IMG/VR virus record: IMGVR_UViG_3300022935_000005
Location: 1-64,000 of that record
Length of the DNA stretch: 64,000 nt
Direction: 5' to 3' (one strand)
Part shown: piece after piece, positions 1 through 64,000 of the stretch
How the letters are laid out: every line of letters starts with the position of its first letter
How positions within the stretch are numbered: the first letter of the stretch is position 1
Notes under the pieces: generated by a model
Seen by the model: the letters and a program-made list of their open reading frames with translations, nothing else
Database searches by the model: none
What the model was told of the DNA's origin: nothing
Translations under genes and position numbers: made by a program

Positions 1-278
1 TTTCGGAGACGCGCGTTTCCTCCAGTTCTCGCGTAGAGTTCCCCACTATTCACTTTGCCCCTCTGTACACGAGAGACTTGGTCGCCCCGCTGCTGATCGC
101 GTTTTTGTTCCCGCTTTCTCGGCCCAACTCCCCGCCAGAACACAAGAGAACACATGGGCTCTCCGACTATACAAAACTCCACGAGCCGCCTCTGTACACT
201 TTCCACGACAGCGCGCGCAGCGAGGAATCGAGAGGGCTTTTCCCCGGGGCTGAAGTGAAAAAAAGTTCCGCCGATTCA

Positions 279-330
279 TGAACACTCGGACCGCGGCGTC
301 TATAATCTAAATGTTGGTAGGGAATACCAA
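279..330 (+). promoter_or_regulatory. Early promoter (TGAACA-N16-TATAAT) with 5' hairpin
   Basis: TGAACA 279-284, TATAAT 301-306, TTGGTA/TACCAA stem 314-330; same architecture as later early promoters. Confidence 0.7.
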
Positions 331-361
331 ACGCATGCTGAGAAAAAAGGAGAAAGCATAC

Positions 362-589
362 ATGAATTATGAGAAGCAGTATCAGACTAGTCGCTTCACT
401 TTCGGAGTGAACCGTAACACCACGAGCAAGCAGGCCGGCAGCAATGTCGTCACAATCGCGACGAACGCGGGGGATGGATTCTACTCCACGCCGACCACGC
501 AGCTCTCCATGACTGTAAAGGAAGCCCGCGCTCTTCAGGGTTTCCTTAACTCGACTCTCGGAACTAACGACACCGCGGTCAACAGTTAG
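362..589 (+). CDS. Hypothetical early protein (75 aa)
   Basis: AAGGAG SD before ATG 362; lies between a promoter and a terminator. Confidence 0.8.
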   Translation: MNYEKQYQTSRFTFGVNRNTTSKQAGSNVVTIATNAGDGFYSTPTTQLSMTVKEARALQGFLNSTLGTNDTAVNS

Positions 590-626
590 GATCAAGCTCT
601 CACCAGCAGGTGACGGGAAACTCCGG

Positions 627-661
627 GCCGGCGGCTCATTACGGGTCGCCGGCTTTTTTTT
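627..661 (+). terminator. Rho-independent terminator
   Basis: GCCGGCGGC/GTCGCCGGC stem followed by a T8 run. Confidence 0.85.
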
Positions 662-683
662 GTAATCTTCTAGGGAGGTGTGT

Positions 684-767
684 ATGAGAGGTATCGACGT
701 CACAGAAGTCATCGGCATTGCTGCGGTGCTGGCGTTTATCGTCTTCGCGATTGTTGTCACGGCATAA
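684..767 (+). CDS. 27-aa single-TM peptide (MRGIDVTEVIGIAAVLAFIVFAIVVTA)
   Basis: GGAGGT SD, ATG 684, TAA 765-767; translated by hand, below ORF-track cutoff. Confidence 0.65.
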   Translation: MRGIDVTEVIGIAAVLAFIVFAIVVTA

Positions 768-788
768 AACAAAAAAAAGAGAAAAAAG

Positions 789-845
789 CGTGCAAAGCGC
801 CGGCGGTTTGTGGTATAATATTGATGTTGGTCGGGGTAGACCAAC
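789..845 (+). promoter_or_regulatory. Early promoter CGTGCAAA..TGTGGTATAAT plus 5' hairpin
   Basis: CGTGCAAA 789, TATAAT 814, GTTGGTC/GACCAAC stem 826-845. Confidence 0.85.
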
Positions 846-857
846 AAAGGAGACCGC

Positions 858-1088
858 ATGCCCACCGCCGAATACAACACCGCTTTCGCCGCCCAGCTCG
901 GCGACACCCGCCGGGACCTGGCCATTATGGGTTGCGTTGTCGAGGAACAGCGCTTCCAGATCATCCGTGACGGAGCGTTCCTGACCATGACCGAGCTTGA
1001 GTATGTCGACGCCGACGGCATGACCACCCAGCTCCTGTTCGCGGGTACCGGTGACGGCGCTCCCCTTGAACGGTTCAAGCGTTTCTGA
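858..1088 (+). CDS. Hypothetical early protein
   Basis: AAGGAG SD, directly after the promoter. Confidence 0.8.
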   Translation: MPTAEYNTAFAAQLGDTRRDLAIMGCVVEEQRFQIIRDGAFLTMTELEYVDADGMTTQLLFAGTGDGAPLERFKRF

Positions 1089-1096
1089 GATTGACC

Positions 1097-1192
1097 ATGA
1101 AGACAAATACCGATATCATCATTGGCGCGCTGTTGAAGGGCGTCATCATCATGTGTGTTGTTAAGCTCTTGATTGGAGGTGTCCATGTTTGA
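1097..1192 (+). CDS. 31-aa hydrophobic peptide
   Basis: Hand translation MKTNTDIIIGALLKGVIIMCVVKLLIGGVHV; fills the gap and overlaps the next start. Confidence 0.5.
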   Translation: MKTNTDIIIGALLKGVIIMCVVKLLIGGVHV

Positions 1193-1334
1193 TGTTCAGT
1201 TGCGGGCCGTGCACCCCAAGCTGGGTGAGGGAATTGTCCGGCCGCTCAACGGTATGTACTGCGGTCGAGTCCTTGTCGAGTTTGAGGGGTTCGTCCGGTG
1301 GGTAGAGATTGATGACTTGGAATTTCTTGACTGA
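1185..1334 (+). CDS. 49-aa SH3/Tudor-like protein
   Basis: GGAGGT SD; MFDVQLRAVHPKLGEGIV...VLVEFEG (HPxxGxGxV motif); not in ORF track. Confidence 0.75.
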   Translation: MFDVQLRAVHPKLGEGIVRPLNGMYCGRVLVEFEGFVRWVEIDDLEFLD

Positions 1335-1343
1335 GAGGTAGAC

Positions 1344-1544
1344 ATGTTTGCCGGCGATCTCGTTGCACACTGGAACTGGGGTACGGGTCTTGTCCTTAAT
1401 GCTGCACCCACCCGGGAAGAGGTTCCAGAGGAGTGGCAGCACGACTGGCAGAGCGTTGTCCTTGTCCAGTTTCCTGAGTGGCACAACGCATGTGTGTGGG
1501 TCCTTGCCGCCTTCCTTGACCCGATCACCGACGAGTGTGAATAA
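1344..1544 (+). CDS. Small SH3/Tudor-like protein
   Basis: GAGG SD; GDLVAHWNWGTGLV...VLVQF. Confidence 0.75.
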   Translation: MFAGDLVAHWNWGTGLVLNAAPTREEVPEEWQHDWQSVVLVQFPEWHNACVWVLAAFLDPITDECE

Positions 1545-1556
1545 ACTTCAGATAAT

Positions 1557-1615
1557 CGTGCAAAGTACCAGCCCTCTATGGTATAATCTAGATGTTGGTC
1601 GGGGTAACTCGGCAA
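1557..1615 (+). promoter_or_regulatory. Early promoter plus 5' hairpin
   Basis: CGTGCAAA 1557, TGGTATAAT (TATAAT 1582), GTTGGTCGGGGTA leader. Confidence 0.85.
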
Positions 1616-1625
1616 AGGAGAGCGA

Positions 1626-1862
1626 ATGAAGGTCGGCACTGTCACCATCCCGGACTGGGCACCCGAGACTCTGGCCACTGTCCGCGAGGACCTCACCATT
1701 GCCGATGTGGCCTGGGTTGAAAAGCAGTGGTGCGACGTCGACGACGAGAACCGGATGCGGTGGATGACCGAGGTCCTTGTCCCCATGGGACCGTGGGACG
1801 ATCTCAAGTTCTGGTTCGAGGGCCGGGGCGCTGACGCTCGGCTTGTGTGGGCCAACTTCTAG
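1626..1862 (+). CDS. Hypothetical early protein
   Basis: AAGGAG SD; high GC3 codon usage. Confidence 0.8.
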   Translation: MKVGTVTIPDWAPETLATVREDLTIADVAWVEKQWCDVDDENRMRWMTEVLVPMGPWDDLKFWFEGRGADARLVWANF

Positions 1863-1887
1863 AGACACTGACTGAGAGGGAGAGATA

Positions 1888-2076
1888 ATGGGAAAGCACC
1901 TTTACCGCTGGAACTGGAACGAGGGTGGATACAACCAGTGCTACGCCGATACGAAGGCTCAGGCACGGAAGCTGGGTAACGCCATTGTGCCCGGTAAGCT
2001 GACCATCGACGAGAAGACTTTCCGACGGGTGAAGAACCAGGATCGCTTCTGGAAGAACTACCCCATCTTTGATTAA
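1888..2076 (+). CDS. Hypothetical early protein
   Basis: GAGGGAG SD; 62-aa ORF. Confidence 0.75.
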   Translation: MGKHLYRWNWNEGGYNQCYADTKAQARKLGNAIVPGKLTIDEKTFRRVKNQDRFWKNYPIFD

Positions 2077-2085
2077 GGAATCTAT

Positions 2086-2241
2086 TCGGGAGCCAGTAAG
2101 GCCGCGCCCACGGTAACGCTGGAGAGTTAGAGCACAGGGATGGGCGTCCCTGGCGAGCGGACTGGGTCTGCACGGATCGCATCGAAAGCCGCAGGGTGAG
2201 TAGGCACCGTTTCTGTGGGTTCGAATCCCACCTCCCGCACC
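2086..2241 (+). ncRNA. tRNA-like structured RNA (~155 nt) with canonical T-arm and acceptor stem but expanded interior
   Basis: T-arm GTGGG-TTCGAAT-CCCAC 2215-2231; CTCCCG 2232-2237 pairs with CGGGAG 2087-2092; several internal helices. Confidence 0.6.
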
Positions 2242-2280
2242 CTTTGTTTTTGCCAATAAAATCAACAGCTTGGAGAGCAC

Positions 2281-2445
2281 ATGTGGCGTGAAATTGCAGA
2301 CCTGATTCGTGAGCGTTACGAGGAGCAGACCCGAGACCCCGATGAGGACATCATTGTCTGGGGCGATGAGTATTGGGAGGAGCCGCATTACGGCTTTGAT
2401 GCAGAGTACGATCCTCCAGAGTTTGATGTCGACATGCCGTTCTAA
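2281..2445 (+). CDS. 54-aa acidic peptide ending DVDMPF (SSB-tail-like)
   Basis: GGAG SD; hand translation, 19/54 residues D/E; not in ORF track. Confidence 0.75.
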   Translation: MWREIADLIRERYEEQTRDPDEDIIVWGDEYWEEPHYGFDAEYDPPEFDVDMPF

Positions 2446-2480
2446 AATAATCACAAAAAAATAAAATAATTTTGTACATT

Positions 2481-2510
2481 CGTGCAAAGGGCTGACCACT
2501 GTGGTATAAT
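2481..2510 (+). promoter_or_regulatory. Early promoter
   Basis: CGTGCAAA 2481, TGTGGTATAAT (TATAAT 2505), A-rich upstream. Confidence 0.85.
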
Positions 2511-2555
2511 CATAATGTAAGCAAGGTTGGTTAATAAGGAACACGGAGGTTCAGC

Positions 2556-2975
2556 ATGGCAAAGGTAGGATTCGGTAAGGGCGACATCGTTAAGGTTCGG
2601 GACGACGCGTTCGGCGACCGCTGGGACAACACGGTACGGGACTATGTGCCGGAGACTACCGTCCGCGCCAAGTACTACTACACTGCTGCTGACAAGGAGC
2701 GTATGCGGGAAGAACGCCGGAAGGCAATCGCAGAGGCTCAGGCGGCGGGTGAAGACACGTTCGGTATGTGCTTTGATGATGCGGGTGAGCCGCGGTTGAT
2801 GGGTGATGATGGCATTACCTACCTCAAGAAGGGTATCGGATACCGAGTCCTCAGAGCTCGATGCCGTCAGAACTTCAACTACCACACCACTGGCGGCTGG
2901 ACAAAGCTCCTTGACCTTGACACGGGCCGGGAAGTCTTCATCAAGACTGAGAAGCTCGAGCGCGTGGAAGCCTAA
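2556..2975 (+). CDS. Hypothetical protein, possible SH3/KOW-like fold with insertion
   Basis: GGAGG SD; FGKGDIVKV at N-terminus, LLDLDTGREVFIK at C-terminus. Confidence 0.8.
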   Translation: MAKVGFGKGDIVKVRDDAFGDRWDNTVRDYVPETTVRAKYYYTAADKERMREERRKAIAEAQAAGEDTFGMCFDDAGEPRLMGDDGITYLKKGIGYRVLRARCRQNFNYHTTGGWTKLLDLDTGREVFIKTEKLERVEA

Positions 2976-3009
2976 AAAGTTTAATCATTTCAATCACTTG
3001 GGGGGTCTC

Positions 3010-3321
3010 ATGGAAAACGTAATCAAGATCAAGGTCGAACCTTATAACCCACGACGCTCTTATGGGTATCGCGACTACGATATGGAGTGCGGTTGTTGTC
3101 AGCGACCGATCCGGAACCGTGAGACTGCGACTGTGGTCGTGCGGCGCTCTTGTGATGAGCCTGGGTTTGCAGAGTTCCTTCCGATCCCAGAGCATGAGCT
3201 GCCTAACGATCCCGTTGAGTGGGGTACCTTCATCGGTAGTCACTGTGCGAAGGCTCTGCCAAAGACCCACAAGATCACTTACCGAAAGCTTTGGAAGAAC
3301 CACAGCGATACGTGGGTCTAA
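3010..3321 (+). CDS. Putative Zn-binding hypothetical protein
   Basis: CGCC...IGSHC; ATG 3010 after GGGGG. Confidence 0.75.
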   Translation: MENVIKIKVEPYNPRRSYGYRDYDMECGCCQRPIRNRETATVVVRRSCDEPGFAEFLPIPEHELPNDPVEWGTFIGSHCAKALPKTHKITYRKLWKNHSDTWV

Positions 3322-3375
3322 AAACACGCGTTACTCGGATCATAAAAAAATATAACTTGAATAACTCGTGAAAAT

Positions 3376-3442
3376 CGTGCAAATGTGACCCCCTCTGTGG
3401 TATTATATAAATGAAGGTGGGGAAAGGGTTTGAACCCCCGCC
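3376..3442 (+). promoter_or_regulatory. Early promoter plus 5' hairpin
   Basis: CGTGCAAA 3376, TGTGGTATTAT (TATTAT 3401), GGTGGGG/CCCCGCC stem 3416-3442. Confidence 0.85.
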
Positions 3443-3467
3443 ACAGTAAACGTCACAAGGAGACACC

Positions 3468-4268
3468 ATGAACCTCAAGACCTTCCGACTCCTCCAGCAG
3501 GAAAACCCCCACGCCGCGATGATCTTCGATCTCTCCGAGCGGTTCCCACGTGGACCGAAGGGTAAGCTCCGGAAGAAGCACTATCGTCGTGCGGATACGT
3601 GGTCCGACACTTGGGTCTCTGATGAACTGCTGGGTGGTGAGCTCGGCTACGACATCTTTGAGCTCTACAAGGTTGCCAAAGCCGGGATCGGTACGTGGGA
3701 GCTCGCTGATCTTTCAACGACAATCGAAGCAGCTGGTATGGGCTACCACCAGTATATGCCCTCCGCGGACGGAACGGAGAGAGTGTTTGTAAGCCGTAAG
3801 CTCTTCAAGGCCGGGGCTCAGAGTACTCGCCGTCTCAACCGACTGAACGAACGGTTCACTCAGGTGCGGAAGATGGTCGCCGAAAAGAGCAAGAAGAACC
3901 TCTACAACATCCGTATTGGTCATGAATCCAATGAGGTTGTGGTCTTCGGTGACAGCGAGCAGCACGCTCGGATGCAGTATGAAATGATGCTGAAGGCTGG
4001 TTTTGATGCCGGCACTCGTGCGGGATTCATCAACGCGGGCTGGGGTGAGCGTGATGAAGCGCCGATCCGAGTCGTGTACCGCGGACCGAGTCACGGTGTC
4101 CATGAGATCATGGCAGCCAACCAGGAGTACTCGAAGGGAATCGATGATGCCGTCAGCAAGATGGAGCTCCAGATCAAGCAGCTACAGGGCAAGATCGCTG
4201 CCGCTCGGGACATCCAGCAGATGGTCGATATGTTCACCCTTCAGTCCTGTGCCGCGGCGGCTGAATAA
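3468..4268 (+). CDS. Hypothetical protein with C-terminal coiled coil
   Basis: AAGGAG SD; 266 aa. Confidence 0.85.
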   Translation: MNLKTFRLLQQENPHAAMIFDLSERFPRGPKGKLRKKHYRRADTWSDTWVSDELLGGELGYDIFELYKVAKAGIGTWELADLSTTIEAAGMGYHQYMPSADGTERVFVSRKLFKAGAQSTRRLNRLNERFTQVRKMVAEKSKKNLYNIRIGHESNEVVVFGDSEQHARMQYEMMLKAGFDAGTRAGFINAGWGERDEAPIRVVYRGPSHGVHEIMAANQEYSKGIDDAVSKMELQIKQLQGKIAAARDIQQMVDMFTLQSCAAAAE

Positions 4269-4295
4269 GCCAACGATATCAACCACTTAGAAGTT

Positions 4296-4323
4296 TGTAC
4301 ATTTCACAAAGTTGAGGTATAAT
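4296..4323 (+). promoter_or_regulatory. Promoter TGTACA-N16-TATAAT
   Basis: Same spacing as sites at 279, 14520, 17045 and 36717. Confidence 0.6.
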
Positions 4324-4615
4324 GAAAATGAATGGTTTGGTAGAAGCGCTTAAGACCGGATGTCTTGTCTTGACTGATGATGAGTTGAACATCGCTTTCA
4401 AGATTCTGTCAGATGAGATGCTGGTTCGGCGGGAGAGACGAGAGGCAGCGACAAAGAGCAAGCTGTATCAAGGACAGGCTGTGAAGTTCTTTCATAGCGA
4501 GCAGGGAGACATCCACGGAACAATTCATAGGGTAAAGTACAAGAAGGCATTGGTCAAGGATCTCAATAGTGGTGTGGTTTGGGATGTTCCATTCCACATG
4601 CTAACGATCGTTTAG
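4322..4615 (+). CDS. Hypothetical protein, C-terminal SH3-like barrel
   Basis: LYQGQAVKF...GTIHRV...ALVKD...WDVP; true start probably 4328 because 4322 overlaps the -10. Confidence 0.75.
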   Translation: MKMNGLVEALKTGCLVLTDDELNIAFKILSDEMLVRRERREAATKSKLYQGQAVKFFHSEQGDIHGTIHRVKYKKALVKDLNSGVVWDVPFHMLTIV

Positions 4616-4651
4616 TTTGAGTTGATCACCAAGATTACGAAGGAGACGGTG

Positions 4652-4846
4652 ATGGATAAGAACAAGAAGTACAGTCATAACAACCCCAACCCCCACCTCG
4701 ACCCAGATATGCGAGACTACGTTATGGACCTCTGGTTCCGTGGTGTCGATCCAGAAGCTATTTCTCGAATGGTCCGACGCAAGATCGCTCGAGAGCGTGG
4801 GTATGAAAACAGTAAGCGCGAAAAGAATGACAAAAATGTTGCATAA
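4652..4846 (+). CDS. Small basic hypothetical protein (possible HTH)
   Basis: AAGGAG SD at ~4640; VMDLWFRGVDPEAISRMV. Confidence 0.65.
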   Translation: MDKNKKYSHNNPNPHLDPDMRDYVMDLWFRGVDPEAISRMVRRKIARERGYENSKREKNDKNVA

Positions 4847-4857
4847 GTTTTGACAAT

Positions 4858-4923
4858 CGTGCAAACAGCATAGGAACTGTGGTATTATTTATATGTTGGT
4901 GGGGATAAGGAATGGCCGCCAAC
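4858..4923 (+). promoter_or_regulatory. Early promoter plus 5' hairpin
   Basis: CGTGCAAA 4858, TGTGGTATTAT (TATTAT 4883), GTTGGTGG/CCGCCAAC stem 4895-4923. Confidence 0.85.
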
Positions 4924-4948
4924 GTTAACCCAACCAAGGAGAGTTCAC

Positions 4949-6034
4949 ATGGACATCAAGACCATCAAGACCATCGTTCCCAACCTTCCCGCCAACATTG
5001 CTGTTCTCATGCGAGGACCGACAGGTGTGGGTAAGTCTCACGTAGCCCGGGCTTTCGCTGATGAGCTCGGTCTGCCCTTCATCGATGTCCGTGGTTCCAC
5101 CATGGATGAGGCGAAGGTCGGTGGTCTGCCGGATATGCGGGCTGTCGATGAGAAGAAGGTTGCCACCTTCGTGGTCCCTAGCTGGTTCAAGACCGCTTGT
5201 GACCGCCCCTGTGTCATCATGCTGGACGAGCTTAACCGCTCCATGCCGACCGTGATGCAGGCCTTCTTCCAGATTGTCCTGGACCGTGAGCTCGGTAACG
5301 ATGAGGACGGTGTCCCCTACCGACTCCACCCGGAAACCCGGGTCATCGCGGCCATCAACGCCGGTAACGAGTACGACGTCAACGAGATGGACCCCGCTCT
5401 GCTCCGCCGCTTCTGGGTCTGCGATGTTGAGCCCACAGTGGCTGACTGGACCGATTGGGCTGCCGGTGCTGGTGTGGACAAGGTCATGGTCGAGTTCATC
5501 AAGCAGGAGCCTGCGCACTGGCGTGTTGACCCGGCCTCGGTTGAGCCCGGTACGGTTGTCCCGACTCCGGCCAGCTGGCACCGTCTCAGCGACTCGCTGG
5601 TTCACATGGGTCTGGCACCGGAGAAGCTGGCTGGTAACGATGTTCCGGCTCACTTCTACCCCGTCCTGACTGGGTTCGTCGGAGTTGAGGCAGCTATTGC
5701 CTTCCGCGACTTCGTCAAGAACTACGAGCTCCAGATCACCGCTGAAGACATCCTCGAGGGTAAGATCAAGGCTGCAGACATCAAGGATGCTCCTGCTAGC
5801 CAGCTCGCCTCGGTGGTTGAGAAGATCACGGCTCACGCCGCGGACAACAACTGGAAGCCGGCTCAGGTGAAGCGGATTGCCAAGTTCGCGGAAGAGGTTG
5901 GTGGTGAGTTCCTCATCCAGGTCTTCACCGGAGTTCAGAAGGCAGGGAACATGAAGAACCTGCTGCCCCTGAACCAGGCCATCGGCATGAAGGTGGTCGA
6001 GCTGGTTAACGCCGCTCGCGCTACTCAGAAGTAA
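4949..6034 (+). CDS. MoxR-like AAA+ ATPase (AAA_5 type)
   Basis: Walker A GPTGVGKS, Walker B IMLDELNR, sensor AAIN, MDPALLRRF. Confidence 0.9.
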   Translation: MDIKTIKTIVPNLPANIAVLMRGPTGVGKSHVARAFADELGLPFIDVRGSTMDEAKVGGLPDMRAVDEKKVATFVVPSWFKTACDRPCVIMLDELNRSMPTVMQAFFQIVLDRELGNDEDGVPYRLHPETRVIAAINAGNEYDVNEMDPALLRRFWVCDVEPTVADWTDWAAGAGVDKVMVEFIKQEPAHWRVDPASVEPGTVVPTPASWHRLSDSLVHMGLAPEKLAGNDVPAHFYPVLTGFVGVEAAIAFRDFVKNYELQITAEDILEGKIKAADIKDAPASQLASVVEKITAHAADNNWKPAQVKRIAKFAEEVGGEFLIQVFTGVQKAGNMKNLLPLNQAIGMKVVELVNAARATQK

Positions 6035-6051
6035 ACGGGAGTTTGCTCCCT

Positions 6052-6094
6052 AAGGGGGACCGGGGTTTTTGGGTTAACTCGGTCCCCCTTCTTT
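6052..6094 (+). terminator. Rho-independent terminator
   Basis: AAGGGGGACCGGG/CTCGGTCCCCCTT stem followed by CTTT. Confidence 0.75.
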
Positions 6095-6124
6095 ATACAA
6101 TCCTCTATAGACAGGAGGTAACCC

Positions 6125-6331
6125 GTGGCCGAAAAGAAAGTAACTCTTAACGAGATGATCGCTCAGATTCGAGAGTGGCATACTGAAGCTCTTAACATGC
6201 GTAACGATGGATGGACACAGCAGGCTTTTAAGGATCGACTAGAGTTCCTACATGCCCGTATGACAGCTGTGGTAGAGTCAATCAACCCTCCTCAGACGGC
6301 GCCGACAGAGAATAATAACGACAAAGAGTAG
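6125..6331 (+). CDS. Hypothetical protein
   Basis: AGGAGG SD, GTG start. Confidence 0.75.
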   Translation: MAEKKVTLNEMIAQIREWHTEALNMRNDGWTQQAFKDRLEFLHARMTAVVESINPPQTAPTENNNDKE

Positions 6332-6336
6332 ACATT

Positions 6337-6401
6337 CGTGCAATAGTGCTTTAACCTGTGGTATTATATAAATGATGGTGGGGAAGGAATAGAGCTTCTC
6401 C
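6337..6401 (+). promoter_or_regulatory. Early promoter plus 5' hairpin
   Basis: CGTGCAAT 6337, TGTGGTATTAT (TATTAT 6362), GGGGAAG/CTTCTCC stem 6380-6401. Confidence 0.85.
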
Positions 6402-6420
6402 CAAAACTACAGGAGTCCAC

Positions 6421-7821
6421 ATGGCAGACAAGACGACCGCAACAGACGCTCCCTTTGAGCACGCCTCTGAAGAGGTAGCCAAGGCATTTGACCTTCAGCC
6501 TCACCTCGTTGGTATGATGCTGGAGGAGCCGTTCTACACTAAGGTCCTTCGAATCCTGACCAAGACCCGGACTCGGAAGATCCCGACCGCCGGAGTTATT
6601 GCGAAGGACGGGGACCTGCAGATGTACTGGAACGACCGGTTCATGGCGGCTCTGCCCGGTAAGCAGATTCGGGGAGTCCTCAAGCATGAGATGCTCCACC
6701 TCATCCTCGAACACACCACCACTCGTAAGTACGAGCCTCACAAGGTTTGGAACTACGCCACTGACTTGGCGATCAACAGCCACCTCATGGACGAGCTTCC
6801 TGAGTTTGGTCTCTTCCCGGGTAAGGCGTTTAAGCCGCTGACTGAGGAACAACAGGAGCGAATGGGTGAGGCAGCTGTCAAGCAGTACGAGGCAGTGTCC
6901 AAGAAGATTGAAAGCTTCCCAGCTGGGCAGGCTGCTGAGTGGTACTTCGCGCGGCTCATGGAAGATGATGAAGTCAAGGAAGCCATTGAGAACCCGAAGC
7001 AGAACGGTAAGAGTCTGGCTGATGCTCTCCGCGATGGTGATGTGACCATCAACGAGAACGGTCAGATTTGTGATGCTGACGGTAACCCTCTCCCCACTGT
7101 CCCTGGTACGCTGGATGACCATGACGGCTGGGGCGAAATGAGCGATGAAGACCGTGAGTACATCAAGGCCAAGGTCAAGCAGGCTGCTGGTGACGCTGCC
7201 AAGGAGTGCGACCAGAAGGGTAGCTGGGGTTCGGTACCTGCAGAACTGCGGAAGCAGATCAAGGCAGCACTGGTCAACGAAGTTCCCTGGCAGAAGATCC
7301 TTGACCGCTTCTGTGGTTACAGCCGACGGGCCAACCGGACCACGAGCTACAGCCGCCTTCACAGCACCATGGGTCGTTTGGTTCCCGGTGCCAAGCGTGG
7401 GTACACGAGCTCGGTGGCAGCTTACATTGACCAGTCCGGCTCAGTCAGCGATCGTGAGCTGGCCCTCTGCTTCGGCGAGCTGGCTAACCTGGCCAAGAAC
7501 ACTGAGTTCACCTGCTACCACTTCGACACCGAGGTGGATGAGAAGAGCAAGACGGTATGGAAGCGTAAGGGTCACCCTGCCAACCGGACTCGCTGCGGTG
7601 GTACGGACTTCGCTGCTCCGACCGAGCACGCTGGAAAGCACAAGCGGGAGTTCGACGGGTACATCATCCTGACCGACGGCTACGCTCCTGACCCGGGTCC
7701 GAGCCGGTTGCCCCGAGCTTGGGTGGTTACCCCTGACGGAGCAGTTCAGGACTGGATGTTCAACTACAAGAAGGACGTCATCGTAAAGATGACTTGGCCA
7801 AAGAGTCTGCAGGAGGCGTAA
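6421..7821 (+). CDS. DUF2201-family protein: HExxH metallopeptidase-like domain plus vWA-like domain
   Basis: HEMLH, WNYATDLAIN, MIDAS DQSGS, GGTDF, ILTDG. Confidence 0.9.
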   Translation: MADKTTATDAPFEHASEEVAKAFDLQPHLVGMMLEEPFYTKVLRILTKTRTRKIPTAGVIAKDGDLQMYWNDRFMAALPGKQIRGVLKHEMLHLILEHTTTRKYEPHKVWNYATDLAINSHLMDELPEFGLFPGKAFKPLTEEQQERMGEAAVKQYEAVSKKIESFPAGQAAEWYFARLMEDDEVKEAIENPKQNGKSLADALRDGDVTINENGQICDADGNPLPTVPGTLDDHDGWGEMSDEDREYIKAKVKQAAGDAAKECDQKGSWGSVPAELRKQIKAALVNEVPWQKILDRFCGYSRRANRTTSYSRLHSTMGRLVPGAKRGYTSSVAAYIDQSGSVSDRELALCFGELANLAKNTEFTCYHFDTEVDEKSKTVWKRKGHPANRTRCGGTDFAAPTEHAGKHKREFDGYIILTDGYAPDPGPSRLPRAWVVTPDGAVQDWMFNYKKDVIVKMTWPKSLQEA

Positions 7822-8129
7822 TGAAGTTTAAGAAGGCAAATGAACGAGTGGAATGTGCTGATGGATTCTCCATGAGTGTACAGGCAAGTGAACGCAGCTA
7901 CTGTACTCCACGTGACGACCAGGGACCCTATACTGCGGTAGAGGTAGGTTTCCCCTCCTCATATGATTACTACCTCCACGAATACGCTGAGACCCCGGAG
8001 GATCCAACGGGGACAGTATACGGTTGGGTACCAGCTGATACAGTTATGATGTGTATTGAAGCACATGGCGGCATGATCAGTGGAGAGCTTCCGCCGCTAG
8101 TAAAAACAGATTTTGAGAGCATCACATGA
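7821..8129 (+). CDS. Conserved phage hypothetical protein
   Basis: GGAGG SD; CADGFSMSVQAS...VEVGFPS...VYGWVP. Confidence 0.8.
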   Translation: MKFKKANERVECADGFSMSVQASERSYCTPRDDQGPYTAVEVGFPSSYDYYLHEYAETPEDPTGTVYGWVPADTVMMCIEAHGGMISGELPPLVKTDFESIT

Positions 8130-8470
8130 AAGTAGACGAAGAAAAAGTAGACATTGCCAGAATGTTCTGGATAGAGGACTGGGACAAGATGTCTGCCTTT
8201 GATACAGATATAGAGAACGTAGAGTGGCACGTCACAAACTGCATGACGTATCTCATCCAGCTCAGCGAAGAAGTGGTACCTCTATACAAGCCTCCGCCGA
8301 ACATAGAGCTAGAGGGAGACTGGAACGAGAGAGAGATGCTGACTCTATATAGAGACCTGCTTGAAGCGGCAGAGCGTCGGGGGTACGAACCAGATGCCGG
8401 GATGATCACCCGGATTCGGAAAGCTCTACCCCCGAAGCGTGTCCGGGTCCGGAGAGTTGTTCGGCCTTGA
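8126..8470 (+). CDS. Hypothetical protein
   Basis: ATGA overlap with upstream gene. Confidence 0.7.
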   Translation: MKVDEEKVDIARMFWIEDWDKMSAFDTDIENVEWHVTNCMTYLIQLSEEVVPLYKPPPNIELEGDWNEREMLTLYRDLLEAAERRGYEPDAGMITRIRKALPPKRVRVRRVVRP

Positions 8471-8475
8471 GTTCC

Positions 8476-8750
8476 TGTATAGAGGGGGGCTGGTAAACAG
8501 GCCTGGTAAAATGTACAGAGGGGCCCCACTCCGAGCGAGAAAAAGTGGCCCAGATGGCCCCATCGGGGGCCCCTGAAAACAGGCCCCTTTTGGCCCCTTC
8601 TGGTGGCCCCCTGGAGCCTACTCAGTGGGCCTTTCTGGAGGGCATATGCCTAAGCGCGGTAAAAAATTTTTTCGGAGCGATTTTGAAAACCAAAAGCCCA
8701 AAATCCCAAAAAAAATTCTCGGGAAATTTTGAAAACGAAAAGGGTACCCC
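8476..8750. repeat. Non-coding GGCCC repeat cluster followed by A/T tracts
   Basis: GGCCC at 8522, 8547, 8556, 8568, 8582, 8592, 8605; then AAAAAATTTTTT and repeated A-tracts. Confidence 0.7.
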
Positions 8751-8796
8751 AAGAGAGAGACTCAACGCGGTACTAAAGAAAACGAAAGAAGAGCAC

Positions 8797-9036
8797 ATGA
8801 ACAATCTCCACATCATTGCCAACTATCTATTCGATAACCCAGGAGCGCGGTACACGGATGTCACAAAGCACTTGTGCCAGGAGCGCGGAAAGGTATGGAG
8901 CAAAGGGCACTATACTCGGTACTTCACCAACCCGATCTACAGCTCAGGTCGCCGGTACGCTCACCACCTCTGGTGCAAGACCCCATGCGGTGGATGGATG
9001 TTGACATTGGAAGGATATGGATATGTCCGCAAGTAA
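8797..9036 (+). CDS. Hypothetical protein (possible winged helix)
   Basis: MNNLHIIANYLFDNPGARYTDV; ORF-track extension to 8545 spans the repeat DNA and is probably spurious. Confidence 0.7.
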   Translation: MNNLHIIANYLFDNPGARYTDVTKHLCQERGKVWSKGHYTRYFTNPIYSSGRRYAHHLWCKTPCGGWMLTLEGYGYVRK

Positions 9037-9298
9037 GCTCATAGAGGTCGGAGATCTGGTCCGGTGGGGCTGGCCCCGCTTCCACAGCGATTCTCGCGTG
9101 GGAATCGTGACGCGAGTAGATATCAAACCTCGAGGCGCCGGATTCAGAGTGCCCAACCCGCGAGTCCGCTATGTTGTGCAGTGGTTCTACCCAGATGGAC
9201 AACCCAGCATCACTCAAGAGCACGTCTTCAACAATGAGATAACACGAGTCACAGAGGATCGAAATCCATGGCAAGACAAAACAGAGACTTCAAAGTAG
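9017..9298 (+). CDS. Small SH3/KOW-like protein
   Basis: IEVGDLVRW...GIVTRV...YVVQWF. Confidence 0.8.
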   Translation: MDMSASKLIEVGDLVRWGWPRFHSDSRVGIVTRVDIKPRGAGFRVPNPRVRYVVQWFYPDGQPSITQEHVFNNEITRVTEDRNPWQDKTETSK

Positions 9299-9534
9299 GA
9301 GACATTGTCCAGTGGGCTCCACCGATCGGCGGCGCCAACTCCGGTCACGTCTTTAGAGATGCAGTGGGTCTTATTGTAGGTGTCAAGTACCCAGACCCCG
9401 ACTCACAGCGTAACGAATGGGCAGACCCTCACATGTGGTACACAGTCCAGTGGTTCAGAGACGGCATTGCATCGGGTCGACCAGATCACATCGTTGAACA
9501 CCACATTCAGAGAGTTCGAGATGACGCACCATAG
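9268..9534 (+). CDS. Small SH3/KOW-like protein
   Basis: FKVGDIVQW...GLIVGV...YTVQWF. Confidence 0.8.
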   Translation: MARQNRDFKVGDIVQWAPPIGGANSGHVFRDAVGLIVGVKYPDPDSQRNEWADPHMWYTVQWFRDGIASGRPDHIVEHHIQRVRDDAP

Positions 9535-9817
9535 CAAGCTCAGCATCGGCGCGGGAGACACAGTGGTCCGGGTTCATGAGCAGGAAGACACCGATCCCTA
9601 CCCAGGACTCGTTATCAGGCGGGTAGAACCTCGTGAACTCTTGAGTATGGTGTTTGGAGAGGGAGATGACTTCGAAATGGGGGAAGCTCTATGGATGCGA
9701 GATGCAGCATCTGGTCTAGAGGAGTATTCGGGTGAATGGGTCCGCTATGAAGTCCTTTGGCCGGATGGTCGGTTCTCGATCGAATCGATCGCCCAAATCA
9801 GGAAGGCATATTCGTGA
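9521..9817 (+). CDS. Small SH3/KOW-like protein
   Basis: IGAGDTVVRV...GLVIRR...YEVLWPDG. Confidence 0.75.
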   Translation: MTHHSKLSIGAGDTVVRVHEQEDTDPYPGLVIRRVEPRELLSMVFGEGDDFEMGEALWMRDAASGLEEYSGEWVRYEVLWPDGRFSIESIAQIRKAYS

Positions 9818-10017
9818 TCGGTGTGGGAGACATTGTCTGCGTTGACGGAGATCTACTGGGTACAGCAATGGGACTCGGTCTTGTTACCCGGGTTTGTGAG
9901 TCTCGCTTTTCTAATTCATGTACTCGGTTTGTAGACGTCCTCTGGGCCTCGGGTGATATGTTCAAGGATGTTGATATGAACGTGCTGTTGCTTGTGCATT
10001 CTGCCGGCAGCCCGTGA
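9814..10017 (+). CDS. Small SH3/KOW-like protein
   Basis: GTGA overlap; IGVGDIVCV...GLVTRV...VDVLWASG. Confidence 0.75.
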   Translation: MIGVGDIVCVDGDLLGTAMGLGLVTRVCESRFSNSCTRFVDVLWASGDMFKDVDMNVLLLVHSAGSP

Positions 10018-10039
10018 CCTGCTAGTATACTTAAATGTT

Positions 10040-10276
10040 ATGGACACCGACTCACGCTATTCTGATGTTATCATTGGCTCACTTGTTGACCATCCGGTCT
10101 ACGGCCCGGGGCTGATCACTGCTGTCACGACCGAACCCGCATTTGCGACGCGCCAAAGCACGCATCGTCCCGATTACATCATTGTCTGTAGCGTCCTATG
10201 GAACACGGGTGAGTTGCAAACTGGCTGGCCCGCCAACCGGCTCGTCGATTACCTTGTGTTAACGTCGATTATCTAG
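10040..10276 (+). CDS. Small SH3/Tudor-like protein
   Basis: IGSLVDHPVYGPGLITAV...SVLWNTG; TATACTTA 6 nt upstream of ATG. Confidence 0.75.
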   Translation: MDTDSRYSDVIIGSLVDHPVYGPGLITAVTTEPAFATRQSTHRPDYIIVCSVLWNTGELQTGWPANRLVDYLVLTSII

Positions 10277-10293
10277 AGCGTATACTTAACGAT

Positions 10294-10575
10294 ATGGCAA
10301 AGGAAACTGTATTCTCCCCGCGCGGTGCTCTGCACCGGAACCTTGTTGGGTGCATCATCGTTCATCCGCACTTGGGTCACGGGCTCGTCACGAGCACGGA
10401 TCGCTACTGGACTGAAGTCCGGCAACAGCGACGTCAAGTCTGGACTGTTCTCTGGTCTGAGACCGGTACCGCTGAAGATGTTGACGAACGCATCATGCAA
10501 CACTGCATGATCATTGACGACGGAGACGGCGCTAAAGAGTGGGGTTCATGGGCCGAGGTTGTAGGTCACAAGTGA
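10294..10575 (+). CDS. Small SH3/Tudor-like protein
   Basis: VGCIIVHPHLGHGLVTS...WTVLWSETG; TATACTTA 5 nt upstream of ATG. Confidence 0.75.
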   Translation: MAKETVFSPRGALHRNLVGCIIVHPHLGHGLVTSTDRYWTEVRQQRRQVWTVLWSETGTAEDVDERIMQHCMIIDDGDGAKEWGSWAEVVGHK

Positions 10576-10611
10576 CCCTCTGAGACCCGCGGTCTCGAGA
10601 CATGATTGAGT

Positions 10612-10890
10612 CTAAGGTCGGCGAGTCCCGGGACGACTGGAGATGACTCTGAAGCGTGCCTTGGCACGGAGCTTCTCACCTGTTCGCGGGTGAGTCAAGT
10701 CAATTTCTCCCTTGAGTTCCGAGTCTCTATCTGGATCTGACATCATGATTCTGGATATCTGCGCCTGTATTTCACTCATTTGCTTTTTGAGCGCCTTGTC
10801 AATTGTGATGACGCTCCGCACTACGAAGGCAAGTCCCCCGGTGATCATGATGGCAATAGCATAGACCGTTAATTCAAAACCCATATCCAT
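10612..10890 (-). CDS. Membrane-anchored coiled-coil hypothetical protein (92 aa)
   Basis: AAAGGA SD before MDMGFELTVYAIAIM; N-terminal TM helix. Confidence 0.7.
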   Translation of the reverse strand: MDMGFELTVYAIAIMITGGLAFVVRSVITIDKALKKQMSEIQAQISRIMMSDPDRDSELKGEIDLTHPRTGEKLRAKARFRVISSRPGTRRP

Positions 10891-11360
10891 AGGGTATCCT
10901 TTCACAACCGATCTACCTTTAAGTATGGTGACTGGATGTATTGTGATTTCTCTTGGAGTGCGATCCGAGCAAGAAGGCACGCCTTCGGCGCGAGGATGCA
11001 CCCATGAAACGCAAAAAGTGGGTGTGCCGAAAACGCGTCCCGCGTTATTCACTGTTTCCAAAAAAACGCGTGTGTCCGGCGCCGACGCGCCGATAAATGA
11101 GAAAACCCACTTCACTCTCCGGCGGTGCCATTGTATGAGGGTGGGAAAGGTAACAACGTGGGTTTGACTATTATAATAGAGCTGTAATCGTTGAGGAGGA
11201 GGCGGATGGGTCGTGTTGGAGCGAATCAAGAAGATCAACAAGACGTTCGCTGTAATATCTATAATAGTTGCTGTCTGGTTGCACATGTACGTAAAATCAA
11301 TCAAGCAACAGAGCGATGATGCTGTATATTTAGAAAAACAACCAGGATGGAGAAATCAAA

Positions 11361-11726
11361 ATGTCCAACAAAATCAATGCAACCCAGTTGAGAAATCTGA
11401 TCATGGAAGTGCTAAATGAAGAAGCACACGAAGAAGGCGAGCACAATGAGCTAGACGAGATGGACGCTGCCATGCCCATGCCAAAGGGCGATGCTGAGCG
11501 ACTACCTGTCGGCACTCGTGTTACGCACCCTGAATGGGGCGCCGGTGAAGTCGTCGGTCATGGAGACCATGAGTTCGATCACCTTGTTCGATGGGACAAG
11601 CTTCCTAACCGCGATCGTCTTGCTCACAGATTCCAGCTTATTCCTGAGAGCGTTGGTAATGATGATTTGAATGAGTCAGCTGACCTTGCACGTTGGCGTA
11701 AGCTAGCAGGCATTCTAGTAGATTGA
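11361..11726 (+). CDS. Leader-motif protein with Tudor-like domain
   Basis: KINATQLRNLIMEVLNE; LPVGTRVTHPEWGAGEVVG; C-terminal LARWRKLAGI. Confidence 0.85.
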   Translation: MSNKINATQLRNLIMEVLNEEAHEEGEHNELDEMDAAMPMPKGDAERLPVGTRVTHPEWGAGEVVGHGDHEFDHLVRWDKLPNRDRLAHRFQLIPESVGNDDLNESADLARWRKLAGILVD

Positions 11727-11977
11727 TGGTCTCGTCTTTCTATTGCGTCTGGTACAAAGATGCCAGTGTCAATAAGGAGACGTGCGTCGGAGCATGCTCT
11801 ACTTGGGATGAGGCAAGAAGTCTCGCTGGGCGCCTCTACACGGTAAAGAAAAAGATAGACGATTCAGAAAATCTCTCTACTGGTATTTTTCTCTTCTCTC
11901 CCGGCGAACTTTATACAGCGCGATCTCCCAAAAGGTGGCAGATAATGCCGCTGCTGACCAGCAATACACAGCCTTAG
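11726..11977 (+). CDS. Hypothetical protein
   Basis: TGATG coupling to upstream gene. Confidence 0.65.
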   Translation: MVSSFYCVWYKDASVNKETCVGACSTWDEARSLAGRLYTVKKKIDDSENLSTGIFLFSPGELYTARSPKRWQIMPLLTSNTQP

Positions 11978-12019
11978 ATTATATTTACTATTAGTATCTA
12001 CGCACGGGAGATTTTTTAT

Positions 12020-12973
12020 ATGCGCAACTCAAGAGACAAGATTCGAAAGATCATTGCTGAACAGCTCGAGATTGAGCTTGAAAAGCTTGAAGACTTAGAG
12101 GCTACGGAAGATGCCTGGGCCGGCGGAGAAAACCTCGTCCACGACCTCGACCATTCTAAGATCACTGGTGGTGAATCGAACGTTGCGAGTCCAGAGACTC
12201 TAGAGATTATTGTCGCAGAGGTCCGGCGGCGTATCCAAGAGATGCAGGCTCATTCAAGGCCTGGAGATCTAAAACAGCCCCGGCCAGAAGAGACTGAATT
12301 TCCTGTTGTGGTTGGTTACTCCATCAACGGTCAACCCCAGTCAGAGATCGCATATGACGACGAAGAGTTAACTCAAATTTTAGATTACCTCGCGCCGTTA
12401 AGTCCTGGCGCAAAGCAGATCCCCTACAGTATAGATTCACTCAGCGATGTAGAAGCAGCTGACGTTCCTGTTGGTTCTAGAATTGAGCGCTATTCAGAGG
12501 CAAAGGATCAGAACAAGGACGGCAAGAACGATTTCGAAGATGTCAAGATTGCCAGAATGCGTGCTTCTGGTATGTCCGACGCCGAGATCAAGAAGAAACA
12601 TCCAGAGCTCTTTGAGGAAAGTGTTGTGCACAAACAACTTAGAAAGATCATCAGGGAAGCTATCATGGCAGAAAGTGGTATAGACGCAAATAAGCGAGCC
12701 GTTGAATTGTTAAATAGAGACTATGACGTTATTTCTGATGACACTAGCTACCCTTATGGTCGCTACCGCGGGGATGTTAGGCAGAAGACTGTATACGCCA
12801 GAAAAGACGGGCAGCCTGTTCCAGAAGCAGATATTAATCTTCTTAAAACCCGGGATGCTAAGGTTCGGGAAGCAGGTGGCTCAATGGCAGCTCTATCTGG
12901 AGTCTACACATCGAAAGTCTCCAGTGATGGACTCCAGATTATTGTAGATTATTATAGACACACGGCGGGGTAA
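12020..12973 (+). CDS. Modular leader-motif protein (putative internal head protein)
   Basis: DKIRKIIAEQ at N-terminus, internal KQLRKIIREA, DQNKDGKND Ca-binding-like loop. Confidence 0.85.
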   Translation: MRNSRDKIRKIIAEQLEIELEKLEDLEATEDAWAGGENLVHDLDHSKITGGESNVASPETLEIIVAEVRRRIQEMQAHSRPGDLKQPRPEETEFPVVVGYSINGQPQSEIAYDDEELTQILDYLAPLSPGAKQIPYSIDSLSDVEAADVPVGSRIERYSEAKDQNKDGKNDFEDVKIARMRASGMSDAEIKKKHPELFEESVVHKQLRKIIREAIMAESGIDANKRAVELLNRDYDVISDDTSYPYGRYRGDVRQKTVYARKDGQPVPEADINLLKTRDAKVREAGGSMAALSGVYTSKVSSDGLQIIVDYYRHTAG

Positions 12974-12975
12974 TC

Positions 12976-13395
12976 ATGAAGATCACAAGAACACAGATTA
13001 GAAATATTCTACAAGAAGCAATGGGTCAAGATGGAGTGTTTCCTGATCTAAGCCACCCTCTGATTGCTCCCTATGCTGACAAAATGCAGGGTCCTATTAA
13101 GGGCCGAGAAGGTAAGTGGTTCGTAGAATACCAGAGCTACAAGTACAATGCTGGTGGTCAAAGCGATCAAGGTATTACTGTATACCTCCTCCCTGATGGT
13201 AAATACACTGCTCGAGTTGGGGGTAACTTTAACAATACGATCTCTGGTCGTATAGGGAAGGATTTTGACGATCCAGAAAGTGCTATCGAAGCTGCCCTTA
13301 ACTCAGGCCCTTCAGCTACCGGCCCAACAGCCGCAGAGCTTCTCAAGAAGGTCGGCGAAAAAGTCTCCACTCGCGGATACATAGGACAGGATTAA
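12976..13395 (+). CDS. Leader-motif protein
   Basis: MKITRTQIRNILQEA. Confidence 0.85.
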   Translation: MKITRTQIRNILQEAMGQDGVFPDLSHPLIAPYADKMQGPIKGREGKWFVEYQSYKYNAGGQSDQGITVYLLPDGKYTARVGGNFNNTISGRIGKDFDDPESAIEAALNSGPSATGPTAAELLKKVGEKVSTRGYIGQD

Positions 13396-13398
13396 ATC

Positions 13399-13668
13399 AT
13401 GAAAATCACCAAGAGACAACTTAGAAGAATCATCAAAGAATCGTTCGACGAATTTGGTATGAGTGAGTACGGTCTTTACAACGATGCTGGATCGTCAGTA
13501 GAAGCAGAGTTTGACGCATTGCTTGACGAAGTTGCCTTGTTTATGAGTGATGCAAGAAAAAGGCTAAATGCCCTAATGGAGAAACACTCGGACGTCGGGG
13601 CTTCTGATAGTGAAGCGGTCGATTTGATAAGCGCAGCTTTTGAAGACGCAAAGTCTGGCATGCGATAG
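13399..13668 (+). CDS. Leader-motif protein, acidic
   Basis: MKITKRQLRRIIKES. Confidence 0.85.
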   Translation: MKITKRQLRRIIKESFDEFGMSEYGLYNDAGSSVEAEFDALLDEVALFMSDARKRLNALMEKHSDVGASDSEAVDLISAAFEDAKSGMR

Positions 13669-13677
13669 GGAGAAATC

Positions 13678-13980
13678 ATGAAGATCACAAAACAACAACT
13701 TAGAAGAATTATCTCAGAGCAGCTTACACTAGATGATCTTGTGGTTGGACCTGAACAGCCTCGACAACTCGGTTACGGTGAAGGTGAGGGTCGCATGTCA
13801 AAATCTCAACTTGACAAGATCGCTCGTTATTCTCAATCACTGCATGATAAACTGCTTGACGATGATGATCTACCAGAATGGGTACAATCAAAGATCGCTG
13901 TCGCTGCAGATAACATCGGTAAAGTATACCACTATCTTGATTACAAAATTAGACGTATGGAACAAGGAGATGAATCATGA
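13678..13980 (+). CDS. Leader-motif protein with helical domain
   Basis: MKITKQQLRRIISEQ; LPEWVQSKIAVA. Confidence 0.85.
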   Translation: MKITKQQLRRIISEQLTLDDLVVGPEQPRQLGYGEGEGRMSKSQLDKIARYSQSLHDKLLDDDDLPEWVQSKIAVAADNIGKVYHYLDYKIRRMEQGDES

Positions 13981-14522
13981 GACTGAAAGAATGCTGCGGT
14001 TCGTGTGGCGCTGAACTAGACAATGTTGAAGTTGATGCTCACGTAGAGCTTGATGATCTTATGATGCCGGCACCATCCGAAGTACTTGGTGCGTATGTTG
14101 GGTTCCTTAGAGCTTACCATCTTTGGATGCACGGCGCGCACAATGTAGTTAGTGGTCCGTCCTTTGCTGGTGACCATGTAGAGCTTTATGGTAAGATCTA
14201 TGAAGAGGTACAAGGCTCCGTCGACGGAGTGGTAGAGAAGGGTCTCGGAGTACTTCAGGATGAGTCTATTGCTTGCCCTATGAAGATTATGGGAGACGCT
14301 ATGCTTATTCTTGGTGAGTGGGAATCTCCTGTAGGTCTACCAGCTGAGAGGCTTGCTGCTCTCGCTCTTGAATATACTAAGGCTTTAGTCCAGATAACTG
14401 AAGGAACCGCACAAGTTCTAGAAGATATGGGAGTACTTAGCTATGGTATGGACAATATGCTCGGAGGACTGGCTGATACTCACGAGAACTATGTCTATCT
14501 TCTTCAGCAGCGTAATGGGTGA
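13977..14522 (+). CDS. Dps/ferritin-like protein
   Basis: HGAHNVVSGPSFAGDHVELYGKIYEE resembles the Dps HWNVxGxxF.xLH signature; four-helix pattern. Confidence 0.75.
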   Translation: MRLKECCGSCGAELDNVEVDAHVELDDLMMPAPSEVLGAYVGFLRAYHLWMHGAHNVVSGPSFAGDHVELYGKIYEEVQGSVDGVVEKGLGVLQDESIACPMKIMGDAMLILGEWESPVGLPAERLAALALEYTKALVQITEGTAQVLEDMGVLSYGMDNMLGGLADTHENYVYLLQQRNG

Positions 14523-14573
14523 ACAATATCTTACTACTCGTTAGAATTATATCTAAATGAGGAGTGAGTTGAT

Positions 14574-14837
14574 ATGAGAGACATCGCGAGCATTTTGGGA
14601 GCAAAGGAGGTTACCTTGACCCCATTTGAGGAAGCAGATTATAATCTTCTCATGTTCGCCGAGCATGCTGTTTTTCATTCGCAGCTTCGTAGATTGCTTG
14701 ATAGAATCAAGGTTGTTGATACTCAACTAGAGCACTCTAAAGAAAGCGACCCTCGACTTATTGCAGAAAAAGAGTTACTAAACATGACTCTGATCACGTT
14801 TTTAGATTCATATGATGTGTTTGTATATGAGGCCTGA
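14574..14837 (+). CDS. Hypothetical protein
   Basis: GAGGAG SD; TGAACA-N16-TAGAAT upstream (14520-14547). Confidence 0.75.
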   Translation: MRDIASILGAKEVTLTPFEEADYNLLMFAEHAVFHSQLRRLLDRIKVVDTQLEHSKESDPRLIAEKELLNMTLITFLDSYDVFVYEA

Positions 14838-15115
14838 TGACACATATACCTGATACCCACTATGATAGTGTTGTTGTTACCGTGAAGGGATGGGATGGCT
14901 CAAGAATTATTGGGGCATTTGCTAATTTAGACTGCGCAAAAACTGCTATTAAGAGTTATTACGAGAACACATGTGATACAGGAAGCTTTAAGGAAGAAGT
15001 AATTATTGACTTTCTTAAGCTGAACAAGGTAAGTAAGGTAATGACCGTACAGTTTGCGCGGGATAGTGATCTTCCTTATGAAGACTTGACTCTTCGCTAC
15101 CATGATTATGTTTAA
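14837..15115 (+). CDS. Hypothetical protein
   Basis: TGATG coupling. Confidence 0.7.
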   Translation: MTHIPDTHYDSVVVTVKGWDGSRIIGAFANLDCAKTAIKSYYENTCDTGSFKEEVIIDFLKLNKVSKVMTVQFARDSDLPYEDLTLRYHDYV

Positions 15116-15136
15116 AGTAGCGTAATAATTAAAGTC

Positions 15137-15427
15137 ATGGCCAAAGTAAATGAAAATGGGATAGGAAGCAACTATAAGACTCTTGACCCAAACCCTATAA
15201 CTCACTTTAACGATCCAAGAATCAGTGTTGAGATTTATCCCGGGGCTTGGGGAGATGTGCACGCAAACGTTTCGTGTAAAGAGTTGAGTTATGACTCAGG
15301 CCTTAAGACATTTAAGACCGACCAAGAGGCAAGAACGTTTGCTCTAAACCTACACGATCAGCTTGTTACCAAACTTGATTCGTTAATAGAAAACGTTATG
15401 TTAAGAATCATCAGGGAGATGAGCTAA
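15137..15427 (+). CDS. Hypothetical protein with C-terminal LRIIRE motif
   Basis: ORF; ends LIENVMLRIIREMS. Confidence 0.7.
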   Translation: MAKVNENGIGSNYKTLDPNPITHFNDPRISVEIYPGAWGDVHANVSCKELSYDSGLKTFKTDQEARTFALNLHDQLVTKLDSLIENVMLRIIREMS

Positions 15428-16195
15428 TAGAAATTCTCTTATTGATCTAGTCTTTGGTCCAATAGCGTATTCATCAAACCTAACAGCTGCCGCTGACACA
15501 ATGGAGACAACTTCATTTTTGTGGTTCATTATCGGAGAACCACTTGAGCCACCTACCGCCGGCACTGTGAATAGACTTATCATCGATATATCACCGATAT
15601 AGTAACCATCGAAAACAGGAACTGCTAACGGAGAAGATAGCCCAGCTGGGTTGGCCATGTTGTATACTTTGGAATGGAGCATCATGTCCTTTTGTGCTAT
15701 CTCTAAACCGGGTCCTAAGTCCTTGTTCGCTTTGAGGAGACATATGTCATTGTTTGTATCGATCGCAACAATCTCTCCTCGTCCTTCTCTGCCAAATCCT
15801 GTAGTCAAGCTTATCCTGTAAGCCACCCTGAGATTTGACGCTAATGGCCCGGGTACCATTGGCATCTTTGGAGGCATGCATATATGACCTGCTGTAACGA
15901 TATATTCATCTTTACTTGAGGTCTCTAAAATAAACCCTGAACCCATGCTGGTTTGACTTCCCAAGATTCCTTCTACACACCCTTCGCTTTTATCATTTTC
16001 GCATGAGATTGAAAAAACAAACTCTTGTGTTGTCATGACAAATGACTCTATGGGGAAGTATGAGTTCTCTTTTTTGATTACAGTATTGTCTGTTGTTCTT
16101 ATAATTTTATTCGGAACTTTAATGTTGAGACAACCAGACAGCAGAAAGAATAAAGCCGTAATCGAGAGTAGCAGCTGAATGATTAACTTTCTCAT
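15401..16195 (-). CDS. Trypsin-like serine protease, probable lipoprotein
   Basis: Lipobox LLSGC; TAGHIC, NDICLL, GGSSGSP catalytic triad motifs. Confidence 0.88.
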   Translation of the reverse strand: MRKLIIQLLLSITALFFLLSGCLNIKVPNKIIRTTDNTVIKKENSYFPIESFVMTTQEFVFSISCENDKSEGCVEGILGSQTSMGSGFILETSSKDEYIVTAGHICMPPKMPMVPGPLASNLRVAYRISLTTGFGREGRGEIVAIDTNNDICLLKANKDLGPGLEIAQKDMMLHSKVYNMANPAGLSSPLAVPVFDGYYIGDISMISLFTVPAVGGSSGSPIMNHKNEVVSIVSAAAVRFDEYAIGPKTRSIREFLLAHLPDDS

Positions 16196-16258
16196 TTGTC
16201 AAATGCTCCGCAATGGGATCTTTATTAATAATAAGTATAGAAGGAAGCATAATAAACG

Positions 16259-17047
16259 ATGACTGCGAAACAAAAAATTGTCTTGTTTGACATGGACGGT
16301 ACTCTGACACCAGCTAGAGAGCCAATAGAAGATGATATGATAGCTGCTTTAATACGTCTCACCAAGCACTCTAGAGTTGGTATCGTGACCGGATCAGACA
16401 TGGATTACGTAATGCAGCAGATGGGAAGAGCGTTTGATATCGGTGGGGTTCCAGTCAATAGGCTAGATGTTCTACCTTGCAACGGTACAAAATTCTATTC
16501 GTCAAACAGCTCCAACAATTACGTACTTGTCTCTGAAGCTGATATGCTTAAGGAAATTGGTCAGGCTGTATACAATAAGATTATTTCTAGATGTATGAGC
16601 TGGCAGACTGCTATCACTACCGACTATCCGAACCTTCCTTTTACCGGTACATTCTTTCAATACAGGGGCTCGTTATTAAACTGGTGTCCAATAGGGAGAT
16701 TAGCCGGCCAAGAACAAAGAAGCGCGTGGACCTCTTTGGATCAGCAAGAAGGAATAAGAGAGAAGTATTGTTCACAATTGTCTTCCCTACTTAAAGAAGA
16801 TGGTATCGACGTGACTGTTGCTCTTGGGGGTACAACTAGTTTTGATATATACCCGACTGGATGGGATAAAACATACGCTCTAAAGCACTACCCTGATCAT
16901 GATATATGGTTCGCCGGCGACCGCTGTGATCCAGGGGGGAACGATTGGCACATCTATGAGAAGCTAATTTCTGACAATCGGTCCTTTAAAGTTGAAAGCA
17001 CCTCGGAAACCATCGAACTTATCGATTCTCTAATCCTGACTTTCTGA
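16259..17047 (+). CDS. pmm: HAD-superfamily (eukaryotic-type) phosphomannomutase
   Basis: FDMDGTLT, VTGSD, CPIGR, GGTTSFDIYPTGWDKTYAL, GDRCDPGGND. Confidence 0.88.
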   Translation: MTAKQKIVLFDMDGTLTPAREPIEDDMIAALIRLTKHSRVGIVTGSDMDYVMQQMGRAFDIGGVPVNRLDVLPCNGTKFYSSNSSNNYVLVSEADMLKEIGQAVYNKIISRCMSWQTAITTDYPNLPFTGTFFQYRGSLLNWCPIGRLAGQEQRSAWTSLDQQEGIREKYCSQLSSLLKEDGIDVTVALGGTTSFDIYPTGWDKTYALKHYPDHDIWFAGDRCDPGGNDWHIYEKLISDNRSFKVESTSETIELIDSLILTF

Positions 17048-17072
17048 ACATGCTTTGCCCTGCTATTACAAT
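17045..17072 (+). promoter_or_regulatory. Promoter TGAACA-N16-TACAAT
   Basis: Same spacing as other TGWACA-N16 sites. Confidence 0.6.
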
Positions 17073-17091
17073 ATAGCATCAGGAGTAGTGC

Positions 17092-18717
17092 ATGAATCAA
17101 GAAATTATTTCTAAATTTCCGTATAAGTCAATTAGAGATCAGCAGCTTCAAGCTATAGAATTTTCAATCGACGCTATAAAGTCACAAGGCAAGAAGTTTG
17201 TGGTTATCGAGGCTGGTACCGGTGTCGGGAAATCAGCTATTGGATTAACAGTGGCAAGACTTCTTAGCGATGGAAGTTCAGAAAAGCATGCGCCCGGTGC
17301 ATACTTTTTAACCACTCAAAAAATTCTACAAGAACAGTATGTCAAAGACTTTGGTGGATTTAGCGGACCCATGAAGTCGATTAAATCTTCGTCTAACTAC
17401 TGTTGCAACTTCAATAAGGGAACTTCTTGTGGAGAAAGCTTAAGAGCTCTAAAGACAGCAGACAAATCGAGCAGGTTCTTTAAGTCATGCGCGTTTAATT
17501 GTGTATATAAGAAAGCCAAAGAATCTTTTGTCAATGGAACAGAGGGAGTTACTAACTTCCCTTACTTTCTAGCAGAGACACAATACTCTGGCAAAATTAC
17601 GCCAAGAGATGTTCTGGTAATTGATGAGGCCCACAATATCGATTCAGAGTTGAGCAAATTTATTGAGATCACCATCTCTGATAAGTTTTGCATGTCATTC
17701 TTGAATATGTCTATCCCGAATGGGATGACGCAACTACAGTACATTAAATGGATCAGTGATGTATATTTGAAGACAACAGTTTCAAAACTTACTCATCTTG
17801 AGAAGATGATGGAAAAATACATTGGGTTGAAGGAGAAAATTCGATCAGGCGAATTTGCATCAATTGCAAAAAAGTTTGAGATGCTTGATAAGCATGTGTG
17901 TAAGCTAAGAAGGTTCTTAGATTTGTATGACGGAAATAATTGGGTTATGAATGACATACCAAAAGACAATATGTCAAGTAGAAAACTACAATTTAAACCA
18001 ATTGATGTAGCACCGTATGCAAATGAAATGCTATATGATCATGGTCGTTACGTCGTATTAATGTCTGCGACAATTCTTGATAGAGATGCGTTTGCTTTGT
18101 CGGTCGGTATCCCTTCTCAGGATATGGCTTTTATATCTCTCGAGTCGCCGTTTCCTGTTGAGAATATGCCGATCATCTACGCCGGTATCGGAAAGATGAC
18201 GTACTCTGCTATTGACGGTACTTTGCCTAAGATGGTACAAGCTATTAAGCAGATCATTGATGAACACAAGAATGAAAAAGGCATCATACATTGTCATTCG
18301 TATAAGGTCGCTAGCTATATTAAGAAGAATATCAGAAGCACGAGAATCTTGATCCATGGATCTGATAACCGGGACGAAGTCTTGGAAAAGCACAAGAAGT
18401 CTAAAAAACCGACTGTTCTAATTTCTCCTTCAATGACAGAGGGTGTTGATCTAAAGGGAGAGTTAAGTAGATTTCAAGTTATCTGTAAAGTACCGTACCC
18501 TTACCTCGGTGACAAACTAATTAAAAAGAAGATGAATAAGTGGCAGTGGTGGTATCCGCTTCAGACTGCTAAGACCATCGTACAGTCTGTTGGAAGGTCA
18601 GTCAGGTCTAACGAGGATAGAGCAGTGACGTATATTCTGGATTCAGATTTCGAGAGGTTCTACAAATCTAATTCATCTCTTTTTCCAGCTAAGTTTAGGG
18701 AGTGTTTAAAATTATGA
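17092..18717 (+). CDS. DinG/Rad3-like SF2 helicase
   Basis: EAGTGVGKS, DEAH, MSATI, EGVDL, QSVGRSVR, Cys cluster. Confidence 0.9.
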   Translation: MNQEIISKFPYKSIRDQQLQAIEFSIDAIKSQGKKFVVIEAGTGVGKSAIGLTVARLLSDGSSEKHAPGAYFLTTQKILQEQYVKDFGGFSGPMKSIKSSSNYCCNFNKGTSCGESLRALKTADKSSRFFKSCAFNCVYKKAKESFVNGTEGVTNFPYFLAETQYSGKITPRDVLVIDEAHNIDSELSKFIEITISDKFCMSFLNMSIPNGMTQLQYIKWISDVYLKTTVSKLTHLEKMMEKYIGLKEKIRSGEFASIAKKFEMLDKHVCKLRRFLDLYDGNNWVMNDIPKDNMSSRKLQFKPIDVAPYANEMLYDHGRYVVLMSATILDRDAFALSVGIPSQDMAFISLESPFPVENMPIIYAGIGKMTYSAIDGTLPKMVQAIKQIIDEHKNEKGIIHCHSYKVASYIKKNIRSTRILIHGSDNRDEVLEKHKKSKKPTVLISPSMTEGVDLKGELSRFQVICKVPYPYLGDKLIKKKMNKWQWWYPLQTAKTIVQSVGRSVRSNEDRAVTYILDSDFERFYKSNSSLFPAKFRECLKL

Positions 18718-19217
18718 AAGTCTACAACAACATAGAAGATTTCTTGAAAGAGTCATGGGTACAAACAGAAAACCCTATATACATGACATCTGGTGGGTTT
18801 GATCCTTTACATATCGGACATCTTAGATGTATTTTAGAGACCGCTGACATGGCAGATCTTGATGGCGGACATGTCGTCGTCATTGTCAACGGTGACGGTT
18901 TCCTAAACAGAAAAAAAGGAAAGCCGTTCATGAATGAGGCAGAACGTGCTGAAATTATTGCTGGTATTCGTGGTGTTGATGCTGCTATCATTTGGGATGA
19001 TGGTGGCCAAACAGTAATTGGTGCCATTGAAAAACTTAAACCGACATTTTTTACCAAGGGTGGAGATAGAGCGGCACCTGAGGACATTCCTGAATGGGAC
19101 ATTTGTCAACAAGTCGGATGTGAAGTGTTGTTTAACATTGGTGGAGAGAAAATCCAGAGCTCTTCTTGGTTAATTGAAAACGCAGCTAACGAGGAAAATG
19201 ATGAGAAAAAAGATTGA
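18714..19217 (+). CDS. Cytidylyltransferase-like nucleotidyltransferase (RfaE-II/TagD-like)
   Basis: SGGFDPLHIGH, KGGD, KIQSSS. Confidence 0.88.
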   Translation: MKVYNNIEDFLKESWVQTENPIYMTSGGFDPLHIGHLRCILETADMADLDGGHVVVIVNGDGFLNRKKGKPFMNEAERAEIIAGIRGVDAAIIWDDGGQTVIGAIEKLKPTFFTKGGDRAAPEDIPEWDICQQVGCEVLFNIGGEKIQSSSWLIENAANEENDEKKD

Positions 19218-19542
19218 TAAGCCCTGGGGATTTGAGTTAATTTGGGCCCAGACAGAAGATTATGTAGCCAAGCTTATTGTTATCGAAGCCGGCCAACGGC
19301 TTTCGAAGCAATACCACGAAAAAAAGACAGAGACAGTGTATGTCATGGAAGGTGTGTTGTTGAATTATGACAAAGATGATAATGAAACAAGACTGATGCA
19401 AGGTGAAACGTTACATGTAGAACCTGGACAAGTTCACAGATTCTGTGCACCAGAAGATCGATATGTGAAAGTGATCGAAGTAAGTACGAACCACTTAGAT
19501 GATGTTGTCCGAATTAGCGATGATTACGGCAGGGGAGAATGA
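19201..19542 (+). CDS. Cupin, type II mannose-6-phosphate isomerase-like
   Basis: KPWG, LSKQYHEKKTE, PGQVHRF, DDVVRISDDYGR. Confidence 0.85.
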   Translation: MRKKIDKPWGFELIWAQTEDYVAKLIVIEAGQRLSKQYHEKKTETVYVMEGVLLNYDKDDNETRLMQGETLHVEPGQVHRFCAPEDRYVKVIEVSTNHLDDVVRISDDYGRGE

Positions 19543-19545
19543 ATA

Positions 19546-19953
19546 ATGGCTGGATCGGGATTCGTGCTATTTCGAGAAGACACTATTAGCAGCCCCTCGC
19601 CGCTGATGTTAGCATTAATTCGGAAAGATGGCATATTCGATATACCGAAAGGTCACAAGGAAAAGGGGGAGGATGATATTACTACAGCCACCAGAGAGTG
19701 CTTCGAGGAGTGTTCAGTGATGGTTAGGAGTGGTGATATTCTCTACAGCCCTTTCACCAACGGTGAGCTAACTTCATTTTGTGCTAGCACAAATCAAACT
19801 CCGACCATCACAAAAAACCCATCATCAGGTTTAGTTGAGCATGCAGGCTGGCGGTGGGTTACAAAGGATGAGTTTGTACAAAACTGCTTAAGCTACCTGA
19901 GACCTGGCGTTGAATATTTTTATTCAGAGCACTCTAGGAAATATAATCCATAG
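19546..19953 (+). CDS. NUDIX hydrolase
   Basis: PKGHKEKGEDDITTATRECFEE Nudix box. Confidence 0.88.
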   Translation: MAGSGFVLFREDTISSPSPLMLALIRKDGIFDIPKGHKEKGEDDITTATRECFEECSVMVRSGDILYSPFTNGELTSFCASTNQTPTITKNPSSGLVEHAGWRWVTKDEFVQNCLSYLRPGVEYFYSEHSRKYNP

Positions 19954-19996
19954 TTAGTAATATGTAGAATGGTTTAGGATCCAAGGATACAAAAGA

Positions 19997-21166
19997 ATGT
20001 CGATATTCAAGAAGCATAAAACTATCGCAGACCGATCAGCTAGCGACAGAGCACGTCATAGAAAAAAGATCGAAAAAGCGATAAAAGACGGCATTCACAA
20101 TATCGTAGCAGAAGAATCTATCATCGGAGAAAGTGGAAAAAAGAAGTTTAAGATTCCAGTTAGGGGAATCAAAGAACATCGCTTTGTCTATGGAGACAAC
20201 GGATCCAGAAGAGCTGGTTCTGGTGAAGGCAACGATATTAGTCGCGGTCAAACAATCGGAAAAAAGAAGAAGCAAAAAGGTCAAGGAAACCCTGATAAAC
20301 CTGGTAACGAAAAAGGCGAAGAGTTCTACGAAGTAGAGTTAACTCTTGATCAAGTCGCAGAATATCTCTTTAAAGACTTAAAGCTTCCAAACTTTGAAGA
20401 CAAGAAGAATGCTCAAGTAATAACCAAGAAAATCAGAAGGAAAGGTTACAGGACAAAAGGCATCAGACCAAGACTAGATAAAAAGAAGTCTGCAATTCAA
20501 CGTATTAAGAGAATGAAGAAAGATGAGTTCGCGGGCAAAAGAGACTCCGACTCTGATGAGAACTTTAGTTTCTTGGAAAAGGATTTACGTTACAAGCACT
20601 TTAAAGTTACCGAAAAGCGTACTTCGAATGCTGCTATCTTCTTTTTGATGGATATATCTGGGTCTATGACTACTGAAAAGAAGTTCCTGTCGAGAAGCTT
20701 TTTCTTCCTACTTTATCATTTCATCCGTTCAAGATACGACACCGTTGAAATAAATTTTGTCGCATATGAATCTCAAGCTTATGAAGTGGATGAAAAAAGC
20801 TTCTTTGAACGTGGCTCATCTGGAGGTACGATCACATCAACTGGTGTCAAGATGGTGAACGAGATCATTGACTCCCGATACCATCCATCATCATGGAATA
20901 TATATACTTTTCACGCGTCTGACGGCGATAACTGGCCAAGTGATAATGAGGCTTTGCTAAGCCAAATTGATGAGATGATCCCGAAGGTTCAATTCTATGG
21001 CTATTGTGAAATTGAGCCAAGCGCAGACAGGATACAGTTTTTAAGAGATAAAAGCTTAGGAGTACTCTTTGAAGGTTTAGTGTATGACAAGTTTAAGTCT
21101 TCCTCTATTACTTGTAAGGAAGATATATGGGAGGCATTCAATAGTTTCTTTGGGGGTGAGTTGTGA
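19997..21166 (+). CDS. yeaH: YeaH/YhbH (DUF444) vWA-like protein
   Basis: DRARH, DLRY, LMDISGSM, SGGT, YHPSSWNIYTFHASDGDNW. Confidence 0.92.
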   Translation: MSIFKKHKTIADRSASDRARHRKKIEKAIKDGIHNIVAEESIIGESGKKKFKIPVRGIKEHRFVYGDNGSRRAGSGEGNDISRGQTIGKKKKQKGQGNPDKPGNEKGEEFYEVELTLDQVAEYLFKDLKLPNFEDKKNAQVITKKIRRKGYRTKGIRPRLDKKKSAIQRIKRMKKDEFAGKRDSDSDENFSFLEKDLRYKHFKVTEKRTSNAAIFFLMDISGSMTTEKKFLSRSFFFLLYHFIRSRYDTVEINFVAYESQAYEVDEKSFFERGSSGGTITSTGVKMVNEIIDSRYHPSSWNIYTFHASDGDNWPSDNEALLSQIDEMIPKVQFYGYCEIEPSADRIQFLRDKSLGVLFEGLVYDKFKSSSITCKEDIWEAFNSFFGGEL

Positions 21167-22467
21167 ACTTCTTTGATGAACTAGCAGAGTGGGATGAAAA
21201 GCTTTGTAAGATGGCAAAAGAGCACGGACTAGATTGGTTTCCGCTTGCTTACGAGACTTGTGATTACTACGAAATGATTGGAGCTATGGCTTATCACGGC
21301 ATGCCGTCGCATTACAGTCACTGGAGCTTCGGTAAGTCTTTTGAAAGAAACCATACGATGTATGGAATGGGAATGCAGGGGTTACCTTATGAGATGATCA
21401 TCAATAGTAATCCATCGCTAGCTTATCTCATGGAAGAAAATCCGATGTACCTACAGGTTCTAATCATGGCTCACTGTATTGGACACTCCGACTTCTTTAA
21501 GAATAACATTACCTTTAAGCATACACACCCAGAAAACATTATATTAAGGATGAGAAATGCTAAGAGGTTTATCGATAAACTGATCGAAGATCCAAGCATA
21601 GGGATCGATGCAGTAGAAGATATTCTAGATTCAGCGCACGCTTTATCAATGAATGTTCCTCACAGGTATGTACCGTATGTTTCACAGAAGGACCAAAAGC
21701 GACAGTTAGTCAGTGACATCAAGGGTGGTTTATACGATAACTCTTTCCATGTTCCTGATCCGGAAAAAGTTCCAGTCTCTAATGAAATAAATATTCTAGC
21801 ATTCTTGGCAGACCAAAGCCCGATCTTGGAAGAGTGGCAAAGAGACCTACTGTTGATTGTAGAAGAAGAAGCTCACTACTTCATGCCACAGATAAGAACT
21901 AAGATTATGAACGAAGGATGGGCGAGTTATTGGCACTATCGTCTTATGCATGAGCTCGAGCTTCCTTCGTCGATGCATATACCTTTTCTTAAAACTCACA
22001 ATGAGGTTGTAAGACCTCATCCAGCATCCATTAACCCATATCATCTAGGGTTTCATTTATTTAGAAAGATAGAAGAAAGACATGGGTTAGAGGAATGCTT
22101 TATTGCCAGAGAATCTTTAAATGATGAAAGCTTCATAAGGCAGTATTTAACACAAGAAGACTGCGAAGAGTTAGAGCTGTTTAGCTTTTCGCTAAAAAAA
22201 GATGAATACGTTGTTGACGATGTCTCTGATGATGAGGGGTGGAAAAATATCAAGGAAGACCTAATCAAACAGGTCGGAGGTAATAGTATACCAATAATAG
22301 AGATTGACAATGTGGACGAATCTAATGTGCTTTGCTTAATTCATGAACATGATGGAAGGGACCTAGAGCTAGACTACGCAGATGCAGTTGTGCACCATAT
22401 TAGCAAGCTATGGGGCGATGTAGTAAAGCTTGATACCATCATTGAAGACGAACCTTTTGAGATCTAA
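21163..22467 (+). CDS. spoVR: SpoVR/YcgB family protein
   Basis: GMPSHYSHWSFGK, YEMIINSNP, GHSDFFKNN, TKIMNEGWASYWH, NPYHLG. Confidence 0.95.
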   Translation: MNFFDELAEWDEKLCKMAKEHGLDWFPLAYETCDYYEMIGAMAYHGMPSHYSHWSFGKSFERNHTMYGMGMQGLPYEMIINSNPSLAYLMEENPMYLQVLIMAHCIGHSDFFKNNITFKHTHPENIILRMRNAKRFIDKLIEDPSIGIDAVEDILDSAHALSMNVPHRYVPYVSQKDQKRQLVSDIKGGLYDNSFHVPDPEKVPVSNEINILAFLADQSPILEEWQRDLLLIVEEEAHYFMPQIRTKIMNEGWASYWHYRLMHELELPSSMHIPFLKTHNEVVRPHPASINPYHLGFHLFRKIEERHGLEECFIARESLNDESFIRQYLTQEDCEELELFSFSLKKDEYVVDDVSDDEGWKNIKEDLIKQVGGNSIPIIEIDNVDESNVLCLIHEHDGRDLELDYADAVVHHISKLWGDVVKLDTIIEDEPFEI

Positions 22468-22479
22468 CCCGGGGAAAAC

Positions 22480-24408
22480 ATGTCTGATAAAAACTTTCTA
22501 GAAATCATTAAGAGCCAAAGAGAAGAGAAGAAGCGCGAGAAGTTCGCCGGTACTTTTCTTGAATATCTTTCTTTAGTAGAGGAAGATCCAAGTATTACTG
22601 ACCACGCGCATAAGCGTCTGTATGACGCTGTAGTTTCTCACGGGACAGGGGTGATGGAAGACTCTGATCCTCGAAAGCACAAATTGTTTGATGGTGATAA
22701 CGTAAAAACCTACGAATACTTTCAATCAGAATTTTTTGGAATGGAATCAGTTATCGCGAAGCTTATGAGGTTTATGCGCTCTGCTGCTCTTAAGGGTGAA
22801 GAAAGTCGACAAGTTCTATTGTTGATGGGTCCTGTAGGAGCTGGTAAGTCTGCGCTAACAGAGCACATTAAGAAGTCTTTGGATGGGCAACCATACTATC
22901 ACCTTGTAGGAGACCCTCAGCGAGGAGAGCCACTTCAGTTGTTACCTCGTTCCCTAAGAGACCGATTTAATGAAATGCTGGGTGTCAGTATCGAGGGTGA
23001 CCTTTCCCCAGTCGCTAGACATCTACTATTTGAAGAATACGATGGTCAATACGAAAAGTTTAAAGTAAAAGAAACTACATTCTCCCAACGGGCTCGTCGA
23101 GGTGTTGCATCTGTTCCGCCAATGGACGCAAACTCACAAGATGTATCAGTGTTGATCGGTTCAGAAGATATTTCGAAACTTGATAGGTATTCAGAAGACG
23201 ACCCACGAGCGTTATCTCTAAATGGCGCCTTCAACGTAGGTAATAGAGGTATTGTTGAGCTTGTGGAGGTCTTTAAGAATGAAATTGAGTTTCTCCACAC
23301 AATCATTACAGCGACCCAGGAGAAGAGAGTTCCTGCCCCTGGAAAGCACGACATGATTTACTTCGATGGAGTCATTCTCGCGCATTGTAATGAAGCTGAA
23401 TGGAATCGATTCCAGAGCGAGCACACTAACGAGGCTATCTTAGACCGTATTGTTAAGATTGATGTGCCATACGTTTTGGAGCTAGAGCAAGAAATTAAGA
23501 TTTATGAAAAGATTCTTTCTCGCTCTAACTTTAAAGCCCACATTGCTCCTCATACGATTAGAATTGCTTCGATGTTTTCCGTGCTTAGCCGGCTTAAGGA
23601 AAGTCAAAAGTGCGATCTTCTTACGAAGCTTAAGCTTTACAACGGCGAAGAAGTTGTTGAAAAGGGTAGAGTTAAGAAGATCGATATTAAAGACCTTCGT
23701 GATGAAGCACCGAATGAGGGTATGAATGGTATTTCTACAAGATTTATTATGAAAGCCGTCGATAATGCATTGAGCGATTCTGATAAAGACTTCATCACTC
23801 CAATCTCAATATTAGATTCTCTCGTCAAGCAGGTCAAGGATCAGATTATAGATAGAGAGTTCCAGAGTCGTTGTCTTGAGTTGATAAGGAACGTAGTAAG
23901 AGGTGAATACCTCAAGATGCTTGAAAAAGAAATTGCTAAGGCGTTCATCACAGCATATGAGCCGCAAGCGCAGTCTATCTTTGAAAACTATATGGATCAT
24001 GCAGAGGCTTACACAACGAAGAGCAGGCTTAAGGATCGTATCACAAAAGAAGAGATGCAGCCTGATGAGAACTTTATGAGGTCTATTGAGTCAACAATCG
24101 GAGTCAGTGGTTCGGGTAAGGATGGCTTTAGAGCTGACGTGACTGCTTACATGTTCTCTAAGATGAGAAGAGGGGAGAAGGTAGACTATACTTCCTATGA
24201 GCCTCTTAAGGAAGCTATCGAGACCTATCTAATCACGTCAGTAAAAGACTTGGCCAGGATTGTTACTAAGTCTAGAGCAAGAGATGAAGAACAGCAACAG
24301 AAATATTCAGAGATGGTTCAGACGCTAATTGATGAATATGGATACACTGCTGACTCTGCAGAAGAAGTTCTAACTTACGCCAGTAATAATCTCTGGAGAG
24401 ACAGTTAA
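22480..24408 (+). CDS. prkA: PrkA/YeaG AAA+ serine protein kinase family
   Basis: LLLMGPVGAGKS, GNRGIVELVEVFK, LAHCNEAEW, NEAILDR, EGMNGISTRF. Confidence 0.95.
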   Translation: MSDKNFLEIIKSQREEKKREKFAGTFLEYLSLVEEDPSITDHAHKRLYDAVVSHGTGVMEDSDPRKHKLFDGDNVKTYEYFQSEFFGMESVIAKLMRFMRSAALKGEESRQVLLLMGPVGAGKSALTEHIKKSLDGQPYYHLVGDPQRGEPLQLLPRSLRDRFNEMLGVSIEGDLSPVARHLLFEEYDGQYEKFKVKETTFSQRARRGVASVPPMDANSQDVSVLIGSEDISKLDRYSEDDPRALSLNGAFNVGNRGIVELVEVFKNEIEFLHTIITATQEKRVPAPGKHDMIYFDGVILAHCNEAEWNRFQSEHTNEAILDRIVKIDVPYVLELEQEIKIYEKILSRSNFKAHIAPHTIRIASMFSVLSRLKESQKCDLLTKLKLYNGEEVVEKGRVKKIDIKDLRDEAPNEGMNGISTRFIMKAVDNALSDSDKDFITPISILDSLVKQVKDQIIDREFQSRCLELIRNVVRGEYLKMLEKEIAKAFITAYEPQAQSIFENYMDHAEAYTTKSRLKDRITKEEMQPDENFMRSIESTIGVSGSGKDGFRADVTAYMFSKMRRGEKVDYTSYEPLKEAIETYLITSVKDLARIVTKSRARDEEQQQKYSEMVQTLIDEYGYTADSAEEVLTYASNNLWRDS

Positions 24409-24480
24409 TACTAGTCTTGAAAATTAACTGCTGTCTCGATTACAATTATCATTATCCATTAGACATAAGGGAGTAATGAG

Positions 24481-24759
24481 ATGAAGATCGGTTATGCTGA
24501 AACACTATTGGCTTTTGCGGCTGTTACAACGTACCACAGTCTAACGTGGGGCCTTTCAATTGCAGCGTTAAGCTTGTTCATAGCATTTTGTAGATTTGCA
24601 ATCAGCTTTCAAGAAAAGAAAGAAGAAAAAGAAAAGCTACAAAACGCAACAAAGGTATTGAATGAACAAGCAGAAGAGCTTGGTAGCGCACTATCAAAAC
24701 TATTTAACAATGTAACGACGGATATCAACCAAAAGAACAGCAATAAGAAGTATCACTGA
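24481..24759 (+). CDS. Membrane protein with coiled coil
   Basis: Hydrophobic N-terminus, charged C-terminus. Confidence 0.75.
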   Translation: MKIGYAETLLAFAAVTTYHSLTWGLSIAALSLFIAFCRFAISFQEKKEEKEKLQNATKVLNEQAEELGSALSKLFNNVTTDINQKNSNKKYH

Positions 24760-24776
24760 ACATGTAGGGGTACGTT

Positions 24777-26033
24777 ATGAAAAACAAAGTTATTGCTGGT
24801 ACCTCACTTGATCGAATTAATTCTGATCTACTAGATCATATCAAGTCATTTGTTGAATCTATAGATAGCAAGAGTTATTCGCTTGTTGCGGAAGGCGGCC
24901 TATATTCATTAGGGTGGCTTGATTCATTTCGTTTGTTTTTAGAGCAGTATAAAGATAACGACTCTCCTCAAAAGAAGATGATTGTCTCATCTTTGCACAA
25001 CCTTAACAAGACATGCCCATGGGCAATACCTTTATACTTCGAAGAATTTTTTAGTTGTAATAAGGGGTTTGGCGTCCCAAAGAGAATTAGCTCTTTAGAG
25101 TTGTTTAATGGTATGAATAGAGTTAATGATGAGTTCATAACAGCCAATTCATCTACGCTCTATGACGCAATTCTACAATCAGGCTCATCAGGAAGTTTAA
25201 CTCTTAAGCACCACGATGATGCATCTCCTTTTGTAGAAACCCACTTGGGATTTAAAACCCTAGTATCTCTAAATGAGTTTTTTCATGGTTATGTTGGTTC
25301 CAGAGAAATAAAGGACTGTAAAGTACTTGTTGTAAACGGGGCTATTATAGATGTCAGTGAAATACATCATATCCTAGAATATGCATACGACACCAAAGAC
25401 AACATTATCATAGTGTCCAGCGCGTTTTCAGATGATGTTTCAAATACACTCTACGTAAACTGGAGCTCTGGTAAGACTCATATCATACCTTTTGTGTTAC
25501 CAGATTCAATAGAAACGATAAATGAAGCAAAAGATATATGCACAGCTTTGGGTATAGTTCCAGTTGATAAAGCAAATGGACTAAGACTTAGTAACATCGA
25601 CTTGAAAGAGCACAAGGGAATAGATGTGTATTATGACAGTAGCAAAGATACGCTTAGACTTTTACTAGATGATGTTGGCAGTTTACGAATCCACAAAGCA
25701 AAAATGAGTCTACAGGACCAGTACGAAAACGAAGAAGTTGATGATGTGAAAAGTATACTCTCAGAAAGAATAAGCAGAATGTCTGCTAGAAATACTGTCA
25801 TCTACACGAGACTTTCTAACACGAGCAAAGGCCTGCTAGAGGATCGAGCAGGAGCAGTGTTCTCGTACTTTTCAAGATGTGCTAAGCAGAATGTAGTAGA
25901 AATGAATGACGAATATTTCGTAAAATATCTACCAGCTAATGATGCTGCTAAAGCAGTCAACATGGCAAAATCTGATCGTAGATCCTTAAGTAGTATTAAG
26001 GCCATCTTAAGGATAGATGATGAAGCATGTTGA
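24777..26033 (+). CDS. Degenerate GroEL/Cpn60-like protein
   Basis: Apical-domain-like KVLVVNGAIIDVSEIHHILE..NIIIVSSAFSDDVSNTLYVN; ILSERISRMS; no GDGTT motif. Confidence 0.65.
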   Translation: MKNKVIAGTSLDRINSDLLDHIKSFVESIDSKSYSLVAEGGLYSLGWLDSFRLFLEQYKDNDSPQKKMIVSSLHNLNKTCPWAIPLYFEEFFSCNKGFGVPKRISSLELFNGMNRVNDEFITANSSTLYDAILQSGSSGSLTLKHHDDASPFVETHLGFKTLVSLNEFFHGYVGSREIKDCKVLVVNGAIIDVSEIHHILEYAYDTKDNIIIVSSAFSDDVSNTLYVNWSSGKTHIIPFVLPDSIETINEAKDICTALGIVPVDKANGLRLSNIDLKEHKGIDVYYDSSKDTLRLLLDDVGSLRIHKAKMSLQDQYENEEVDDVKSILSERISRMSARNTVIYTRLSNTSKGLLEDRAGAVFSYFSRCAKQNVVEMNDEYFVKYLPANDAAKAVNMAKSDRRSLSSIKAILRIDDEAC

Positions 26034-26493
26034 TTTAACACAGCTTACTTGGTGTAATGCAAGTTCTGACGTGGTTGAATTTAACGAAGTTCTAAGTGCT
26101 GTTGAGCTATCAAGAGGAAAAAAAGAACTACATGTTGGATGTGATTCACACTTCATAGGAAATCGATGTATTTTTGCTGTTGTGGTAGCGCTATACGAAA
26201 AGGGAAAAGGCGGGACCTACTTTTTTGCTAGAATCAAGAAAGATAGAAAGCTGTTCCACAATTTGAAGATCAGACTCTTGAAAGAGACGGAATACTCGAT
26301 CTCTTTGGCGGGACTTATAGGTGATACCCAAAGTGATGTTAATGTTCACTTAGATATCAACCCTAATGAAGCCTTTAAATCTAATGTAGTTTTTACTTCT
26401 GCGACGGCATGGGTAAAATCACTAGGTTACCAGTGTATTGTAAAGCCTGATTCTTGGGCCTCATCATGGTTAGCAGATGCGTACGCTAAGTAG
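26017..26493 (+). CDS. RNase H-like YkuK/DUF458 protein
   Basis: HVGCDS, RLLKETEYS, VHLDIN, KPDSWASSWLAD. Confidence 0.85.
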   Translation: MMKHVDLTQLTWCNASSDVVEFNEVLSAVELSRGKKELHVGCDSHFIGNRCIFAVVVALYEKGKGGTYFFARIKKDRKLFHNLKIRLLKETEYSISLAGLIGDTQSDVNVHLDINPNEAFKSNVVFTSATAWVKSLGYQCIVKPDSWASSWLADAYAK

Positions 26494-26530
26494 AAAAGAT
26501 AAATGCATCGATTTTTTTAGGAGAATATTC

Positions 26531-26758
26531 ATGCCAAGAAAAAATTCAGCACCATCAGTGCCTGTTATTGAAAAGTCAAAAGTCAAAGAAGCATTCTTAG
26601 ACTGTAAAGCTCTCTGTGAAGACTCTGTTTCCAGAGCAGTTGCAGAGATGGTTGCTCAAGAGCAAATAACTAGAGAACAGGCCGAAAGAATCTCAGCAGT
26701 CCTTCAGCCCGTCCTTGCAGACTCTATATTCAGAACGATGAGTAATAGAGGCTTCTAG
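26531..26758 (+). CDS. Hypothetical protein
   Basis: AGGAG SD before MPRK. Confidence 0.7.
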   Translation: MPRKNSAPSVPVIEKSKVKEAFLDCKALCEDSVSRAVAEMVAQEQITREQAERISAVLQPVLADSIFRTMSNRGF

Positions 26759-27237
26759 TGCAAAAGCAAGGGATCAAGCATCTTATAAAATGCAGATGCA
26801 TACTTCCAACGATGAAAAGACTCAGTGATCCGCCGGCTCACTCATTTGTTGTATTTTCTGTTGTGGGAGAAGATGGGGTGATGATCCCAAAAAAAGCTAG
26901 TTGTAATAATTGTGGTATCATGCACGAAGTTATAGAGGCATGTACGTCCAAGATTATTACCAGTGCCGAAGGTTCTGCTTCTGAAATGTCTCTCGAAGAC
27001 GTGGCAGTTTTTTTACCTGAGAGCGTCCGAAATGTATTATCATCTTACAATCTAGAGTTGCCAGACTACGAATACGTTAGGTTTATGATCGAAGAAAATA
27101 AGGTCGGAGAATGGTTAATTTTAGGTAGCGAATTAAACGATACAAGAAGGTCAGGTAAAATCCTAAAGTATAAAGGTGATAACCGGTTTGAGGTTGAGCC
27201 ATTTTCTAGGGAAGAATTTTTTGGTAATAGCAAATGA
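26758..27237 (+). CDS. Hypothetical Zn-ribbon protein
   Basis: CRC, CNNCG, H and C residues. Confidence 0.75.
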   Translation: MQKQGIKHLIKCRCILPTMKRLSDPPAHSFVVFSVVGEDGVMIPKKASCNNCGIMHEVIEACTSKIITSAEGSASEMSLEDVAVFLPESVRNVLSSYNLELPDYEYVRFMIEENKVGEWLILGSELNDTRRSGKILKYKGDNRFEVEPFSREEFFGNSK

Positions 27238-27518
27238 ACGCTAACAAGAATATGAATAATGACAAGCTTCATAATGAAGATGTCAATTGGTTAAACGACA
27301 CTAAGAAATCTAGAGAAATTGTTACTGAGATTTTAAGGTTTGGTGTGACACAAACACAAATGAAGAAGATTATTGGTTTACTAGCATTAGAGCTAGAAGA
27401 TAGATCTCTGATGATTGGCATTAGAAATCTAGTAGAGCCTTCCGAAGAATCTGAAAGCTCTGATAGTGAAAATTCACAAACAAAATTGATATACCCAGGA
27501 GGAATGGAAGATGAGTGA
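27234..27518 (+). CDS. Hypothetical protein
   Basis: ATGA overlap. Confidence 0.75.
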   Translation: MNANKNMNNDKLHNEDVNWLNDTKKSREIVTEILRFGVTQTQMKKIIGLLALELEDRSLMIGIRNLVEPSEESESSDSENSQTKLIYPGGMEDE

Positions 27519-27702
27519 ATCTACTAGCATTTTAGAGAGTTGGGAGTCTCTTAAGACTCTAGTCGAAGAGCTTGAGCTTGACGTGCATAAAAACGCTCAT
27601 GGCAATAAGTCAGCCGGTGTGCGAGCTAGAAAGGGTCTTCGGGCTCTTAAGTCAGCAGCTGGAGATCTTGTTAAGCTAACTCTCGAAGCCCAGAAAGATT
27701 AA
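27511..27702 (+). CDS. Histone H1-like (Hc1 family) protein
   Basis: GNKSAGVRARKGLRALK. Confidence 0.8.
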   Translation: MSESTSILESWESLKTLVEELELDVHKNAHGNKSAGVRARKGLRALKSAAGDLVKLTLEAQKD

Positions 27703-27727
27703 GTTTTTAAAGTCATTTTGGCAACAT

Positions 27728-27755
27728 AAAAGAGAGGCATCGCCTCTCTTTTTTT
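27728..27755. terminator. Bidirectional terminator between convergent genes
   Basis: AAAAGAGAGGC-ATC-GCCTCTCTTTTTTT. Confidence 0.85.
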
Positions 27756-27775
27756 GTGTTCGAAGATAGTTAATA

Positions 27776-28090
27776 CTAGCAAGGATTGTCAACTGTCTCT
27801 ATTGAGGTTTTTAAGATTTGTTTAGCTATTTTCTCTATTTGACATATCCTCATCCTGGTCACATCAAAAATGTCACCAACCTCTTGAAGAGTAAGCGGTC
27901 CTTGCTCAGAAGCGTTGATGATACAATTTTGAAAATTTCCAGCCATATCTTGGAAATAACGGCATTCAGAAACAACACAACTTACATCAAAGTTTTTGCA
28001 TGCAGAAAAACATGTCTCTCCTTTTATTGGTTGAGCATTGTCTCTTAAATTTATTAATGATGGTTCTTTCTTATTTGTTTTCTTACCCAC
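27776..28090 (-). CDS. Sigma-70 region 4 HTH protein with Cys-rich N-terminal part
   Basis: LTLQEVGDIFDVTRMRICQIEK; GGAG SD before GTG. Confidence 0.85.
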   Translation of the reverse strand: MGKKTNKKEPSLINLRDNAQPIKGETCFSACKNFDVSCVVSECRYFQDMAGNFQNCIINASEQGPLTLQEVGDIFDVTRMRICQIEKIAKQILKTSIETVDNPC

Positions 28091-28160
28091 TAACGAAGTC
28101 CTCCATGAGGTTTATTGATTATTTTAAGTTGGAACTACCGGATTTTTCAAGGAGTTTATT

Positions 28161-29480
28161 TTGAGTAACGTCAGAAAAAGGTTCGTATTAGATACTAGCG
28201 TTCTGTTATATGACAAAACAGCAATACATTCTTTTCCCGGAAATGATGTCATCTTGCCGCTCCAAGTGATGGATGAGATTGATAAATTCAAGGAAAAGCC
28301 GGGAGTTATTGGAGAGTCAGCCAGATACGTTAACAGGTTTCTAGATGAAATGCGAGATTTTGGTAGACTAGATGTGGGAGTAGAAGTTCCAGAAGAATTC
28401 GCGGTCTCGCAAACTGTTATGATTAAGATTGAGGATAGAGTTGATTCTCTACCTAACGGATTAAAGGCCGACCGCCCCGACAACAAGATACTAGCAACTT
28501 GTCTCAACGAGGCTCAGAATGACGATCAGAGGCCCCTTGTCGTAATTACCAAAGACATTAACCTCCGAGTTAAGTGCGATGCACTGGGGATAGCTTCAGA
28601 GGACTACTATAAGGACCATATCGAGCAGGACAGCGCTGCCTTTACGGGGAGGAGAGAAATAGAGGTTACCAAGTCACAGCTTGACCTGTTTTTCCTTGAA
28701 GGAGAAGTAAAACTCACCGACCCGGCGCTCATCTTAATGCCTAATGAGTTTGTTGTGCTTAAGTCTGCTGAGAGTGGTGGATCTGGCTTAGGCATGTTTG
28801 ATGGAAACCAGATTGTTAAACTTAGACATGAGCCAGGAAAAGCAATGTCTGATTTTCAATCAAAAAATAAAGAGCAGAGATTTGCCGTAGAAGCATTGTT
28901 AGATAGTGACATAGAGCTGGTAACACTGACAGGCTTAGCTGGTTCAGGAAAGACTTACGTTGCGCTGATGGCTGGCCTTGACGGATTACAAGAGGGAAGG
29001 TACAACAGAATCGTAATCAGTAGGTCCATTCAACCTGTTGGTCGCGATTTAGGTTATTTACCCGGTGACGTCGACGAAAAAATGGCACCGTGGTTAGCTC
29101 CTATTATGGATAACTTTAGAACCATGATGGGTGATAAGGACTTTACGTATTTCAATATCATGATGGACAAGGGAGAGCTTGAAGTTGCTCCTCTATCATT
29201 TATTCGCGGTCGGACTTTCAATGATGCCTATGTAATAGTCGACGAGGCTCAAAACGCCACAATCCATGAGCTAAAGACTATCATCACCCGTGTTGGCAAG
29301 AATTCTAAAATCGTTCTTCTTGGAGATACAGATCAAATTGACACTCCGTACATCGACAGGCTAAGCAACGGATTGTCAATCGTTATCGATAAATTCAAGG
29401 ACAGAAAAGAACACGCGCATGTTCAGCTCGCCAAGGGACAGCGCTCCAATATAGCTTCAATTGCCTCAGAAATTCTTTAA
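28161..29480 (+). CDS. phoH: PIN-PhoH fusion (PhoH2/YlaK type)
   Basis: VLDTSVLL and DNKIL..ITKDINLRVK (PIN); GLAGSGKT, GYLPGD, RGRTF, DEAQN, GDTDQID. Confidence 0.93.
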   Translation: MSNVRKRFVLDTSVLLYDKTAIHSFPGNDVILPLQVMDEIDKFKEKPGVIGESARYVNRFLDEMRDFGRLDVGVEVPEEFAVSQTVMIKIEDRVDSLPNGLKADRPDNKILATCLNEAQNDDQRPLVVITKDINLRVKCDALGIASEDYYKDHIEQDSAAFTGRREIEVTKSQLDLFFLEGEVKLTDPALILMPNEFVVLKSAESGGSGLGMFDGNQIVKLRHEPGKAMSDFQSKNKEQRFAVEALLDSDIELVTLTGLAGSGKTYVALMAGLDGLQEGRYNRIVISRSIQPVGRDLGYLPGDVDEKMAPWLAPIMDNFRTMMGDKDFTYFNIMMDKGELEVAPLSFIRGRTFNDAYVIVDEAQNATIHELKTIITRVGKNSKIVLLGDTDQIDTPYIDRLSNGLSIVIDKFKDRKEHAHVQLAKGQRSNIASIASEIL

Positions 29481-29518
29481 ACGCTTCTTGCTACATATTT
29501 AAGCAAGAGGTGTAAATT

Positions 29519-29869
29519 ATGGCTGTTAGAACAAAGTCTATAGACAGAAACCGATGGCGTAAGACGTACCCGAGGTTTCGCAAAGAGCCCAAGCCTGGTC
29601 TTCAAGCGGATGGGCATGTCGTGCTAGATGGTATATTGGTCGACTTTAATAACGAAGATTCCAAGACAGCAACTTTCAAGGGATACTATAAGAACGAAAT
29701 ACCAACAGTCACTTTAACACCATACGGCGATATAAACAACGTAAATCTCTTCATAACGGGTATAGTTTTATCGGGTGTACCTTCCAGCGGAGGGCGTGAA
29801 GTTACAGTAACTATAGAGGCTAGTGCACCATTCACGGGACAAGTCCATGTGCAGGTGGTGCAAGTATGA
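29519..29869 (+). CDS. Putative virion/tail-associated protein
   Basis: Beta-rich; first gene after CATATTTA motif, upstream of the fibres. Confidence 0.7.
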   Translation: MAVRTKSIDRNRWRKTYPRFRKEPKPGLQADGHVVLDGILVDFNNEDSKTATFKGYYKNEIPTVTLTPYGDINNVNLFITGIVLSGVPSSGGREVTVTIEASAPFTGQVHVQVVQV

Positions 29870-30225
29870 TAGGAGATAGCATCTACATAGCTTCTGGAGT
29901 CGGTGTCATACCAGCAGGACAGGAAGACTTACTGGATCCTGTAGAGTTAGATTTCCCGTCAGACTATTTTCCGGTTATAACTGTAATTCCGTACAGGCCT
30001 GCAGTGGGCGCAGACTACGAAGATGATAATGCAAACATCAACATTCATTTATTCACGAGACTTGAATTTGATACTTCTGACGACAAGTGGAAATTCAATG
30101 TAAGAAGAAGTGTTGGGGAAAATCTTGTAGATGACGGTGGCATAGAAACCATGTCTTTTATGTGGAAAGCTATTGGGGTCAAAAACAAGACGCTAAGCAC
30201 GACAACAGTTACTGAGAATGCGTGA
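29866..30225 (+). CDS. Putative virion/tail-associated protein
   Basis: ATGA overlap; FPVITVIPY resembles IPTVTLTPY of the previous gene. Confidence 0.7.
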   Translation: MIGDSIYIASGVGVIPAGQEDLLDPVELDFPSDYFPVITVIPYRPAVGADYEDDNANINIHLFTRLEFDTSDDKWKFNVRRSVGENLVDDGGIETMSFMWKAIGVKNKTLSTTTVTENA

Positions 30226-30254
30226 AGATATAAGACAATTGGAGCTTTTAAGAT

Positions 30255-33200
30255 ATGGCAAAAGACTTTAGAGCAGACAGAATTAGAATAAAAGCTATTG
30301 TGGGCACAGGCTCTATTGCTAGCACAAAACCCCACCTCGGCTTGCTAATATACAGCTCCTCCATAGCATCTGACTGGAGAGGTAACGTCACTGATTCCGC
30401 CATACTATCTAATGTTGGTGATGACGTTTGGATGTTTGTAAGCGGAGCTGCCAATCCAGGACTTACAAGAGCTGATGGTTCTTCTGTTCTTTTCGGTGGA
30501 GATGTTGTTGTCAGTGGTACTCTTTGGGCTGAAAGAAGTGTCATTGAAGTGTCAGATACTGTTGTCGGTGACTTTAAGGTACCTAATAAGATCATACAGG
30601 GATACACTACGGATCCAACTACAGGTAAAGCGTTATTTCTCGCAGATCCCACAACCAGTAATAACGGAAGCAGCAACGGTGCTGGAAACATATCTTTTAA
30701 GATCGTCGACGGCGTAGCCGGAGCGTTCGCGTATCCCGACGACGGGTCAACGAACACAGACGTCTTTTTCCACGTGTCTGGTTCACGAGGAGTTAAGGGA
30801 ACGGATGATCGTGGTCTCGCTCTTTTCGATGGTGATGTCTTTATTTCTGGTAACTTTGAGCTGTCTCCAGAGTCTGCTTTCTCACTGGCGGGGGACTTCA
30901 CAATTGGTGGTGACCTAACCGTTGGTGGAAATGACATTCTCGGGTCCGCTGGTAATGCTCTGAGCTTCGGAGCCGTAGATCCTGATGTCACCATTACCAG
31001 AGGACTTAAAATAGGAAACGACGCCCTTACAGGGTCTGATGGTACGGTTTTTCTTGTTCACACTGGAGCGGGAAATACCGGAATATACGGTATGCTGCAA
31101 GTAGCTGGTAACGAAATCAAGAACTCTCAATGGGACACGGTCTTGAGGTTCTCAGAATATAGTGGAACTCCAGGTACTATATATGGTCAAGGGGTGGGAG
31201 GAAAGCCAGGGCCCTTATTGGGAGAAGTGTATATAACCGGTTCAGGAGTAGGGTATGGCGCCGCAGAGCTCTTCATTGATGGTGATCGAAAGCAGGGCGT
31301 TTTAAATCTTTCGAATATCAACGCTGGTATTTCAAGCGAGGACCCACTCGGAGTAATCAAGTTTGGCTCCAATAATGGAGGCTCAGGTCGTTCCGATGCA
31401 GCTTACATAGGTGCACGAGCAAAATCAACCTGGAGTACTGTACCAGATTTTAACACAGCGATTGAATTCTGGACAAGAGGAACTTCTGACAGCGGATTTG
31501 GACCCCCTAAGCTAAGAGCAACTATAGAAAACAACCCCAACGTCTCAGACAGGATTCAGCTCACGATTAGCGGAAACCTTAAGCTAGCTGACGGCCTCTC
31601 CCCTGGCGGTGGGAGTAGTTTTGGATCTAGTGTTCTTAGTGCTGATGATGTTGTTTCGTTCAGCGTTTTAGACAACGGAACAGTCCGCTTTTTTGAGGAC
31701 GCTATTATAGATAGTGATGTTTACATCGGCGGAAATCTAGACGTTAACGGTACGTTGACAACGATAGATACTGTAAACCTGCAAGTTAAGGATGCCCTAA
31801 TCGAGCTAGCTAGCGCTGGCGGAGGCGGTTCAAATAACACAAATGGCGGTATTGCAATTGCCAGTGGTTCTAGTATAAATGATGTATCTCTGGTGTTCGG
31901 GCGAGGTAGCGCAAATGATACGTGGCGCGCTGGTATAAAAGATACCGTTGAAGGAACTATAACTGATGTATCCGATTCTGAACCTGTTAGGGTAGAAATG
32001 GCTGGCGTCAGTATCCCAGCGACTGCACCCGGAGTTGGTTACCTGCTAATAACAGGTTCTGACAATGCTCTCGGTACCGTAACTCACTTAACAGCGTCGA
32101 CAGGAAACGGACTAGGTAGAGGCGGTATTCTGTTTAATCCAGGACCTAGCTATGGTACAACATTCAAAAATCAGATCAACTTAGACCCGGGTAATCAAAT
32201 CAATGCCGGTGACAATCCATTGATGGTTACCTCTGATGGAAATGATTTAAGCTTCTACGCTCCAGCCGGTTCATTCCAGGTACGGAATGTTCAGAGTCAA
32301 CTTGCGGGAGCAACTCCCGCTGATGATGACACTGATCTCCAGATTGGTATTCCCACAACTAAATTGAGGTCTGAGAGACTTGGATCTACATGGTTCTATG
32401 GTTCACAGCTTTTCGTTTCCGGTACTCATATTAACATAATAGCAGACAGACCAGCCGACGGCGGCGGGGGAAGTTACTTGAATAATATACCGGCACAAAG
32501 CATCGTTCTTAGTGCGTCTTCAGATGAGCAAGCCGGTGGAGCAGTTATAATTCTTAGCTCCAGTCAAGAATATGCTGGTGGACCGGGTAGCGGATTCGAA
32601 GGATTCATATCTATCGGTGGGAACCAAGCAGACGTCGATCGTGACTTTACCATGCTTCGACATCGGGACGTAAGGACACTATTGAGTGGAGCTGTTGGTA
32701 CAACCAACTCTAACACAAGAGGGGTTACCTTAGTCGGAGGTGACTTGGTTGTCTCTGGTAACACTGATTTTAAAGGCGCTGTTGCTATTGGTTCAATCTC
32801 TTCAGATAACTTGACACTCGCATCCGTGAGCTCAAATGAACCATATCTCAGATTTAGAGACAGTACTGTACAAATCAATAGAAGAACCGGAGATGACGCT
32901 TTAGTGTTTCTTGATGGTGACTTAGGTATATCTAAATCTCTTAGAGATCTGGCTTCCTTATCTGTCACTGACAATACTGACGTCTTTACAATCAGTGGTG
33001 GTGAACCATCGTACATAAAGACGACTGGCTCGTTCTCATTCGATTCAGATGATCAGTATACGACCGCTGTGAATGGCGGTAACTCAGATACATATTTCTA
33101 CGTTAGTGGATCAATAGGTTCTGCCGTCAAATCCTACCGACCAGCCAGCAACTTGGATAGAGGAACAGCAGTGTTCGGTGGTGATGTACACATATCTGGT

Positions 33201-33884
33201 TCAATATTCACTGACAATCCTCAATTCTATATGACACTCCACACTGCATATAATACGCCTGGCTATGGTTATCCGGTACCGTTTTCCGGGCTCATGGCAG
33301 GTGCTGGTGCAGTAATTGATACGGACGGATCAGGAATTCCAGTTCAGGTGAGAGGTGCAAATGCAGGTAATGAACACCTGTTAGCTCTCACAGGAAGTAT
33401 GGCATTTGCGTATCCGGGTAGCGGTGATAATGTCAAGATAGAGATGAAGACAGACAACCGGCTCGAATTTCACAACAGCGCCGGCGAAGTTTTCAGGATG
33501 ACAGGCGCGAGTGGCGGACAAGCTGTCTGGTTTACGGGTAACAACAGAATCTATTTTGAGGATACATCTAGATATGTTTATGGCGTCACGCAAGACTCAG
33601 TCAAGAAGTTGAAACTTGAAAACACTGATTCAGGCGGAACAGTCGCTGTCTCCACAAATTCAGGACGAATGGAAGTCACCGGGAGTCTTTACCCGGGTGC
33701 AGACAACACCTACGATCTTGGGTCCAATGATTACAGGTGGGCAAACATCTATACAGGCGACTTACACCTGCAAAATGAACGTGGCGATTGGACTGTGATC
33801 GAGGAAGAAGACTTTCTCACTTTGCGAAACAATAAGAACGGCAAGAGATACAAGCTCTTGATGGAACTTATGGACGAGGAATAA
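30255..33884 (+). CDS. Long tail fibre protein
   Basis: 1209 aa Gly/Ser/Thr-rich, internal repeats, C-terminal YDLGS..RWANIYTGDLHL. Confidence 0.85.
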   Translation: MAKDFRADRIRIKAIVGTGSIASTKPHLGLLIYSSSIASDWRGNVTDSAILSNVGDDVWMFVSGAANPGLTRADGSSVLFGGDVVVSGTLWAERSVIEVSDTVVGDFKVPNKIIQGYTTDPTTGKALFLADPTTSNNGSSNGAGNISFKIVDGVAGAFAYPDDGSTNTDVFFHVSGSRGVKGTDDRGLALFDGDVFISGNFELSPESAFSLAGDFTIGGDLTVGGNDILGSAGNALSFGAVDPDVTITRGLKIGNDALTGSDGTVFLVHTGAGNTGIYGMLQVAGNEIKNSQWDTVLRFSEYSGTPGTIYGQGVGGKPGPLLGEVYITGSGVGYGAAELFIDGDRKQGVLNLSNINAGISSEDPLGVIKFGSNNGGSGRSDAAYIGARAKSTWSTVPDFNTAIEFWTRGTSDSGFGPPKLRATIENNPNVSDRIQLTISGNLKLADGLSPGGGSSFGSSVLSADDVVSFSVLDNGTVRFFEDAIIDSDVYIGGNLDVNGTLTTIDTVNLQVKDALIELASAGGGGSNNTNGGIAIASGSSINDVSLVFGRGSANDTWRAGIKDTVEGTITDVSDSEPVRVEMAGVSIPATAPGVGYLLITGSDNALGTVTHLTASTGNGLGRGGILFNPGPSYGTTFKNQINLDPGNQINAGDNPLMVTSDGNDLSFYAPAGSFQVRNVQSQLAGATPADDDTDLQIGIPTTKLRSERLGSTWFYGSQLFVSGTHINIIADRPADGGGGSYLNNIPAQSIVLSASSDEQAGGAVIILSSSQEYAGGPGSGFEGFISIGGNQADVDRDFTMLRHRDVRTLLSGAVGTTNSNTRGVTLVGGDLVVSGNTDFKGAVAIGSISSDNLTLASVSSNEPYLRFRDSTVQINRRTGDDALVFLDGDLGISKSLRDLASLSVTDNTDVFTISGGEPSYIKTTGSFSFDSDDQYTTAVNGGNSDTYFYVSGSIGSAVKSYRPASNLDRGTAVFGGDVHISGSIFTDNPQFYMTLHTAYNTPGYGYPVPFSGLMAGAGAVIDTDGSGIPVQVRGANAGNEHLLALTGSMAFAYPGSGDNVKIEMKTDNRLEFHNSAGEVFRMTGASGGQAVWFTGNNRIYFEDTSRYVYGVTQDSVKKLKLENTDSGGTVAVSTNSGRMEVTGSLYPGADNTYDLGSNDYRWANIYTGDLHLQNERGDWTVIEEEDFLTLRNNKNGKRYKLLMELMDEE

Positions 33885-33888
33885 GAAT

Positions 33889-36573
33889 ATGTCAATTTGG
33901 GTAACAGGATCTTTAGAAGTCAGAAACACATCAGGTGACCTCGTTTTCCAAGTAGGGGACAGCGCCGTTGCTAATCCAGATCCCACTCCTATGAACTTTA
34001 GATCCTCTATTGTCGAAGGGTCTTTTGAGGTTATTGGTGATCAGAATGTCAGCCATAAAATCCTTACAGCATCTTATGCTGGTGGCACTAACGGTGCCCG
34101 GGTTGGAGTAGGTGTAAGCGCAGAAACAAACGTAGCTTTCGCGGTAGGTGGAGACTTAGGATTAAGCGATACTTCTAGTGATCGCAGGATTGTAGTAGAG
34201 TCAGCTAGCGCTTTAGGAGATGCTTATATAAACGCTGGGTATGATAACAGTAACCGTCTTTTCATAATGTGGGAAGGTCAAGAAAAACGCATACGGATGG
34301 GTACCAGGGAAAGTGGTAGTACGTACTTCAGCTCTTTTATTATTAAATCTGGAAGCGCTGATTTACAAAACACTTTTACGGCCGGCGGAGATATAAAGGC
34401 TGGTGGTTCATTACAAGTCGGCGGTAATGTTATTCAAGCTTCAGACGGTGGAAACACCATCATCATGGATACGGATGATAACGTTACAATACGTGGTGAC
34501 TTAACAGTCAATGGTGGAGACATTCTTGGACCCACTGCCGGCCAATTAGCAATCAAGTCAGATGGTAATGCTATCATACAGGTTGATGCAGATAGCACCG
34601 GTGGAACCCCTGTTTTTGCTGTTTGGGATGAGTCTCAAAATCCCCAGTTTAGAGTACAGCTAAATGCTGCTGACGGCGGCACTAATAGCGTGACAACCAC
34701 ATATGGGCACGCCCATGTGGGAGAGAACTTAAACGTTACCGGATCTTTTGAGATGGGTAGTAGCGCAGTAGCCAACTTCGGCGCGGGTTCGACCCTAAAC
34801 TTTGGAGCGAACTCTTCTATTGATTGTGCTGCTTTCACTATTGACTCCACGTCAAACATAACGCTAGATTCTGACTTAAGTCAAATATACATCAAGGATA
34901 ACGGTGCTGATCGTTTCTCTTTCACCGCTGCTAACTTAAAAATACATAATGAGAGCAATACTTCAGACTATTTTGCTATTGATGTTGGAGCAAATGGGGC
35001 GACTACGCTGTCTACTGTCGATGATGGTGTCACTGCTACTGGTCACCTTTATGTAAATCCAGACGGTATCATACAACTACAACCGATCGGTGGAGTCAGG
35101 ATCGTTGGAACCAACCCTTACTTGAGAATTGGTGATGGTGGGGCAGAAGACGTTAAGGTTGAGTTTTATTATCAAGCAGCTGGTACTCTTTACTACCATG
35201 CCGGTGTGGATAATACTGACAGTATCTTCAAGATTGGACATGGGAATGTTCTTGGTACAGATTCAGCTATAGAGGTTGACACAACAACATCTGTTAACGT
35301 GAATCTTCCCATGACAGTTAATGACACGATCACTCTAGAGAATGGCGCAACAATAGGTAATGGAGTCTCAGGACGGATTGATCTTGCCGCCGCCACGACA
35401 CGCTTGAGTGGTGACTTACAAATTGCAGGAAACGACATCTTGAACAGCGGTGGTACCGCTGTGATGTCTATTAGCACTGGTAATGTCGTTGCCACCGCGG
35501 ATGTTGAGGCCCAGAACGTTCTAGCTGGAGGCTTGACTAGTACTAATTTGACTAGGGATAGAGTTGTGATTGCTGGGACTGGTGGTTTGCTAGATGATAG
35601 TGCTAACCTAACTTATACTACTAACAGACTAGCCATGGAGGGTGGCGGAACTCCATCAGTAGTGCTCATGTCAGATAGTACAAGTATGAATAATGGCGCC
35701 GGTTTGTACCTAAAGAGATATGTACCAAGTTCTACGACGCCTGCAGCAGGATATAACGTTGGTGAGCTAAACTTCCAAGCCTCCACCGATGATATTACAT
35801 ATCATGACGTCGCAAACGTTATAGTAGAGTTTTCTGAAACCTTCCAGCCAGCTACGGCGGAAGGAACTAGAATTGTTTTCAACTCCACGGCCAACGGAGC
35901 GACGTCGACCACTCAACACTTACAGGTCGGAGGTATGGATAATGCTCATGTTGCTGTTGGGTCTAATCCCCTAACAAATGGTGGTGGAAACGCAGGACTT
36001 TTAATTGGTGTTGGTTCCGGTAATGAAGCTAGATTAGACTTGATTGAGAACACTATTTCTACAACAGAAGGCTTTGGAACCGTTGGAGCTTACGGCTTCA
36101 GGGTGATGTACGATGGGACTGCTAATGACCTTATAATACAAAGCGGAGAGGCGACGAGCGTCGTCAATCGGATCATAGTTGATCGAGCCAGTGGGCTATT
36201 ACAGGTACCGTCGGTGTACACTTTATCCACCGCCTCCTCCGCGAATGTCAATGTCGATGTCGCCGGACAGATTAGAAGATCTACTTCCGACCGTAGAGTA
36301 AAGAAAGATATATCTGATTTGTCTGCTAGTCTCGATCAGGTGACAAGTCTTTTACCACGTCTGTTCTATGACATATCCGATGATACCAATAGTGTACATA
36401 TACCTGGGTTTGTAGCTGACGAAGTTGTTGATATTTTTCCAGAACTAGTCCCAGAAAGAAATGAGCCTGTAGAGATCACGAGGTCAGTATCTTATGACAG
36501 AGTGACAGCTTACATAGTTTCAGCGCTAAAAGAAGTAAAAGATAGATTAGAGGCTTTAGAAAGCTCTAACTAA
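33889..36573 (+). CDS. Tail fibre/spike with C-terminal intramolecular chaperone (peptidase S74)
   Basis: SDRRVKKDI, GFVADEV, VSYDRV, terminal coiled coil ALKEVKDRLEALE. Confidence 0.88.
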   Translation: MSIWVTGSLEVRNTSGDLVFQVGDSAVANPDPTPMNFRSSIVEGSFEVIGDQNVSHKILTASYAGGTNGARVGVGVSAETNVAFAVGGDLGLSDTSSDRRIVVESASALGDAYINAGYDNSNRLFIMWEGQEKRIRMGTRESGSTYFSSFIIKSGSADLQNTFTAGGDIKAGGSLQVGGNVIQASDGGNTIIMDTDDNVTIRGDLTVNGGDILGPTAGQLAIKSDGNAIIQVDADSTGGTPVFAVWDESQNPQFRVQLNAADGGTNSVTTTYGHAHVGENLNVTGSFEMGSSAVANFGAGSTLNFGANSSIDCAAFTIDSTSNITLDSDLSQIYIKDNGADRFSFTAANLKIHNESNTSDYFAIDVGANGATTLSTVDDGVTATGHLYVNPDGIIQLQPIGGVRIVGTNPYLRIGDGGAEDVKVEFYYQAAGTLYYHAGVDNTDSIFKIGHGNVLGTDSAIEVDTTTSVNVNLPMTVNDTITLENGATIGNGVSGRIDLAAATTRLSGDLQIAGNDILNSGGTAVMSISTGNVVATADVEAQNVLAGGLTSTNLTRDRVVIAGTGGLLDDSANLTYTTNRLAMEGGGTPSVVLMSDSTSMNNGAGLYLKRYVPSSTTPAAGYNVGELNFQASTDDITYHDVANVIVEFSETFQPATAEGTRIVFNSTANGATSTTQHLQVGGMDNAHVAVGSNPLTNGGGNAGLLIGVGSGNEARLDLIENTISTTEGFGTVGAYGFRVMYDGTANDLIIQSGEATSVVNRIIVDRASGLLQVPSVYTLSTASSANVNVDVAGQIRRSTSDRRVKKDISDLSASLDQVTSLLPRLFYDISDDTNSVHIPGFVADEVVDIFPELVPERNEPVEITRSVSYDRVTAYIVSALKEVKDRLEALESSN

Positions 36574-36716
36574 GAATTAACTTATATAATATATAGATTA
36601 ATAGTATTTAATAAGTAATAAGATTCAGTAATACAGTAGTTCAGTTATTCAGTTACAGAAATATATTAGCAGTCTTTCCAGAATTTGTACAAGCACTTTT
36701 CGAAAAAAACTTGACG

Positions 36717-36744
36717 TATACAACCTCAGACCCCTCTCTATTAT
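36717..36744 (+). promoter_or_regulatory. Promoter TATACA-N16-TATTAT for the glycan cluster
   Basis: Same spacing as TGWACA-N16 class; upstream AT-rich tract. Confidence 0.5.
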
Positions 36745-36770
36745 TGATGGAGTAAGGTTAGAGGTCGTAT

Positions 36771-38720
36771 ATGTCAGTATTCAAAAGTCCATTTGAGCAA
36801 CAGCAGCCTTCTGTCAATTTGATCGATGACAGTACAGATGTGGTTGTAGTTGCAGATTTATTTGTAGAAGATTATGTCGGTGGTGCTGAGCTAACAACCG
36901 AAGCTCTAATTCAAGCCGCAAGTGATGTCAAGGTACAGAAGGTTTATGCTAGAGATGTAAGCATGGCAATGCTAAAGTCCGGGCATGGGAAGCATTGGGT
37001 TTTTTGTAACTCGACTTCTATGAATCCATCTCTTATTCCGACCATCATCGCTAACATGGAATATTCAATAATCGAATATGACTACAAGTTCTGTAAATTC
37101 AGAAGCATAGAGAAGCATGAGTTAGAGACTGGTACTCAATGCGACTGTCATGAAGATCTTCACGGTAAGATGATATCAGCTTTCTTCCATGGCGCAAAGA
37201 GCCTATGGTGGATGAGTGAAGATCAAGAAGCAAGATACTTAGCACGTTTTCCTTTCCTAAGAGAAAATGATTCAGTTGTGCTTAGCAGCGTTTTCGATGA
37301 TAGCTTCTTTGCATATGTCAACTCCGTGAAGTATGAAAATGAGAATCAAGACCGTCAGGGGTGGATTGTTCTCGGCTCAAATTCTTGGATCAAGGGGTTT
37401 GAAGATGCCGAGCAGCACTGTAAAGATAACGACTTGGAATACGAAGTCGTGTGGGGAGTTCCTCATGAAGAACTGCTTCAAAAGCTTTCTGCTGCTGAGG
37501 GTTTTGTGTATCTGCCTAAGGGAGGAGACACATGTCCAAGAATGGTTATCGAAGCCAAGGCTTTAGGATGCGAACTGGTCTTAAATGAGAACGTTCAGCA
37601 CGCTAATGAGGAGTGGTTCACTGGATCTGATATCGACATGCTGTCATATCTCTATGCAGCCCGCGAAAGATTTTGGAACGCAATCAAGTCTATCATGAAT
37701 TATACTCCTACACTTTCTGGCTATACCACTGTTAGGAACGCAAATCGTATGAAGTACCCTTGGCAGGCGACTGTAAGGTCCATGCTTGGCTTCTGTGATG
37801 AGGTAGTTGTTGTCGATGGTGGTTCCGATGACGATACATGGGAAGAACTACAGACCATGGCTCAGGGTCAGGAAGACGGACGTCTTAAAGTATACCAGCA
37901 TTCTGTTCCGAATGATCACCCCTCATTTGCGTATGAGACAGACGGTAAGCTAAAAGCTACAGCTAGAAGCTATTGTACAGGTGATTTCTGCTGGCAGATG
38001 GATGCCGATGAGATAGTCCACGAAAATGACTATCAAAAAGCTAGAAATGTCATGAAGGCTTTCCCACCACAGTTTGACATCATGTCGTTACCAGTTATCG
38101 AGTACTGGGGCGGTGACGAAAAAGTTCGTATGGATATCAATCCATGGAAGTGGCGGATAAGCAGAAACAAACCATATGTTACGCAAGGTATCCCGAGTGA
38201 ACTTCGAAGATGGGATGAAGAAGGTAACATATATGCTGCTTTAGGGACAGACACATGTGATTACATACACTCTGAGACAGGTGAAAGAATACCCCACGTC
38301 GGCTTCTACACTGAGGATGCGCATAGGGTTAGGCTAGCTGCTTTGATGGGTAATGATGAAGCGATGTCCGCATATCAAAACTGGTTCCAGCAGGTTGTAG
38401 ATCAGATTCCATCAGTTCACCACTATTCATGGTATGATATTTCTAAGAAGATTAAGCAGTACAAGCTTCATTGGGCATCATTCTGGAAAAGCCAGTATCG
38501 TCATGATGCAGAGGATACCACAGAGAACAATGTCATGTTTGATAAGCCGTGGAGCGAAGTAACTGATGAAGACATCGAAGCTTTAAGCAAAAGGTTGGCT
38601 TCTGAGTTAGGGGGGTGGATATTCCACACTAAAGTTGACTTCTCTGCGAATGTTCCTCATGTAACTCTTAATACAACTCATCCTGTAGAGTTCTTAAATT
38701 TACGAGAGAAAAATGAATAG
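36771..38720 (+). CDS. Two-domain glycosyltransferase (GT4-like plus GT2-like)
   Basis: GGAELT, DTCPRMVIEAKALGC; DEVVVVDGGSDDDT, QMDADE. Confidence 0.85.
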   Translation: MSVFKSPFEQQQPSVNLIDDSTDVVVVADLFVEDYVGGAELTTEALIQAASDVKVQKVYARDVSMAMLKSGHGKHWVFCNSTSMNPSLIPTIIANMEYSIIEYDYKFCKFRSIEKHELETGTQCDCHEDLHGKMISAFFHGAKSLWWMSEDQEARYLARFPFLRENDSVVLSSVFDDSFFAYVNSVKYENENQDRQGWIVLGSNSWIKGFEDAEQHCKDNDLEYEVVWGVPHEELLQKLSAAEGFVYLPKGGDTCPRMVIEAKALGCELVLNENVQHANEEWFTGSDIDMLSYLYAARERFWNAIKSIMNYTPTLSGYTTVRNANRMKYPWQATVRSMLGFCDEVVVVDGGSDDDTWEELQTMAQGQEDGRLKVYQHSVPNDHPSFAYETDGKLKATARSYCTGDFCWQMDADEIVHENDYQKARNVMKAFPPQFDIMSLPVIEYWGGDEKVRMDINPWKWRISRNKPYVTQGIPSELRRWDEEGNIYAALGTDTCDYIHSETGERIPHVGFYTEDAHRVRLAALMGNDEAMSAYQNWFQQVVDQIPSVHHYSWYDISKKIKQYKLHWASFWKSQYRHDAEDTTENNVMFDKPWSEVTDEDIEALSKRLASELGGWIFHTKVDFSANVPHVTLNTTHPVEFLNLREKNE

Positions 38721-39495
38721 AGTTTCCGTATTGATACCCTTATACAACTGCGAATCGACAGTTCGTAGAGCATTAGTATCAGTAAAAAATCAGACCTACA
38801 AAGACTTTGAAGTCATCGCCGTCGACAATAACTGTACAGATAGCACTATCGAAATAGTCGAAGAATTTATTGACGATATGGACATAAAGATAGTGAGCTG
38901 TAAAGAGCCGGGTATTGTTCCTGCCCTCAATGCAGGTCTTAAACATTGCCATCTTGAGTTTGTGGCGCGCCAGGACGGAGATGATTACTGGTATCCTGAA
39001 AAGCTAGAAAAGCAAGTTGCTTTTATGGACGAAAATCCTGAAGTGTCAGTCTTGGGAACGCAGATACAGTTACTTGACGAAGAAGGTAACTTACAAGAAA
39101 TGGGTACGATGGGAAGAAAAGTTGATTACCCAACTGATGACAATACAATTAAGGCGTTTTTTCTTTATGGTCAAAATTCAATATGTCACCCATCTGTGCT
39201 GATAAGAAACAAAATGTTTGGTATAGTCGGAGGCTATGAGCAGCTTTTTCCAAAAGCTGAAGACTTACATCTCTGGCTTAAGCTTTTACCACATACAGAT
39301 TTTGCTAACTTAGAAGATGTTCTTGTTGATTATACTCAAAGAAAAGACCCTGACTATGACGCTAGAATACCGATTTTTATGAGCGATACATACTACACGA
39401 TGTATAAGACAGCAGGTATTGTTCATGGAGAAAGAGAGAAAAAGATTTATGATTGGCAACTCGATCCTACTGCACATGGTAACAAGAGGGTGTGA
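38713..39495 (+). CDS. GT2 glycosyltransferase
   Basis: VSVLIPLYN, VDNNCTD, ARQDGDD, HPSV, AEDLHLW. Confidence 0.92.
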   Translation: MNRVSVLIPLYNCESTVRRALVSVKNQTYKDFEVIAVDNNCTDSTIEIVEEFIDDMDIKIVSCKEPGIVPALNAGLKHCHLEFVARQDGDDYWYPEKLEKQVAFMDENPEVSVLGTQIQLLDEEGNLQEMGTMGRKVDYPTDDNTIKAFFLYGQNSICHPSVLIRNKMFGIVGGYEQLFPKAEDLHLWLKLLPHTDFANLEDVLVDYTQRKDPDYDARIPIFMSDTYYTMYKTAGIVHGEREKKIYDWQLDPTAHGNKRV

Positions 39496-40250
39496 CTATG
39501 CAAAAAATGAAGATAGTGGTTCCCACCTACAATACAGAGAACTGGATAGAGCGTTGTCTTAAGTCTATTTCTACTCAGACTTTTGTGAATTGGGAGTGTG
39601 TCATAATAAACGATGCTAGCACTGACAAGACAGGAGAAGTTATCGATAGCCTTCCCTTTGTGAAAGATGACAAAAGGTTTAAAGTCGTTCACAACCAAGA
39701 GAATGTTAAAGCGCTTAAGAATATAGTCGACGGTTTTAATATACTGAAGTGCCATGAAGATCCGGATAACATCATGATGGTAATCGATGGAGACGATTTT
39801 CTGTATTCAGATTCTAGCCTGTCTATAATAGAAGCAGTGTATACGCAAAACCCTTCTTTCTTGTTGACTTACGGTGACTGGATTGGCCACCCCTATGGTG
39901 ATCGTAGCAATTGCAGACCCTATGCAAGAGAAGTGGTTATTGGAAATGACTATAGAAACGTCCCTTTTTGCGCTTCGCACTTAAGAACATTCAAGAGCCG
40001 ATTGTGGTACTCGATTAAAGATGAAGATCTACGTGACAACAGTGGAAAGTACTTTTCGGCTGGCTGGGATGTTGCATTCATGGTACCAATGTTAGAAATG
40101 GCTCAAGAGCGTCATGCGTTCTTACCGTATGTTATGTATTGCTATAATAAGGAAAACCCTTTGTCGGATTATAAGGTAAACTCCAAAGAGCAAAATGATG
40201 CAGTCACGCTAACGAAAAGTCGTAAAAAGTACGAAAGACTTTCTTGGTAA
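39492..40250 (+). CDS. GT2 glycosyltransferase
   Basis: VVPTYN, INDASTD, IDGDD, SHLRTF. Confidence 0.9.
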   Translation: MTMQKMKIVVPTYNTENWIERCLKSISTQTFVNWECVIINDASTDKTGEVIDSLPFVKDDKRFKVVHNQENVKALKNIVDGFNILKCHEDPDNIMMVIDGDDFLYSDSSLSIIEAVYTQNPSFLLTYGDWIGHPYGDRSNCRPYAREVVIGNDYRNVPFCASHLRTFKSRLWYSIKDEDLRDNSGKYFSAGWDVAFMVPMLEMAQERHAFLPYVMYCYNKENPLSDYKVNSKEQNDAVTLTKSRKKYERLSW

Positions 40251-40273
40251 AAAAAGAATAACGGAAGAAGAAT

Positions 40274-41476
40274 ATGGAAGATAATCAACTACTGCAACTA
40301 TATAGAAGATCTTTGGTGCATCTATCAACTTCAAATATTAATTCTACTAGGGTCCACACTCTCAAATCACTTGAAAAAGACAAATTTCGATTGTATGAAG
40401 AAGATCAAAGCTGCGAGTTGCTAATAATAGTGCCTGTCCATAAAAGAGGTAACCACTTAAAAGCAACAGTTAGATGTCTAAAGTCTCAAATAAATAATTT
40501 GGAAGATCCAACCGCTGTTGGGTTGATAGTGTCCGAGATGGATGATGAGCCCTTACATAACATTTTCTGTACAGAGGAGAAAACAAGCTATCACTTTATG
40601 AGAAAAGTGAAGGGTGAATTTAATAAATCTGTTACGATGAACGCCGCAGTAAATCACTTTATTGGAGACACTAGTCATATCCCTTCCTACATTTTGTTTC
40701 ATGATGTAGACATTGTTACAGACGATGGGTGGGTTAAAAGTTGCTTGGACAATGCTAGAAATTTTCAAGCATCACTACCTGCTGGTGAAGGATGGATATG
40801 CCAAACTATAAAAGACAGAAAGCTAGAATACGTTTCAAAAGAAAATACAGAAAAATACTTTTCGAATGAATTGAGTACCAAAGACTTGAGTCAGATATCA
40901 CATAACATAAGCAGCAGGTGGTATGAACAAGTGTATCCACCTGGTGGTAGTATAATGGTGAACGCTCTCCTTCTATATGCTAGTGGTGGTTATGATGAAG
41001 CTTTGTTCTGGGGTTACAGTCCAGAAGATAAGCACTTTTTAGATATATGTCAAATCTTGGCCCCCAACTGTTTTTTTACGTTTGAAAGTGAGAAGAGGTC
41101 TTATCATTTGCACCATGAAAACCTAGAGCTCACCAACAATAGTTTGGAACACATGGTCGCGATAAGTGGCATGATAAAAGCAGATATATCTGTATTTTGC
41201 TATCACCAAGCTATGAAATTAGCCGCGCACATTATTTTTCCCAAAATCAACCACATCGCTTTCTATAGTTTGCTAGACACATCTGGAAAGGATGGGTACC
41301 TAGATTTCTATAAAAACGCTTTTTCTGATATCGATGGCGAGACTTTTGTTCTTGTTCACCGTGCGAACAGGCCTCTTGCTAGGTTTATATTAACTTACTT
41401 GGCTCAAATTATACCAGACCATAAGTTGGTCCAACAATTTAACACAAGCGCCGGCCCAAAGCCCGGTGTTCAGTGA
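40274..41476 (+). CDS. GT2/GT7-like glycosyltransferase
   Basis: FNKS, FHDVD, GGYDEALFWGYSPED. Confidence 0.75.
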   Translation: MEDNQLLQLYRRSLVHLSTSNINSTRVHTLKSLEKDKFRLYEEDQSCELLIIVPVHKRGNHLKATVRCLKSQINNLEDPTAVGLIVSEMDDEPLHNIFCTEEKTSYHFMRKVKGEFNKSVTMNAAVNHFIGDTSHIPSYILFHDVDIVTDDGWVKSCLDNARNFQASLPAGEGWICQTIKDRKLEYVSKENTEKYFSNELSTKDLSQISHNISSRWYEQVYPPGGSIMVNALLLYASGGYDEALFWGYSPEDKHFLDICQILAPNCFFTFESEKRSYHLHHENLELTNNSLEHMVAISGMIKADISVFCYHQAMKLAAHIIFPKINHIAFYSLLDTSGKDGYLDFYKNAFSDIDGETFVLVHRANRPLARFILTYLAQIIPDHKLVQQFNTSAGPKPGVQ

Positions 41477-42159
41477 GGACGATTTTGCAACACAAGATTA
41501 AATACAACAGTGAAAAATACAATTTTGTAGGCCTTATATCAGATCTGTTTGAAGCTGAAGATTTGCAGGTCTTGCATAATCACCTTGAAGAGATTTATGT
41601 AGCCCCAGATGGAAATACTGGTTTGGGAAATGATACACACAGTAAATACCACAAACTGTTTTATGATAAATTGAGATCTGGATGGGACGAGTTTTTGAGT
41701 TCTTACAAATCATTCATAAAAGATGAAGTTGCTTCTAAGTTTAAAGACGAGAAAAGAATCATATATCAAACATTACCGTCATTTCGAATACAGTATCCCA
41801 CAGGAAAAGCCGTTACTACCTGGCATTGTGACAATGATGAAAGACACAAGCATCCGCTGGGTGAATTGAACATATTATTACCTTTGACACAGATGAGAGA
41901 TGAAAGTGCTGTCTGGGCTGAGTCGTTACCAGGATTAGGTGATTTTTCTCCGATGAACTGTGAGTATGGCGAGTTTATAATCTGGAATGGAAACAGGTGC
42001 CGCCACGGAAATAAGCCAAACACTACTGGGCTAACTCGCGTTAGTCTTGATTTTCGTGTGCTTCCTGAAATGTACTACAACGAAGATTATGACTTATCAA
42101 CTGCCACTACAAATATGAAGTTTAAAATTGGTGAATACTATTCCGCCTTAGGAGTTTGA
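41473..42159 (+). CDS. StrG-like 2OG-Fe(II)-fold protein
   Basis: YQTLPSFR, WHCD, HGNKPNTTGLTRVSLDFR. Confidence 0.75.
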   Translation: MRTILQHKIKYNSEKYNFVGLISDLFEAEDLQVLHNHLEEIYVAPDGNTGLGNDTHSKYHKLFYDKLRSGWDEFLSSYKSFIKDEVASKFKDEKRIIYQTLPSFRIQYPTGKAVTTWHCDNDERHKHPLGELNILLPLTQMRDESAVWAESLPGLGDFSPMNCEYGEFIIWNGNRCRHGNKPNTTGLTRVSLDFRVLPEMYYNEDYDLSTATTNMKFKIGEYYSALGV

Positions 42160-42160
42160 G

Positions 42161-42826
42161 ATGTTTGTTTCTTTAGAAGATGTGATACCGTACCTGAAGA
42201 AAAAAGGGTTTACTATCAATGATCCATGGGACGTTGTTGATGCCTTCGAAAAAATGGTAGCAGAATACGCAGGAAGTAAATTTGCAGTATCAGTAGATAA
42301 CTGCACAGATGCTATGTTTCTTTGTCTAAAGTATCTCGACGCAAAAGGTACCATTACTGTTCCGTCTAAGACTTACGTTTCCGTCCCACAGACTATTATA
42401 CATGCTGGGTGTAGGGTAAAGTTTGAAGATGTTGAGTGGTCTGGTGCATACCAACTTCACCCGTATCCAGTAATTGATGGTGCAACAAGGTTTACTAAAG
42501 GAATGTATGTTCCAGGGACATATCAGTGTTTGTCATTTCATATAAAGAAAATCCTGAATATTGGTAAAGGTGGTATGATTCTAACAGATGATCCAGAAGC
42601 AGCAAGGTGGTTCAAGGTTGCGCGTTACGAAGGCCGTCACATAGACGTACCGTATGACAAAGATGAGATAGAGATGCTAGGTTGGAATATGTACATGCCA
42701 CCTGAGCAAGCTGCAAGAGGAATTCAAATCTTTAAAGACTTACCAGAAGAAAATAAAGACTGTGGTGGCTCATGGAAGTATCATGATGTCTCTAACTTGA
42801 GCGTATTCAAGGGGTTCGTAGACTAG
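42161..42826 (+). CDS. Short DegT/DnrJ/EryC1/StrS-type PLP aminotransferase
   Basis: FEKMVAEYAG, AVSVDNCT, SFHIKK..GKGGMILTDD. Confidence 0.85.
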   Translation: MFVSLEDVIPYLKKKGFTINDPWDVVDAFEKMVAEYAGSKFAVSVDNCTDAMFLCLKYLDAKGTITVPSKTYVSVPQTIIHAGCRVKFEDVEWSGAYQLHPYPVIDGATRFTKGMYVPGTYQCLSFHIKKILNIGKGGMILTDDPEAARWFKVARYEGRHIDVPYDKDEIEMLGWNMYMPPEQAARGIQIFKDLPEENKDCGGSWKYHDVSNLSVFKGFVD

Positions 42827-42852
42827 AATGAGTCTAATGAAAGTGGTTTAAT

Positions 42853-43449
42853 ATGAATGATAGCGAAAGAAAGTTCTATAACGAAGACTATTGGTTTAAG
42901 AACACTCATCTTCATGGAGAAGTTAACGGATACGGCTTAGAATATTATGTCTGTAAGATCTACAGAGATGTCATATTCAAGATTAATGACATTCCCGATA
43001 ACGGATACATAGTGGTTCTTGGAAGCAATAATTGCGTTTCTTTTAACTTGCTTTGTGAAAGATATGGTAAAGAAAGATGCATCGGGTATGACATAGCTAA
43101 TCCGACCAACCACGAAAAAGTGATAGTCAAGAATGTCTTAGATTTCAATTCTAGTGATGACATACCCATAGCTTTTGTTCATAACGATATTGGCTCTTTT
43201 CCGACCACGCCGATAGCAAAGTTCGCAGCGCAAGACTGGGCAGCCAGAAATGTCGTAGAAGGAGGTTATTTTTTAAGCAGAAATAATTTTAACGCAGCGA
43301 AATATCCACTTGAGCAGCACTTAGAGAGGCATGGCTTCATAAACACTCACTTTCTAGGTTTACAACCCTTCATGGACTTGAGCTCTTTGGACTCTGCTTG
43401 CGTAGAGGGTCATATGATATCAAAGAAGAATCGGCCGAAACTAAGATAG
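42853..43449 (+). CDS. Hypothetical protein, possible SAM-dependent methyltransferase fold
   Basis: IVVLGS, IGYDI; located in the glycan cluster. Confidence 0.55.
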   Translation: MNDSERKFYNEDYWFKNTHLHGEVNGYGLEYYVCKIYRDVIFKINDIPDNGYIVVLGSNNCVSFNLLCERYGKERCIGYDIANPTNHEKVIVKNVLDFNSSDDIPIAFVHNDIGSFPTTPIAKFAAQDWAARNVVEGGYFLSRNNFNAAKYPLEQHLERHGFINTHFLGLQPFMDLSSLDSACVEGHMISKKNRPKLR

Positions 43450-43459
43450 AGGATACAAC

Positions 43460-44332
43460 ATGGGTTCTAATAAAGATAATGATGTGCTTGAAGTCAACTT
43501 GTTTGACTATAATATTGCCCACGCTACTAGCTATGACGACTCTTTAGAGAAGGGAAGGATAGAGCCCGGTATCAAATACATTAGAGATTATGACCCTCAA
43601 AGAGTAAGCGTATTTACCGATAATATGCTGAGTCAAGTTGATAACAAACCGGGAATTATTAACGTAGCTTGGATAATGGAACCCATAGACTTCGCTCCAA
43701 CTTCTTATAAGTACCTTTCGCAAAATTACAAGAAGTTTGATTTAATCTTAACCCATAACCTAGATGTTATTGATAAACACTTATCAGAAGTTGACTGTCG
43801 ATACGTAACAGCAGATGGTATTTTTTTAGACACTCCTGCTCTTGATAAAGCAAACCACAATAAAAGCCGACTTTGCTCACATATTTTCTCTAGCAAAAGG
43901 TCTCTTCCTGGGCATAGGTTAAGACACGACATCGCCACGATGTTACCTAATTCTTTTGATATGTTCGGATCAGGAACAGGAAAATGGCTAGAAAAAAAGT
44001 CGGATGCTCTAAGAGATTACTATTTTTCTGTTTCAATAGAAAACAGCAGGTCTAGAGGCTACTTTACAGAGAAGATTATGGATTGTTTTGCAACAAGGAC
44101 GGTGCCTATCTATTGGGGAGATGCTCATGTGTGGGAGTATTTCAATAAAGATGGAGCAATCAGGTTTGATACCCTAGAGCAGCTAAAAGACATAATCAAT
44201 GGTATCAATAAAGAGATGTATGATGAGATGCTACCGGCTATTGAGCAGAACTACGAGCTATGTATTAAGTCGTGTTATAGCGTAGACCGTCAAGTAAAGC
44301 AACACATACAAGAATTTATTAAGTCTAGATAA
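43460..44332 (+). CDS. GT10 (alpha-1,3-fucosyltransferase-like) protein
   Basis: YYFSVSIENS..GYFTEKIMDCF..TVPIYWG. Confidence 0.85.
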   Translation: MGSNKDNDVLEVNLFDYNIAHATSYDDSLEKGRIEPGIKYIRDYDPQRVSVFTDNMLSQVDNKPGIINVAWIMEPIDFAPTSYKYLSQNYKKFDLILTHNLDVIDKHLSEVDCRYVTADGIFLDTPALDKANHNKSRLCSHIFSSKRSLPGHRLRHDIATMLPNSFDMFGSGTGKWLEKKSDALRDYYFSVSIENSRSRGYFTEKIMDCFATRTVPIYWGDAHVWEYFNKDGAIRFDTLEQLKDIINGINKEMYDEMLPAIEQNYELCIKSCYSVDRQVKQHIQEFIKSR

Positions 44333-44347
44333 ACAAAGGAAAATAGC

Positions 44348-45061
44348 ATGTATGACATAACGCAACAGTTAGAGGATAGAAACATATTCGATGATATGTC
44401 TTTTCCAAGATTGGTTTCCTACCCAAGAACAGGCTCACACTGGCTAAGGATGATGCTGGAGGTCCACCTGGGCATGCCTTCTTACGTTCAAAGTTTTTTT
44501 GATCCGAATCCCGTTAAATGCTGGGGATTTCATATCCATAATAGGTTGATAAAAGAACCACACCATACAGAGGGTCCTGTTATAGGACTAAAGAATGTGT
44601 TATACCTTTACAGGGATCCAATAGACACGATATTCTCACAACTTAGGTACGAAAAAAATCTACTACCTTCCTGGGACGGCAAGACTAATGAACGTTTAGA
44701 CCAGGACGTTGAAAAGATATCACAAGAATACTACGCTCATCTTAAGCGTTGGTTATCCAATAACAGTGATGTCAAGAATTTTATGTCATTGACGTACGAG
44801 GATTTGAAAGACGATCCTGTTGGAAAGCTGATGGCAATATCTACTTTTTTGGGAATGGGCGGTACTGTTGATACGGCTAGCGAGGCAGTGAGAAGATGTG
44901 ATAAGTCTTTGACAAAAAAACTTACACCACATGACAATAGCGCTTTGAACGACCAGTCTTTAAATCGTCCAGATCAATATGCTGACCAAAAACGGCTCTT
45001 TGCGTCCAGATATGGAAGCGCAATAACTGAGAAGTTCAAGGGTGTATATTATGTCAAGTAA
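44348..45061 (+). CDS. Sulfotransferase
   Basis: PAPS loops SYPRTGSHWL and YLYRDPID; TYEDL. Confidence 0.85.
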   Translation: MYDITQQLEDRNIFDDMSFPRLVSYPRTGSHWLRMMLEVHLGMPSYVQSFFDPNPVKCWGFHIHNRLIKEPHHTEGPVIGLKNVLYLYRDPIDTIFSQLRYEKNLLPSWDGKTNERLDQDVEKISQEYYAHLKRWLSNNSDVKNFMSLTYEDLKDDPVGKLMAISTFLGMGGTVDTASEAVRRCDKSLTKKLTPHDNSALNDQSLNRPDQYADQKRLFASRYGSAITEKFKGVYYVK

Positions 45062-45719
45062 ACTAGAGCATAATGAACACTGGAATTTAGAGCAAGGTAT
45101 ATCGGAAAGTAATAGCTTATTTTTTGTAGGTGTGCCGAAAACAGGTAGTCAGACTTTCGCTTCTATCCTCGGCGCAGGAGGACCTAACAAGATAAATTCC
45201 GGTAACTTTACGTTAGAAGACTTTTGCTTAATGCACGGAATAGAAAAAGTAAGAAGGTTTAAGAAGGTAGCCTCGATCAGAAATCCGTATGATAGAATAT
45301 ATTCGTGTTGGACATACGCCGCAAAACCGAGAGGCATTAGCTTCAAAGAATTCACCAACCTCTTGAAATCACACTCTAATAGAATAAAGAATTTAGACGA
45401 GCTTTCGTCTATATCTTCTCTAGACTTGATAAGAGAGAACTTTCCTTTTGGGAACTGGACGATGCATGGGTTGGCTTCAATGCACAACTTTATTAAGCAT
45501 CCTGAGATTGGCATAGATCTAATCGTTTCGATTGACGATATGGATCATTCTATAGAGGGAATAAAGGGCTTACTAAAAAAAGACGTCAGCCCTATACATG
45601 TTAATAAGAGTAGTAAACCAGTAGACTCTAGCTCTATGAAACGCGACCCTGAATTTATTTCAATAGTGAACGAAATATATGAGAGAGATTTTGCAGAGTT
45701 TGGTTATGAAATGCTGTGA
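45051..45719 (+). CDS. Sulfotransferase (family 2)
   Basis: VPKTGSQT, IRNPYDRIYS, YERDFAEFGY. Confidence 0.85.
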   Translation: MSSKLEHNEHWNLEQGISESNSLFFVGVPKTGSQTFASILGAGGPNKINSGNFTLEDFCLMHGIEKVRRFKKVASIRNPYDRIYSCWTYAAKPRGISFKEFTNLLKSHSNRIKNLDELSSISSLDLIRENFPFGNWTMHGLASMHNFIKHPEIGIDLIVSIDDMDHSIEGIKGLLKKDVSPIHVNKSSKPVDSSSMKRDPEFISIVNEIYERDFAEFGYEML

Positions 45720-45849
45720 GTAGCTATACAGACAGCTTTACAACTATCTAGAGTGTTGTATTTCACTATTCCTTCGTTTTTCTTAATATAAATAGAAGTA
45801 GTACGTAGCGTAATGTGTAAACATGTCGTTCCGCAAATAAGGTTTATCT

Positions 45850-46779
45850 ATGAAGATACTAGTTACAGGTGGGCATGGGATGGTTGGATCTGCATTTAAC
45901 CGTGTAGACACCACTCACACAATCATCACTATAGGCCGCCAAGATGCGGATTTAGCAAATCGGTCCGAAGTATTATCAGTGATTGATAAAGTGGAGCCTG
46001 ATGCCGTTATACATCTTGCTGCAAAGGTGGGTGGTGTCAAGGGTAACACTGATTTCGTCGCAGACTTTTATACCGAGAATACCTTGATGAATACCAATAT
46101 CCTTGACTGTTGTCACGAGGCTGGTGTAACAAAAGTGCTATCGCTACTTTCTACGTGTATATATCCAGATGACGCAGTTTACCCATTAACTGAAGATCAA
46201 ATTCATCTTGGTCCACCTCATGTAAGCAACTTTGGATATGCGTATGCAAAGAGGATGCTAGATGTACACTCTAGAGCACTTCGAAGACAATATGATAGAA
46301 ACTACATCTGCGCCGTGCCAAACAATCTGTATGGCCCTTATGACAACTTTGATCTTGAGAATAGTCATGTGATTCCAGCCATCATAAGAAAGATATGGGA
46401 AGCGAAAATTAATAATAGCACACCAATTTTCTGGGGAGACGGTAGTCCCTTAAGAGAGTTTACTTTCTCTGACGATATAGCTAAGTGTTTGATTTTTTTA
46501 CTTGAAAAGTATGAAGATGCCGACCCTGTGAACGTAGGAAACATAGGGGAGGTTAGTATCAAACAAATCGTGGAAAAGACATGCGATATTTTAGATTACA
46601 AGGGTAGTATAGAGTGGGATCCAACAAAGCCTGCTGGACAGTTTAGAAAGCCAAGCGACAACTCTAAATTCATAGGTTTAGGCTGGTCTAACGATATGTA
46701 TACAGACTTCGATACAGGACTGAAGGTAACAATCGATTGGTTTAAGAAAAACTACCCAAATATAAGGGGAGTTAGATGA
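45850..46779 (+). CDS. fcl: GDP-L-fucose synthase (Fcl/ColC-type epimerase-reductase)
   Basis: TGGHGMVG, HLAAKVGG, STCIYP, YAYAK, SHVIPA, WGDGSPLREF. Confidence 0.92.
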   Translation: MKILVTGGHGMVGSAFNRVDTTHTIITIGRQDADLANRSEVLSVIDKVEPDAVIHLAAKVGGVKGNTDFVADFYTENTLMNTNILDCCHEAGVTKVLSLLSTCIYPDDAVYPLTEDQIHLGPPHVSNFGYAYAKRMLDVHSRALRRQYDRNYICAVPNNLYGPYDNFDLENSHVIPAIIRKIWEAKINNSTPIFWGDGSPLREFTFSDDIAKCLIFLLEKYEDADPVNVGNIGEVSIKQIVEKTCDILDYKGSIEWDPTKPAGQFRKPSDNSKFIGLGWSNDMYTDFDTGLKVTIDWFKKNYPNIRGVR

Positions 46780-47552
46780 TCACATGTAATCTAAAGGGAA
46801 GGCTGGGAAACCAGTTGTTTCAGATCGCAACAGCACACGCTCTCGCTCTAGATAATGGTGACAGATGCATATTCCCACTTGGCATTGAGGGTGCTACACC
46901 CAATATCTATGAAAGAACCTTTTACGCAAATACTGTATTAAGAAACATTGTGTATGGATATGACTTTTCGTGGATAAAAAGTATCTATAGAGAACCTGGA
47001 TTCCATTACAGCAAGATAGGCTATCAAGACGGACTACTATTAGACGGGTACTTTCAAAGTGAAAAGTATTTTGTACACCAGAGGGATAGAATACTGGAGC
47101 TTTTTTCGCCCTCTGAATATATCACTGAAAGAGTGGAAAGATATACTGAAGTTATTAACTTTGGTGAGTGTGTAGCGGTTCACGTAAGAAGAGGTGATTA
47201 TGTGAAGTTGTCTGATGTCCACACAAATCTTGCTGAAAACTCACCGTACTACACAGATGCATTAAGTAAATTTTCTAATAAGAAAAAAGTGTTCTTTAGC
47301 GACGATATACAGTGGTGCAAGCAGAAGTTCGGAGACCAACACACATATGTTGCTAATGAAAACGATGTAGTTGAGTTGTTTCTATTTTCGAAGATGTCGA
47401 GTAAGATAATCGCAAATTCATCGTTCAGCTGGTGGGGAGCATGGCTAGGAAGTTTTGACGATGAAGTTATAGCTCCAAAGCAGTGGTTTGGTCAAAATAA
47501 TTCTCACTTAAACACTGAAGATGTGATACCGCAAAGATGGAAAAGAATATGA
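46776..47552 (+). CDS. GT11 alpha-1,2-fucosyl/colitosyltransferase
   Basis: GRLGNQLFQ, GYFQSEKYF, HVRRGDY, NSSFSWWGAWL. Confidence 0.92.
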   Translation: MITCNLKGRLGNQLFQIATAHALALDNGDRCIFPLGIEGATPNIYERTFYANTVLRNIVYGYDFSWIKSIYREPGFHYSKIGYQDGLLLDGYFQSEKYFVHQRDRILELFSPSEYITERVERYTEVINFGECVAVHVRRGDYVKLSDVHTNLAENSPYYTDALSKFSNKKKVFFSDDIQWCKQKFGDQHTYVANENDVVELFLFSKMSSKIIANSSFSWWGAWLGSFDDEVIAPKQWFGQNNSHLNTEDVIPQRWKRI

Positions 47553-48715
47553 GCATTAGATATCCTCTGGTGAAAGATACCATTGATAATTCCGACATCG
47601 ATGAGCTAATCGAGTGGTTGAAGACGTATCCTAGACTAACAAAGGGACCTTTGACCAAAGAATTCGAATCAAGGTGGGCTTCTTGGCTTGGGTCAAAAAG
47701 AGCAATTTATGTAAATTCAGGAAGCTCAGCGAATCTTCTTATGTTGTATTCCTTGATAGTCGATGGAAAAATAAACCACGGCGATTCGATTATCGTTCCG
47801 GCAATATCATGGGCTACAGACTTATCTCCCGTAATGCAGTTTGGATTGAGACCGATCCTTTGCGATTGTAACATGGAAGACCTGTCTGTGGATCTAGAAC
47901 ACCTTGAGCAATTAATTAAGGATAAAAAACCGAAAGCTCTTATGCTAGTCTCTGTACTTGGACTTGTTCCAGATATGGATAAGCTCATGAAGCTCTGCGA
48001 TGATAATAACGTGATTGTCTTAGAAGACACATGCGAATCATTAGGTTCTATGTTCAGCGGCCGGAAGCTTGGTACATTCGGAACGATGTCGAGTTTCTCT
48101 CTTTATTTTGGTCACCACATATCTACCATAGAGGGTGGTATGATATGCACAGATGATGATAATTTAGCAGATATATTGTTAAGTATAAGGAACCACGGTT
48201 GGGATCGCGACTGGAGCGAAGACAGAAAAGAAAGATACAGGAAAGAGTACAACGTTAAAGAGTTTGACGCTCTTTACAAATTTTATTATCCTGGATTCAA
48301 TGTAAGAGCCACAGATCTTCAAGCAAAGTTGGGCTTTCGACAACTAGAAAAATTAGACGAAGTTTGCAAAATTAGAGAAAGAAATTTTCAACTGTACATG
48401 TCAAACTTAAGTGAATCAGGGATTTGGTTGCCTAAAAACAGTCCAGAGAATTTCACATCTAATTTTTGCTTCCCCATCATCCATGAAAATAGAGATAAGA
48501 TTGCAGGTTCTTTGATATCTGCGGGAGTTGAGTGTCGGCCACTTATCGCTGGTTCAATGGGCACTCAACCCATGTACACTCGTAAGTATGGCGTTTTGCA
48601 TCTCAAGAATGCAAGTGTGGTGGACAACAGCGGAATGTATGTTCCAAACAATCAATCTTTCAAAGAAGAAGACATAGACAGAATTTGTGAAATCATCATT
48701 GGTTCTGTAAACTAG
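47549..48715 (+). CDS. colD: ColD-like GDP-4-keto-6-deoxymannose 3-dehydratase (DegT family, His in place of Lys)
   Basis: VNSGSSANLL, EDTCESLG, SLYFGHHISTIEGG, RNHGW, GVECRPLIAG. Confidence 0.75.
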   Translation: MSIRYPLVKDTIDNSDIDELIEWLKTYPRLTKGPLTKEFESRWASWLGSKRAIYVNSGSSANLLMLYSLIVDGKINHGDSIIVPAISWATDLSPVMQFGLRPILCDCNMEDLSVDLEHLEQLIKDKKPKALMLVSVLGLVPDMDKLMKLCDDNNVIVLEDTCESLGSMFSGRKLGTFGTMSSFSLYFGHHISTIEGGMICTDDDNLADILLSIRNHGWDRDWSEDRKERYRKEYNVKEFDALYKFYYPGFNVRATDLQAKLGFRQLEKLDEVCKIRERNFQLYMSNLSESGIWLPKNSPENFTSNFCFPIIHENRDKIAGSLISAGVECRPLIAGSMGTQPMYTRKYGVLHLKNASVVDNSGMYVPNNQSFKEEDIDRICEIIIGSVN

Positions 48716-48753
48716 ACTTTGAAAAACTAAATTTATTATTTAGGGAGTACTTT

Positions 48754-49734
48754 ATGAAGACAGCGATGGTAACTGGTATAACAGGACAGGATGGCTCTTA
48801 CTTAGCAGAACTGTTACTAAACAAAGGTTACAGAGTGGTTGGTCTCAAGAGAAGAACAAGTATCCTGTCGACTGATAGAATAGACCACTTGTTCGATAAC
48901 CCGATGTTATCACTGGAATATTATTCTCTTCACGACGCCACAACGTTATACAGGCTGATTGAGAAATATAAACCACAAGAGTTTTACAACTTAGCTGCTC
49001 AATCGCACGTTAAGGTTTCATTTGATGTACCTGTCGAGACCGTTGATACTATCGTGATGGGTACTTTAAAGATTCTAGAAGCAGTTAGACACGTCGATCC
49101 AACAATAAAGGTTTACCAAGCAAGTTCTTCAGAGATGTTTGGAGACAATCCGACTGTGCCGCAGTCAGAGACAACAGCTCTGCAACCAGCAAGCCCATAC
49201 GCATGTGCAAAAGTATTTGCCCACAATCTCTGTAGGAACTATAGAGAGTCTTACGGAATGCATATATCTAGCGGTATCTTGTTTAATCATGAAAGCCCTC
49301 GACGTGGCGAAACATTTGTCACGAGAAAAATTACGCTGGCTGCTGCGAGAATAAAGCTCGGGCTCCAAGACAAGCTTTATCTTGGAAATCTAGACGCAAA
49401 AAGAGACTGGGGTTTTGCTGGTGATTATGTGGAGGCAATGTGGAGAATGCTGCAGCAGGAATCGCCAGATGACTATGTAATTGCTACAGGCGAAACGTCG
49501 ACAGTCAAGGAGTTTCTGCACAAAGTCTTTGAGATAGCAGGTCTTGATGTAGAAAAATATGTAGAAATAGACTCTCGTCTGTTCAGACCTCATGAGGTTC
49601 CTCTTCTTTTGGGAGACGCTACAAAGGCAACAGAAAGGCTTGGGTGGAAAGCAACAGTTGATTTAGACGGACTAGCTAGGATGATGTATGAGTCAGACCT
49701 AAAGATGTTAAGCAAAGAACAAGGAAGACAATAA
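48754..49734 (+). CDS. gmd: GDP-mannose 4,6-dehydratase
   Basis: TGITGQDGSYLAE, NLAAQSHV, QASSSE, PYACAK, NHESPRRGETFVTRKI. Confidence 0.96.
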   Translation: MKTAMVTGITGQDGSYLAELLLNKGYRVVGLKRRTSILSTDRIDHLFDNPMLSLEYYSLHDATTLYRLIEKYKPQEFYNLAAQSHVKVSFDVPVETVDTIVMGTLKILEAVRHVDPTIKVYQASSSEMFGDNPTVPQSETTALQPASPYACAKVFAHNLCRNYRESYGMHISSGILFNHESPRRGETFVTRKITLAAARIKLGLQDKLYLGNLDAKRDWGFAGDYVEAMWRMLQQESPDDYVIATGETSTVKEFLHKVFEIAGLDVEKYVEIDSRLFRPHEVPLLLGDATKATERLGWKATVDLDGLARMMYESDLKMLSKEQGRQ

Positions 49735-50297
49735 TGGCAATACCTGAGCAACTTTTAAAAGAAGTAAAGGAAAAACACAACTGTACTGTCTTTTTTGAGA
49801 CTGGATTATATCATGGGTATTCTGCGAGGATTGCTCTCGACATGGGTTTTGAAAAAGTGGTGTCTATTGAGCTGTTGCAAAGATTCGTAGACAGGGGAAA
49901 AGACACGTTTAAAAAAGAGATTGCTGAAAATAGATACTTTGTGATACCTGATGACAGTGCGAATTTAGGCAACCACTTAAGCTCTATATTGGATGACAAG
50001 GTTGTTTTTTGGCTGGATGCCCACATAGACAATCCACTAAATGGAGCTGTTTGTCAACCACTCGAGACGTGTCCAGTTGTGCAAGAGATTAACTCCCTTA
50101 GCGTGATGAGGCAAAAGCCAGTGATCTTGGTTGATGACATAAGCATAATAGAAGGTTCAGCACCGTGGGGTGATAGATCACCTGATGCCATAAATCTTGA
50201 AAAAATAATCTCAGCAATAAACAACTTACCGTTTGACTATAGCATATCCTATTGGCCATCTGTTTCTTCTGAGAAAGATATATTGGTGGCTGTGTAA
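49734..50297 (+). CDS. Methyltransferase-fold hypothetical protein
   Basis: FFETG.YHG, SIEL, FWLDAH, ILVDD. Confidence 0.65.
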   Translation: MAIPEQLLKEVKEKHNCTVFFETGLYHGYSARIALDMGFEKVVSIELLQRFVDRGKDTFKKEIAENRYFVIPDDSANLGNHLSSILDDKVVFWLDAHIDNPLNGAVCQPLETCPVVQEINSLSVMRQKPVILVDDISIIEGSAPWGDRSPDAINLEKIISAINNLPFDYSISYWPSVSSEKDILVAV

Positions 50298-50325
50298 AGT
50301 CACAAAATAAAGTATAATATTCTTT

Positions 50326-51204
50326 ATGAGTGATGAATTAGATAACAGAGTTGCCTTAGTGCAATTTCCGACTAGTAAACCCCACGTTTCATACTCTGAG
50401 ATTCGTACATGGAAAGAGTGTCCGTATAGACACAAACTTACTTACATAGACAAGATCTCTGTTGATGAGCCAAGTCCGTATCTTTCTTATGGTACAGCGG
50501 TCCATGCTGCGCTAGAGGATTTTTTAAAGACCCGCTCTATGGACGTTTCTATAGCTCTTGATCAGATTAAAGCAGAGTGGGAAAAGCACGGCTTCGATTC
50601 TGATGTATGGATAAAGGCTCAAGCCGACTATCGCTCTTCACAAGGGTGGAAGCCTAAGCCGCACAATTATTTAAGTGAATGGCTTGAGTGGGCTGAAAAC
50701 TGTCTTAATGAAATCCCACAATTTCTAGATTCTGAATTTGATGAGTGGGAAACAGTATCAGCAGAAGAAGAACTCTATGAGTTTGTGGAAGGTTATGACA
50801 TTTTCTTCAAGGGCTTTATCGATGCTCTTCTTAAGGTAAAGATTAAGGGGAAAGAATTCTATTATGTTCTTGACTGGAAGACCGCCGGTGATAAAGGGTG
50901 GTACGCGTCCAAGAGAAGAGACATACTAACATGGGCTCAAATTGCTTTATACAAGTCATTCTGGATGAGAAAGAATGATTTAGATACAAAGCAAGTTAAA
51001 TGCGGGTTTGTACTTCTCAAACGAGGTGCCAAGAAAGGCAACACTTGTGAGCTAGTAAAAGTGTCTGTTGGTCCTAAAGCGGAAGAGAATGCTCTATCGA
51101 TTATGAGAAGTATGGTAAAGACAGTCCGCCGCGGCATTTTTCTGAAGAATAGAGACTCATGCTTGTTCTGTGAGTTCAAGGGGACAACGAACTGTCCAGG
51201 ATAG
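50326..51204 (+). CDS. PD-(D/E)XK nuclease, RecB/Cas4-like
   Basis: SYSEI..ECP, GTAVH, GFIDA, DWKT, QIALY, CLFC..C. Confidence 0.88.
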   Translation: MSDELDNRVALVQFPTSKPHVSYSEIRTWKECPYRHKLTYIDKISVDEPSPYLSYGTAVHAALEDFLKTRSMDVSIALDQIKAEWEKHGFDSDVWIKAQADYRSSQGWKPKPHNYLSEWLEWAENCLNEIPQFLDSEFDEWETVSAEEELYEFVEGYDIFFKGFIDALLKVKIKGKEFYYVLDWKTAGDKGWYASKRRDILTWAQIALYKSFWMRKNDLDTKQVKCGFVLLKRGAKKGNTCELVKVSVGPKAEENALSIMRSMVKTVRRGIFLKNRDSCLFCEFKGTTNCPG

Positions 51205-51283
51205 TCTCATTAGATAAATATACTTCTGAAATCGTTTTGATATGATTACTCACAAGGTACCCAACATTTAGACAGGGCTTACA

Positions 51284-52549
51284 ATGAGTGAAAATCAAAA
51301 CAAAAAATTAAAAATACTTCTAATATCAGACCACGCCTTGAGCACATCTGGTGTAGGTTGTCAGTCACGATTCTTGATGAATGGACTGATAGAAAAGGGA
51401 AATTGGACAGTCAGGCAGCTAGGTGCCGCAATGAAGCACAGCAGTTATGACGTCCAAGCACCGCACCCAGAGTTTATCATAAAGCCCATTGACGGGTTCG
51501 GTAACCCAGATATGATACGAGTTCTTCTTGCAACAGAGAAGCCAGATGTACTCATGATCTTTACCGACCCGCGCTTTTATACTTGGCTGTGGGCAATGGA
51601 AGACGAAATCCACCAAGTTTGTCCTATCGCTTATTGGCACGTTTGGGACAACTATCCGTCTCCTGATTTTAATGACGACTTTTATGCATCAACAGACTTA
51701 ATAAATTGTCACTCGTACCTGACTTATGGAATAGTCAAAGAAAAGTTTCCTGATAGAACAAACTTCATACCTCATGCTCTACCAGATGAATTGTTCTTTA
51801 AGCTCCCTGAGAATCAAAAAAAGAGCTTTAGGCAACAACTGCTTGGTCCAAATTCTGAAGACAAGTTTGTTCTTTTTTGGGTCAACAGGAATGCTAAGAG
51901 AAAAAGACCAAATGACGTACTATGGTCTTGGAAGTTGTTTCTAGATAAGCTAGATGGGGAACAGCGCAAGAACGTGATGTTACTGATGCACACTGACCCT
52001 CATGATCAAGAAGGACCGAATTTGATGGCTACTTCTCAAAAGCTGGGTATCTTGGATACTGTGAAATTTTCAAGAGAGCGTGTTGGATTTGAACAGATGA
52101 ATGTTCTTCACAACATATCAGATGCATGTATTAATATAGCTTTTGCAGAAGGTTTTGGTCTTGCAACTTTAGAGGCAATGAAGGTCGGGAATCCAATTAT
52201 CGCTTGTAAGACGGGTGGATTGACAAGACAAGTTGTTGATCATCGTGACGGGTCTGAAAATGGTGTGGCTCTTGACATTGTAACAAAGACTCTCGTGGGG
52301 TCTCAAAATGTTCCGTACATATACGAAGACTATTGCTCTGTCGAAGATACTGCTGAGGCGATAAATAAGCTGTACTCTATGTCTAAGCAAGAAAGAGAGC
52401 AGCTCGGCCAGAAAGCTATGGAATATGTTCAAGAAGAGTTTGCGATGCAAAAAACTATTGACTTGTGGCATGATTCTCTTCTTAAACTCGTAGAAGACTG
52501 GAAAGAAGGAAAGAGGGTTGTCCCACGTTATGAGATCAAGGAGTTGTAA
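51284..52549 (+). CDS. GT4 glycosyltransferase
   Basis: NRNAKRK, AEGFGLATLEAM. Confidence 0.88.
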   Translation: MSENQNKKLKILLISDHALSTSGVGCQSRFLMNGLIEKGNWTVRQLGAAMKHSSYDVQAPHPEFIIKPIDGFGNPDMIRVLLATEKPDVLMIFTDPRFYTWLWAMEDEIHQVCPIAYWHVWDNYPSPDFNDDFYASTDLINCHSYLTYGIVKEKFPDRTNFIPHALPDELFFKLPENQKKSFRQQLLGPNSEDKFVLFWVNRNAKRKRPNDVLWSWKLFLDKLDGEQRKNVMLLMHTDPHDQEGPNLMATSQKLGILDTVKFSRERVGFEQMNVLHNISDACINIAFAEGFGLATLEAMKVGNPIIACKTGGLTRQVVDHRDGSENGVALDIVTKTLVGSQNVPYIYEDYCSVEDTAEAINKLYSMSKQEREQLGQKAMEYVQEEFAMQKTIDLWHDSLLKLVEDWKEGKRVVPRYEIKEL

Positions 52550-52551
52550 GG

Positions 52552-53727
52552 ATGATTGTTTTAATTAGAGGTCCATTGCTCAGCGTAACTGGATATGGAT
52601 GCCATACTAGGCAGATATGGAAGTGGGCGAGATCGAAACCCGGTTGGCAAGTGTATGCCAACATCGTCCCTTGGGGAACGTGCACTTATTACGTAGATCC
52701 TGAAGCTGAGGATGGGGTCATCGGCGATGTGATGGCAAATTCCAGTCCACCCACTACGAAACCAGATTTAACGATTCAAGTGCAGCTGCCAGATGAGTGG
52801 GACCCTACCTTGGGCAAGGTTAATATCGGTGTAACAGCAGGAATAGAGGCAGACAAGTGTAGCATGAAGTGGATTTCTGCTTGCGAAAAAATGGACAGGG
52901 TAGTCGTTCCGAGTGAGTACTCAAAAGTGGCTTTGCTTAACGGCGGACTAGCGAAGGACAAACTTGTAAATATTCCAGAGGCTACTACATGTGGATTTGA
53001 ACAGACACCCGGTTCCATTGAGGTTACTAAAAGGCTCGACAAAATTAGCACTGATTTTAATTTTCTGATGTTCGGTCAGATAACAGCACATAATGCGGAA
53101 ACAGACAGAAAAAACACTTTTAATTGTCTAAAGTGGTTGTGCGAAGAATTTGAGGGAAGAGAAGACGTGGGGATTATCATAAAGACTAACCTGGGAAGAA
53201 TGACTGTCCAGGATCGGTCATATGCAACATCTACAATCACTCAAGTTCTATCTATGGTCCGAAAAGGTGAGTACCCTCGCATTCATATTGTCCATGGGCT
53301 CATGGATCCTAACGAAATCGGTGCTGTATACAGGCATGATAAGGTAAAGGCGCTTGTAGCTCCCACTAGAGGAGAAGGATGGGGACTTCCAATTCTTGAT
53401 GCCGCCGCCAATGGTTTACCTGTTATTGCAACAGGACACTCTGGTCATCTAGATTTCCTAAAACACACGAAGTTCTTAGATATTAAATTTTCCTTAAGGG
53501 AAATACCGGAAGCCATGCAAGACGGAAGAATATGGGTAAAAGGCGCAAGATGGGCTGAGCCTAGCGAAAAGCACTTTAAGAGTCGTGTGAGAAAATTTAA
53601 AGACTCTCATCGACCACCCACGGAATGGGCAAGCAATAGCGCAAGCAAGATTAGAGAACTTTTTTCTATTGAGTCTGTGTTTACGAAATATGATGAAGCG
53701 CTAGGTGACTTAATTGACTTATCTTGA
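52552..53727 (+). CDS. GT4 glycosyltransferase
   Basis: TGYG, DRKN, TRGEGWGLPILDA, TGHSGHLDF. Confidence 0.88.
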   Translation: MIVLIRGPLLSVTGYGCHTRQIWKWARSKPGWQVYANIVPWGTCTYYVDPEAEDGVIGDVMANSSPPTTKPDLTIQVQLPDEWDPTLGKVNIGVTAGIEADKCSMKWISACEKMDRVVVPSEYSKVALLNGGLAKDKLVNIPEATTCGFEQTPGSIEVTKRLDKISTDFNFLMFGQITAHNAETDRKNTFNCLKWLCEEFEGREDVGIIIKTNLGRMTVQDRSYATSTITQVLSMVRKGEYPRIHIVHGLMDPNEIGAVYRHDKVKALVAPTRGEGWGLPILDAAANGLPVIATGHSGHLDFLKHTKFLDIKFSLREIPEAMQDGRIWVKGARWAEPSEKHFKSRVRKFKDSHRPPTEWASNSASKIRELFSIESVFTKYDEALGDLIDLS

Positions 53728-54040
53728 GATAATACTTCTTTTTGTTCTGGCTATCCTCTTATGTTTATTAGGATGGATGGGATTTAAACTGTACACCCTG
53801 GGTGTAACGATACTTAACGTACAGGACACTCTGGAAGACAGTATAGAAGTACTTGATAGCAAGGTCGAGTCAATGGAGAGAATTCTCGCAATTCCTTTAT
53901 TTTCTGACAGTCCAGAGATAAAGTCGCTACAAAGGGACATGATAGCGTGTAGGGACGCAACACTGGACATTGCGTATTCGCTTTCAAATTCTCTGAAAAG
54001 AGAAATTGCTGAAGAAGAAGTCGTTGGAGAACAACAGTGA
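53714..54040 (+). CDS. Membrane-anchored hypothetical protein
   Basis: N-terminal TM helix followed by coiled coil. Confidence 0.7.
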   Translation: MTYLEIILLFVLAILLCLLGWMGFKLYTLGVTILNVQDTLEDSIEVLDSKVESMERILAIPLFSDSPEIKSLQRDMIACRDATLDIAYSLSNSLKREIAEEEVVGEQQ

Positions 54041-54771
54041 CAATAAAGAAGAAGAAGATTATAAGAAGAAAACCTGGTCAAAAAAGAAATATGTATTTCA
54101 CCAAAGACACTCAGGTTTCAATAGAGTCATACCAGCAAGAGGAAGATAAAGACGCCAGAGAAGTCATCTACAAAAAAGAGATAGCTCCCGCGTTTGAGCA
54201 GCTTGCTGAGAGTCTTATATACGTATACGGGTTTAATTCTCCATATGAGACTGTTGCTTCGATGAAAGATGATTGCGTGGCTTTCCTTTACGAGACAATA
54301 CATAAGTGGGATCCAGAAAGAGGAACGAAAGCATTTTCTTATTTTAATGTAGTAGCCAAAAACTGGCTAATCATAAGATGTAGAAATGCTAAAAAGAATT
54401 TCCACCGTCACGTTTCAATGTCAGATATGTCAGTATTGAACTCAAACGATAAGCACACTATTGCTAGCCATCAAGTTGTACCCTCACCTGAAGATATATT
54501 AGAACAAGCAAATTACAAGAATGAGCTATTTAGTGTAATCACAGAAATAGAAAACAGAGTTAAAAAGCAGAATGAGGTCACATGTGTAAAAGCAATCCGA
54601 ACAGTCTTTGAGAATATAGACAATCTGGATTTCTTAAATAAACGTGCAATATACGTTTATATCCGAGAGATATCTGGCTTAAATTCAAAACAACTATCTG
54701 TTGCGATGTCTAGGATTCGAAAGCACTACAAGGACATAGTGAAAGACGAAAGATTGGTAGATTTATTCTGA
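54037..54771 (+). CDS. Phage sigma-factor-like protein (putative late sigma, gp55-like)
   Basis: Region-2-like IHKWDPERGTKAFSYFNVVAKN; C-terminal HTH-like IREISGL. Confidence 0.7.
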   Translation: MTIKKKKIIRRKPGQKRNMYFTKDTQVSIESYQQEEDKDAREVIYKKEIAPAFEQLAESLIYVYGFNSPYETVASMKDDCVAFLYETIHKWDPERGTKAFSYFNVVAKNWLIIRCRNAKKNFHRHVSMSDMSVLNSNDKHTIASHQVVPSPEDILEQANYKNELFSVITEIENRVKKQNEVTCVKAIRTVFENIDNLDFLNKRAIYVYIREISGLNSKQLSVAMSRIRKHYKDIVKDERLVDLF

Positions 54772-54778
54772 GGTACGT

Positions 54779-55147
54779 ATGAGTTTAGATAAAGTTTCAA
54801 ATGCTCTACAAGATTTTGATGAGCTAAAAAAGAAGGTCAAAGATTTTTCTGAAGTACTTCAGAAATTAGAGCATGCTGATGCAAAGAAGAAGATTCTCTG
54901 GAAAGAGATTTATGAGAATGCGATAACAGACAGACAAAATGCTCACGTTCTATTTGTAGAGGCATATACAACGATGAGCCAAGGTACAACTGAGCATGCG
55001 ACGCTGGGATCGACTTTGAGTAAATACCTGGAAAGAATGAACAAAGCGAACGATCAATTACTTAAGCTAGCGGAAATAATGGCGCGCTCTGAAGATGACT
55101 TCAATAAGATTAACGCTGACGATTTGTTCGATCAAATTCAAGGATAG
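54779..55147 (+). CDS. Hypothetical helical protein
   Basis: GAGG SD; coiled-coil character. Confidence 0.75.
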   Translation: MSLDKVSNALQDFDELKKKVKDFSEVLQKLEHADAKKKILWKEIYENAITDRQNAHVLFVEAYTTMSQGTTEHATLGSTLSKYLERMNKANDQLLKLAEIMARSEDDFNKINADDLFDQIQG

Positions 55148-55153
55148 TTTTAG

Positions 55154-56995
55154 ATGGCTAGCAACGTAGGAAAAGATGCGGTATCGGAATCGTTAGAGAC
55201 AAGATCTAGCGTAGCTGACGTCGTCCAACAGCAGGCCACGGCCAGTCCTACACAGACCTTACTTCGAGCTGTAGTGGTGGAAGTACTTTACGATTTAGCT
55301 GCCATACCAGATGAGGACATAGAGGAGCTCAAATCGCTAGTTAATGTTCCTGACTTGGTCGCCTCAGCACCACGAAATTCAATCATTGCGAGAGTTACCA
55401 CTGCCGGCGCTGACAAGAAAGCAGAAGTCGCGAGAGAACAAGTCACAGAGGAAGAACAGCAAAAAGCTGACGAAAACAAAGAGCCGGTTGAGGAAAAAGA
55501 CGCGATAGGGAAGGTAGGTATACTGGCTTATCCGTTCTTTCCACCTCATCTCTGCATGCCTCTCAAACCTGGAGAGCAAGTCTGGCTGGTCACTGAGTCT
55601 CCTGATACACCTTCTAAGATAATGTACTGGATGTGCAGAGTTACAGAGCCAGATCATATAGACGACATTAACTACACTCACTCAGACAGAAAATTTTCTG
55701 GATCACTCGCTCCAAAAACATCAAAGGAAAAAGCTGACGCAGCAACTGGTTCATCTGAAAAAACGGACACTTCACCATCAAGCTCTACAGGACAAGCTGA
55801 GGGAAAAAAAGAAACATTCGATAAGAATGAAGACGGAATAGATGATCGTATTTTTGGCTTTCCCAATGGAACCGGCGAGGCTGATGGTTACACTTTAGCA
55901 GAAGAGTTTGCTTACGAAGAGATTGTCAACTTGGCTTCCGCCTATAATCAGTTTCGTACTCAAGATGTGCCAAGATATACGAAACGTCCTGGTGACCTAG
56001 TGCTGCAAGGTTCAAACAATACTCTTATATGCTTAGGCGAAGAAAGAGGATGGCGCCACGATGACAGTCCGGCAGATAGCGAGACCTCAAACGCGACAGA
56101 GACAGAAGATCAGCTTACTGAGAAAAAAGATCACGTATGGGGAGCAATCGATATTGTTGCCGGACGTGGCAGGTACAACTGGAGAATGCTGGGTGAAGAA
56201 GTCGAAACTTCAACAAGCTCAGAGCCTCTAAGTCCATCCGCTCGCGTCATACTGAACTCTCCAGATGCAGACCAAGGCCGTGAAGCGTGGGTTGAAGTAA
56301 ACAAGAATCCTCAAGAGTCTGATAACGCAGAGGAGAACAGAAAGGATAACCCGACTGAAGGCGACCCGGATTTCTTTAGCGACGCTGCAAGAATAATAAT
56401 TTCTCATGGCTCTAAGACGGACGAAAACTTTAATATTGCGGAGATCGGTGCAACTCTTCCGACTCCTATCGGCGAATCGTTCGGTCAATACGATTTGGTG
56501 AACAAGGAAGGGGAGTATCCTTCTGCGATCACAACAAAGGCTGATGAGATAAGAGTCATAGCTCGTAAGCTTGAAGCAGGTTCACCTGTAGAAGGAGCAC
56601 CAGAAATTAATGGTTCTATACGGCTGGTTAAAGAGGGGACACCAGATGGTGATCTCGCCACCATCATGTTACTTCCTGACGGTACTGTACAGATAACTGG
56701 CTCTAGAATAGTACTAGGTCGGCATCCTGATGATGGTGGACTGGGTGCCGATAACAAGGGTCCAGGAGAGGGTAATTCTCAACCTTATGTGAAGTACCAG
56801 CAGCTAGAAGACTTGTTAACTGCGATGATGAAAGACGTGCAAACATTTTGTGATACAGTGTTGACTCACACAACACCTGGGTATGGTGCTCCATCAGTTC
56901 AATTGAATTCAGCTGCAAACGCATTAAAGGCTGCAATGTCTTCCCGTATAGGCGAAATACCAGACTTACAGTCTGAAAGAATATTCGGAGAATAG
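55154..56995 (+). CDS. Putative baseplate hub/central spike (gp5/VgrG-like)
   Basis: OB-like PLKPGEQVWLV..YW, PGDLVLQG; position upstream of gp25/gp6-like genes. Confidence 0.6.
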   Translation: MASNVGKDAVSESLETRSSVADVVQQQATASPTQTLLRAVVVEVLYDLAAIPDEDIEELKSLVNVPDLVASAPRNSIIARVTTAGADKKAEVAREQVTEEEQQKADENKEPVEEKDAIGKVGILAYPFFPPHLCMPLKPGEQVWLVTESPDTPSKIMYWMCRVTEPDHIDDINYTHSDRKFSGSLAPKTSKEKADAATGSSEKTDTSPSSSTGQAEGKKETFDKNEDGIDDRIFGFPNGTGEADGYTLAEEFAYEEIVNLASAYNQFRTQDVPRYTKRPGDLVLQGSNNTLICLGEERGWRHDDSPADSETSNATETEDQLTEKKDHVWGAIDIVAGRGRYNWRMLGEEVETSTSSEPLSPSARVILNSPDADQGREAWVEVNKNPQESDNAEENRKDNPTEGDPDFFSDAARIIISHGSKTDENFNIAEIGATLPTPIGESFGQYDLVNKEGEYPSAITTKADEIRVIARKLEAGSPVEGAPEINGSIRLVKEGTPDGDLATIMLLPDGTVQITGSRIVLGRHPDDGGLGADNKGPGEGNSQPYVKYQQLEDLLTAMMKDVQTFCDTVLTHTTPGYGAPSVQLNSAANALKAAMSSRIGEIPDLQSERIFGE

Positions 56996-57004
56996 GAGAG
57001 AGAA

Positions 57005-57274
57005 ATGCCATTATCAGTTGCAAAAGTACCGTTAGAGACTCAAATAGCCGCCGCTTTCAAGAGAGTTAGGAATGCTGGCAAAGAAGACGGTGCCAACCCC
57101 GACGCTATTATAGACCAGTTGGCTAACGATCTTGCTACAGCTATTAATGCTTATGTTACTCAAGCTGTCGTACAAGTTACACTAGTTAATACAGCTGTAG
57201 TCGGAGTAGGCGGTGGTGTTCCAGGACCTGTGGTAGGAACAGGCGTCGGAATAGGTTCTGGGATATTGATATGA
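57005..57274 (+). CDS. Small baseplate-associated protein
   Basis: Helical N-half, Gly/Val-rich C-terminus; between spike and gp25-like genes. Confidence 0.65.
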   Translation: MPLSVAKVPLETQIAAAFKRVRNAGKEDGANPDAIIDQLANDLATAINAYVTQAVVQVTLVNTAVVGVGGGVPGPVVGTGVGIGSGILI

Positions 57275-57314
57275 CAAAACATCACCACTATTTTTGAGCA
57301 ATGGATATTTATGA

Positions 57315-57830
57315 GTGGTGGTGGAACAAGTTATGTCAATTGAACGAAGAGTAAATACAAAAACTTACAGTTTCAAATCTGTAGGGAATACAGCCGAGCT
57401 AAAGAAGAAGCTCGCGAACTCCGACCTACAGCGTCCACCTGTGGGTATAAAGACTCCCGTTGCTTTGTCTGAAAAGGGCGGAGCTTTTCTGGAAATGCAT
57501 GATAATTTTCCAGATCAGATACATGACAACTTATTGAACTTGATACTTTGTAACCATGGAGAAAGATTGGGACTACCTGACTTTGGAGCTAACCTGATGG
57601 AACTGACGTTCGAACTACAGGAATCAGATACTCAATCTGAAGCGATGTCTAGAATCAACTCTGCTGTTTCAAAGTACATGCCCTACGTTTCTTTAGAGAC
57701 GTTTACACCGATTATTGATCTGTTTGACAACAAAGAAGTCGCAAAGATCGGAGTCAATTTAGGCTACACCATACCTAAGCTTCGTACCGACCTTCGTCAA
57801 ATTGAGGTAATTTTGTATAGTGCAGGATGA
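57315..57830 (+). CDS. Baseplate wedge subunit, gp25/GPW family
   Basis: NLLNLILCNHGERLGLPDFGANL, AVSKYMPYV. Confidence 0.9.
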   Translation: MVVEQVMSIERRVNTKTYSFKSVGNTAELKKKLANSDLQRPPVGIKTPVALSEKGGAFLEMHDNFPDQIHDNLLNLILCNHGERLGLPDFGANLMELTFELQESDTQSEAMSRINSAVSKYMPYVSLETFTPIIDLFDNKEVAKIGVNLGYTIPKLRTDLRQIEVILYSAG

Positions 57831-57834
57831 TTGA

Positions 57835-59679
57835 ATGGCTATTGACGCAAAAAAACAATTAAAGAACGCGACGAAAAGAAATTATCTTGCAAGAGATTTT
57901 CAATCTTTTAGAAACGAGCTGTATTCACACGCAAAGCTTTTTTTCTCTGACAAGATACAGGACTTTACAGAGCCCGGGTTAGGGGGACTCTTACTAGACA
58001 TGGCTGCATATGTCGGCGACACCATGTCATTCTATCTAGATCATCAGTTCAACGAGTTAAACTGGTCAACAGCTATAGAGAATAGAAACATCAAGAGACA
58101 TCTTAGAAACGCAGGTGTTAAGGCTCGTGGCGCAAACCCAGCTGTCGCGATGATAAAGCTTTATTTTGAAGTGCCAGCAGAGACCGTCGACGACGAAATA
58201 ATACCTAAGAGAAATCTGCTTCCGATAGTCCAAGCGGCGACAACTTTCGTCTCTAAGGATGGTGTACCGTTTTCCCTAACTGCGGATGTTGATTTTTCTG
58301 AAAAAGATTCTGCTGGTAATTACCTGTATGACTCTATCGTTGTTGAAACAGATGATGACTCCAATCCTACTTCATTTGTGGTCGTAAGAAATGGTCTGGT
58401 GTTGTCTGGAATAAGAAAAGAGGAGCAATTTGCGATCTCTAACGTTTCTAAACCTTTTAGAAAGATTATCCTTCCTGATGAGAACATAACATCTATAATA
58501 AGCGTGAAAGATAGTGATGATAATCAATATTATGAAGTTGAATCGCTATCACAAGACACGGTATTTAAAAGAGTAGAAAACGTGTCTGTAGACCGAGACG
58601 ACGTTTCTCATAATTTAGAAGTCATACCAGCTCCCAGGAGATTTGTTTCATATTATGATTATGACACTAAGTTGACATCTTTACAATTCGGCTCCGGAGA
58701 CGCAACCACAACAGATAATGACTTGCTACCTGACCCATCTGAGTTAGCATTACCTCTTTACGGGAAGACTACTTTCACAAGATTTTCTTTAGATCCTAAC
58801 AAGCTAATGCAAACGCAGACCTTGGGAATATCACCGAGAAACACGACACTAACTGTAGCCTATAGAGCTGGTGGCGGATTAAAGCACAATGTAGCGGCAG
58901 ACATGATAAAGACTGTCACTAAGCTCTTCATAAAGTTTCCACAAAACGCAAGTGCCAGTGACTCCGCTCTTGTTAGGGCAAGTATAGATGTTACTAACCC
59001 TCTCCCGGCGATGGACGGAGATAGAGCGCCAACGCTTGAGGATTTGCGGTCGCAAATACCAGCTGCTAGAAACAGTCAGTCAAGAATCATTACAAAGCCT
59101 GATTTAATAGCGAGGATCTACACACTCCCCAATGAGTTTGGAAGAGTGTTTAGGGTCGGCATAAGACCCAACCCTATAAATTCTCTAGCCAGCCAGATCT
59201 TCGTGATTTCTAGATCAAGATCTGGAACTTTAAAAATGTCATCTGACACTTTGAAGAAAAACTTACGTACTTACTTAAACGAATTCCGAGCCGTTAGCGA
59301 TGCTTACGATATACTAGATGCTAGAATAATCAATTTTGGAGTACACATCGACGTAGTTGCCCATCCTGACTCAAACAAAGGTCAGGTTGCGCAAGGGATT
59401 ATATCAAACCTCACTAACCTTCTGGCACTGAAGAATATGCAAATAGATCAACCGATCGCATCTGCAGATATAATGAACTCAATATTAAACAGTGCCGGTG
59501 TGATATCGCTAATAGACTTTAGGGTGGTAAATCTTTCTGGCACGATAGAAGACAGAACTTATAGCGATGTCTCATTCAACGTCGACGCGAATACAATGCA
59601 ACGAATGGTGGTAGGTCAACCTGGATCGATATTTGAGCTGAAGTATCCAGCAAATGATATCGTGGTAACAGTGAGGTAA
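57835..59679 (+). CDS. Baseplate wedge subunit, T4 gp6/baseplate J-like
   Basis: YLARDFQSFR, AYVGDTMSFYLD, LQFGSG, QSRIITKPD. Confidence 0.88.
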   Translation: MAIDAKKQLKNATKRNYLARDFQSFRNELYSHAKLFFSDKIQDFTEPGLGGLLLDMAAYVGDTMSFYLDHQFNELNWSTAIENRNIKRHLRNAGVKARGANPAVAMIKLYFEVPAETVDDEIIPKRNLLPIVQAATTFVSKDGVPFSLTADVDFSEKDSAGNYLYDSIVVETDDDSNPTSFVVVRNGLVLSGIRKEEQFAISNVSKPFRKIILPDENITSIISVKDSDDNQYYEVESLSQDTVFKRVENVSVDRDDVSHNLEVIPAPRRFVSYYDYDTKLTSLQFGSGDATTTDNDLLPDPSELALPLYGKTTFTRFSLDPNKLMQTQTLGISPRNTTLTVAYRAGGGLKHNVAADMIKTVTKLFIKFPQNASASDSALVRASIDVTNPLPAMDGDRAPTLEDLRSQIPAARNSQSRIITKPDLIARIYTLPNEFGRVFRVGIRPNPINSLASQIFVISRSRSGTLKMSSDTLKKNLRTYLNEFRAVSDAYDILDARIINFGVHIDVVAHPDSNKGQVAQGIISNLTNLLALKNMQIDQPIASADIMNSILNSAGVISLIDFRVVNLSGTIEDRTYSDVSFNVDANTMQRMVVGQPGSIFELKYPANDIVVTVR

Positions 59680-59686
59680 ATAAAAC

Positions 59687-61240
59687 ATGTTCTATATCAT
59701 TACAGCTAGCTCTGATACATACATCACTGACAAAATCTTACAAAATAAATTTAGAGCCACCGACGCAAACGTAGGTAGGGCTGGCACTCTGGATCTGTTT
59801 AAGTTATATGATGAGTCGATATTCACGCAGAATGGAACCATAGTGACTAGTTCTGTCAGTGAGTTATCGAGAATACTGATTAAGTTTGATTATGAAAACT
59901 TAGTCTCTCTTACTTCAAGCAGTCTAGATCTGAATAGCGATACTTTTAAAGCCGAACTTCAATTAACAGAAGTTAATTCAGGTGTGCCGGTCCCTAGAGA
60001 TTTTTCCGTCATTGCCAATCCTCTAGCGGTGAAGTTTGATGAAGGTTCTGGAAAGAGTACTTCACAGTTTTCTGATGTCGATGTTGCAAACTTTATAACT
60101 GCTTCCGTAACTGCTGGAACACCTTCTCTATGGAATGTGACGGGCTCAGGCCAGGGTGGATATCTTAATTCTTCTGGTATCGACTATATCACTAGTGGCT
60201 CAATAGGCTCGGCGGAGATTGACTTTGGAGCTTCCAAGACTTTTGTTGAAGGACCCGGTAATCTGGTGTTAGACGTGACCAAGCAGGTCTCTTCATCATT
60301 AGCGAATGATATGGTCAATCACGGCTTCAGAATAGCTTTTAGCGGCTCCTACGAAAGCGACACTAAAACACGATTTGTGAAGAGGTTTGCTTCTAGACAT
60401 TCAAGAAATAGACTTCTTGTTCCAAGACTACTTTTGACCTGGGACAACTCAATCCAAGATCGGCATTTAGACCTACAGTTTAATGTGTCATCATCTTTGT
60501 TTTTAAAGAACTTCATTTCAGGACGTCCTGCAAATCTCGTCAGTGGGTCAGCGCTGACTGAACTAACAGGACAGAACTGTTTGAACCTGAGGTTCGTATC
60601 AGGATCAGGTACGATTACAGAGACGACGTTCAACGTATCTGTGTCTCAACATACTGGGTCGACAGACGGTTCTGGTATGGTAGGCGTATATTCTGGAACT
60701 TTTAACTTAGATGAGTTTAACACAACCTTCTTCGGTAATTCTACGAAATACGTCGATGAGATAGAGCTAAAAGAAATTTGGTCCTCTAATGATTTGACTG
60801 TTTCATTCTTTAGCGGTTCTGTGAAGATCAGAAAGGGTTCTAGAAGCACAGCGGGATTTTCTAATAGAAGATTACATGTTTCTGTTGTGAATGCACAGAC
60901 GGCATACAGGGAAGGTGATGAAGCGAGTTTTAGACTATTCGTAGAGGACCTCGACAAGACACTAAATGAGAAAGCCTATAAGCTTCCTAGAAGAAGAACA
61001 AGCGAGGTATTTGATGTTGCTCATTATAGACTTGTAGACAAAGAAACAGGCACAATCATCGTTCCATTCGACAAGATAAGAAATTCAACTCGCGTTTCAA
61101 CAGACGCGGATGGAATGTATATTTCGTTCTTGACAGCTGGTCTTCCAAAGGGCCGGACGTACACTATACATCTTTTAGTAAATGACCGAGGTATCGAGAG
61201 GTTGTTCAGTCTAGATGATATATCTTTCACGGTGGTATAA
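59687..61240 (+). CDS. Virion structural protein
   Basis: DTYI, RILIKFD, KRFASR..PRLLLTWD; in baseplate cluster. Confidence 0.75.
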   Translation: MFYIITASSDTYITDKILQNKFRATDANVGRAGTLDLFKLYDESIFTQNGTIVTSSVSELSRILIKFDYENLVSLTSSSLDLNSDTFKAELQLTEVNSGVPVPRDFSVIANPLAVKFDEGSGKSTSQFSDVDVANFITASVTAGTPSLWNVTGSGQGGYLNSSGIDYITSGSIGSAEIDFGASKTFVEGPGNLVLDVTKQVSSSLANDMVNHGFRIAFSGSYESDTKTRFVKRFASRHSRNRLLVPRLLLTWDNSIQDRHLDLQFNVSSSLFLKNFISGRPANLVSGSALTELTGQNCLNLRFVSGSGTITETTFNVSVSQHTGSTDGSGMVGVYSGTFNLDEFNTTFFGNSTKYVDEIELKEIWSSNDLTVSFFSGSVKIRKGSRSTAGFSNRRLHVSVVNAQTAYREGDEASFRLFVEDLDKTLNEKAYKLPRRRTSEVFDVAHYRLVDKETGTIIVPFDKIRNSTRVSTDADGMYISFLTAGLPKGRTYTIHLLVNDRGIERLFSLDDISFTVV

Positions 61241-61242
61241 GA

Positions 61243-64000
61243 ATGTCAAGAAAAAAGAACGTTTTCTCAAACCAAAAGTTGTTTACACCAGCTGTTGTAA
61301 GAAAATATACAAAATCGTCTGGAGTCTTAAAAGAACAGACATTGGGCTCTGTCTCTGGATCAAAGGAGGTTAATGATACTCCGTCTGGGTCATTCCGTTA
61401 TGATCCTCCAGGGTCTCCCCTTAAGTCATCGCAACAGCTTCCTTTAGATTTTTCGAAGTTTGAAAATCACACGTTCTTTTCTTCTGCTGAGGTAAACGTT
61501 AATTTAGCGTACGAAAAAATTATTAACAAGTTTCCGTTTGACGGAACAAAGAAAGAGTACGAAGACTGGCTTGATGACCTATCAGGATTTGAGAAGTACA
61601 TTTTAGATATATACCCATCATATACCGGCTATCTGACCTTTCATGGTAACAATGAGTATGTGGAAGTCATAGATAAAGCAGGTGTTATATTTCCTTCTAT
61701 CTCTAAGAAGGTATCTGCCAAGACTGTCTTGAACCCCCGCTCAAATCCAATTTTTATTGAGCTAGACTTGGCAATACCTAGCGAAGCATCTAATGACCAA
61801 TACATCTTATATCATAATTCGAATAATGATGTTGGGTATGCTGCATTCACAAGAGCATCAACATCGAGCTCTAAAGCTGATCTAACATTCACAGTCTTTA
61901 GTGGGTCGACTACTGCATCTGCAACAACTGAGATTGAAAAGGGTAGCTTTACCCACGTCTGTCTCTCTTATGATAACTCTATACAGGAGAAGAGAGCAAA
62001 GATATTGTCTGGAAGTGTTGTTGTCGCAACCTCGGATAGGGTATCTTTTGATTCAATTAGTACTGCGGGAAATTCGTTACTGATCGGATCAGGCTCAACT
62101 TTAGCAATCAGTAGCTTTACGCCAACTCAAACGTTTTCAGGGTCAATCAATAACTTTAGAGTATACCATAAGACAAGAACATCATCTGAAATTGACCGCT
62201 ATATAAAAAGGACTCTTTTTGCCGACAGTAACAGCATGAACGTCTTAAACTTAAGGTTTAATGAGGCAACGGGAAGCTATCAAAACAATTCAGTTGTTTT
62301 AGATTCTTCTGGTGAGAGTTTACACTCCAGGATTGTCAACTACGACGCCGGAATACGCTCTGAAAAGCCTTACGACAGTTTATGCTTATTTGAAAGTTCT
62401 GTATATCATCCTACGCTGTTTCCAAGTCATCCTGACGTCATTTCTTTAAACGAGCAGTTGTTGGTTAGCGCTTCTAACTATGATGCCAATAACCCTAACT
62501 TGATAACAAAGCTTATTCCTGATCATTACTTTGAAGTTGCAAAAGCCTCAACTGGACAAAGCGATTATGGCACAACCTTGAACGGTATAGAACAATCACC
62601 TGACGCATATTCTGTTCCTGGCGCAGCCAAGATGGGACAACCACAGATCATATCAGCTCTGTTGTTTATGTGGGCCAGAATGTTCGACGAATTAAAGCAA
62701 ATGATCGATCATGCATCTGAACTAGTTCATATAGACTATGAATCAGAGGAATCGATAGCGAACCAGCTTTTACCAATGTTATCTGAGTATTACGGTTTTG
62801 AGCTTTCTAGCATGTTTAGGAACGCAAGTTATGACCAATTCTTTGACGGTGAATCTATAGTTGCTGGGAAAGTACCGGGCCTTCTGGCACTACAGAACGA
62901 AATATGGCGTAGAATATTAATTAATCTACCTGAGATTGTACGATCGAAAGGGACACTGCATAGTATAAAATCCCTATTTAGATCCGCCGGTATCGATCCG
63001 GATAGGATGTTTCGATTCGTTGAGTACGGGAGTGAAAACCAACTTCGGCTCGGCCGGTCAAGAAAAAAGATAACAGAAATATCGACGTTACTAGATTTTT
63101 CGGGAAGTATCTCCTACACTCCCTCTGCTACAACAGACGTACAGGGATACAACAGCAACAAGCCAAACCTAATATCTTCTTTCTTGACTGGGTCTAGGAT
63201 AGAAGTCGGTTATCCTGACATTTCTGGAGTAATGATACAACAGGAAGAGTATTCTCCACACGGCATATCCAACTCTGAAAATGACGGCTTGTTCACATCC
63301 GGAAGCTGGTCGATAGAAAGTAGATTTAAGTTTCCTACAACTAGAAATTTTTATGATCCACAAAGTCTTTTACGACTACACACAACTGGATCGTCTGTAT
63401 CGCACAACGTGATTGTGAACTTGGTAGCAGACCCCAATATTGACGAAGATGCCGAGAATGGAATAGTGACGCTGTATTGCCGACCCGGCTTTGAAACCTC
63501 AGATGATCTATTAACTCTCTCTATTAATGATGTCAACATCTTCGACGGAAATAAATGGTACGTATCCGCGGGAAGAAAGAGAAATGATGAGATAGACAGC
63601 TATGTGTCATCAAGCTACTTTCTGACTCTTGCCAGACAAGAGAATGGCGAGATACTGGAATATTACACAACATCGTCTTTGTTCTTGGACTCAAATGTCG
63701 TTGGAGAAAATGCGTTCCAAAAGAAAGATTATCTTGGCACGACGCTGAACGCATCAGGCTCTTTCATAGTGGTTGGAAGCCAGACACTAGACGACTCTAT
63801 TTCTCGCCACTTAAATGATAGCACAATAGTTGAAAAAGCTAGAACAACAAACTTTTCTGGGCTAATGGGTCACACAAGGTTTTGGTCGAAAGCCTTGACA
63901 CAAGAAGAAATGAAAGAACACACGAGGAACTTTACTTCTTTGGGTGTAGAAGACCCTCTAAAGAACTTCGGTTTTTCTCATGAGATCACTGGTTCATTCG
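61243..64000 (+). CDS. Large virion/baseplate protein with LamG-like domains (3'-truncated by window end)
   Basis: Partial hand translation, open wherever checked: DFSKFENHTFFSSA, FSGSINNFRVY, EIWRRILINLP..SKGT, GHTRFWSKAL; absent from ORF track, consistent with no stop in the window. Confidence 0.85.
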   Translation, partial: MSRKKNVFSNQKLFTPAVVRKYTKSSGVLKEQTLGSVSGSKEVNDTPSGSFRYDPPGSPLKSSQQLPLDFSKFENHTFFSSAEVNVNLAYEKIINKFPFDGTKKEYEDWLDDLSGFEKYILDIYPSYTGYLTFHGNNEYVEVIDKAGVIFPSISKKVSAKTVLNPRSNPIFIELDLAIPSEASNDQYILYHNSNNDVGYAAFTRASTSSSKADLTFTVFSGSTTASATTEIEKGSFTHVCLSYDNSIQEKRAKILSGSVVVATSDRVSFDSISTAGNSLLIGSGSTLAISSFTPTQTFSGSINNFRVYHKTRTSSEIDRYIKRTLFADSNSMNVLNLRFNEATGSYQNNSVVLDSSGESLHSRIVNYDAGIRSEKPYDSLCLFESSVYHPTLFPSHPDVISLNEQLLVSASNYDANNPNLITKLIPDHYFEVAKASTGQSDYGTTLNGIEQSPDAYSVPGAAKMGQPQIISALLFMWARMFDELKQMIDHASELVHIDYESEESIANQLLPMLSEYYGFELSSMFRNASYDQFFDGESIVAGKVPGLLALQNEIWRRILINLPEIVRSKGTLHSIKSLFRSAGIDPDRMFRFVEYGSENQLRLGRSRKKITEISTLLDFSGSISYTPSATTDVQGYNSNKPNLISSFLTGSRIEVGYPDISGVMIQQEEYSPHGISNSENDGLFTSGSWSIESRFKFPTTRNFYDPQSLLRLHTTGSSVSHNVIVNLVADPNIDEDAENGIVTLYCRPGFETSDDLLTLSINDVNIFDGNKWYVSAGRKRNDEIDSYVSSSYFLTLARQENGEILEYYTTSSLFLDSNVVGENAFQKKDYLGTTLNASGSFIVVGSQTLDDSISRHLNDSTIVEKARTTNFSGLMGHTRFWSKALTQEEMKEHTRNFTSLGVEDPLKNFGFSHEITGSF

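What the first reader, a model, noticed from the sequence alone, without database searches (positions are those of the whole stretch)
2281..2445. Free-standing SSB C-terminal tail mimic
Seen: an unannotated 54-aa ORF with SD, 19 acidic residues, ending EFDVDMPF and with no room for an OB fold. Established: bacterial SSB recruits ExoI, RecQ, RecG, PriA, Ung, RNase HI and Pol III chi through its C-terminal DDDIPF. Inference: an early decoy that titrates host SSB partners or defence sensors, or an acidic DNA mimic. It lies directly after the tRNA-like RNA.
Basis: partly seen in the sequence, partly recalled or inferred. Interest (0 to 1): 0.7.

Follow-up and report, generated by a model that had tools for sequence, protein, structure and literature searches.

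The report
Phage mini-protein carrying an SSB tail
A jumbo phage from salt-marsh metagenomes encodes a real 54-residue early protein that has no DNA-binding domain but ends in the same docking peptide that bacterial and phage single-strand-binding proteins use to recruit repair and replication enzymes, so it probably plugs into, and most likely jams, the host's SSB partner network.

Summary
Window 2281..2445 (+) encodes a 54-aa protein with 19 D/E, 10 aromatic residues and pI about 4. It has a GGAG five bases before the ATG and ends EFDVDMPF. It is a real gene: five variants (78-100% identity) give omega 0.08-0.24 in its frame against 0.8-1.85 in the open antisense frame. One indel is in frame, and the stop position is kept while the stop codon changes.

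P53 and F54 are invariant, and tail changes are conservative (F/L, V/I, M/I). BLASTP against E. coli SSB aligns only the last ten residues of both proteins (6/10 identical). The last six residues, DVDMPF, also end bona fide phrog_44 phage SSBs.

AlphaFold2 gives a helix at residues 2-16 and no other structure. The phage's own SSB is gp32-like and ends LEDDF. The gene lies in a cluster of six phage-specific extended -10 promoters.

Best reading (0.4): an early tip-only decoy that occupies SSB-Ct pockets on host enzymes. Main rival (0.25): an adaptor, because the N-terminal helix is the most conserved part. Binding is untested; the one complex prediction gave no verdict.

Other unrelated small proteins too short for an OB fold also carry this tip in viral contigs.

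The parts
1558..1587 (+). Promoter of the transcription unit that contains the gene: GTGCAAAG, 13-14 nt, then TGGTATAAT (extended -10).
   Evidence: It is one of nine copies of this motif in the genome, all on the + strand, and six of them lie at 790..6338. The timing ('early', read by host sigma-70 RNA polymerase) is inferred from the consensus.
1626..2076 (+). Two small upstream ORFs of the same unit (78 aa at 1626..1862, 62 aa at 1888..2076), with no family match.
   Evidence: They are conserved in L250.
2087..2239 (+). tRNA-like element: CGGGAG at 2087..2092 can pair with CTCCCG at 2232..2237, and there is a canonical T-arm GTGGG-TTCGAAT-CCCAC at 2215..2231. The interior is about 115 nt, far longer than in a tRNA.
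   Evidence: sequence. There is no ARAGORN call (3). Rfam gives nothing at gathering score, and the best weak hit is tRNA-Sec at 16.9 bits against a threshold of 47. The fold is no better than shuffles, z = -0.33. The element is conserved in L004 and L250 and absent in L002/L003. RNA-library contigs of run X17 cover only 2104..2238.
2272..2277 (+). Shine-Dalgarno GGAGAG, five bases before the ATG.
   Evidence: It is kept as TGGAG in all relatives, including those without the tRNA-like element.
2281..2355 (+). ORF54 residues 1-25: conserved N-terminal module with a predicted amphipathic helix at 2-16.
   Evidence: helix 2-16; 23 of 25 residues are invariant and pN is 0.00-0.03.
2356..2409 (+). 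ORF54 residues 26-43: variable linker rich in acidic and aromatic residues, predicted unstructured. One relative has an in-frame one-codon insertion here.
   Evidence: pN 0.07-0.21.
2410..2445 (+). ORF54 residues 44-54 plus the stop codon: SSB-Ct-type tip DPPEFDVDMPF, with Phe as the last residue.
   Evidence: P and F are invariant. The stop position is kept in all variants while the codon changes from TAA to TAG.
2482..2510 (+). Next promoter of the same class. It starts the following unit, so ORF54 is the last gene of its unit.

Best explanation
ORF54 is a genuine small protein of a jumbo phage, probably expressed early. It has three parts: a conserved N-terminal amphipathic helix (residues 1-25), a variable acidic and aromatic disordered linker (26-43), and a C-terminal tip (44-54). 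The tip is a natural variant of the SSB C-terminal docking peptide (SSB-Ct), with Pro-Phe-COOH at the very end. It has no ssDNA-binding domain.

The most likely mechanism is competition. The tip inserts its terminal Phe and free carboxylate into the hydrophobic pocket and basic lip that host SSB-interacting enzymes use to dock on SSB. Such enzymes include exonuclease I, RecQ, RecG, PriA, RecO, the chi subunit of Pol III, primase and others. Because ORF54 cannot sit on ssDNA, occupied enzymes are uncoupled from SSB-coated DNA. The expected result is damped host replication restart, recombination and nuclease action early in infection. The phage's own replication is spared because its gp32-type SSB carries a different tail (LEDDF). 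The helix may oligomerise the protein and so raise avidity, as the four tails of an SSB tetramer do.

Shown here: the gene is real and under purifying selection; the motif matches real SSB tails; Pro, Phe and the stop position are conserved; no OB fold is present; the gene lies in a dense cluster of phage-specific sigma-70-type promoters; the phage SSB has a different tail.

Inferred: binding to SSB-Ct pockets, competition with host SSB, the physiological outcome, early timing, and oligomerisation.
For: Gene reality:
- Sense omega is 0.08-0.24, against 0.8-1.85 for the antisense frame.
- There is an in-frame indel and a conserved Shine-Dalgarno sequence.
- Five variants occur in independent samples.
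- RNA-library contigs cover the gene. In run X12 the depth is 28.8 over this region, against about 0.5-7.5 over 40-46 kb. This is weak evidence only.

Motif:
- BLASTP against E. coli K-12 SSB aligns only the two C-terminal decapeptides, 6/10 identical and 8/10 positive.
- P53 and F54 are invariant. Position -3 is I or M, -5 is V or I, and -7 is F or L. Natural SSB tails also vary between F and L at -7 (FDDDIPF, LDDEIPF, FDDEIPF; PMC13490951).
- Genuine phrog_44 SSBs end DDVDMPF (L267), EDVDMPF (L279) and DMDIPF (L276). Mini-SSBs end FDDMDMPF.
- Literature states that Pro-to-Ser (ssb113) and loss of the terminal Phe abolish partner binding. It also states that the partner pocket reads the Phe side chain and its alpha-carboxyl group (PMC3159472).

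Chance:
- 1 of 18,221 background ORFs has such an ending, and it is this ORF.

No DNA-binding domain:
- The protein is 54 aa with a helix at 2-16 only, and it has no Pfam or PHROG hit.

Context:
- The phage SSB is gp32-like (PF08804, E = 2.6e-14) and ends LEDDF. The genome has no PF00436 SSB.
- Promoter cluster.

Precedent:
- Phage ssDNA-binding proteins of other folds carry DDIPF or DDDIPF tips, presumed to engage host partners (bioRxiv 10.64898/2026.10.27.754916; PMC13687109).
Against: - No binding evidence of any kind exists. The one complex prediction, with E. coli exonuclease I, gave no verdict.
- The host is unknown, so the host SSB tail and partner set are unknown (one search was uninformative).
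- Free SSB-Ct peptides are generally weak binders (my recollection, not checked here), so a decoy would need high expression or avidity. Neither is shown.
- The most conserved part is the N-terminal helix, not the tip. A pure decoy does not need it.
- Position -5 is hydrophobic (V/I) where canonical tails have Asp.
- Only five close variants exist (78% identity or more), so conservation of the tip is weak evidence on its own.
- The structure model is low-confidence and built on four sequences, so a small fold cannot be excluded.
Confidence: 0.4

Rival explanations
1. Adaptor rather than decoy. The conserved N-terminal helix anchors ORF54 to another component, for example the phage's gp32-type SSB, a replisome or recombination protein, or a host protein. 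The tip then recruits host SSB-interacting enzymes to that site. This would supply in trans the host-type tail that the phage SSB lacks.
For: - Residues 1-25 are the most conserved part: pN 0.00-0.03, against 0.07-0.21 in the linker and 0-0.11 in the tip.
- The layout of module, disordered linker and tip copies SSB's own.
- The phage SSB ends LEDDF, not IPF.
- Another tip-bearing small family, phrog_1811 (73-76 aa, looks helical from its sequence; no structure was predicted), sits among DNA-metabolism genes: a Cas4-like exonuclease, a phosphoesterase and a kinase.
Against: - No partner for the helix is known or predicted.
- No paralogue or fused form exists in the genome.
- The gene sits among host-takeover-like early orphan genes rather than in the replication module, about 137 kb from the gp32-like gene.
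Confidence: 0.25
2. Acidic DNA or nucleic-acid mimic, in the manner of T7 gp5.9, Ocr, Arn, Ugi or p56. The negative surface would block a DNA-binding host protein such as RecBCD, a restriction enzyme, UDG or a nucleoid protein. The C-terminal PF would be incidental.
For: - 19 of 54 residues are acidic, net charge is about -15 and pI about 4.
- The size class matches small phage mimics. T7 gp5.9 is a phage-encoded RecBCD inhibitor (PMC9836394, abstract only); that it is a small acidic DNA mimic of about 52 aa is my recollection.
- The position suggests early expression.
Against: - No compact fold is predicted. The last 35 residues contain five Pro and two Gly.
- There is no PHROG or Pfam similarity to any known mimic.
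- This reading does not explain the invariant terminal Pro-Phe, the fixed stop position, or the identity of the last six residues to real SSB tails.
Confidence: 0.1
3. The tip is read by a phage-encoded partner rather than a host one. Candidates are a phage recombinase, helicase or polymerase with an SSB-Ct-type pocket. ORF54 would then regulate a phage process.
For: - Phage proteins such as lambda Red-beta bind SSB-Ct (PMC6393309 listed; PMC13490951). The same is reported for lambda Orf (my recollection).
- Many unrelated phage proteins of 55 to 617 aa end in D[VIM]D[IM]PF.
- The genome encodes a DinG-like helicase.
Against: - The phage's own SSB carries a different tail, so its replisome is expected to read that one.
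- No candidate partner was identified.
Confidence: 0.08
4. The resemblance is coincidental. ORF54 is a small early protein with an unrelated role, and its acidic, aromatic C-terminus only happens to end in PF.
For: - The family is tiny and close-knit (78% identity or more), so conservation proves little.
- The first-stage scan looked at many windows.
- Acidic composition raises the chance of D-x-D.
Against: - 0 of about 18,220 other ORFs has such an ending.
- Ten aligned C-terminal residues match E. coli SSB.
- The hexapeptide is identical to the tails of true SSBs.
- Substitutions in relatives move towards the canonical tip, M to I.
Confidence: 0.12

Closest known systems
C-terminal tip of bacterial SSB (SSB-Ct, ...PMDFDDDIPF in E. 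coli)
   Same: - The last ten residues align end to end, 6/10 identical and 8/10 similar.
- It has a terminal Pro-Phe with a free carboxylate, acidic residues at -4 and -6, an aliphatic residue at -3, and F/L at -7.
- It is preceded by a disordered segment.
   Different: - There is no OB fold or tetramerisation core, so no ssDNA binding is expected.
- Position -5 is V or I instead of Asp.
- The linker is acidic and aromatic rather than rich in Gly, Gln and Pro.
Phage-encoded SSBs and SSB-like proteins with host-type tips (phrog_44 SSBs; mini-SSBs phrog_18154/7364; DUF669 proteins; Bas48 protein 0087)
   Same: They are phage-encoded carriers of the same tip. Some end with exactly DVDMPF (L267, L279). 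The literature reads the tip as a way into host DNA metabolism.
   Different: All of them have a DNA-binding domain. ORF54 has none.
Synthetic SSB-Ct peptides and small-molecule inhibitors of SSB-partner interactions
   Same: The proposed mode of action is the same: occupy the SSB-Ct pocket of partner enzymes and uncouple them from SSB. The literature uses SSB-Ct peptide as a competitor in ExoI assays (PMC3159472) and treats these interfaces as antibacterial targets (PMC3594151 and PMC5872125, listed).
   Different: Those are laboratory reagents. ORF54 would be a natural, genetically encoded version with an extra conserved helix.
Small acidic phage host-takeover proteins and DNA mimics (T7 gp5.9, Ocr)
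   Same: They share small size, strong negative charge and a likely early function against host DNA enzymes.
   Different: Those proteins are described as mimicking DNA (Ocr and SAUGI abstracts); that they do so as folded dimers is my recollection. ORF54 is predicted mostly disordered, and its distinctive feature is a short linear motif at the C-terminus. There is no sequence similarity.
Other small tip-bearing viral proteins found here
   Same: These are short proteins, too small for an OB fold plus linker, that end in a canonical or near-canonical SSB-Ct tip. This suggests a recurrent design.
- phrog_1811 members ending DDDIPF, 73-76 aa.
- The L286 family, 55-67 aa, ending HPDIDIPF.
- The L271 family, 69 aa, ending SSDVDIPF.
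- L220, L168, L241 and L305.
   Different: They are not homologous to ORF54: hhalign against the phrog_1811 set gives probability 2.7%. All are uncharacterised. Several look folded (helical) rather than disordered.

Membership tests
SSB-Ct short linear motif (docking tip of bacterial-type SSBs) | Phe is the very last residue, so its side chain and free alpha-carboxyl group can enter the partner pocket. | tested here: met
   F54 is followed by the stop codon in all five variants. The stop position is kept although the codon differs, TAA against TAG. The requirement comes from PMC3159472.
SSB-Ct short linear motif (docking tip of bacterial-type SSBs) | Penultimate Pro (its loss is the ssb113 defect). 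| tested here: met
   P53 is invariant, with a synonymous CCG/CCT change. The requirement comes from PMC3159472.
SSB-Ct short linear motif (docking tip of bacterial-type SSBs) | Aliphatic residue at -3 and acidic residues at -4 to -6 (canonical D-D-D-I). | tested here: met
   The family has D-[VI]-D-[IM], with V or I at -5 instead of Asp. The same hexapeptides end genuine phrog_44 SSBs: DDVDMPF in L267, EDVDMPF in L279, DMDIPF in L276. The sequence therefore lies within the natural range.
SSB-Ct short linear motif (docking tip of bacterial-type SSBs) | The tip is presented on a flexible, disordered segment. | tested here: inconclusive
   AlphaFold2 gives no secondary structure after residue 16, but pLDDT is 57-69 and the alignment has only 4 sequences. 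The segment has five Pro and two Gly.
SSB-Ct short linear motif (docking tip of bacterial-type SSBs) | Binds the SSB-Ct pocket of SSB-interacting proteins. | not testable with these tools
   The one complex prediction allowed (E. coli exonuclease I plus ORF54) returned no verdict. This needs peptide-binding assays.
Bacterial-type SSB protein family (PF00436, OB fold) | An OB-fold ssDNA-binding and tetramerisation domain. | tested here: not met
   No Pfam or PHROG hit. The protein is 54 aa with one predicted helix. BLASTP against E. coli SSB aligns the tail only. ORF54 is not an SSB.
DNA-mimic proteins (Ocr, gp5.9, Arn, Ugi/p56 type) | A compact fold that displays carboxylates in the geometry of a DNA backbone. 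| tested here: inconclusive
   The charge fits. No compact fold is predicted, and there is no similarity to known mimics. The model is low-confidence, so this is not excluded.
T7 gp2.5 / gp4-type acidic tail with terminal Phe (read by the phage's own polymerase) | An acidic C-terminal tail ending in Phe on a phage replication protein, recognised by a phage partner. | not tested
   In this genome that pattern is shown by the gp32-like SSB, which ends LEDDF (G000 139585..140397). ORF54 has the Pro-Phe form typical of bacterial-type SSBs instead.

The most novel reading that the evidence does not exclude
ORF54 may be one example of an unrecognised class of phage 'tip-only' proteins. These would be small proteins without any DNA-binding domain that display the host SSB docking peptide in order to jam or rewire the whole SSB interactome. 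They would be a natural counterpart of the synthetic SSB-partner inhibitors. The class appears to have arisen several times independently, given at least five unrelated small families with the tip in viral contigs.
Probability: 0.3. Interest if true: 0.8.

Novelty: new variant of a known kind. Interest (0 to 1): 0.62.

Why it matters
SSB is the hub that brings more than a dozen replication, repair and recombination enzymes to single-stranded DNA, through one short peptide. Phages are known to copy that peptide onto their own ssDNA-binding proteins. A carrier with no DNA-binding part would be different: a one-peptide switch that could disconnect many host genome-maintenance enzymes at once. Alternatively it could lend a host-type tail to a phage SSB that lacks one.

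Five full-text searches of the held paper library turned up no description of such a protein.

If confirmed, the finding would:
- add a new host-takeover or anti-nuclease strategy;
- give a genetically encoded probe for SSB-partner interactions, which are already pursued as antibacterial targets;
- explain a set of uncharacterised small phage proteins that end in (D)DIPF.

The hypothesis is cheap to test, using a peptide, a few purified enzymes and two point mutants.

Tried and rejected
- Complex prediction of ORF54 with E. coli exonuclease I (a first try with a wrong reference name failed). Score 0.05, no verdict. This is not evidence either way.
- More relatives were sought in four ways:
  - the word-indexed search of 5.8 billion proteins found 3;
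  - the exhaustive profile search of 1.84 billion representatives found only the family's own cluster plus three long low-complexity proteins;
  - Viral contigs gave none;
  - Metagenome contigs gave only the own contig, an identical one and one 93% variant. Two further hits (L251, L252) are a chance match inside a 498-aa protein.
- tblastn against named phages gave only spurious partial hits, and blastn gave none. There are no paralogues in the genome.
- Pfam, PHROGs, PDB sequences and the ESM Atlas gave nothing usable.
- Homology between ORF54's helix and the phrog_1811 tip-bearing family was tested because of a shared ...L(K/R)x(K/R)YE... look. hhalign gave probability 2.7%, so it was rejected.
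- Host identification from the tRNA-like 3' end was tried. The exact 25-mer is a generic T-arm and acceptor found mostly in archaeal MAGs, so it is uninformative. The nearest named phages by helicase are only about 30-35% identical, and the large 1209-aa protein matches only a C-terminal piece in cyanophages.
- The tRNA-like element as a known RNA: ARAGORN gave none, Rfam gave nothing at gathering score, and the best E-value hit is tRNA-Sec at 16.9 bits. The fold is no better than shuffles.
- The 246-aa minus-strand ORF 1804..2544 was considered as the real gene and rejected, because its frame evolves at omega 0.8-1.85.
- An FtsZ C-terminal peptide mimic, a clamp-binding motif and similar short motifs were considered from memory. 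They were rejected because they do not place Pro-Phe at the extreme C-terminus.
- Transcription: RNA-library contigs cover the gene and are deeper over the early region than over 40-46 kb in one run. They are unstranded assembler contigs, and DNA carry-over cannot be excluded.

Full report
**What is there**

Window 2281..2445 (+) is an ATG-to-TAA ORF of 54 codons. GGAG lies at 2272..2275, five bases before the start. The product has 19 acidic, 4 basic and 10 aromatic residues, pI about 4.05 and mass 6.8 kDa, and it ends EFDVDMPF.

The window is the first 64 kb of a 280,913-bp IMG/VR phage record. The sequence is found in salt-marsh and estuary metagenomes and metatranscriptomes. An independent 9-kb contig (L249) runs from the record's last 752 bases straight into its first bases. 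The genome is therefore circular or circularly permuted, and the gene is not at a physical end.

**Is it a gene?**

- The word-indexed search of 5.8 billion proteins found three relatives, of 93, 89 and 78% identity.
- A DNA-level scan of metagenome contigs added one more variant (L250) and an identical copy.
- An exhaustive profile search of 1.84 billion cluster representatives found nothing further.
- In its own frame the ORF evolves at omega 0.08-0.24. The codon-aligned antisense frame is open in every variant and belongs to a 246-aa minus-strand ORF, but it evolves at 0.8-1.85.
- The most divergent variant has an in-frame one-codon insertion.
- The GGAG and its leader are kept even where the upstream sequence is unrelated.
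- There are no paralogues in the genome.

The plus-strand ORF is the gene.

**Context**

The first 7 kb holds six copies of a phage-specific promoter: GTGCAA[AT], 13-14 nt, then TGGTAT[AT]AT, an extended -10. All nine genomic copies are on the + strand.

One copy, at 1558..1587, heads a unit made of two orphan ORFs, a tRNA-like element (2087..2239) and ORF54. The next copy, at 2482..2510, starts the following unit. Dense short units driven by sigma-70-type promoters and filled with orphan genes are typical of early host-takeover regions. The timing itself is an inference.

Contigs from RNA libraries cover the gene. In one run they are about four times deeper over this region than over structural genes at 40-46 kb. 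This is compatible with transcription but does not prove it.

**The tail**

BLASTP of ORF54 against E. coli K-12 SSB (fetched) aligns only the last ten residues of each protein. PPEFDVDMPF pairs with PMDFDDDIPF, 6/10 identical and 8/10 similar.

Across the five variants, P53 and F54 never change, and the stop stays in place while the codon changes from TAA to TAG. The other tail changes are conservative: F/L at -7, V/I at -5 and M/I at -3. Three variants read DVDIPF or DIDIPF, which is closer to the canonical DDDIPF.

The literature gives the requirements:
- six conserved residues, DDDIPF;
- loss of partner binding when the Pro becomes Ser (ssb113) or the terminal Phe is altered;
- a partner pocket that reads the Phe side chain and its alpha-carboxyl group, plus a basic ridge for the Asp residues (PMC3159472).

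Natural SSB tails also vary at -7 and -4: FDDDIPF, LDDEIPF and FDDEIPF (PMC13490951).

Two points of doubt were the Met at -3 and the Val at -5. An uncapped scan of IMG/VR for D[VIM]D[IM]PF followed by TAA answered them (64 loci). Genuine phrog_44 SSBs end DDVDMPF (L267), EDVDMPF (L279) and DMDIPF (L276), and mini-SSBs end FDDMDMPF. ORF54's last six residues are therefore a natural SSB tip, letter for letter.

As a chance control, 18,221 ORFs of at least 30 codons in 1.14 Mb were examined. The only one ending [DE]x[DE][ILMV]PF is ORF54.

**The rest of the protein**

AlphaFold2 on the four-sequence alignment gives a helix at residues 2-16 and no other secondary structure (mean pLDDT 63.6). There is no Pfam, PHROG, PDB or Atlas match.

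Region by region:

| Residues | Region | pN |
|---|---|---|
| 1-25 | N-terminal module | 0.00-0.03 |
| 26-43 | Linker | 0.07-0.21 |
| 44-54 | Tip | 0-0.11 |

The protein is thus a conserved helix, a variable acidic and aromatic linker, and a conserved tip. This is SSB's own layout of core, disordered linker and tip, but with the DNA-binding core replaced by a single helix.

**The phage's own SSB**

The genome has no PF00436 SSB. It does encode a gp32-like protein (PF08804, E = 2.6e-14) at G000 139585..140397, next to a DnaQ-like exonuclease. Its acidic tail ends LEDDF. The phage replisome is therefore expected to read a different tail, and the IPF-type tip on ORF54 points at host-type partners.

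**Mechanism**

I commit to the decoy reading (0.4). The tip occupies the SSB-Ct pockets of host SSB-interacting enzymes. Because ORF54 cannot bind ssDNA, those enzymes are uncoupled from SSB-coated DNA early in infection. The helix may provide oligomerisation and avidity.

The main rival (0.25) is an adaptor. Here the helix anchors the protein to a phage or host component, and the tip recruits host enzymes instead of titrating them. The very strong conservation of the helix is the main argument for this reading.

The lesser rivals are:
- a DNA mimic (0.1), which does not explain the invariant terminal Pro-Phe or the identity to SSB tips;
- a phage-encoded reader of the tip (0.08);
- coincidence (0.12).

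Binding itself is untested. The one complex prediction allowed returned no verdict.

**Comparison with what is known**

ORF54 is not a member of the SSB family, because the OB fold was tested and not met. It does meet the sequence definition of the SSB-Ct motif.

Phage ssDNA-binding proteins of several folds are known to carry this tip. The authors read it as a route into host DNA metabolism: Bas48 protein 0087 and DUF669 proteins. Five full-text searches found no report of a carrier without a DNA-binding domain.

**A wider pattern**

In a capped sample of 119 IMG/VR loci with DDDIPF followed by TAA, 18 of the 109 complete ORFs are shorter than 100 aa. They divide as follows:
- about eight are mini-SSBs (phrog_18154 or phrog_7364);
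- six belong to phrog_1811, an uncharacterised helical-looking family of 73-76 aa;
- the rest are orphans.

The phrog_1811 relatives in cyanophages and pelagiphages are all annotated as hypothetical, and most of the matches stop short of the tail.

The second scan added two more small families: 55-67 aa ending HPDIDIPF, and 69 aa ending SSDVDIPF. It also found large proteins of 413-617 aa with the tip. None is homologous to ORF54 (for phrog_1811).

Small tip-bearing proteins too short for an OB fold therefore recur in phages. This raises the prior that the tip on ORF54 is functional, and it suggests a class worth a systematic census.

**Verdict**

The motif-level interpretation is well supported. 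The function is plausible but unproven, and decoy and adaptor cannot yet be told apart. Novelty: a new variant of a known kind. Interest: 0.62.

Noticed in passing
window 2087..2239 (+): tRNA-like element with a perfect T-arm (GTGGG-TTCGAAT-CCCAC) and a 6-bp acceptor-like closing helix, but about 115 nt between them. ARAGORN and Rfam do not call it. It is conserved in L004 and L250, with changes in one internal segment, and is absent in L002/L003, where ORF54 still occurs. In RNA run X17 the only contigs on this stretch cover just 2104..2238, as a stable small RNA would.
   Followed up: partly
window 790..6367 and G000 235940, 242713, 252768 (+): A phage-specific promoter class: GTGCAA[AT], 13-14 nt, TGGTAT[AT]AT, followed by a conserved ATGTTGGTxGGGG box. 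There are nine copies in the genome, all on the + strand, and six are packed into the first 7 kb.
   Followed up: partly
window 1..10000 compared with the rest of G000: The first 10 kb has G+C of 0.53-0.55, while the rest of the genome is mostly 0.39-0.48 (0.52 at 235-240 kb). The related short contigs L002-L005, L249 and L250 are equally GC-rich. The early region has a composition of its own.
   Followed up: no
L249 compared with G000 280162..280913 and 9..5442: An independent contig joins the end of the 280,913-bp record to its start. The 'linear' record is therefore a circular or circularly permuted genome.
   Followed up: yes
G000 138553..140397 (locus L006): A DnaQ/RNase T-like exonuclease (247 aa) is followed by a gp32-like SSB (PF08804) whose acidic tail ends LEDDF. 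The genome has no bacterial-type SSB.
   Followed up: yes
G000 240723..241901 (locus L007 224..1402): Three tandem paralogues all start MKITK(N/R)QL(R/L)RII(K/R)EEK. The middle one (97 aa) ends GAGYDDDDF. This acidic tail with a terminal Phe recalls the phage's own gp32-like tail (LEDDF), so it may be a second small tail-bearing protein.
   Followed up: no
L133:2622-2846:-, L142:1279-1497:-, L148:2983-3207:-, L173:1958-2176:+, L203:4580-4798:+, L233:351-578:-: phrog_1811 (function unknown) members of 73-76 aa that look helical from sequence and end in a perfect DDDIPF. In L133 the gene lies next to a Cas4-like exonuclease, a metallophosphoesterase and a nucleotide kinase. Relatives in cyanomyophages and pelagiphages are all annotated hypothetical, and many seem to lack the tip.
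   Followed up: partly
L286:13297-13461:+ (also L288, L311, L269, L315); L271:4891-5097:- (also L281, L310); L220:5103-5306:-; L168:11756-11944:-; L241:2313-2570:+; L305: Further unrelated small viral proteins (55-86 aa) end in DIDIPF, DVDIPF, DMDIPF or DDDIPF. They have no PHROG or Pfam match (L305 was not scanned) and are too short for an OB fold plus linker.
   Followed up: partly
L255, L266, L295, L302, L312 (viral contigs): Large proteins of 413-617 aa also end in D[VI]DIPF. The SSB-type tip appears on many different phage protein scaffolds.
   Followed up: no
window 4949..7821 (+): A MoxR-like AAA_5 ATPase (361 aa) is followed by a DUF2201 protein (putative metallopeptidase plus VWA-like domain, 466 aa). 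The ATPase is conserved in the related contigs L002/L003, whose called genes continue into the second gene.
   Followed up: partly
window 2446..3330 compared with L002, L004 and L250: Directly downstream of ORF54 the gene content differs between relatives. The window has a 139-aa ORF (2556..2975) where L002-L005 carry a 66-aa gene (L250 also diverges there) behind a similar promoter. ORF54 lies at a recombination boundary.
   Followed up: no

Follow-up and report, generated by a model that had tools for sequence, protein, structure and literature searches.

Five neighbouring genes in the DNA of an uncultured, T4-like phage of 281 kb begin with the same short peptide and continue as unrelated proteins, which raises the question of what this leader does. 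The phage carries at least 17 leader genes on unrelated small proteins; the window, by which we mean the whole stretch of 64,000 nucleotides analysed, holds the cluster listed in Table 1 (genes are named by their start positions). Six-frame translation of the window gives seven matches to the pattern [QK][IL]Rx[IL][IL]xE, whereas 200 block-shuffled versions of the window averaged 0.07 and never exceeded 2. All but one of the seven fall on the + strand between 11385 and 13696; of these six, five stand at ORF N-termini and one is internal to 12020. All five N-terminal leaders named in the original prediction (12976, 13399, 13678, 11361 and 12020) were found as described, as was an internal copy in 12020 (HKQLRKIIREA, residues 204-214, nt 12629-12661), and the cargo was rightly called unrelated, no two of the six cargo parts being similar (all BLASTP E > 0.4). 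In 15137, the C-terminal LRIIRE (MLRIIREMS), which had been counted as another copy, is noise: against a leader HMM made from 294 sequences, which was also used to score the window copies, it reaches 0.7 bits (E 34), a score expected by chance. The N-terminus of 12020, at 3.0 bits, is weak taken alone, but we regard it as a diverged true copy because the orthologue in the syntenic contig L003 begins MKITRQQLANIIKEE.

Table 1. Coordinates of the leader genes and associated features in the window.
Feature	Coordinates	Strand	Length (aa)	Leader	Leader HMM (bits)	Remarks
ATATTTA promoter-like motif	11326..11332	+				35 nt 5' of 11361 start
Leader gene 1 (11361)	11361..11726	+	121	MSNKINATQLRNLIMEV (variant)	16.0	
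Conserved leaderless ORF (11723)	11723..11977	+	84			between two leader genes
ATATTTA promoter-like motif	11981..11987	+				39 nt 5' of 12020 start
Fused gene 12020, N-half	12020..12625	+		MRNSRDKIRKIIAEQ (diverged)	3.0	F3 paralogue
Fused gene 12020, C-half	12626..12973	+		(V)HKQLRKIIREA (internal)	16.7	starts with the internal leader
Leader gene (12976)	12976..13395	+	139	MKITRTQIRNILQEA	23.6	unrelated cargo
Leader gene (13399)	13399..13668	+	89	MKITKRQLRRIIKES	39.5	helical cargo
Leader gene (13678)	13678..13980	+	100	MKITKQQLRRIISEQ	33.1	disordered linker, helical-hairpin 'PEWVQSKI' domain

The reading that we favour, and consider fairly probable, is that the leader serves as a prohead-core targeting tag, a functional analogue of the T4 capsid-targeting sequence. 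That sequence comprises the first 10 residues of IPIII (PMC9026906) and is the sole conserved part of the otherwise diverse T-even internal proteins (PMC3012670). The present leader, with the consensus M-K-I-T-[KR]-x-Q-L-[RK]-x-I-I-[KR]-E-E (short form MKITKxQLRRIIKE), apparently defines a large family, undescribed so far: it occurs in at least 120 IMG/VR stretches (about 0.02 estimated by chance) and, world-wide, in 11,251 protein clusters (50% identity, E <= 1e-3, among 1.84 billion representatives), with arrays as large as 16 genes at one locus. Cultured phages and isolate genomes lacked it, and we count the lack of a cultured carrier against the favoured reading. Clustering by cargo splits 285 leader proteins from the loci fetched into 212 groups, 172 of them singletons, in keeping with the proposal of a portable N-terminal helix on unrelated cargo. 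The leader is an amphipathic N-terminal helix with a basic face, structurally apart from the cargo. AlphaFold models of two proteins give helix 5-15, a disordered linker and then the cargo, the last two being coil 16-31 and helices 32-62 and 71-85 in 13399 (which has 23 metagenomic orthologues), and residues 17-34 (pLDDT < 50) and a hairpin at 36-97 (pLDDT > 90) in 13678. The 12976 protein gave no match in Pfam or PHROG, and has a homologue (59%) at locus L212 of a 305-kb MAG contig.

The genome of the window phage includes a head module of T4 type with TerL, gp20 portal, an S77 protease of the gp21 family, scaffold and gp23 capsid protein, on a walked contig joined to the window by identity over 14,314 nt. 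Its order is Mre11-Rad50, TerL, Portal_T4, a 280-aa protein, Peptidase_S77, F6, F1, F3, F4, F5, scaffold and Gp23. The protease keeps the blocks GECDHP and GISSRGVGS, corresponding to GELNHP and GVSSRGLGS of T4, which we take to hold the catalytic residues of T4 gp21. Head proteins had been expected to match a leader HMM, and the N-termini of F1 and F3 do match the leader profile: F1, a conserved small protein encoded just 3' of the protease and present in 33/33 head modules, with an hhalign probability of 95.2% (E 2.9e-8, 26 N-terminal columns), and F3 with P 1.2e-4. On these profile matches the leader is homologous to both N-termini. PHROG gave no match for F1 or F3, and comparison with T4 proteins gave no significant similarity for F1 with gp68 (hhalign E 0.65) or for F3 with gp67 (E 0.32); their head role is assigned from gene position alone, which we count against the favoured reading. 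The scaffold N-terminus, LYKEAIAEAQ, keeps the IAEA of the T4 gp22 N-terminus (EQLIAEAQ). T4 gp22 is cleaved at a Glu-Ala bond (PMC9026906); we would place its cut at the IAE|A site shared with this scaffold.

The same peptide pattern appears in F1 and F3 with other codons, which is hard to reconcile with conservation at the level of nucleic acid, whereby the leader DNA would enhance translation initiation or mark the edge of a gene-shuffling recombination cassette, the peptide being a by-product. Such a role would fit the A-rich codons after ATG (AAA is the commonest second codon), the tandem gene arrays and the frequency of in-frame fusions. However, codon identity in the leader is 0.52 at position 3 versus 0.77 at positions 1 and 2, and six Leu, three Ile, four Thr and five Arg codons are used, all synonymous ones occurring; this free variation indicates that selection acts on the leader protein. 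Internal copies in the common multi-leader fusion proteins also stay in frame, and we regard a nucleic-acid function as highly improbable.

Besides the leader, 11361, 12020 and 13678 each bear one more head-module feature. In 11361, the leader is followed by an acidic linker and a small insert resembling a barrel (PVGTRVTHPEWGAGEVVGHG...), and the protein ends in a scaffold-type motif of the RWxKLAGI kind, ARWRKLAGILVD (nt 11688-11723), which equals the C-terminus of the same phage's scaffold (DRWARLAGIKSK) and also closes 33/33 scaffolds of the clade; the L003 orthologue, of 65 aa, consists of leader and C-terminal motif without the insert. The adjacent leaderless ORF also has an orthologue in the equivalent position of that contig (L003:2605-2853). 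The N-half of 12020 carries the motif EDAWAGGENLVHDLDH and an EF-hand-like loop (DQNKDGKNDFED), matches F3 proteins (BLASTP E 9e-8 and 6e-10), aligns with F3 over the common DAWAGG[DE]NLV..ID, and has a stand-alone orthologue of 169 aa (L003:2850, MKITRQQLANIIKEE...EDAWAGGDDLV). Its C-half shows 55% identity (residues 202-317) to the stand-alone leader-bearing protein L089:11177 of 115 aa. As the halves match these separate genes, 12020 arose by the joining of two tagged genes in frame; a GTG at 12626, following GAGGAA at 12614-12619, would allow a separate start inside it. The domain of 13678 was seen in at least 523 viral stretches and, at 13/13 loci with both flanks visible, lies in a protein between T4-type portal and S77 protease.

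Some of these features would also be expected if the tagged proteins were accessory parts of scaffold or core, as T4 gp67 and gp68 are, built into the prohead core by the helix and either degraded and expelled at maturation or kept as inert filling, with no delivery and no effector role. The homology of the leader to F1 and F3, the likeness of 11361 to a mini-scaffold, the F3 paralogue in 12020, an acidic and low-complexity cargo as in T4 gp67, and the near absence of enzymatic domains from cargo overall all point that way. Against it stand the high diversity and rapid turnover of the cargo, mostly singletons as counted above, well-conserved folded cargo domains such as the PEWVQSKI hairpin, and the enzyme or binding domains of some cargo (YkuD, GNAT, AAA_33 kinase, cyclic phosphodiesterase and PG_binding). 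The size of the arrays and the number of leader genes in the window phage make a purely structural role hard to accept, and we judge it unlikely.

Position and promoter-like signals also bear on where the tagged proteins act. The large genes most often found beside the leader in 129 loci encode T4-type TerL (26), portal (16) and S77 protease (14), and at 11 loci leader genes occupy the portal-protease interval or directly follow the protease. The idea of a late promoter survives once trimmed to ATATTTA, a motif common to leader, scaffold and baseplate genes: the 8-mer TATATTTA first put forward is not enriched in the window (3 vs 2.5 expected), but the core is not placed at random: each of its four + strand copies in the window lies 24-39 nt 5' of an ORF start (that at 11326 within a conserved upstream small ORF, 11213-11419). 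The motif also stands 24-42 nt 5' of the scaffold gene (L307:11459), a gp25-like baseplate gene (57333) and other leader genes. It precedes 14/29 scaffold genes (background 1.1%, p 2.5e-20) and 31/293 leader genes (background 1.4%, p 1.6e-17), mostly 24-37 nt ahead of the ATG.

Three observations on position count against head targeting: a canonical leader gene occurs in only 5/80 head-module loci picked by capsid protein, some 93 kb separate the window cluster, which sits amid small accessory genes, from the head module, and a second cluster (L301) is near sigma-70-like promoters. They would suit a general cytoplasmic module for partner binding or oligomerisation, which might gather many accessory proteins at a single hub of the phage or the host, for instance a chaperone, RNA polymerase or the ribosome, with the likeness to F1 and F3 reflecting common descent only, without capsid location. 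Small ORFs, DnaJ, FKBP and the sigma-70-like promoters near the two clusters agree with this, and an amphipathic basic helix is a common type of interaction motif. Nevertheless, the non-random adjacency to portal, S77 protease and TerL, the promoter-like motif shared with scaffold and baseplate genes, the protease-type I-x-E at a constant position, the scaffold motif on 11361 and the portal-protease location of the 13678 domain all speak against a cytoplasmic role, which seems to us quite improbable.

Under the favoured head-targeting reading, tagged proteins would be produced along with the scaffold, probably via ATATTTA late-type promoters, and the helix would dock on the scaffolding core, probably by mimicking the N-terminal helix of F1 and F3, enclosing the attached cargo in the prohead. 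The gp21-family protease would then probably cut after Glu14, releasing cargo within the head, from which it may exit with the DNA at infection; we infer core docking, encapsidation, Glu14 cleavage and delivery into the host alike. If cleavage does occur, 12020 would yield two cargoes. T4 gp21 cleaves after Glu in L/I-x-E (PMC9026906). The leader carries this motif as I-x-E at a fixed position, and 94% of copies have Glu14, which the search pattern did not ask for. Weighing against such processing, Glu14 is followed by another Glu in 65% of copies, and weak conservation reaches about residue 23, past the proposed cut; T4 gp21 sites that we know carry Ala after the Glu. Most cargo is acidic (median pI 4.9), which we also count against a head tag; T4 IPII and IPIII are basic proteins. 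Overall, the original prediction for the leader is partly supported.

Among known systems, the cargo-loading peptides of encapsulins resemble the proposed tag as short portable peptides that bring diverse cargo into an HK97-fold shell, but they are usually C-terminal, bind the shell protein directly and stay uncleaved, and encapsulins work without scaffold, protease or DNA. The jumbo phages phiKZ, 201phi2-1 and SPN3US likewise have many paralogous head-internal proteins (putative in our case), but their propeptides are long, share no short tag and use the cleavage motif S/A-x-E. In these giant phages a diverged protease of gp21 type removes the propeptides, cutting behind Glu (PMC9026906, PMC7411985). 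Unlike the phiKZ group, the window phage has a T4-like gp23 head module, and chimallivirus/phiKZ markers were absent from the matches in about 150 kb (window and walked loci), an absence of matches only. The scaffold end of P22 is the site of coat binding, and the clade's scaffold end motif [DN]RWxxLAG[IL], in which 11361 also ends, is a putative counterpart of this gp8-type C-terminal element; the C-terminus of T4 gp22 differs from it.

The closest likeness is with T4. There, as here, the gp21 motif (hydrophobic)-x-Glu closes the leader, a gp21-family protease, gp22-like scaffold, gp20 portal and gp23 capsid protein are present, and the leader (MKTYQEFIAE in IPIII) resembles a head-protein N-terminus (gp22 MLKEQLIAE). 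The T-even internal-protein loci also lie in variable regions away from the head cluster. T4 gp67, gp68 and gp22 are similarly small, helical, acidic and encoded beside portal, protease and scaffold, with N-terminal L/I-x-E motifs (gp67 GLIE, gp68 LIPE, gp21 LLIE, gp22 LIAE), and gp67 contains DLIKEEKIA, similar in look to the leader core. F1 and F3 hold a place comparable to gp67/gp68, although they lie 3' of the protease whereas the T4 genes come before it. IPI, IPII and IPIII carry a short N-terminal leader on otherwise unrelated small proteins (PMC9026906, PMC3012670), as do the proteins described here, but the present leader is longer (15-23 residues vs 10), with a basic face and an apparent helix-capping signature ITxxQL; its sequence is not significantly similar to the T4 capsid-targeting one, only the pattern being shared. 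T4 has three such genes to the at least 17 of the window phage, and the present proteins, known from sequence alone, are commonly multi-leader fusions with mostly acidic cargo. What is new relative to T4 is a different leader sequence, found in more than 11,000 protein families.

The window, the first 64 kb of a virus contig of 280,913 bp (IMGVR_UViG_3300022935_000005), encodes myovirus baseplate and tail-fibre genes. Five consecutive ORFs begin with variants of one N-terminal helix, MKITKxQLRRIIKE (the leader), and a sixth copy occupies residues 204-214 of the protein from the gene starting at 12020, so that the five N-terminal copies and one internal copy of the original prediction were all recovered. 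Across the six frames of the window, the pattern [QK][IL]Rx[IL][IL]xE has 7 matches against 0.07 in shuffles, the seventh (49328) falling in a short, inconsequential ORF. A leader HMM scores the window copies from 39.5 down to 16.0 bits, except for 12020, whose N-terminal copy has 3.0 bits; we accepted it because the orthologue of 12020, the metagenomic gene L003:2850, starts MKITRQQLANIIKEE. The C-terminal LRIIRE of the ORF at 15137, previously proposed as a further copy, reaches only 0.7 bits with the same HMM and was rejected. At least 12 further copies of the same phage were found in locus L301, where they form a second array (at least 12 genes) approximately 52 kb from the first if contig ends are joined. 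Downstream of the leader, the remaining parts of these proteins (the cargo) are mutually unrelated, as had been claimed, both in pairwise comparison of the window proteins and in clusters across loci. Pfam and PHROG searches with ten genes from this region assigned none of the window leader genes to a family; blastn and tblastn of the region and of leader gene 13678 against 50,697 GenBank phage records found no homologue; a homologous-protein search with leader gene 13399 returned orthologues only, none with a name; and a protein Atlas search returned unnamed viral clusters only.

Coordinates of features in the window and in related metagenomic loci (L numbers, followed by positions within the locus)
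Position	Strand	Feature	Observation
1-11000		50-55% G+C in the first ~11 kb	~40% for most of the window
4949-7821	+	MoxR-type AAA ATPase and VWA/metallopeptidase partner (DUF2201)	
9017-10575		Run of small paralogous ORFs with SH3/Tudor-like signature (GD.V.W…G.V…V.W)	Signature recurs in the 11361 insert
11361-13980	+	Five consecutive leader ORFs (11361, 12020, 12976, 13399, 13678)	
24-39 nt upstream of 11361, 12020, 29519 and 57333	+	ATATTTA	57333 is a gp25-like baseplate gene
13977-14522	+	181-aa leaderless protein, CxxC N-terminus, Dps/ferritin-like signature (WMHGAHNVVSGPSFAGDHVELYG)	Weak PHROG 'DNA binding protein' match; 70% conserved in L003
15401-16195	-	Trypsin-like serine protease (PF13365), N-terminal lipoprotein-type signal (…FFLLSGC…)	Kept in syntenic L003 (58%); secreted or envelope protease, distinct from the prohead protease
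16259-17047	+	Eukaryotic-type phosphomannomutase (PF03332)	With 36771-53727, a large sugar-modification module in a phage
19997-24408	+	Complete DUF444 (YeaH-like), SpoVR, PrkA operon	Leader-bearing contigs L083 and L165 also have homologues; in bacteria these are genes of stress or starvation, and they are uncommon among viral auxiliary genes
28161-29480	+	PIN-PhoH fusion protein	
36771-53727	+	Long block of glycosyltransferases, aminotransferase, epimerase	
61243 onward; L303:10001-23908		Very large genes after baseplate genes (1169, 2209, 2417 aa)	Laminin_G_3 is the sole family match; presumably part of the fibres or of the baseplate periphery
L301:13610-13690 and 15860-16057		Near-consensus sigma-70 promoters (TTGACT…TATAAT; extended -10 element)	In the small-gene region with the second leader array; early and late transcription may mix
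L097, L117, L136, L181, L187, L190, L197		'unk6' family, flanked by the 280-aa post-portal protein and S77 protease	N-terminal helix resembling a degenerate leader, e.g. MSLNRESLIRKLVRELIKQEL; conserved KNTHKA.GKISE.LVKLS.K.G at the C-terminal end
L008-L080 (e.g. L039:4117-6909, L013:5458-6858)		Long mosaic proteins of short conserved modules with EEVEQIDE-like linkers	Modules include PEWVQSKI hairpin, DVYPSAYANGWAAKKYK, HPLEGHEYHKK; their genes often stand between those for portal and prohead protease; possibly head-internal proteins of several modules
L224:7944-8171 (and F7 family); L218:8149-8376		Small basic protein, encoded within the head module in some members	Carries the annotation ribosomal protein S21 in Microcystis phage Mel-JY01, for which a literature search found no paper

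The leader recurs far beyond this genome. A degenerate DNA pattern encoding M-K-I-[ST]-x-x-Q-L-R-x-I-I-x-E matches at least 120 IMG/VR stretches, with approximately 0.02 chance matches estimated; a single locus holds up to 9 exact copies among the matches listed, and up to 16 leader genes under a looser pattern. The consensus of 304 distinct N-termini is M-K-I-T-[KR]-x-Q-L-[RK]-x-I-I-[KR]-E-E, after which an amphipathic pattern continues, ever weaker, until about residue 23. Glu14, which the search pattern left free, occurs in 94% of them. Complete leader proteins (n = 285, median 109 aa) group by cargo into 212 clusters, of which 172 have a single member, and few cargoes have a recognised domain (YkuD, GNAT, AAA_33, a cyclic phosphodiesterase domain, EF-hands and PG_binding). 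Among 1.84 billion cluster representatives, a profile search picked out 11,251 leader proteins at E ≤ 0.001, of which the best 150 all carry 2-4 leader copies, making multi-leader fusions frequent world-wide among these best matches. By tblastn against the 50,697 phage records, a canonical leader protein finds chance matches only (E ~8-10), and the leader is absent from the cultured phages covered; the isolates closest to the clade are phages of the Mel-JY01 and Flavobacterium 'immuto' type. Across 185,579 species genomes the leader occurs in just 12 stretches, all on contigs of metagenome-assembled genomes (MAGs); these come from unrelated phyla and are, in our reading, mis-binned phage DNA, and a cellular origin of the leader is unsupported.

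Synonymous codons within the leader vary freely (pairwise identity 0.52 at position 3 versus 0.77 at positions 1 and 2), and selection acts on the peptide. On this codon usage we rejected a DNA-level explanation of the conservation, and we give a nucleic-acid-level element hardly any credence. AlphaFold models of 13678 (33-sequence alignment, pLDDT 77) and 13399 (22 sequences, pLDDT 70) both place a helix at residues 5-15, followed by a disordered stretch (residues 17-34 and 16-31, respectively) and then the folded cargo; the leader helix is thus predicted to be separate from the cargo. The conserved residues I3-T4-x-x-Q7-L8 would form a hydrophobic staple and capping box, in agreement with a helix start at residue 5. 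A helix that binds some partner in the cytoplasm is another way to read the leader, and one we regard as quite unlikely.

The head module of the window phage was reached by walking a JGI contig identical to the window over 14,314 nt. Its genes run in the order Mre11-Rad50, TerL (PF03237), Portal_T4 (PF07230), a 280-aa protein, Peptidase_S77 (PF03420, 205 aa, L306:19140-19757), five proteins of the head-module families F6, F1, F3, F4 and F5, scaffold (505 aa), Gp23 (PF07068), then gp13 and tail sheath, so that PF03420, PF07230, PF03237 and PF07068 are all on the genome of this phage, together with a scaffold that we read as gp22-like. The protease keeps two blocks of T4 gp21 that include the catalytic His and Ser of gp21 (GECDHP for GELNHP, GISSRGVGS for GVSSRGLGS). 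At the N-terminus of the protease, KLLTEW corresponds to QLLIETW in T4, and the scaffold start MSTTLYKEAIAEAQ parallels MLKEQLIAEAQ of T4 gp22. T4 gp21 cleaves after Glu in L/I-x-E, and T4 gp22 is cleaved at a Glu-Ala bond (PMC9026906); the cleavage specificity of gp21 is probably conserved in the window phage protease. As a sequence motif, L/I-x-Glu is present in the leader as I12-x-E14, with the Glu at residue 14 in four window proteins, 16 in 11361 and 213 in the internal copy. A set of 80 loci was sampled by capsid protein alone, and hence without bias toward the leader; the order S77-(F6)-F1-F3-F4-F5-scaffold-MCP is kept in 33 of the 80, where S77 and the capsid gene are both visible. Neither F1, F3, F4, F5, F6 and the scaffold nor the 280-aa post-portal protein has a PHROG match.

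Several lines of evidence tie the leader to this module. Across 129 leader loci, the large genes seen most often nearby are those for T4-type TerL (26), portal (16) and S77 protease (14); at 11 loci, leader genes occupy the portal-protease interval or immediately follow the protease. F1 is present in all 33 head modules, with the N-terminus MAK(L/M)(T/S)RxxLKx(L/I)VKECLxEIL, and F3 in 32 of 33, with M...KLTPxLL(R/K)(R/K)(I/L)VxEEKxK. It had been expected that a leader HMM would find head proteins; in profile comparison, the leader profile matches the F1 N-terminus with a probability of 95.2% (E = 2.9e-8, 26 N-terminal columns) and that of F3 with P = 1.2e-4, and the leader conforms to the F1/F3-type helix [KR]-x-[ST]-[KR]-x-x-L-[KR]-x-(hydrophobic)-(hydrophobic)-K-E. 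A central F3 motif, (E/D)DA(D/W)xx(A/G)DxLxxxID, is also present in the N-terminal half of 12020 and in L003:2850, which share DAWAGG(D/E)NLV..ID with F3 proteins (E = 9e-8 and 6e-10); none of the remaining window leader genes has it. The N-terminal helix of F1 and F3 appears to be the origin of the leader tag.

Two window proteins have further counterparts in the head. The C-terminus of 11361, ARWRKLAGILVD, is the motif that ends the scaffold of its own phage (DRWARLAGIKSK) and all 33 clade scaffolds; because the L003 orthologue of 11361 consists of leader, acidic linker and this motif and nothing more, 11361 has the look of a mini-scaffold frame into which its barrel-like segment was inserted. 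The helical-hairpin domain of 13678, whose model has no Foldseek match in the PDB, occurs in at least 523 viral stretches, and in 13 of 13 loci with both flanks visible it belongs to a protein encoded between portal and S77 protease. A purely structural role of the tagged proteins in the prohead core would be another reading of such head counterparts; we think it unlikely.

Gene 12020 had been proposed to encode a cleavable polyprotein. Its first ~200 residues match the stand-alone gene L003:2850 and residues 202-317 match the stand-alone, leader-bearing L089:11177 (55% identity), which identifies it by sequence as an in-frame fusion of two stand-alone genes with two leaders in one frame; as each internal leader brings its own I-x-E site, processing of 12020 and other multi-leader fusions by the prohead protease is plausible. 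A GTG at 12626, preceded by GAGGAA and 6 nt, could also serve as a separate internal start.

The leader genes also appear to share a promoter-like element with structural genes. The putative late promoter of the original prediction, TATATTTA, is not enriched as an 8-mer, and its copy at 11325 lies within coding sequence; its 7-mer core ATATTTA is nevertheless placed non-randomly, all four plus-strand copies in the window preceding an ORF start. Elsewhere in the same genome it precedes the scaffold gene by 42 nt and leader gene L301:18301 by 27 nt. Clade-wide, the pattern ATATTTA/CTATTTA/TATATATA lies upstream of 14 of 29 scaffold genes (background 1.1%, p = 2.5e-20) and 31 of 293 leader genes (background 1.4%, p = 1.6e-17), mostly 24-37 nt from the start. 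We read ATATTTA as a putative late-type promoter common to structural and leader genes. The window shows no enrichment of the T4 late promoter TATAAATA, which has no copy in L301 or in the head-module locus L307; between 10.5 and 16.5 kb, matches to generic sigma-70 promoters and terminators did not rise above shuffles.

The best-supported reading, which we consider reasonably probable, is that the leader targets proteins to the capsid much as the leader of the T4 internal proteins does: the helix would dock onto the prohead core, the tagged cargo would be encapsidated, cleavage would follow Glu14, and the cargo would be injected. Against this count the presence of a canonical leader gene in only 5 of the 80 capsid-selected loci, the distance of ~93 kb between window cluster and head module, the residue after Glu14, which is mostly Glu, and the mostly acidic cargo (median pI 4.9). 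F1 and F3, moreover, are uncharacterised, and we rejected them as homologues of T4 gp68 and gp67, respectively (hhalign E = 0.65 and 0.32). A bolder version, in which the leader is a universal, portable tag for capsid loading and release, with more than 11,000 families packed, freed by the protease (from polyproteins too) and injected, is conceivable but rather doubtful; were it true, a large uncultured T4-like clade would possess a vast unexplored effector and anti-defence repertoire recognisable from sequence.

If the tag does work, one 15-residue motif would mark thousands of proteins that environmental T4-like phages bring into their hosts. The cargo of the T4 internal-protein system includes an anti-restriction protein, so leader cargo could be rich in counter-defence and host-takeover functions, annotated in no current database. 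The T4 principle would then extend beyond T-even phages, with copying of the N-terminal helix of conserved head-core proteins as the suggested origin of the tag, and foreign proteins could be packaged in phage heads with a second, longer tag. Annotation of uncultured T4-like phages can make use of families F1 to F6, the scaffold C-terminal motif and the ATATTTA element. The principle of a capsid-targeting leader is already known from T4; what appears to be undescribed is the leader itself with its family size, its F1/F3 link, the multi-leader fusions and the ATATTTA motif, as a literature search found no paper containing the leader as a letter string, and 'capsid targeting' combined with metagenomes gave nothing relevant.

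In T4, the first ten residues of internal protein IPIII are enough for packaging and are removed by gp21 (PMC9026906), and T-even internal proteins are diverse, the targeting sequence alone being conserved (PMC3012670). In the tblastn search, the leader showed no sequence homology to the T4 capsid-targeting sequence, the likeness being limited to MK..Q.(hydrophobic)(hydrophobic)xE. A place within the portal-protease-scaffold block, where T4 gp67 and gp68 are encoded, is taken by F1 and F3 and by the leader genes of 11 loci, but not by the window cluster; hhalign gave no sequence homology of F1 and F3 to gp68 and gp67, respectively. As in the T4 internal-protein system, however, one N-terminal leader is common to unrelated proteins of the window phage, which also has a gp21-family protease, a gp22-like scaffold, a gp20 portal and gp23; and as in viral polyproteins cut by a capsid protease, several tagged modules can share one frame, both in 12020 and in the multi-leader matches.

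What the first reader, a model, noticed from the sequence alone, without database searches (positions are those of the whole stretch)
19997..24408. Complete yeaH-spoVR-prkA stress/dormancy module in a phage, in rearranged order
Seen: three intact, tightly coupled genes with phage-like composition. Established: PrkA/YeaG, YeaH/YhbH and SpoVR/YcgB co-occur in bacteria, usually with prkA first, and are linked to stationary phase, nitrogen starvation and sporulation. YeaH has a MIDAS-like DISGS, making this a second AAA+/vWA pair in the window. Inference: the phage manipulates host dormancy or starvation signalling.
Basis: partly seen in the sequence, partly recalled or inferred. Interest (0 to 1): 0.65.

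Follow-up and report, generated by a model that had tools for sequence, protein, structure and literature searches.

The report
Phage-borne PrkA-YeaH-SpoVR stress module
A 281-kb T4-like aquatic phage carries intact copies of three bacterial starvation and sporulation genes (yeaH, spoVR, prkA) in a permuted order; its whole phage lineage has kept them under strong selection, so they are real, old phage genes, but what they do during infection has not been tested.

Summary
Window 19997-24408 holds three intact, translationally coupled genes: YeaH/YhbH (DUF444, with a vWA MIDAS motif DISGS), SpoVR/YcgB and PrkA/YeaG. All three score far above the Pfam cut-offs.

The window is the start of a 280,913-bp T4-like jumbo phage record from a salt marsh. 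The trio is not a recent or contaminating insert:
- Its composition matches the rest of the genome.
- All 42 related aquatic viral loci in the survey tree carry it in the same order and the same neighbourhood.
- Synonymous sites are saturated, while omega is about 0.03-0.04 in the closest pair.
- In all three gene trees the phage clade is a deep monophyletic branch beside a Clostridia/'delta'/Binatia subfamily.

Every bacterial locus where the genes lie together on one strand reads prkA-yeaH-spoVR. The permuted order yeaH-spoVR-prkA occurs only in this clade and, independently, in Thermus phages such as phiYS40. Other large phages captured the trio separately and kept the bacterial order.

What it does in infection is inferred, not shown. 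I favour an ATP-driven protein-remodelling machine: an AAA+ motor (PrkA), a vWA adaptor (YeaH) and SpoVR, whose model has a zincin-like fold. I propose it resets the physiology of starved hosts. Phage copies of these genes were already annotated, so this is a new member of a known kind.

The parts
19997..21166 (+). yeaH/yhbH homologue (DUF444): a basic N-terminal region followed by a C-terminal vWA domain with a complete MIDAS motif (D219-x-S221-x-S223, T278, D309/D311).
   Evidence: Pfam PF04285, E 1.8e-99. TIGR02877 scores 370 bits, below its equivalog cut-off of 468. Sequence. The motifs are invariant in alignment A2.
21163..22467 (+). spoVR/ycgB homologue. The model shows a zincin-like N-terminal domain (about residues 1-340) with invariant H104-x3-H108 and N250-E251-G-W-A...H258, followed by a small C-terminal alpha/beta domain.
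   Evidence: Pfam PF04293, E 3.9e-119, plus PF24755. AlphaFold model: pLDDT 93.2, pTM 0.90. VIA-align gives Z 8-12 to many zinc metallopeptidases. Invariant columns.
22480..24408 (+). prkA/yeaG homologue: an AAA+ domain (Walker A GPVGAGKS, residues 117-124) plus the PrkA C-terminal domain.
   Evidence: Pfam PF08298, E 9.5e-137, and PF06798, E 1.7e-80. PDB 9xip 'Serine protein kinase', E 1.2e-90. The invariant columns include G117, P118, G120, K123 and S124.
21163..21166 (+). GTGA overlap of the yeaH stop with the spoVR start, preceded by GGGGGTGAG. This is a translational-coupling junction.
   Evidence: Sequence read; ORF table.
22468..22479 (+). 12-nt spacer between spoVR and prkA containing GGGGAAAAC before the ATG. 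No terminator-like site lies between the genes.
   Evidence: Sequence read. The promoter and terminator scan found no more sites than in shuffled sequence.
24777..26033 (+). Conserved downstream neighbour, not shown to belong to the module: a divergent, shortened protein with the GroEL/Hsp60 fold. By eye it has no recognisable GDGTT nucleotide-binding motif.
   Evidence: A homologue sits in the same position in at least 24 clade loci. Model pLDDT 88. Foldseek against GroEL/Hsp60: E 1e-20, probability 1.00. PHROG 'chaperonin groEL', E 8e-5.

Best explanation
The three genes are a captured bacterial PrkA-YeaH-SpoVR module. It became a vertically inherited, apparently core part of an abundant aquatic lineage of T4-like jumbo phages, probably more than once across phages as a whole.

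Shown:
- The genes are intact, translationally coupled and under strong purifying selection.
- They form a deep monophyletic phage clade in all three gene trees.
- They have the fixed, permuted order yeaH-spoVR-prkA.

Inferred mechanism:
- The three proteins work together, as in bacteria, as an ATP-driven protein-remodelling or processing machine.
- PrkA is the AAA+ motor.
- YeaH is the MIDAS-bearing vWA adaptor.
- SpoVR, with its zincin-like fold, is the substrate-binding or hydrolytic partner.
- Expressed during infection, the machine acts on host proteins to impose or bypass the starvation and stationary-phase programme that the host's own module controls. Nutrient-limited cells then stay able to produce phage.

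The identity and evolutionary statements are near certain. The mechanism and its target are hypotheses.
For: Identity.

Phage context.

Conservation:
- In the two viral-contig scans, every locus with PrkA at least 63% identical and room upstream reads yeaH-spoVR-prkA, inside the syntenic block helicase, cytidylyltransferase, cupin, NUDIX, trio, GroEL-like.
- Both records picked by capsid alone that are at least 75% complete also carry PrkA.

Selection:
- pS is 0.8-0.9, which is saturated.
- pN is 0.09-0.19 for prkA, 0.14-0.29 for spoVR and 0.16-0.30 for yeaH.
- Omega is 0.031-0.039 in the closest pair.
- PrkA is the best conserved gene of the block.

Phylogeny:
- The clade has support of 99-100 in the PrkA, YeaH and SpoVR trees, next to the Clostridia and 'delta'/Binatia types.
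- Nearest bacterial identity is only 53-59% for PrkA, 38-45% for YeaH and 41-47% for SpoVR.

Repeated capture by large phages: the viral label needs at least 11 changes on a 156-row tree, and several carriers are verified T4-like genomes of 200-390 kb.

Joint action in bacteria: yeaG, yeaH and ycgB are cofit at r > 0.7 in six species (bioRxiv 10.1101/072470).

Link to starvation: PMC4664914 (title and abstract).

PrkA is an AAA+ protein whose Walker A motif is essential, but it is not a kinase, and when pure it is not a protease (PMC9512850, PMC13001217).

SpoVR zincin-like fold and invariant His/Glu motifs.

Proteostasis and stress neighbours: the GroEL-like gene and PhoH.

RNA libraries hold the region.
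Against: - No experiment or read-level expression data are available.
- The host is unknown, so it is unknown whether it has its own module or experiences the relevant starvation.
- The complex prediction gave no verdict.
- SpoVR lacks the catalytic Glu of HExxH (position 105 is Cys or Val). The fold Z scores (at most 11.9) are within the range that helical models can reach by chance, according to the tool's own note. Foldseek found nothing.
- Mutant phenotypes of the bacterial module differ between species, so 'starvation' may not be its general role.
- In Thermus phages the trio lies between the portal/head and terminase genes. That fits a phage-internal role equally well.
Confidence: 0.5

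Rival explanations
1. Phage-internal proteostasis or assembly role. The AAA+/vWA/zincin-like trio, perhaps with the neighbouring GroEL-like protein, remodels or processes the phage's own proteins rather than host regulators. Targets could be its large proteome, its oversized capsid protein or its virion components.
For: - In Thermus phage Lalka8 the trio sits between the portal and minor head genes and TerL; in phiYS40 it lies next to the terminase.
- In the aquatic clade a GroEL-fold gene always follows prkA, and the genome has a second, full-length Cpn60.
- A second AAA+ / vWA-metallopeptidase pair is also core to the lineage.
- Carriers are almost all large phages.
Against: - In the window the trio lies among nucleotide-sugar, helicase and PhoH genes, about 80-90 kb from the capsid and terminase genes.
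- The module was taken from bacteria, where it has no virion to act on.
- No proteomic evidence could be consulted.
Confidence: 0.25
2. Kinase signalling. Phage PrkA phosphorylates host enzymes or regulators to rewire metabolism, as reported for E. coli YeaG acting on isocitrate lyase, with YeaH and SpoVR as accessory factors.
For: - The PrkA C-terminal domain is present and conserved.
- YeaG is reported to autophosphorylate and to phosphorylate AceA, as cited within PMC9512850.
- Price et al. proposed a signalling pathway.
Against: - B. subtilis and B. anthracis PrkA show no kinase activity, and the C-terminal P-loop is degenerate (PMC9512850, PMC13001217).
- Most of the columns invariant across six divergent phage PrkAs lie in the AAA+ half.
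Confidence: 0.1
3. Literal sporulation control. The phage induces or blocks endospore formation in a spore-forming host, as was proposed for viral spoVR in oxygen-minimum-zone viromes.
For: - The family names come from Bacillus sporulation.
- The nearest bacterial subfamily includes Clostridia.
- PMC8940887 reads viral spoVR this way.
Against: - The same subfamily is equally present in non-sporulating 'delta', Binatia and Bdellovibrionales genomes.
- The module is widespread in non-sporulating bacteria.
- The phage is a T4-like myovirus abundant in marine, estuarine, freshwater and salt-marsh samples, including Tara. Its capsid is nearest to those of phages of Microcystis, Flavobacterium and Rhodothermus.
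Confidence: 0.03
4. Anti-defence or superinfection-exclusion function unrelated to the module's bacterial role.
For: Large phages carry many such genes, and AAA+/vWA pairs occur in conflict systems. PrkA has a weak PADLOC match to DolB, E 3.9e-4.
Against: - There are no real PADLOC matches for any of the three proteins.
- All three genes are conserved with their bacterial motifs intact, so the ancestral biochemistry appears to be retained.
Confidence: 0.07
5. Recent bacterial insert, host flank or assembly chimera.
For: This does occur elsewhere. The GenBank record of Enterobacter phage LAU1 begins with host yeaG-yeaH next to tail-fibre genes. Some short IMG/VR contigs with the bacterial-type trio may also be host DNA.
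Against: - Composition is native.
- The same trio, order and flanks occur in all 42 diverged relatives in the survey tree.
- Synonymous sites are saturated while proteins are conserved.
- No bacterial PrkA in one genome each of 185,579 species exceeds 59% identity.
Confidence: 0.01

Closest known systems
Bacterial prkA-yeaH-spoVR operon (E. coli yeaGH + ycgB; B. subtilis prkA-yhbH + spoVR)
   Same: The same three Pfam families, domain architectures and motifs: Walker A, MIDAS and the SpoVR His/Glu columns. The genes are adjacent on one strand.
   Different: - The gene order is cyclically permuted, with prkA last rather than first.
- Scores fall below the NCBIfam equivalog cut-offs: 403 vs 576, 370 vs 468 and 276 vs 679 bits.
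- Identity to any bacterial copy found is at most 59%, 45% and 47%.
- The genes are encoded by a lytic-type T4-like phage.
Thermus phages phiYS40, TMA, phiLo, Lalka and MN1
   Same: A phage-borne trio in the same permuted order, yeaH-spoVR-(x)-prkA.
   Different: - Only about 31% PrkA identity, with very long branches.
- A separate origin: the AU test rejects a joint clade, p 2.5e-5.
- An extra gene lies between spoVR and prkA in phiYS40.
- The trio sits next to head and terminase genes.
Ralstonia phage RsoM2USA, the huge phages LR756502/504/511 and many IMG/VR jumbo phages
   Same: Large phages, several of them T4-like, carrying all three genes.
   Different: - They keep the bacterial order prkA-yeaH-spoVR.
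- They branch with the proteobacterial/Bacteroidota YeaG type or with the Anaerolineales/Bdellovibrionota type.
- The RsoM2USA paper lists the genes without treating them as a module (PMC8504454).
MoxR-type AAA+ / vWA systems, including the AAA_5 + DUF2201 pair at window 4949-7821
   Same: An AAA+ ATPase combined with a MIDAS vWA protein and a metallopeptidase-like domain. That is the same three kinds of parts, and both sets are conserved in this phage lineage.
   Different: - A different AAA+ clade and a different peptidase-like family.
- No profile similarity between SpoVR and DUF2201.
- In DUF2201 the peptidase-like and vWA parts are fused in one protein.
FtsH/YME1 (clade III AAA+ fused to an M41 zinc metalloprotease)
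   Same: PrkA has been classed as a clade III AAA+ with a pore loop, like YME1 (PMC13001217). SpoVR's model resembles the zincin fold. Together they look like a split version of the same logic.
   Different: - The proteins are separate.
- SpoVR lacks the HExxH glutamate.
- No proteolysis by the trio has been shown.
- The resemblance is by fold only, with middling Z.
Stress-response auxiliary genes of marine phages (PhoH, MazG) and viral 'spoVR' counted as an AMG in OMZ viromes
   Same: Host-derived genes tied to starvation physiology and carried by marine phages. PhoH lies 4 kb downstream, at 28161-29480. spoVR was the most abundant 'sporulation' AMG in ETNP viromes (PMC8940887).
   Different: Here it is a complete three-gene machine, not a single enzyme. 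The virome study saw only the Pfam hit and interpreted it as sporulation.

Membership tests
PrkA/YeaG family | N-terminal AAA_PrkA domain with an intact Walker A motif, plus the PrkA C-terminal domain | tested here: met
   PF08298 scores 456 bits and PF06798 scores 271 bits, both against a cut-off of 25. GPVGAGKS is invariant. PDB 9xip, E 1.2e-90, aligned over residues 21-636.
PrkA/YeaG family | Equivalog of E. coli YeaG (NCBIfam NF011999, cut-off 576 bits) | tested here: not met
   403 bits. The protein belongs to a separate subfamily, 33-35% identical to the proteobacterial YeaG type.
YeaH/YhbH (DUF444) | DUF444 domain with a vWA MIDAS motif (DxSxS...T...D) | tested here: met
   PF04285, 334 bits. 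MD[IVT]SGSM, GGT and SDGD are invariant in alignment A2.
YeaH/YhbH (DUF444) | Equivalog of the sporulation protein YhbH (TIGR02877, cut-off 468 bits) | tested here: not met
   370.5 bits.
SpoVR/YcgB | SpoVR domain plus the SpoVR_C domain | tested here: met
   PF04293, 398 bits, and PF24755, 32.9 bits. 35 columns are invariant across 35 phage and bacterial sequences.
SpoVR/YcgB | Equivalog NF008737 (cut-off 679 bits) | tested here: not met
   275.8 bits.
PrkA-YeaH-SpoVR module | All three genes adjacent on one strand | tested here: met
   ORF table, a 4-nt overlap and a 12-nt spacer.
PrkA-YeaH-SpoVR module | Canonical order prkA-yeaH-spoVR | tested here: not met
   The window reads yeaH-spoVR-prkA. 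Every bacterial locus where the genes lie together on one strand reads prkA-yeaH-spoVR.
PrkA-YeaH-SpoVR module | The three proteins act together (cofitness or physical complex) | tested here: inconclusive
   Shown for bacteria only. The PrkA + YeaH complex prediction returned no verdict. Co-inheritance and congruent trees in phages are indirect evidence.
Phage auxiliary (host-derived) gene | Encoded inside a bona fide phage genome, flanked by phage genes and conserved in the lineage | tested here: met
Phage auxiliary (host-derived) gene | Expressed during infection | tested here: inconclusive
   Six metatranscriptomic runs hold 0.28-0.94 of the region's sampled words, as contigs only.
Phage auxiliary (host-derived) gene | Alters host physiology to the phage's benefit | not testable with these tools
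   Needs a cultured phage-host pair.
Zincin (gluzincin-like) metallopeptidase fold, considered for SpoVR | Zincin fold: a beta-sheet, then an active-site helix, then a ligand helix | tested here: inconclusive
   VIA-align gives Z 8-12 to about 45 zincins among the top 50 rows. Foldseek found no match, and the tool warns that helical models can reach such Z values by chance.
Zincin (gluzincin-like) metallopeptidase fold, considered for SpoVR | HExxH motif with the catalytic Glu | tested here: not met
   The motif is H104-[C/V]-x-G-H108. Both histidines are invariant, but there is no Glu at position i+1 or i+3.

The most novel reading that the evidence does not exclude
Large phages have captured the PrkA-YeaH-SpoVR machine many times, and two unrelated phage lineages independently permuted it to yeaH-spoVR-prkA. 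If so, the module gives a general, strong benefit to big phages infecting slow-growing cells.

SpoVR would then be the missing zincin-like working subunit of a split, FtsH-like AAA+ machine. That would explain why purified PrkA alone is neither a kinase nor a protease. The compact phage versions would give a tractable handle on a bacterial stress module whose biochemistry has been unresolved for decades.
Probability: 0.2. Interest if true: 0.8.

Novelty: new member of a known kind. Interest (0 to 1): 0.55.

Why it matters
PrkA/YeaG, YeaH and SpoVR/YcgB form one of the most widespread bacterial stress modules that still has no agreed biochemistry.

Finding it as a core, strongly constrained gene set of a very abundant aquatic jumbo-phage lineage matters for three reasons:
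- Thousands of near relatives occur in marine, estuarine and freshwater data.
- At least three other phage groups captured the module independently.
- Together these indicate that it does something generally useful during infection of nutrient-limited cells.

It also corrects the reading of viral 'spoVR' hits in viromes as sporulation genes.

Phage versions, the permuted order, and the zincin-like model of SpoVR next to an AAA+ motor and a vWA adaptor yield concrete, testable hypotheses for how the module works.

Tried and rejected
- Nucleotide search against GenBank phages found no near relative; only protein-level hits at about 31% identity.
- Complex prediction with PrkA 25-636 and YeaH 1-388 gave no verdict (score 0.00). 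It is not evidence either way.
No read-level expression, strand or transcript-end data exist.
- Disclosure: the local tblastn query file used still contained the orf92 translation made earlier. Its rows were discarded. No other tool received those letters.
- Foldseek of the SpoVR model against the PDB found nothing.
- The protein-atlas feature search for SpoVR had no usable hit. The atlas fold search returned only a mostly viral SpoVR cluster.
- hhalign of the SpoVR profile against the window's DUF2201 protein showed no relationship.
- The sigma-70 promoter and terminator scan found no more sites than in shuffled sequence. The T4 late-promoter motif TATAAATA is not enriched and is absent near the trio.
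- PADLOC returned no meaningful defence-family hit.
- Literature searches for the trio as a phage module, for phiYS40 'serine kinase', and for DUF444 in phages found nothing beyond gene lists.
- The word search, the viral and genome scans and the family scans answered the question.

Full report
**What is in the window.**
- Three + strand ORFs occupy 19997-21166 (389 aa), 21163-22467 (434 aa) and 22480-24408 (642 aa).
- Pfam assigns them to DUF444/YeaH (E 1.8e-99), SpoVR plus SpoVR_C (E 3.9e-119) and AAA_PrkA plus PrkA_C (E 9.5e-137 and 1.7e-80).
- NCBIfam finds the same families, but every score is below the equivalog cut-off: 370 vs 468, 276 vs 679 and 403 vs 576 bits. These are diverged subfamily members, not orthologues of the E. 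coli or Bacillus proteins.
- YeaH carries FFLMDISGSM, GGT and SDGD. Together these form a complete vWA MIDAS motif, invariant across phage and bacterial homologues.
- PrkA carries the Walker A motif GPVGAGKS and a set of AAA+ columns that are invariant among six very divergent phage PrkAs. It matches the solved 'Serine protein kinase' 9xip at E 1.2e-90 over nearly its full length.
- The yeaH stop overlaps the spoVR GTG start (GTGA). prkA begins 12 nt after the spoVR stop. Both starts follow G-rich Shine-Dalgarno-like runs.
- No promoter or terminator signal exceeds the shuffled controls.

**What genome this is.**
- The window is the first 64 kb of a 280,913-bp IMG/VR virus record, CheckV 92% complete.
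- The record has a T4-type Gp23 capsid gene (637 aa, oversized), a large terminase, seven tRNAs, and 311 of 356 ORFs on one strand.
- The nearest capsid proteins in GenBank belong to Microcystis phage Mel-JY01, Flavobacterium 'immuto' phages, Rhodothermus phage RM378 and a huge uncultured phage, at 36-51% identity. This is an uncultured 'far-T4' lineage with an unknown host.
- Thirteen salt-marsh metagenome runs hold the trio region completely. Freshwater, estuary and marine runs hold a third to a half of its sampled words.

**Not a recent or contaminating insert.**
- *Composition.* GC3 of the three genes is 0.395-0.407 against a genome median of 0.415. Their codon-usage distance lies at the 11th-83rd percentile of the genome's long genes.
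- *Abundance.* The word search returned 7,659 proteins at E <= 1e-20. The best 120 are all at least 74% identical, come from JGI, ENA, Logan and Tara data, and sit on contigs up to 290 kb.
- *Synteny.*
  - In the two viral-contig scans, every locus with PrkA at least 63% identical and room upstream shows yeaH-spoVR-prkA on one strand. These loci form the 42-row aquatic clade of the 156-row survey tree, counting a 'Methylococcaceae TMED69' MAG contig.
  - Where the flanks are held, the trio usually sits inside the block helicase, cytidylyltransferase, cupin, NUDIX, trio, orf92, orf418.
- *The MAG contig.* The TMED69 contig (305,838 bp) also carries the oversized Gp23 and the DUF2201 gene. It is a misbinned phage genome.
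- *Core status.* Records chosen by capsid similarity alone carry PrkA in both cases that are at least 75% complete, and in 2 of 8 fragments. The trio looks core to the lineage.
- *Selection.*
  - Between clade members, synonymous sites are saturated (pS 0.8-0.9).
  - pN is 0.09-0.19 for prkA, 0.14-0.29 for spoVR and 0.16-0.30 for yeaH.
  - In the closest pair omega is 0.031, 0.039 and 0.038.
  - PrkA is better conserved than the neighbouring helicase.

**Origin and gene order.**
- A scan of one genome from each of 185,579 prokaryote species found more than 598 relatives. Apart from the misbinned phage contig, the best reach only 53-59% (PrkA), 38-45% (YeaH) and 41-47% (SpoVR) identity.
- These best matches belong to Clostridia, Negativicutes, 'delta proteobacteria', Binatia and Bdellovibrionales. 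The Bacillus/Paenibacillus type is 37-39% identical and the proteobacterial YeaG type 33-35%.
- Every bacterial locus where the genes lie together on one strand reads prkA-yeaH-spoVR. Two Paenibacillus loci have yeaH-spoVR convergent to prkA.
- Maximum-likelihood trees of PrkA (96 rows), YeaH (48) and SpoVR (45) each recover the aquatic phage clade with 99-100 SH-aLRT support, on a long stem. It sits in an unresolved group with the Clostridia and 'delta'/Binatia types. The three trees agree, so the trio moved as a unit.
- Other phage groups sit elsewhere, consistently across the trees:
  - Thermus phages lie on very long branches.
  - The huge phage LR756511 groups with Anaerolineales, Planctomycetota and Bdellovibrionota.
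  - RsoM2USA and LR756502/504 group with Bacteroidota inside the YeaG type.
- An AU test rejects a joint clade of the aquatic and Thermus phages (delta lnL 99.4, p 2.5e-5). The caveat is that I named the group after seeing the tree.
- On a 156-row FastTree the gene-order state changes only twice, in the aquatic clade and in the Thermus-phage clade. The viral label needs at least 11 changes.
- Several carriers with the bacterial order are verified T4-like genomes of 200-390 kb. Two complete records of 215 and 279 kb lack a Gp23 match.
- The trio has therefore been captured repeatedly by large phages, and the permuted order arose twice. I did not find any bacterial donor with the permuted order, but only the best 80 bacterial loci were examined.

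**How it may work.** This part is inference.
- From the literature:
  - YeaG is needed for adaptation to sustained nitrogen starvation (PMC4664914, title and abstract).
  - B. subtilis PrkA binds and hydrolyses ATP, needs its Walker A lysine for sporulation, and shows no kinase activity (PMC9512850).
  - Stringently purified B. anthracis PrkA has neither kinase nor protease activity. It oligomerises with ATP and is classed as a clade III AAA+ protein with a pore loop, like YME1 (PMC13001217).
- New here, an AlphaFold model of the phage SpoVR:
  - The model has pLDDT 93.2 and pTM 0.90.
  - Foldseek finds nothing for it.
  - The exhaustive aligner places residues 1 to about 340 on zinc-metallopeptidase folds at Z 8-12. 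The hits include M1 aminopeptidases, leukotriene A4 hydrolase, M3 and M32 peptidases, thermolysin and DUF885. About 45 of the top 50 rows are zincins.
  - The tool warns that such Z values can arise by chance for helical models, so this is a lead, not a finding.
- SpoVR motifs. SpoVR has an invariant H104-x3-H108 on one helix and an invariant N250-E251-G-W-A...H258 on a later helix, plus invariant E77, E152 and D321. It has no Glu in the HExxH position, where residue 105 is Cys or Val. It may be an atypical metallohydrolase or a pseudopeptidase that binds substrates.
- Proposed machine. An AAA+ motor, a MIDAS adaptor and a zincin-like protein resemble a split FtsH-like or MoxR/vWA/peptidase machine. 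The same window holds that architecture in another form (AAA_5 + DUF2201), and that pair is also conserved in all five related records tested.
- Neighbourhood.
  - The gene that follows prkA in at least 24 clade members (orf418) has the GroEL/Hsp60 fold (Foldseek E 1e-20).
  - PhoH lies 4 kb downstream.
  - The neighbourhood is about proteostasis and stress rather than obviously about kinase signalling.
- Favoured and rival readings. I therefore favour an ATP-driven protein-remodelling machine that acts on host proteins to set the physiological state of nutrient-limited cells. The main rival is a phage-internal proteostasis or assembly role. That rival fits the position of the trio between the portal/head and terminase genes in Thermus phages.

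**Expression.** Six salt-marsh metatranscriptomic runs hold 0.94, 0.52, 0.51, 0.37, 0.30 and 0.28 of the region's sampled words. This is compatible with transcription in nature. It rests on contigs only, and DNA carry-over cannot be excluded.

**Comparison with what is known.**
- PHROGs already holds families for all three proteins: phrog_19072, phrog_35217 and phrog_22605, all labelled 'unknown function'.
- The phiYS40 record (accession DQ997624) annotates SpoVR and a serine kinase.
- RsoM2USA lists PrkA and SpoVR among its annotated ORFs without linking them (PMC8504454).
- An OMZ virome study counted spoVR as its most abundant 'sporulation' AMG and read it as sporulation control (PMC8940887).
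- No paper within reach treats the trio as a phage module, notes its permuted order, or describes repeated capture.
- The window's trio is thus a new member of a known kind. The added value is the evolutionary picture and the SpoVR fold lead.

**Limits.**
- The host is unknown.
- The trees are unrooted and based on the best 80 bacterial loci plus viral scans capped at 600 candidate stretches.
- The Thermus-phage branches are very long.
- Some short IMG/VR contigs with bacterial-type trios may be host DNA. The GenBank record of Enterobacter phage LAU1, which starts with host yeaG-yeaH, shows this can happen.
- The complex prediction gave no verdict.
- One exception to that rule: the local tblastn query file still held the orf92 translation made earlier. 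Its rows were discarded.

Noticed in passing
window 24777-26033 (+): The gene after prkA and orf92 encodes a divergent, shortened (418 aa) protein with the GroEL/Hsp60 fold (Foldseek E 1e-20, probability 1.00). By eye it has no GDGTT-type nucleotide-binding motif. A homologue occupies the same position in at least 24 related phage loci at only 15-45% identity. The genome also has a full-length Cpn60 at G000 183,009-184,496.
   Followed up: partly
window 4949-6034 and 6421-7821 (+): The other AAA+/vWA pair (AAA_5 MoxR-like ATPase plus DUF2201 metallopeptidase/vWA) has a strikingly different composition: GC 0.58-0.60 and GC3 0.70-0.74, against a genome median GC3 of 0.415, with codon-usage distance in the 96th-99th percentile. 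Yet the DUF2201 protein is conserved at 47-65% identity in all five related phage records tested. The first ~10 kb of the record is GC-rich (0.50-0.55) as a whole. This is unexplained.
   Followed up: partly
L023 (NHDW01000006.1, 'MAG: Methylococcaceae bacterium TMED69', contig of 305,838 bp): The assembly with this 'bacterial' MAG contig carries the permuted trio (PrkA 74% identical), the oversized T4-type Gp23 and the DUF2201 gene; the last two lie on one contig. It is almost certainly a misbinned jumbo-phage genome of the same lineage.
   Followed up: partly
window 16259-19953 (+): Directly upstream of the trio lies a syntenic block: phosphomannomutase-like HAD, a DEAD/ResIII helicase, a cytidylyltransferase-like protein, a cupin (mannose-6-phosphate isomerase type) and a NUDIX hydrolase. 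Much of the block is conserved in many relatives. It is either a nucleotide-sugar or an NAD/ADP-ribose pathway; I did not resolve which.
   Followed up: no
window 36771-54771 (+): A long run of glycosyltransferases (GT2, GT4) and a DegT/DnrJ aminotransferase. This is a large sugar-modification cluster for a phage.
   Followed up: no
G000 111,193-113,106 (L020:379-2292): The Gp23-type major capsid protein is 637 aa. The Pfam match is split into two parts (profile 3-64 and 128-356), which implies a large insertion. The same oversized form (587-672 aa open frames) occurs in related records.
   Followed up: no
window 28161-29480 (+): A PhoH-like phosphate-starvation-inducible ATPase (phrog_2765, E 9.5e-99) lies 4 kb downstream of the trio. 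It is a second starvation-associated gene in the same early part of the genome.
   Followed up: no
window 15401-16195 (-): A trypsin-like serine peptidase (PF13365, E 1e-10) on the minority strand, just upstream of the block that contains the trio.
   Followed up: no
They were left out of all later searches, and orf92 was not characterised.
   Followed up: no
L107 (MN688132.1, Enterobacter phage LAU1, 1-3308): This GenBank phage record starts with YeaG-YeaH next to lambdoid tail-fibre genes. It looks like a host flank of an excised prophage rather than phage cargo, and it inflates counts of 'phage PrkA'.
   Followed up: partly
L029 (Lutibacter sp. B2, JADPRS010000007.1): This Bacteroidota genome carries a trio that groups with Clostridium and other Bacillota sequences in all three gene trees. 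The cause is either contamination of the assembly or a recent transfer between phyla.
   Followed up: no
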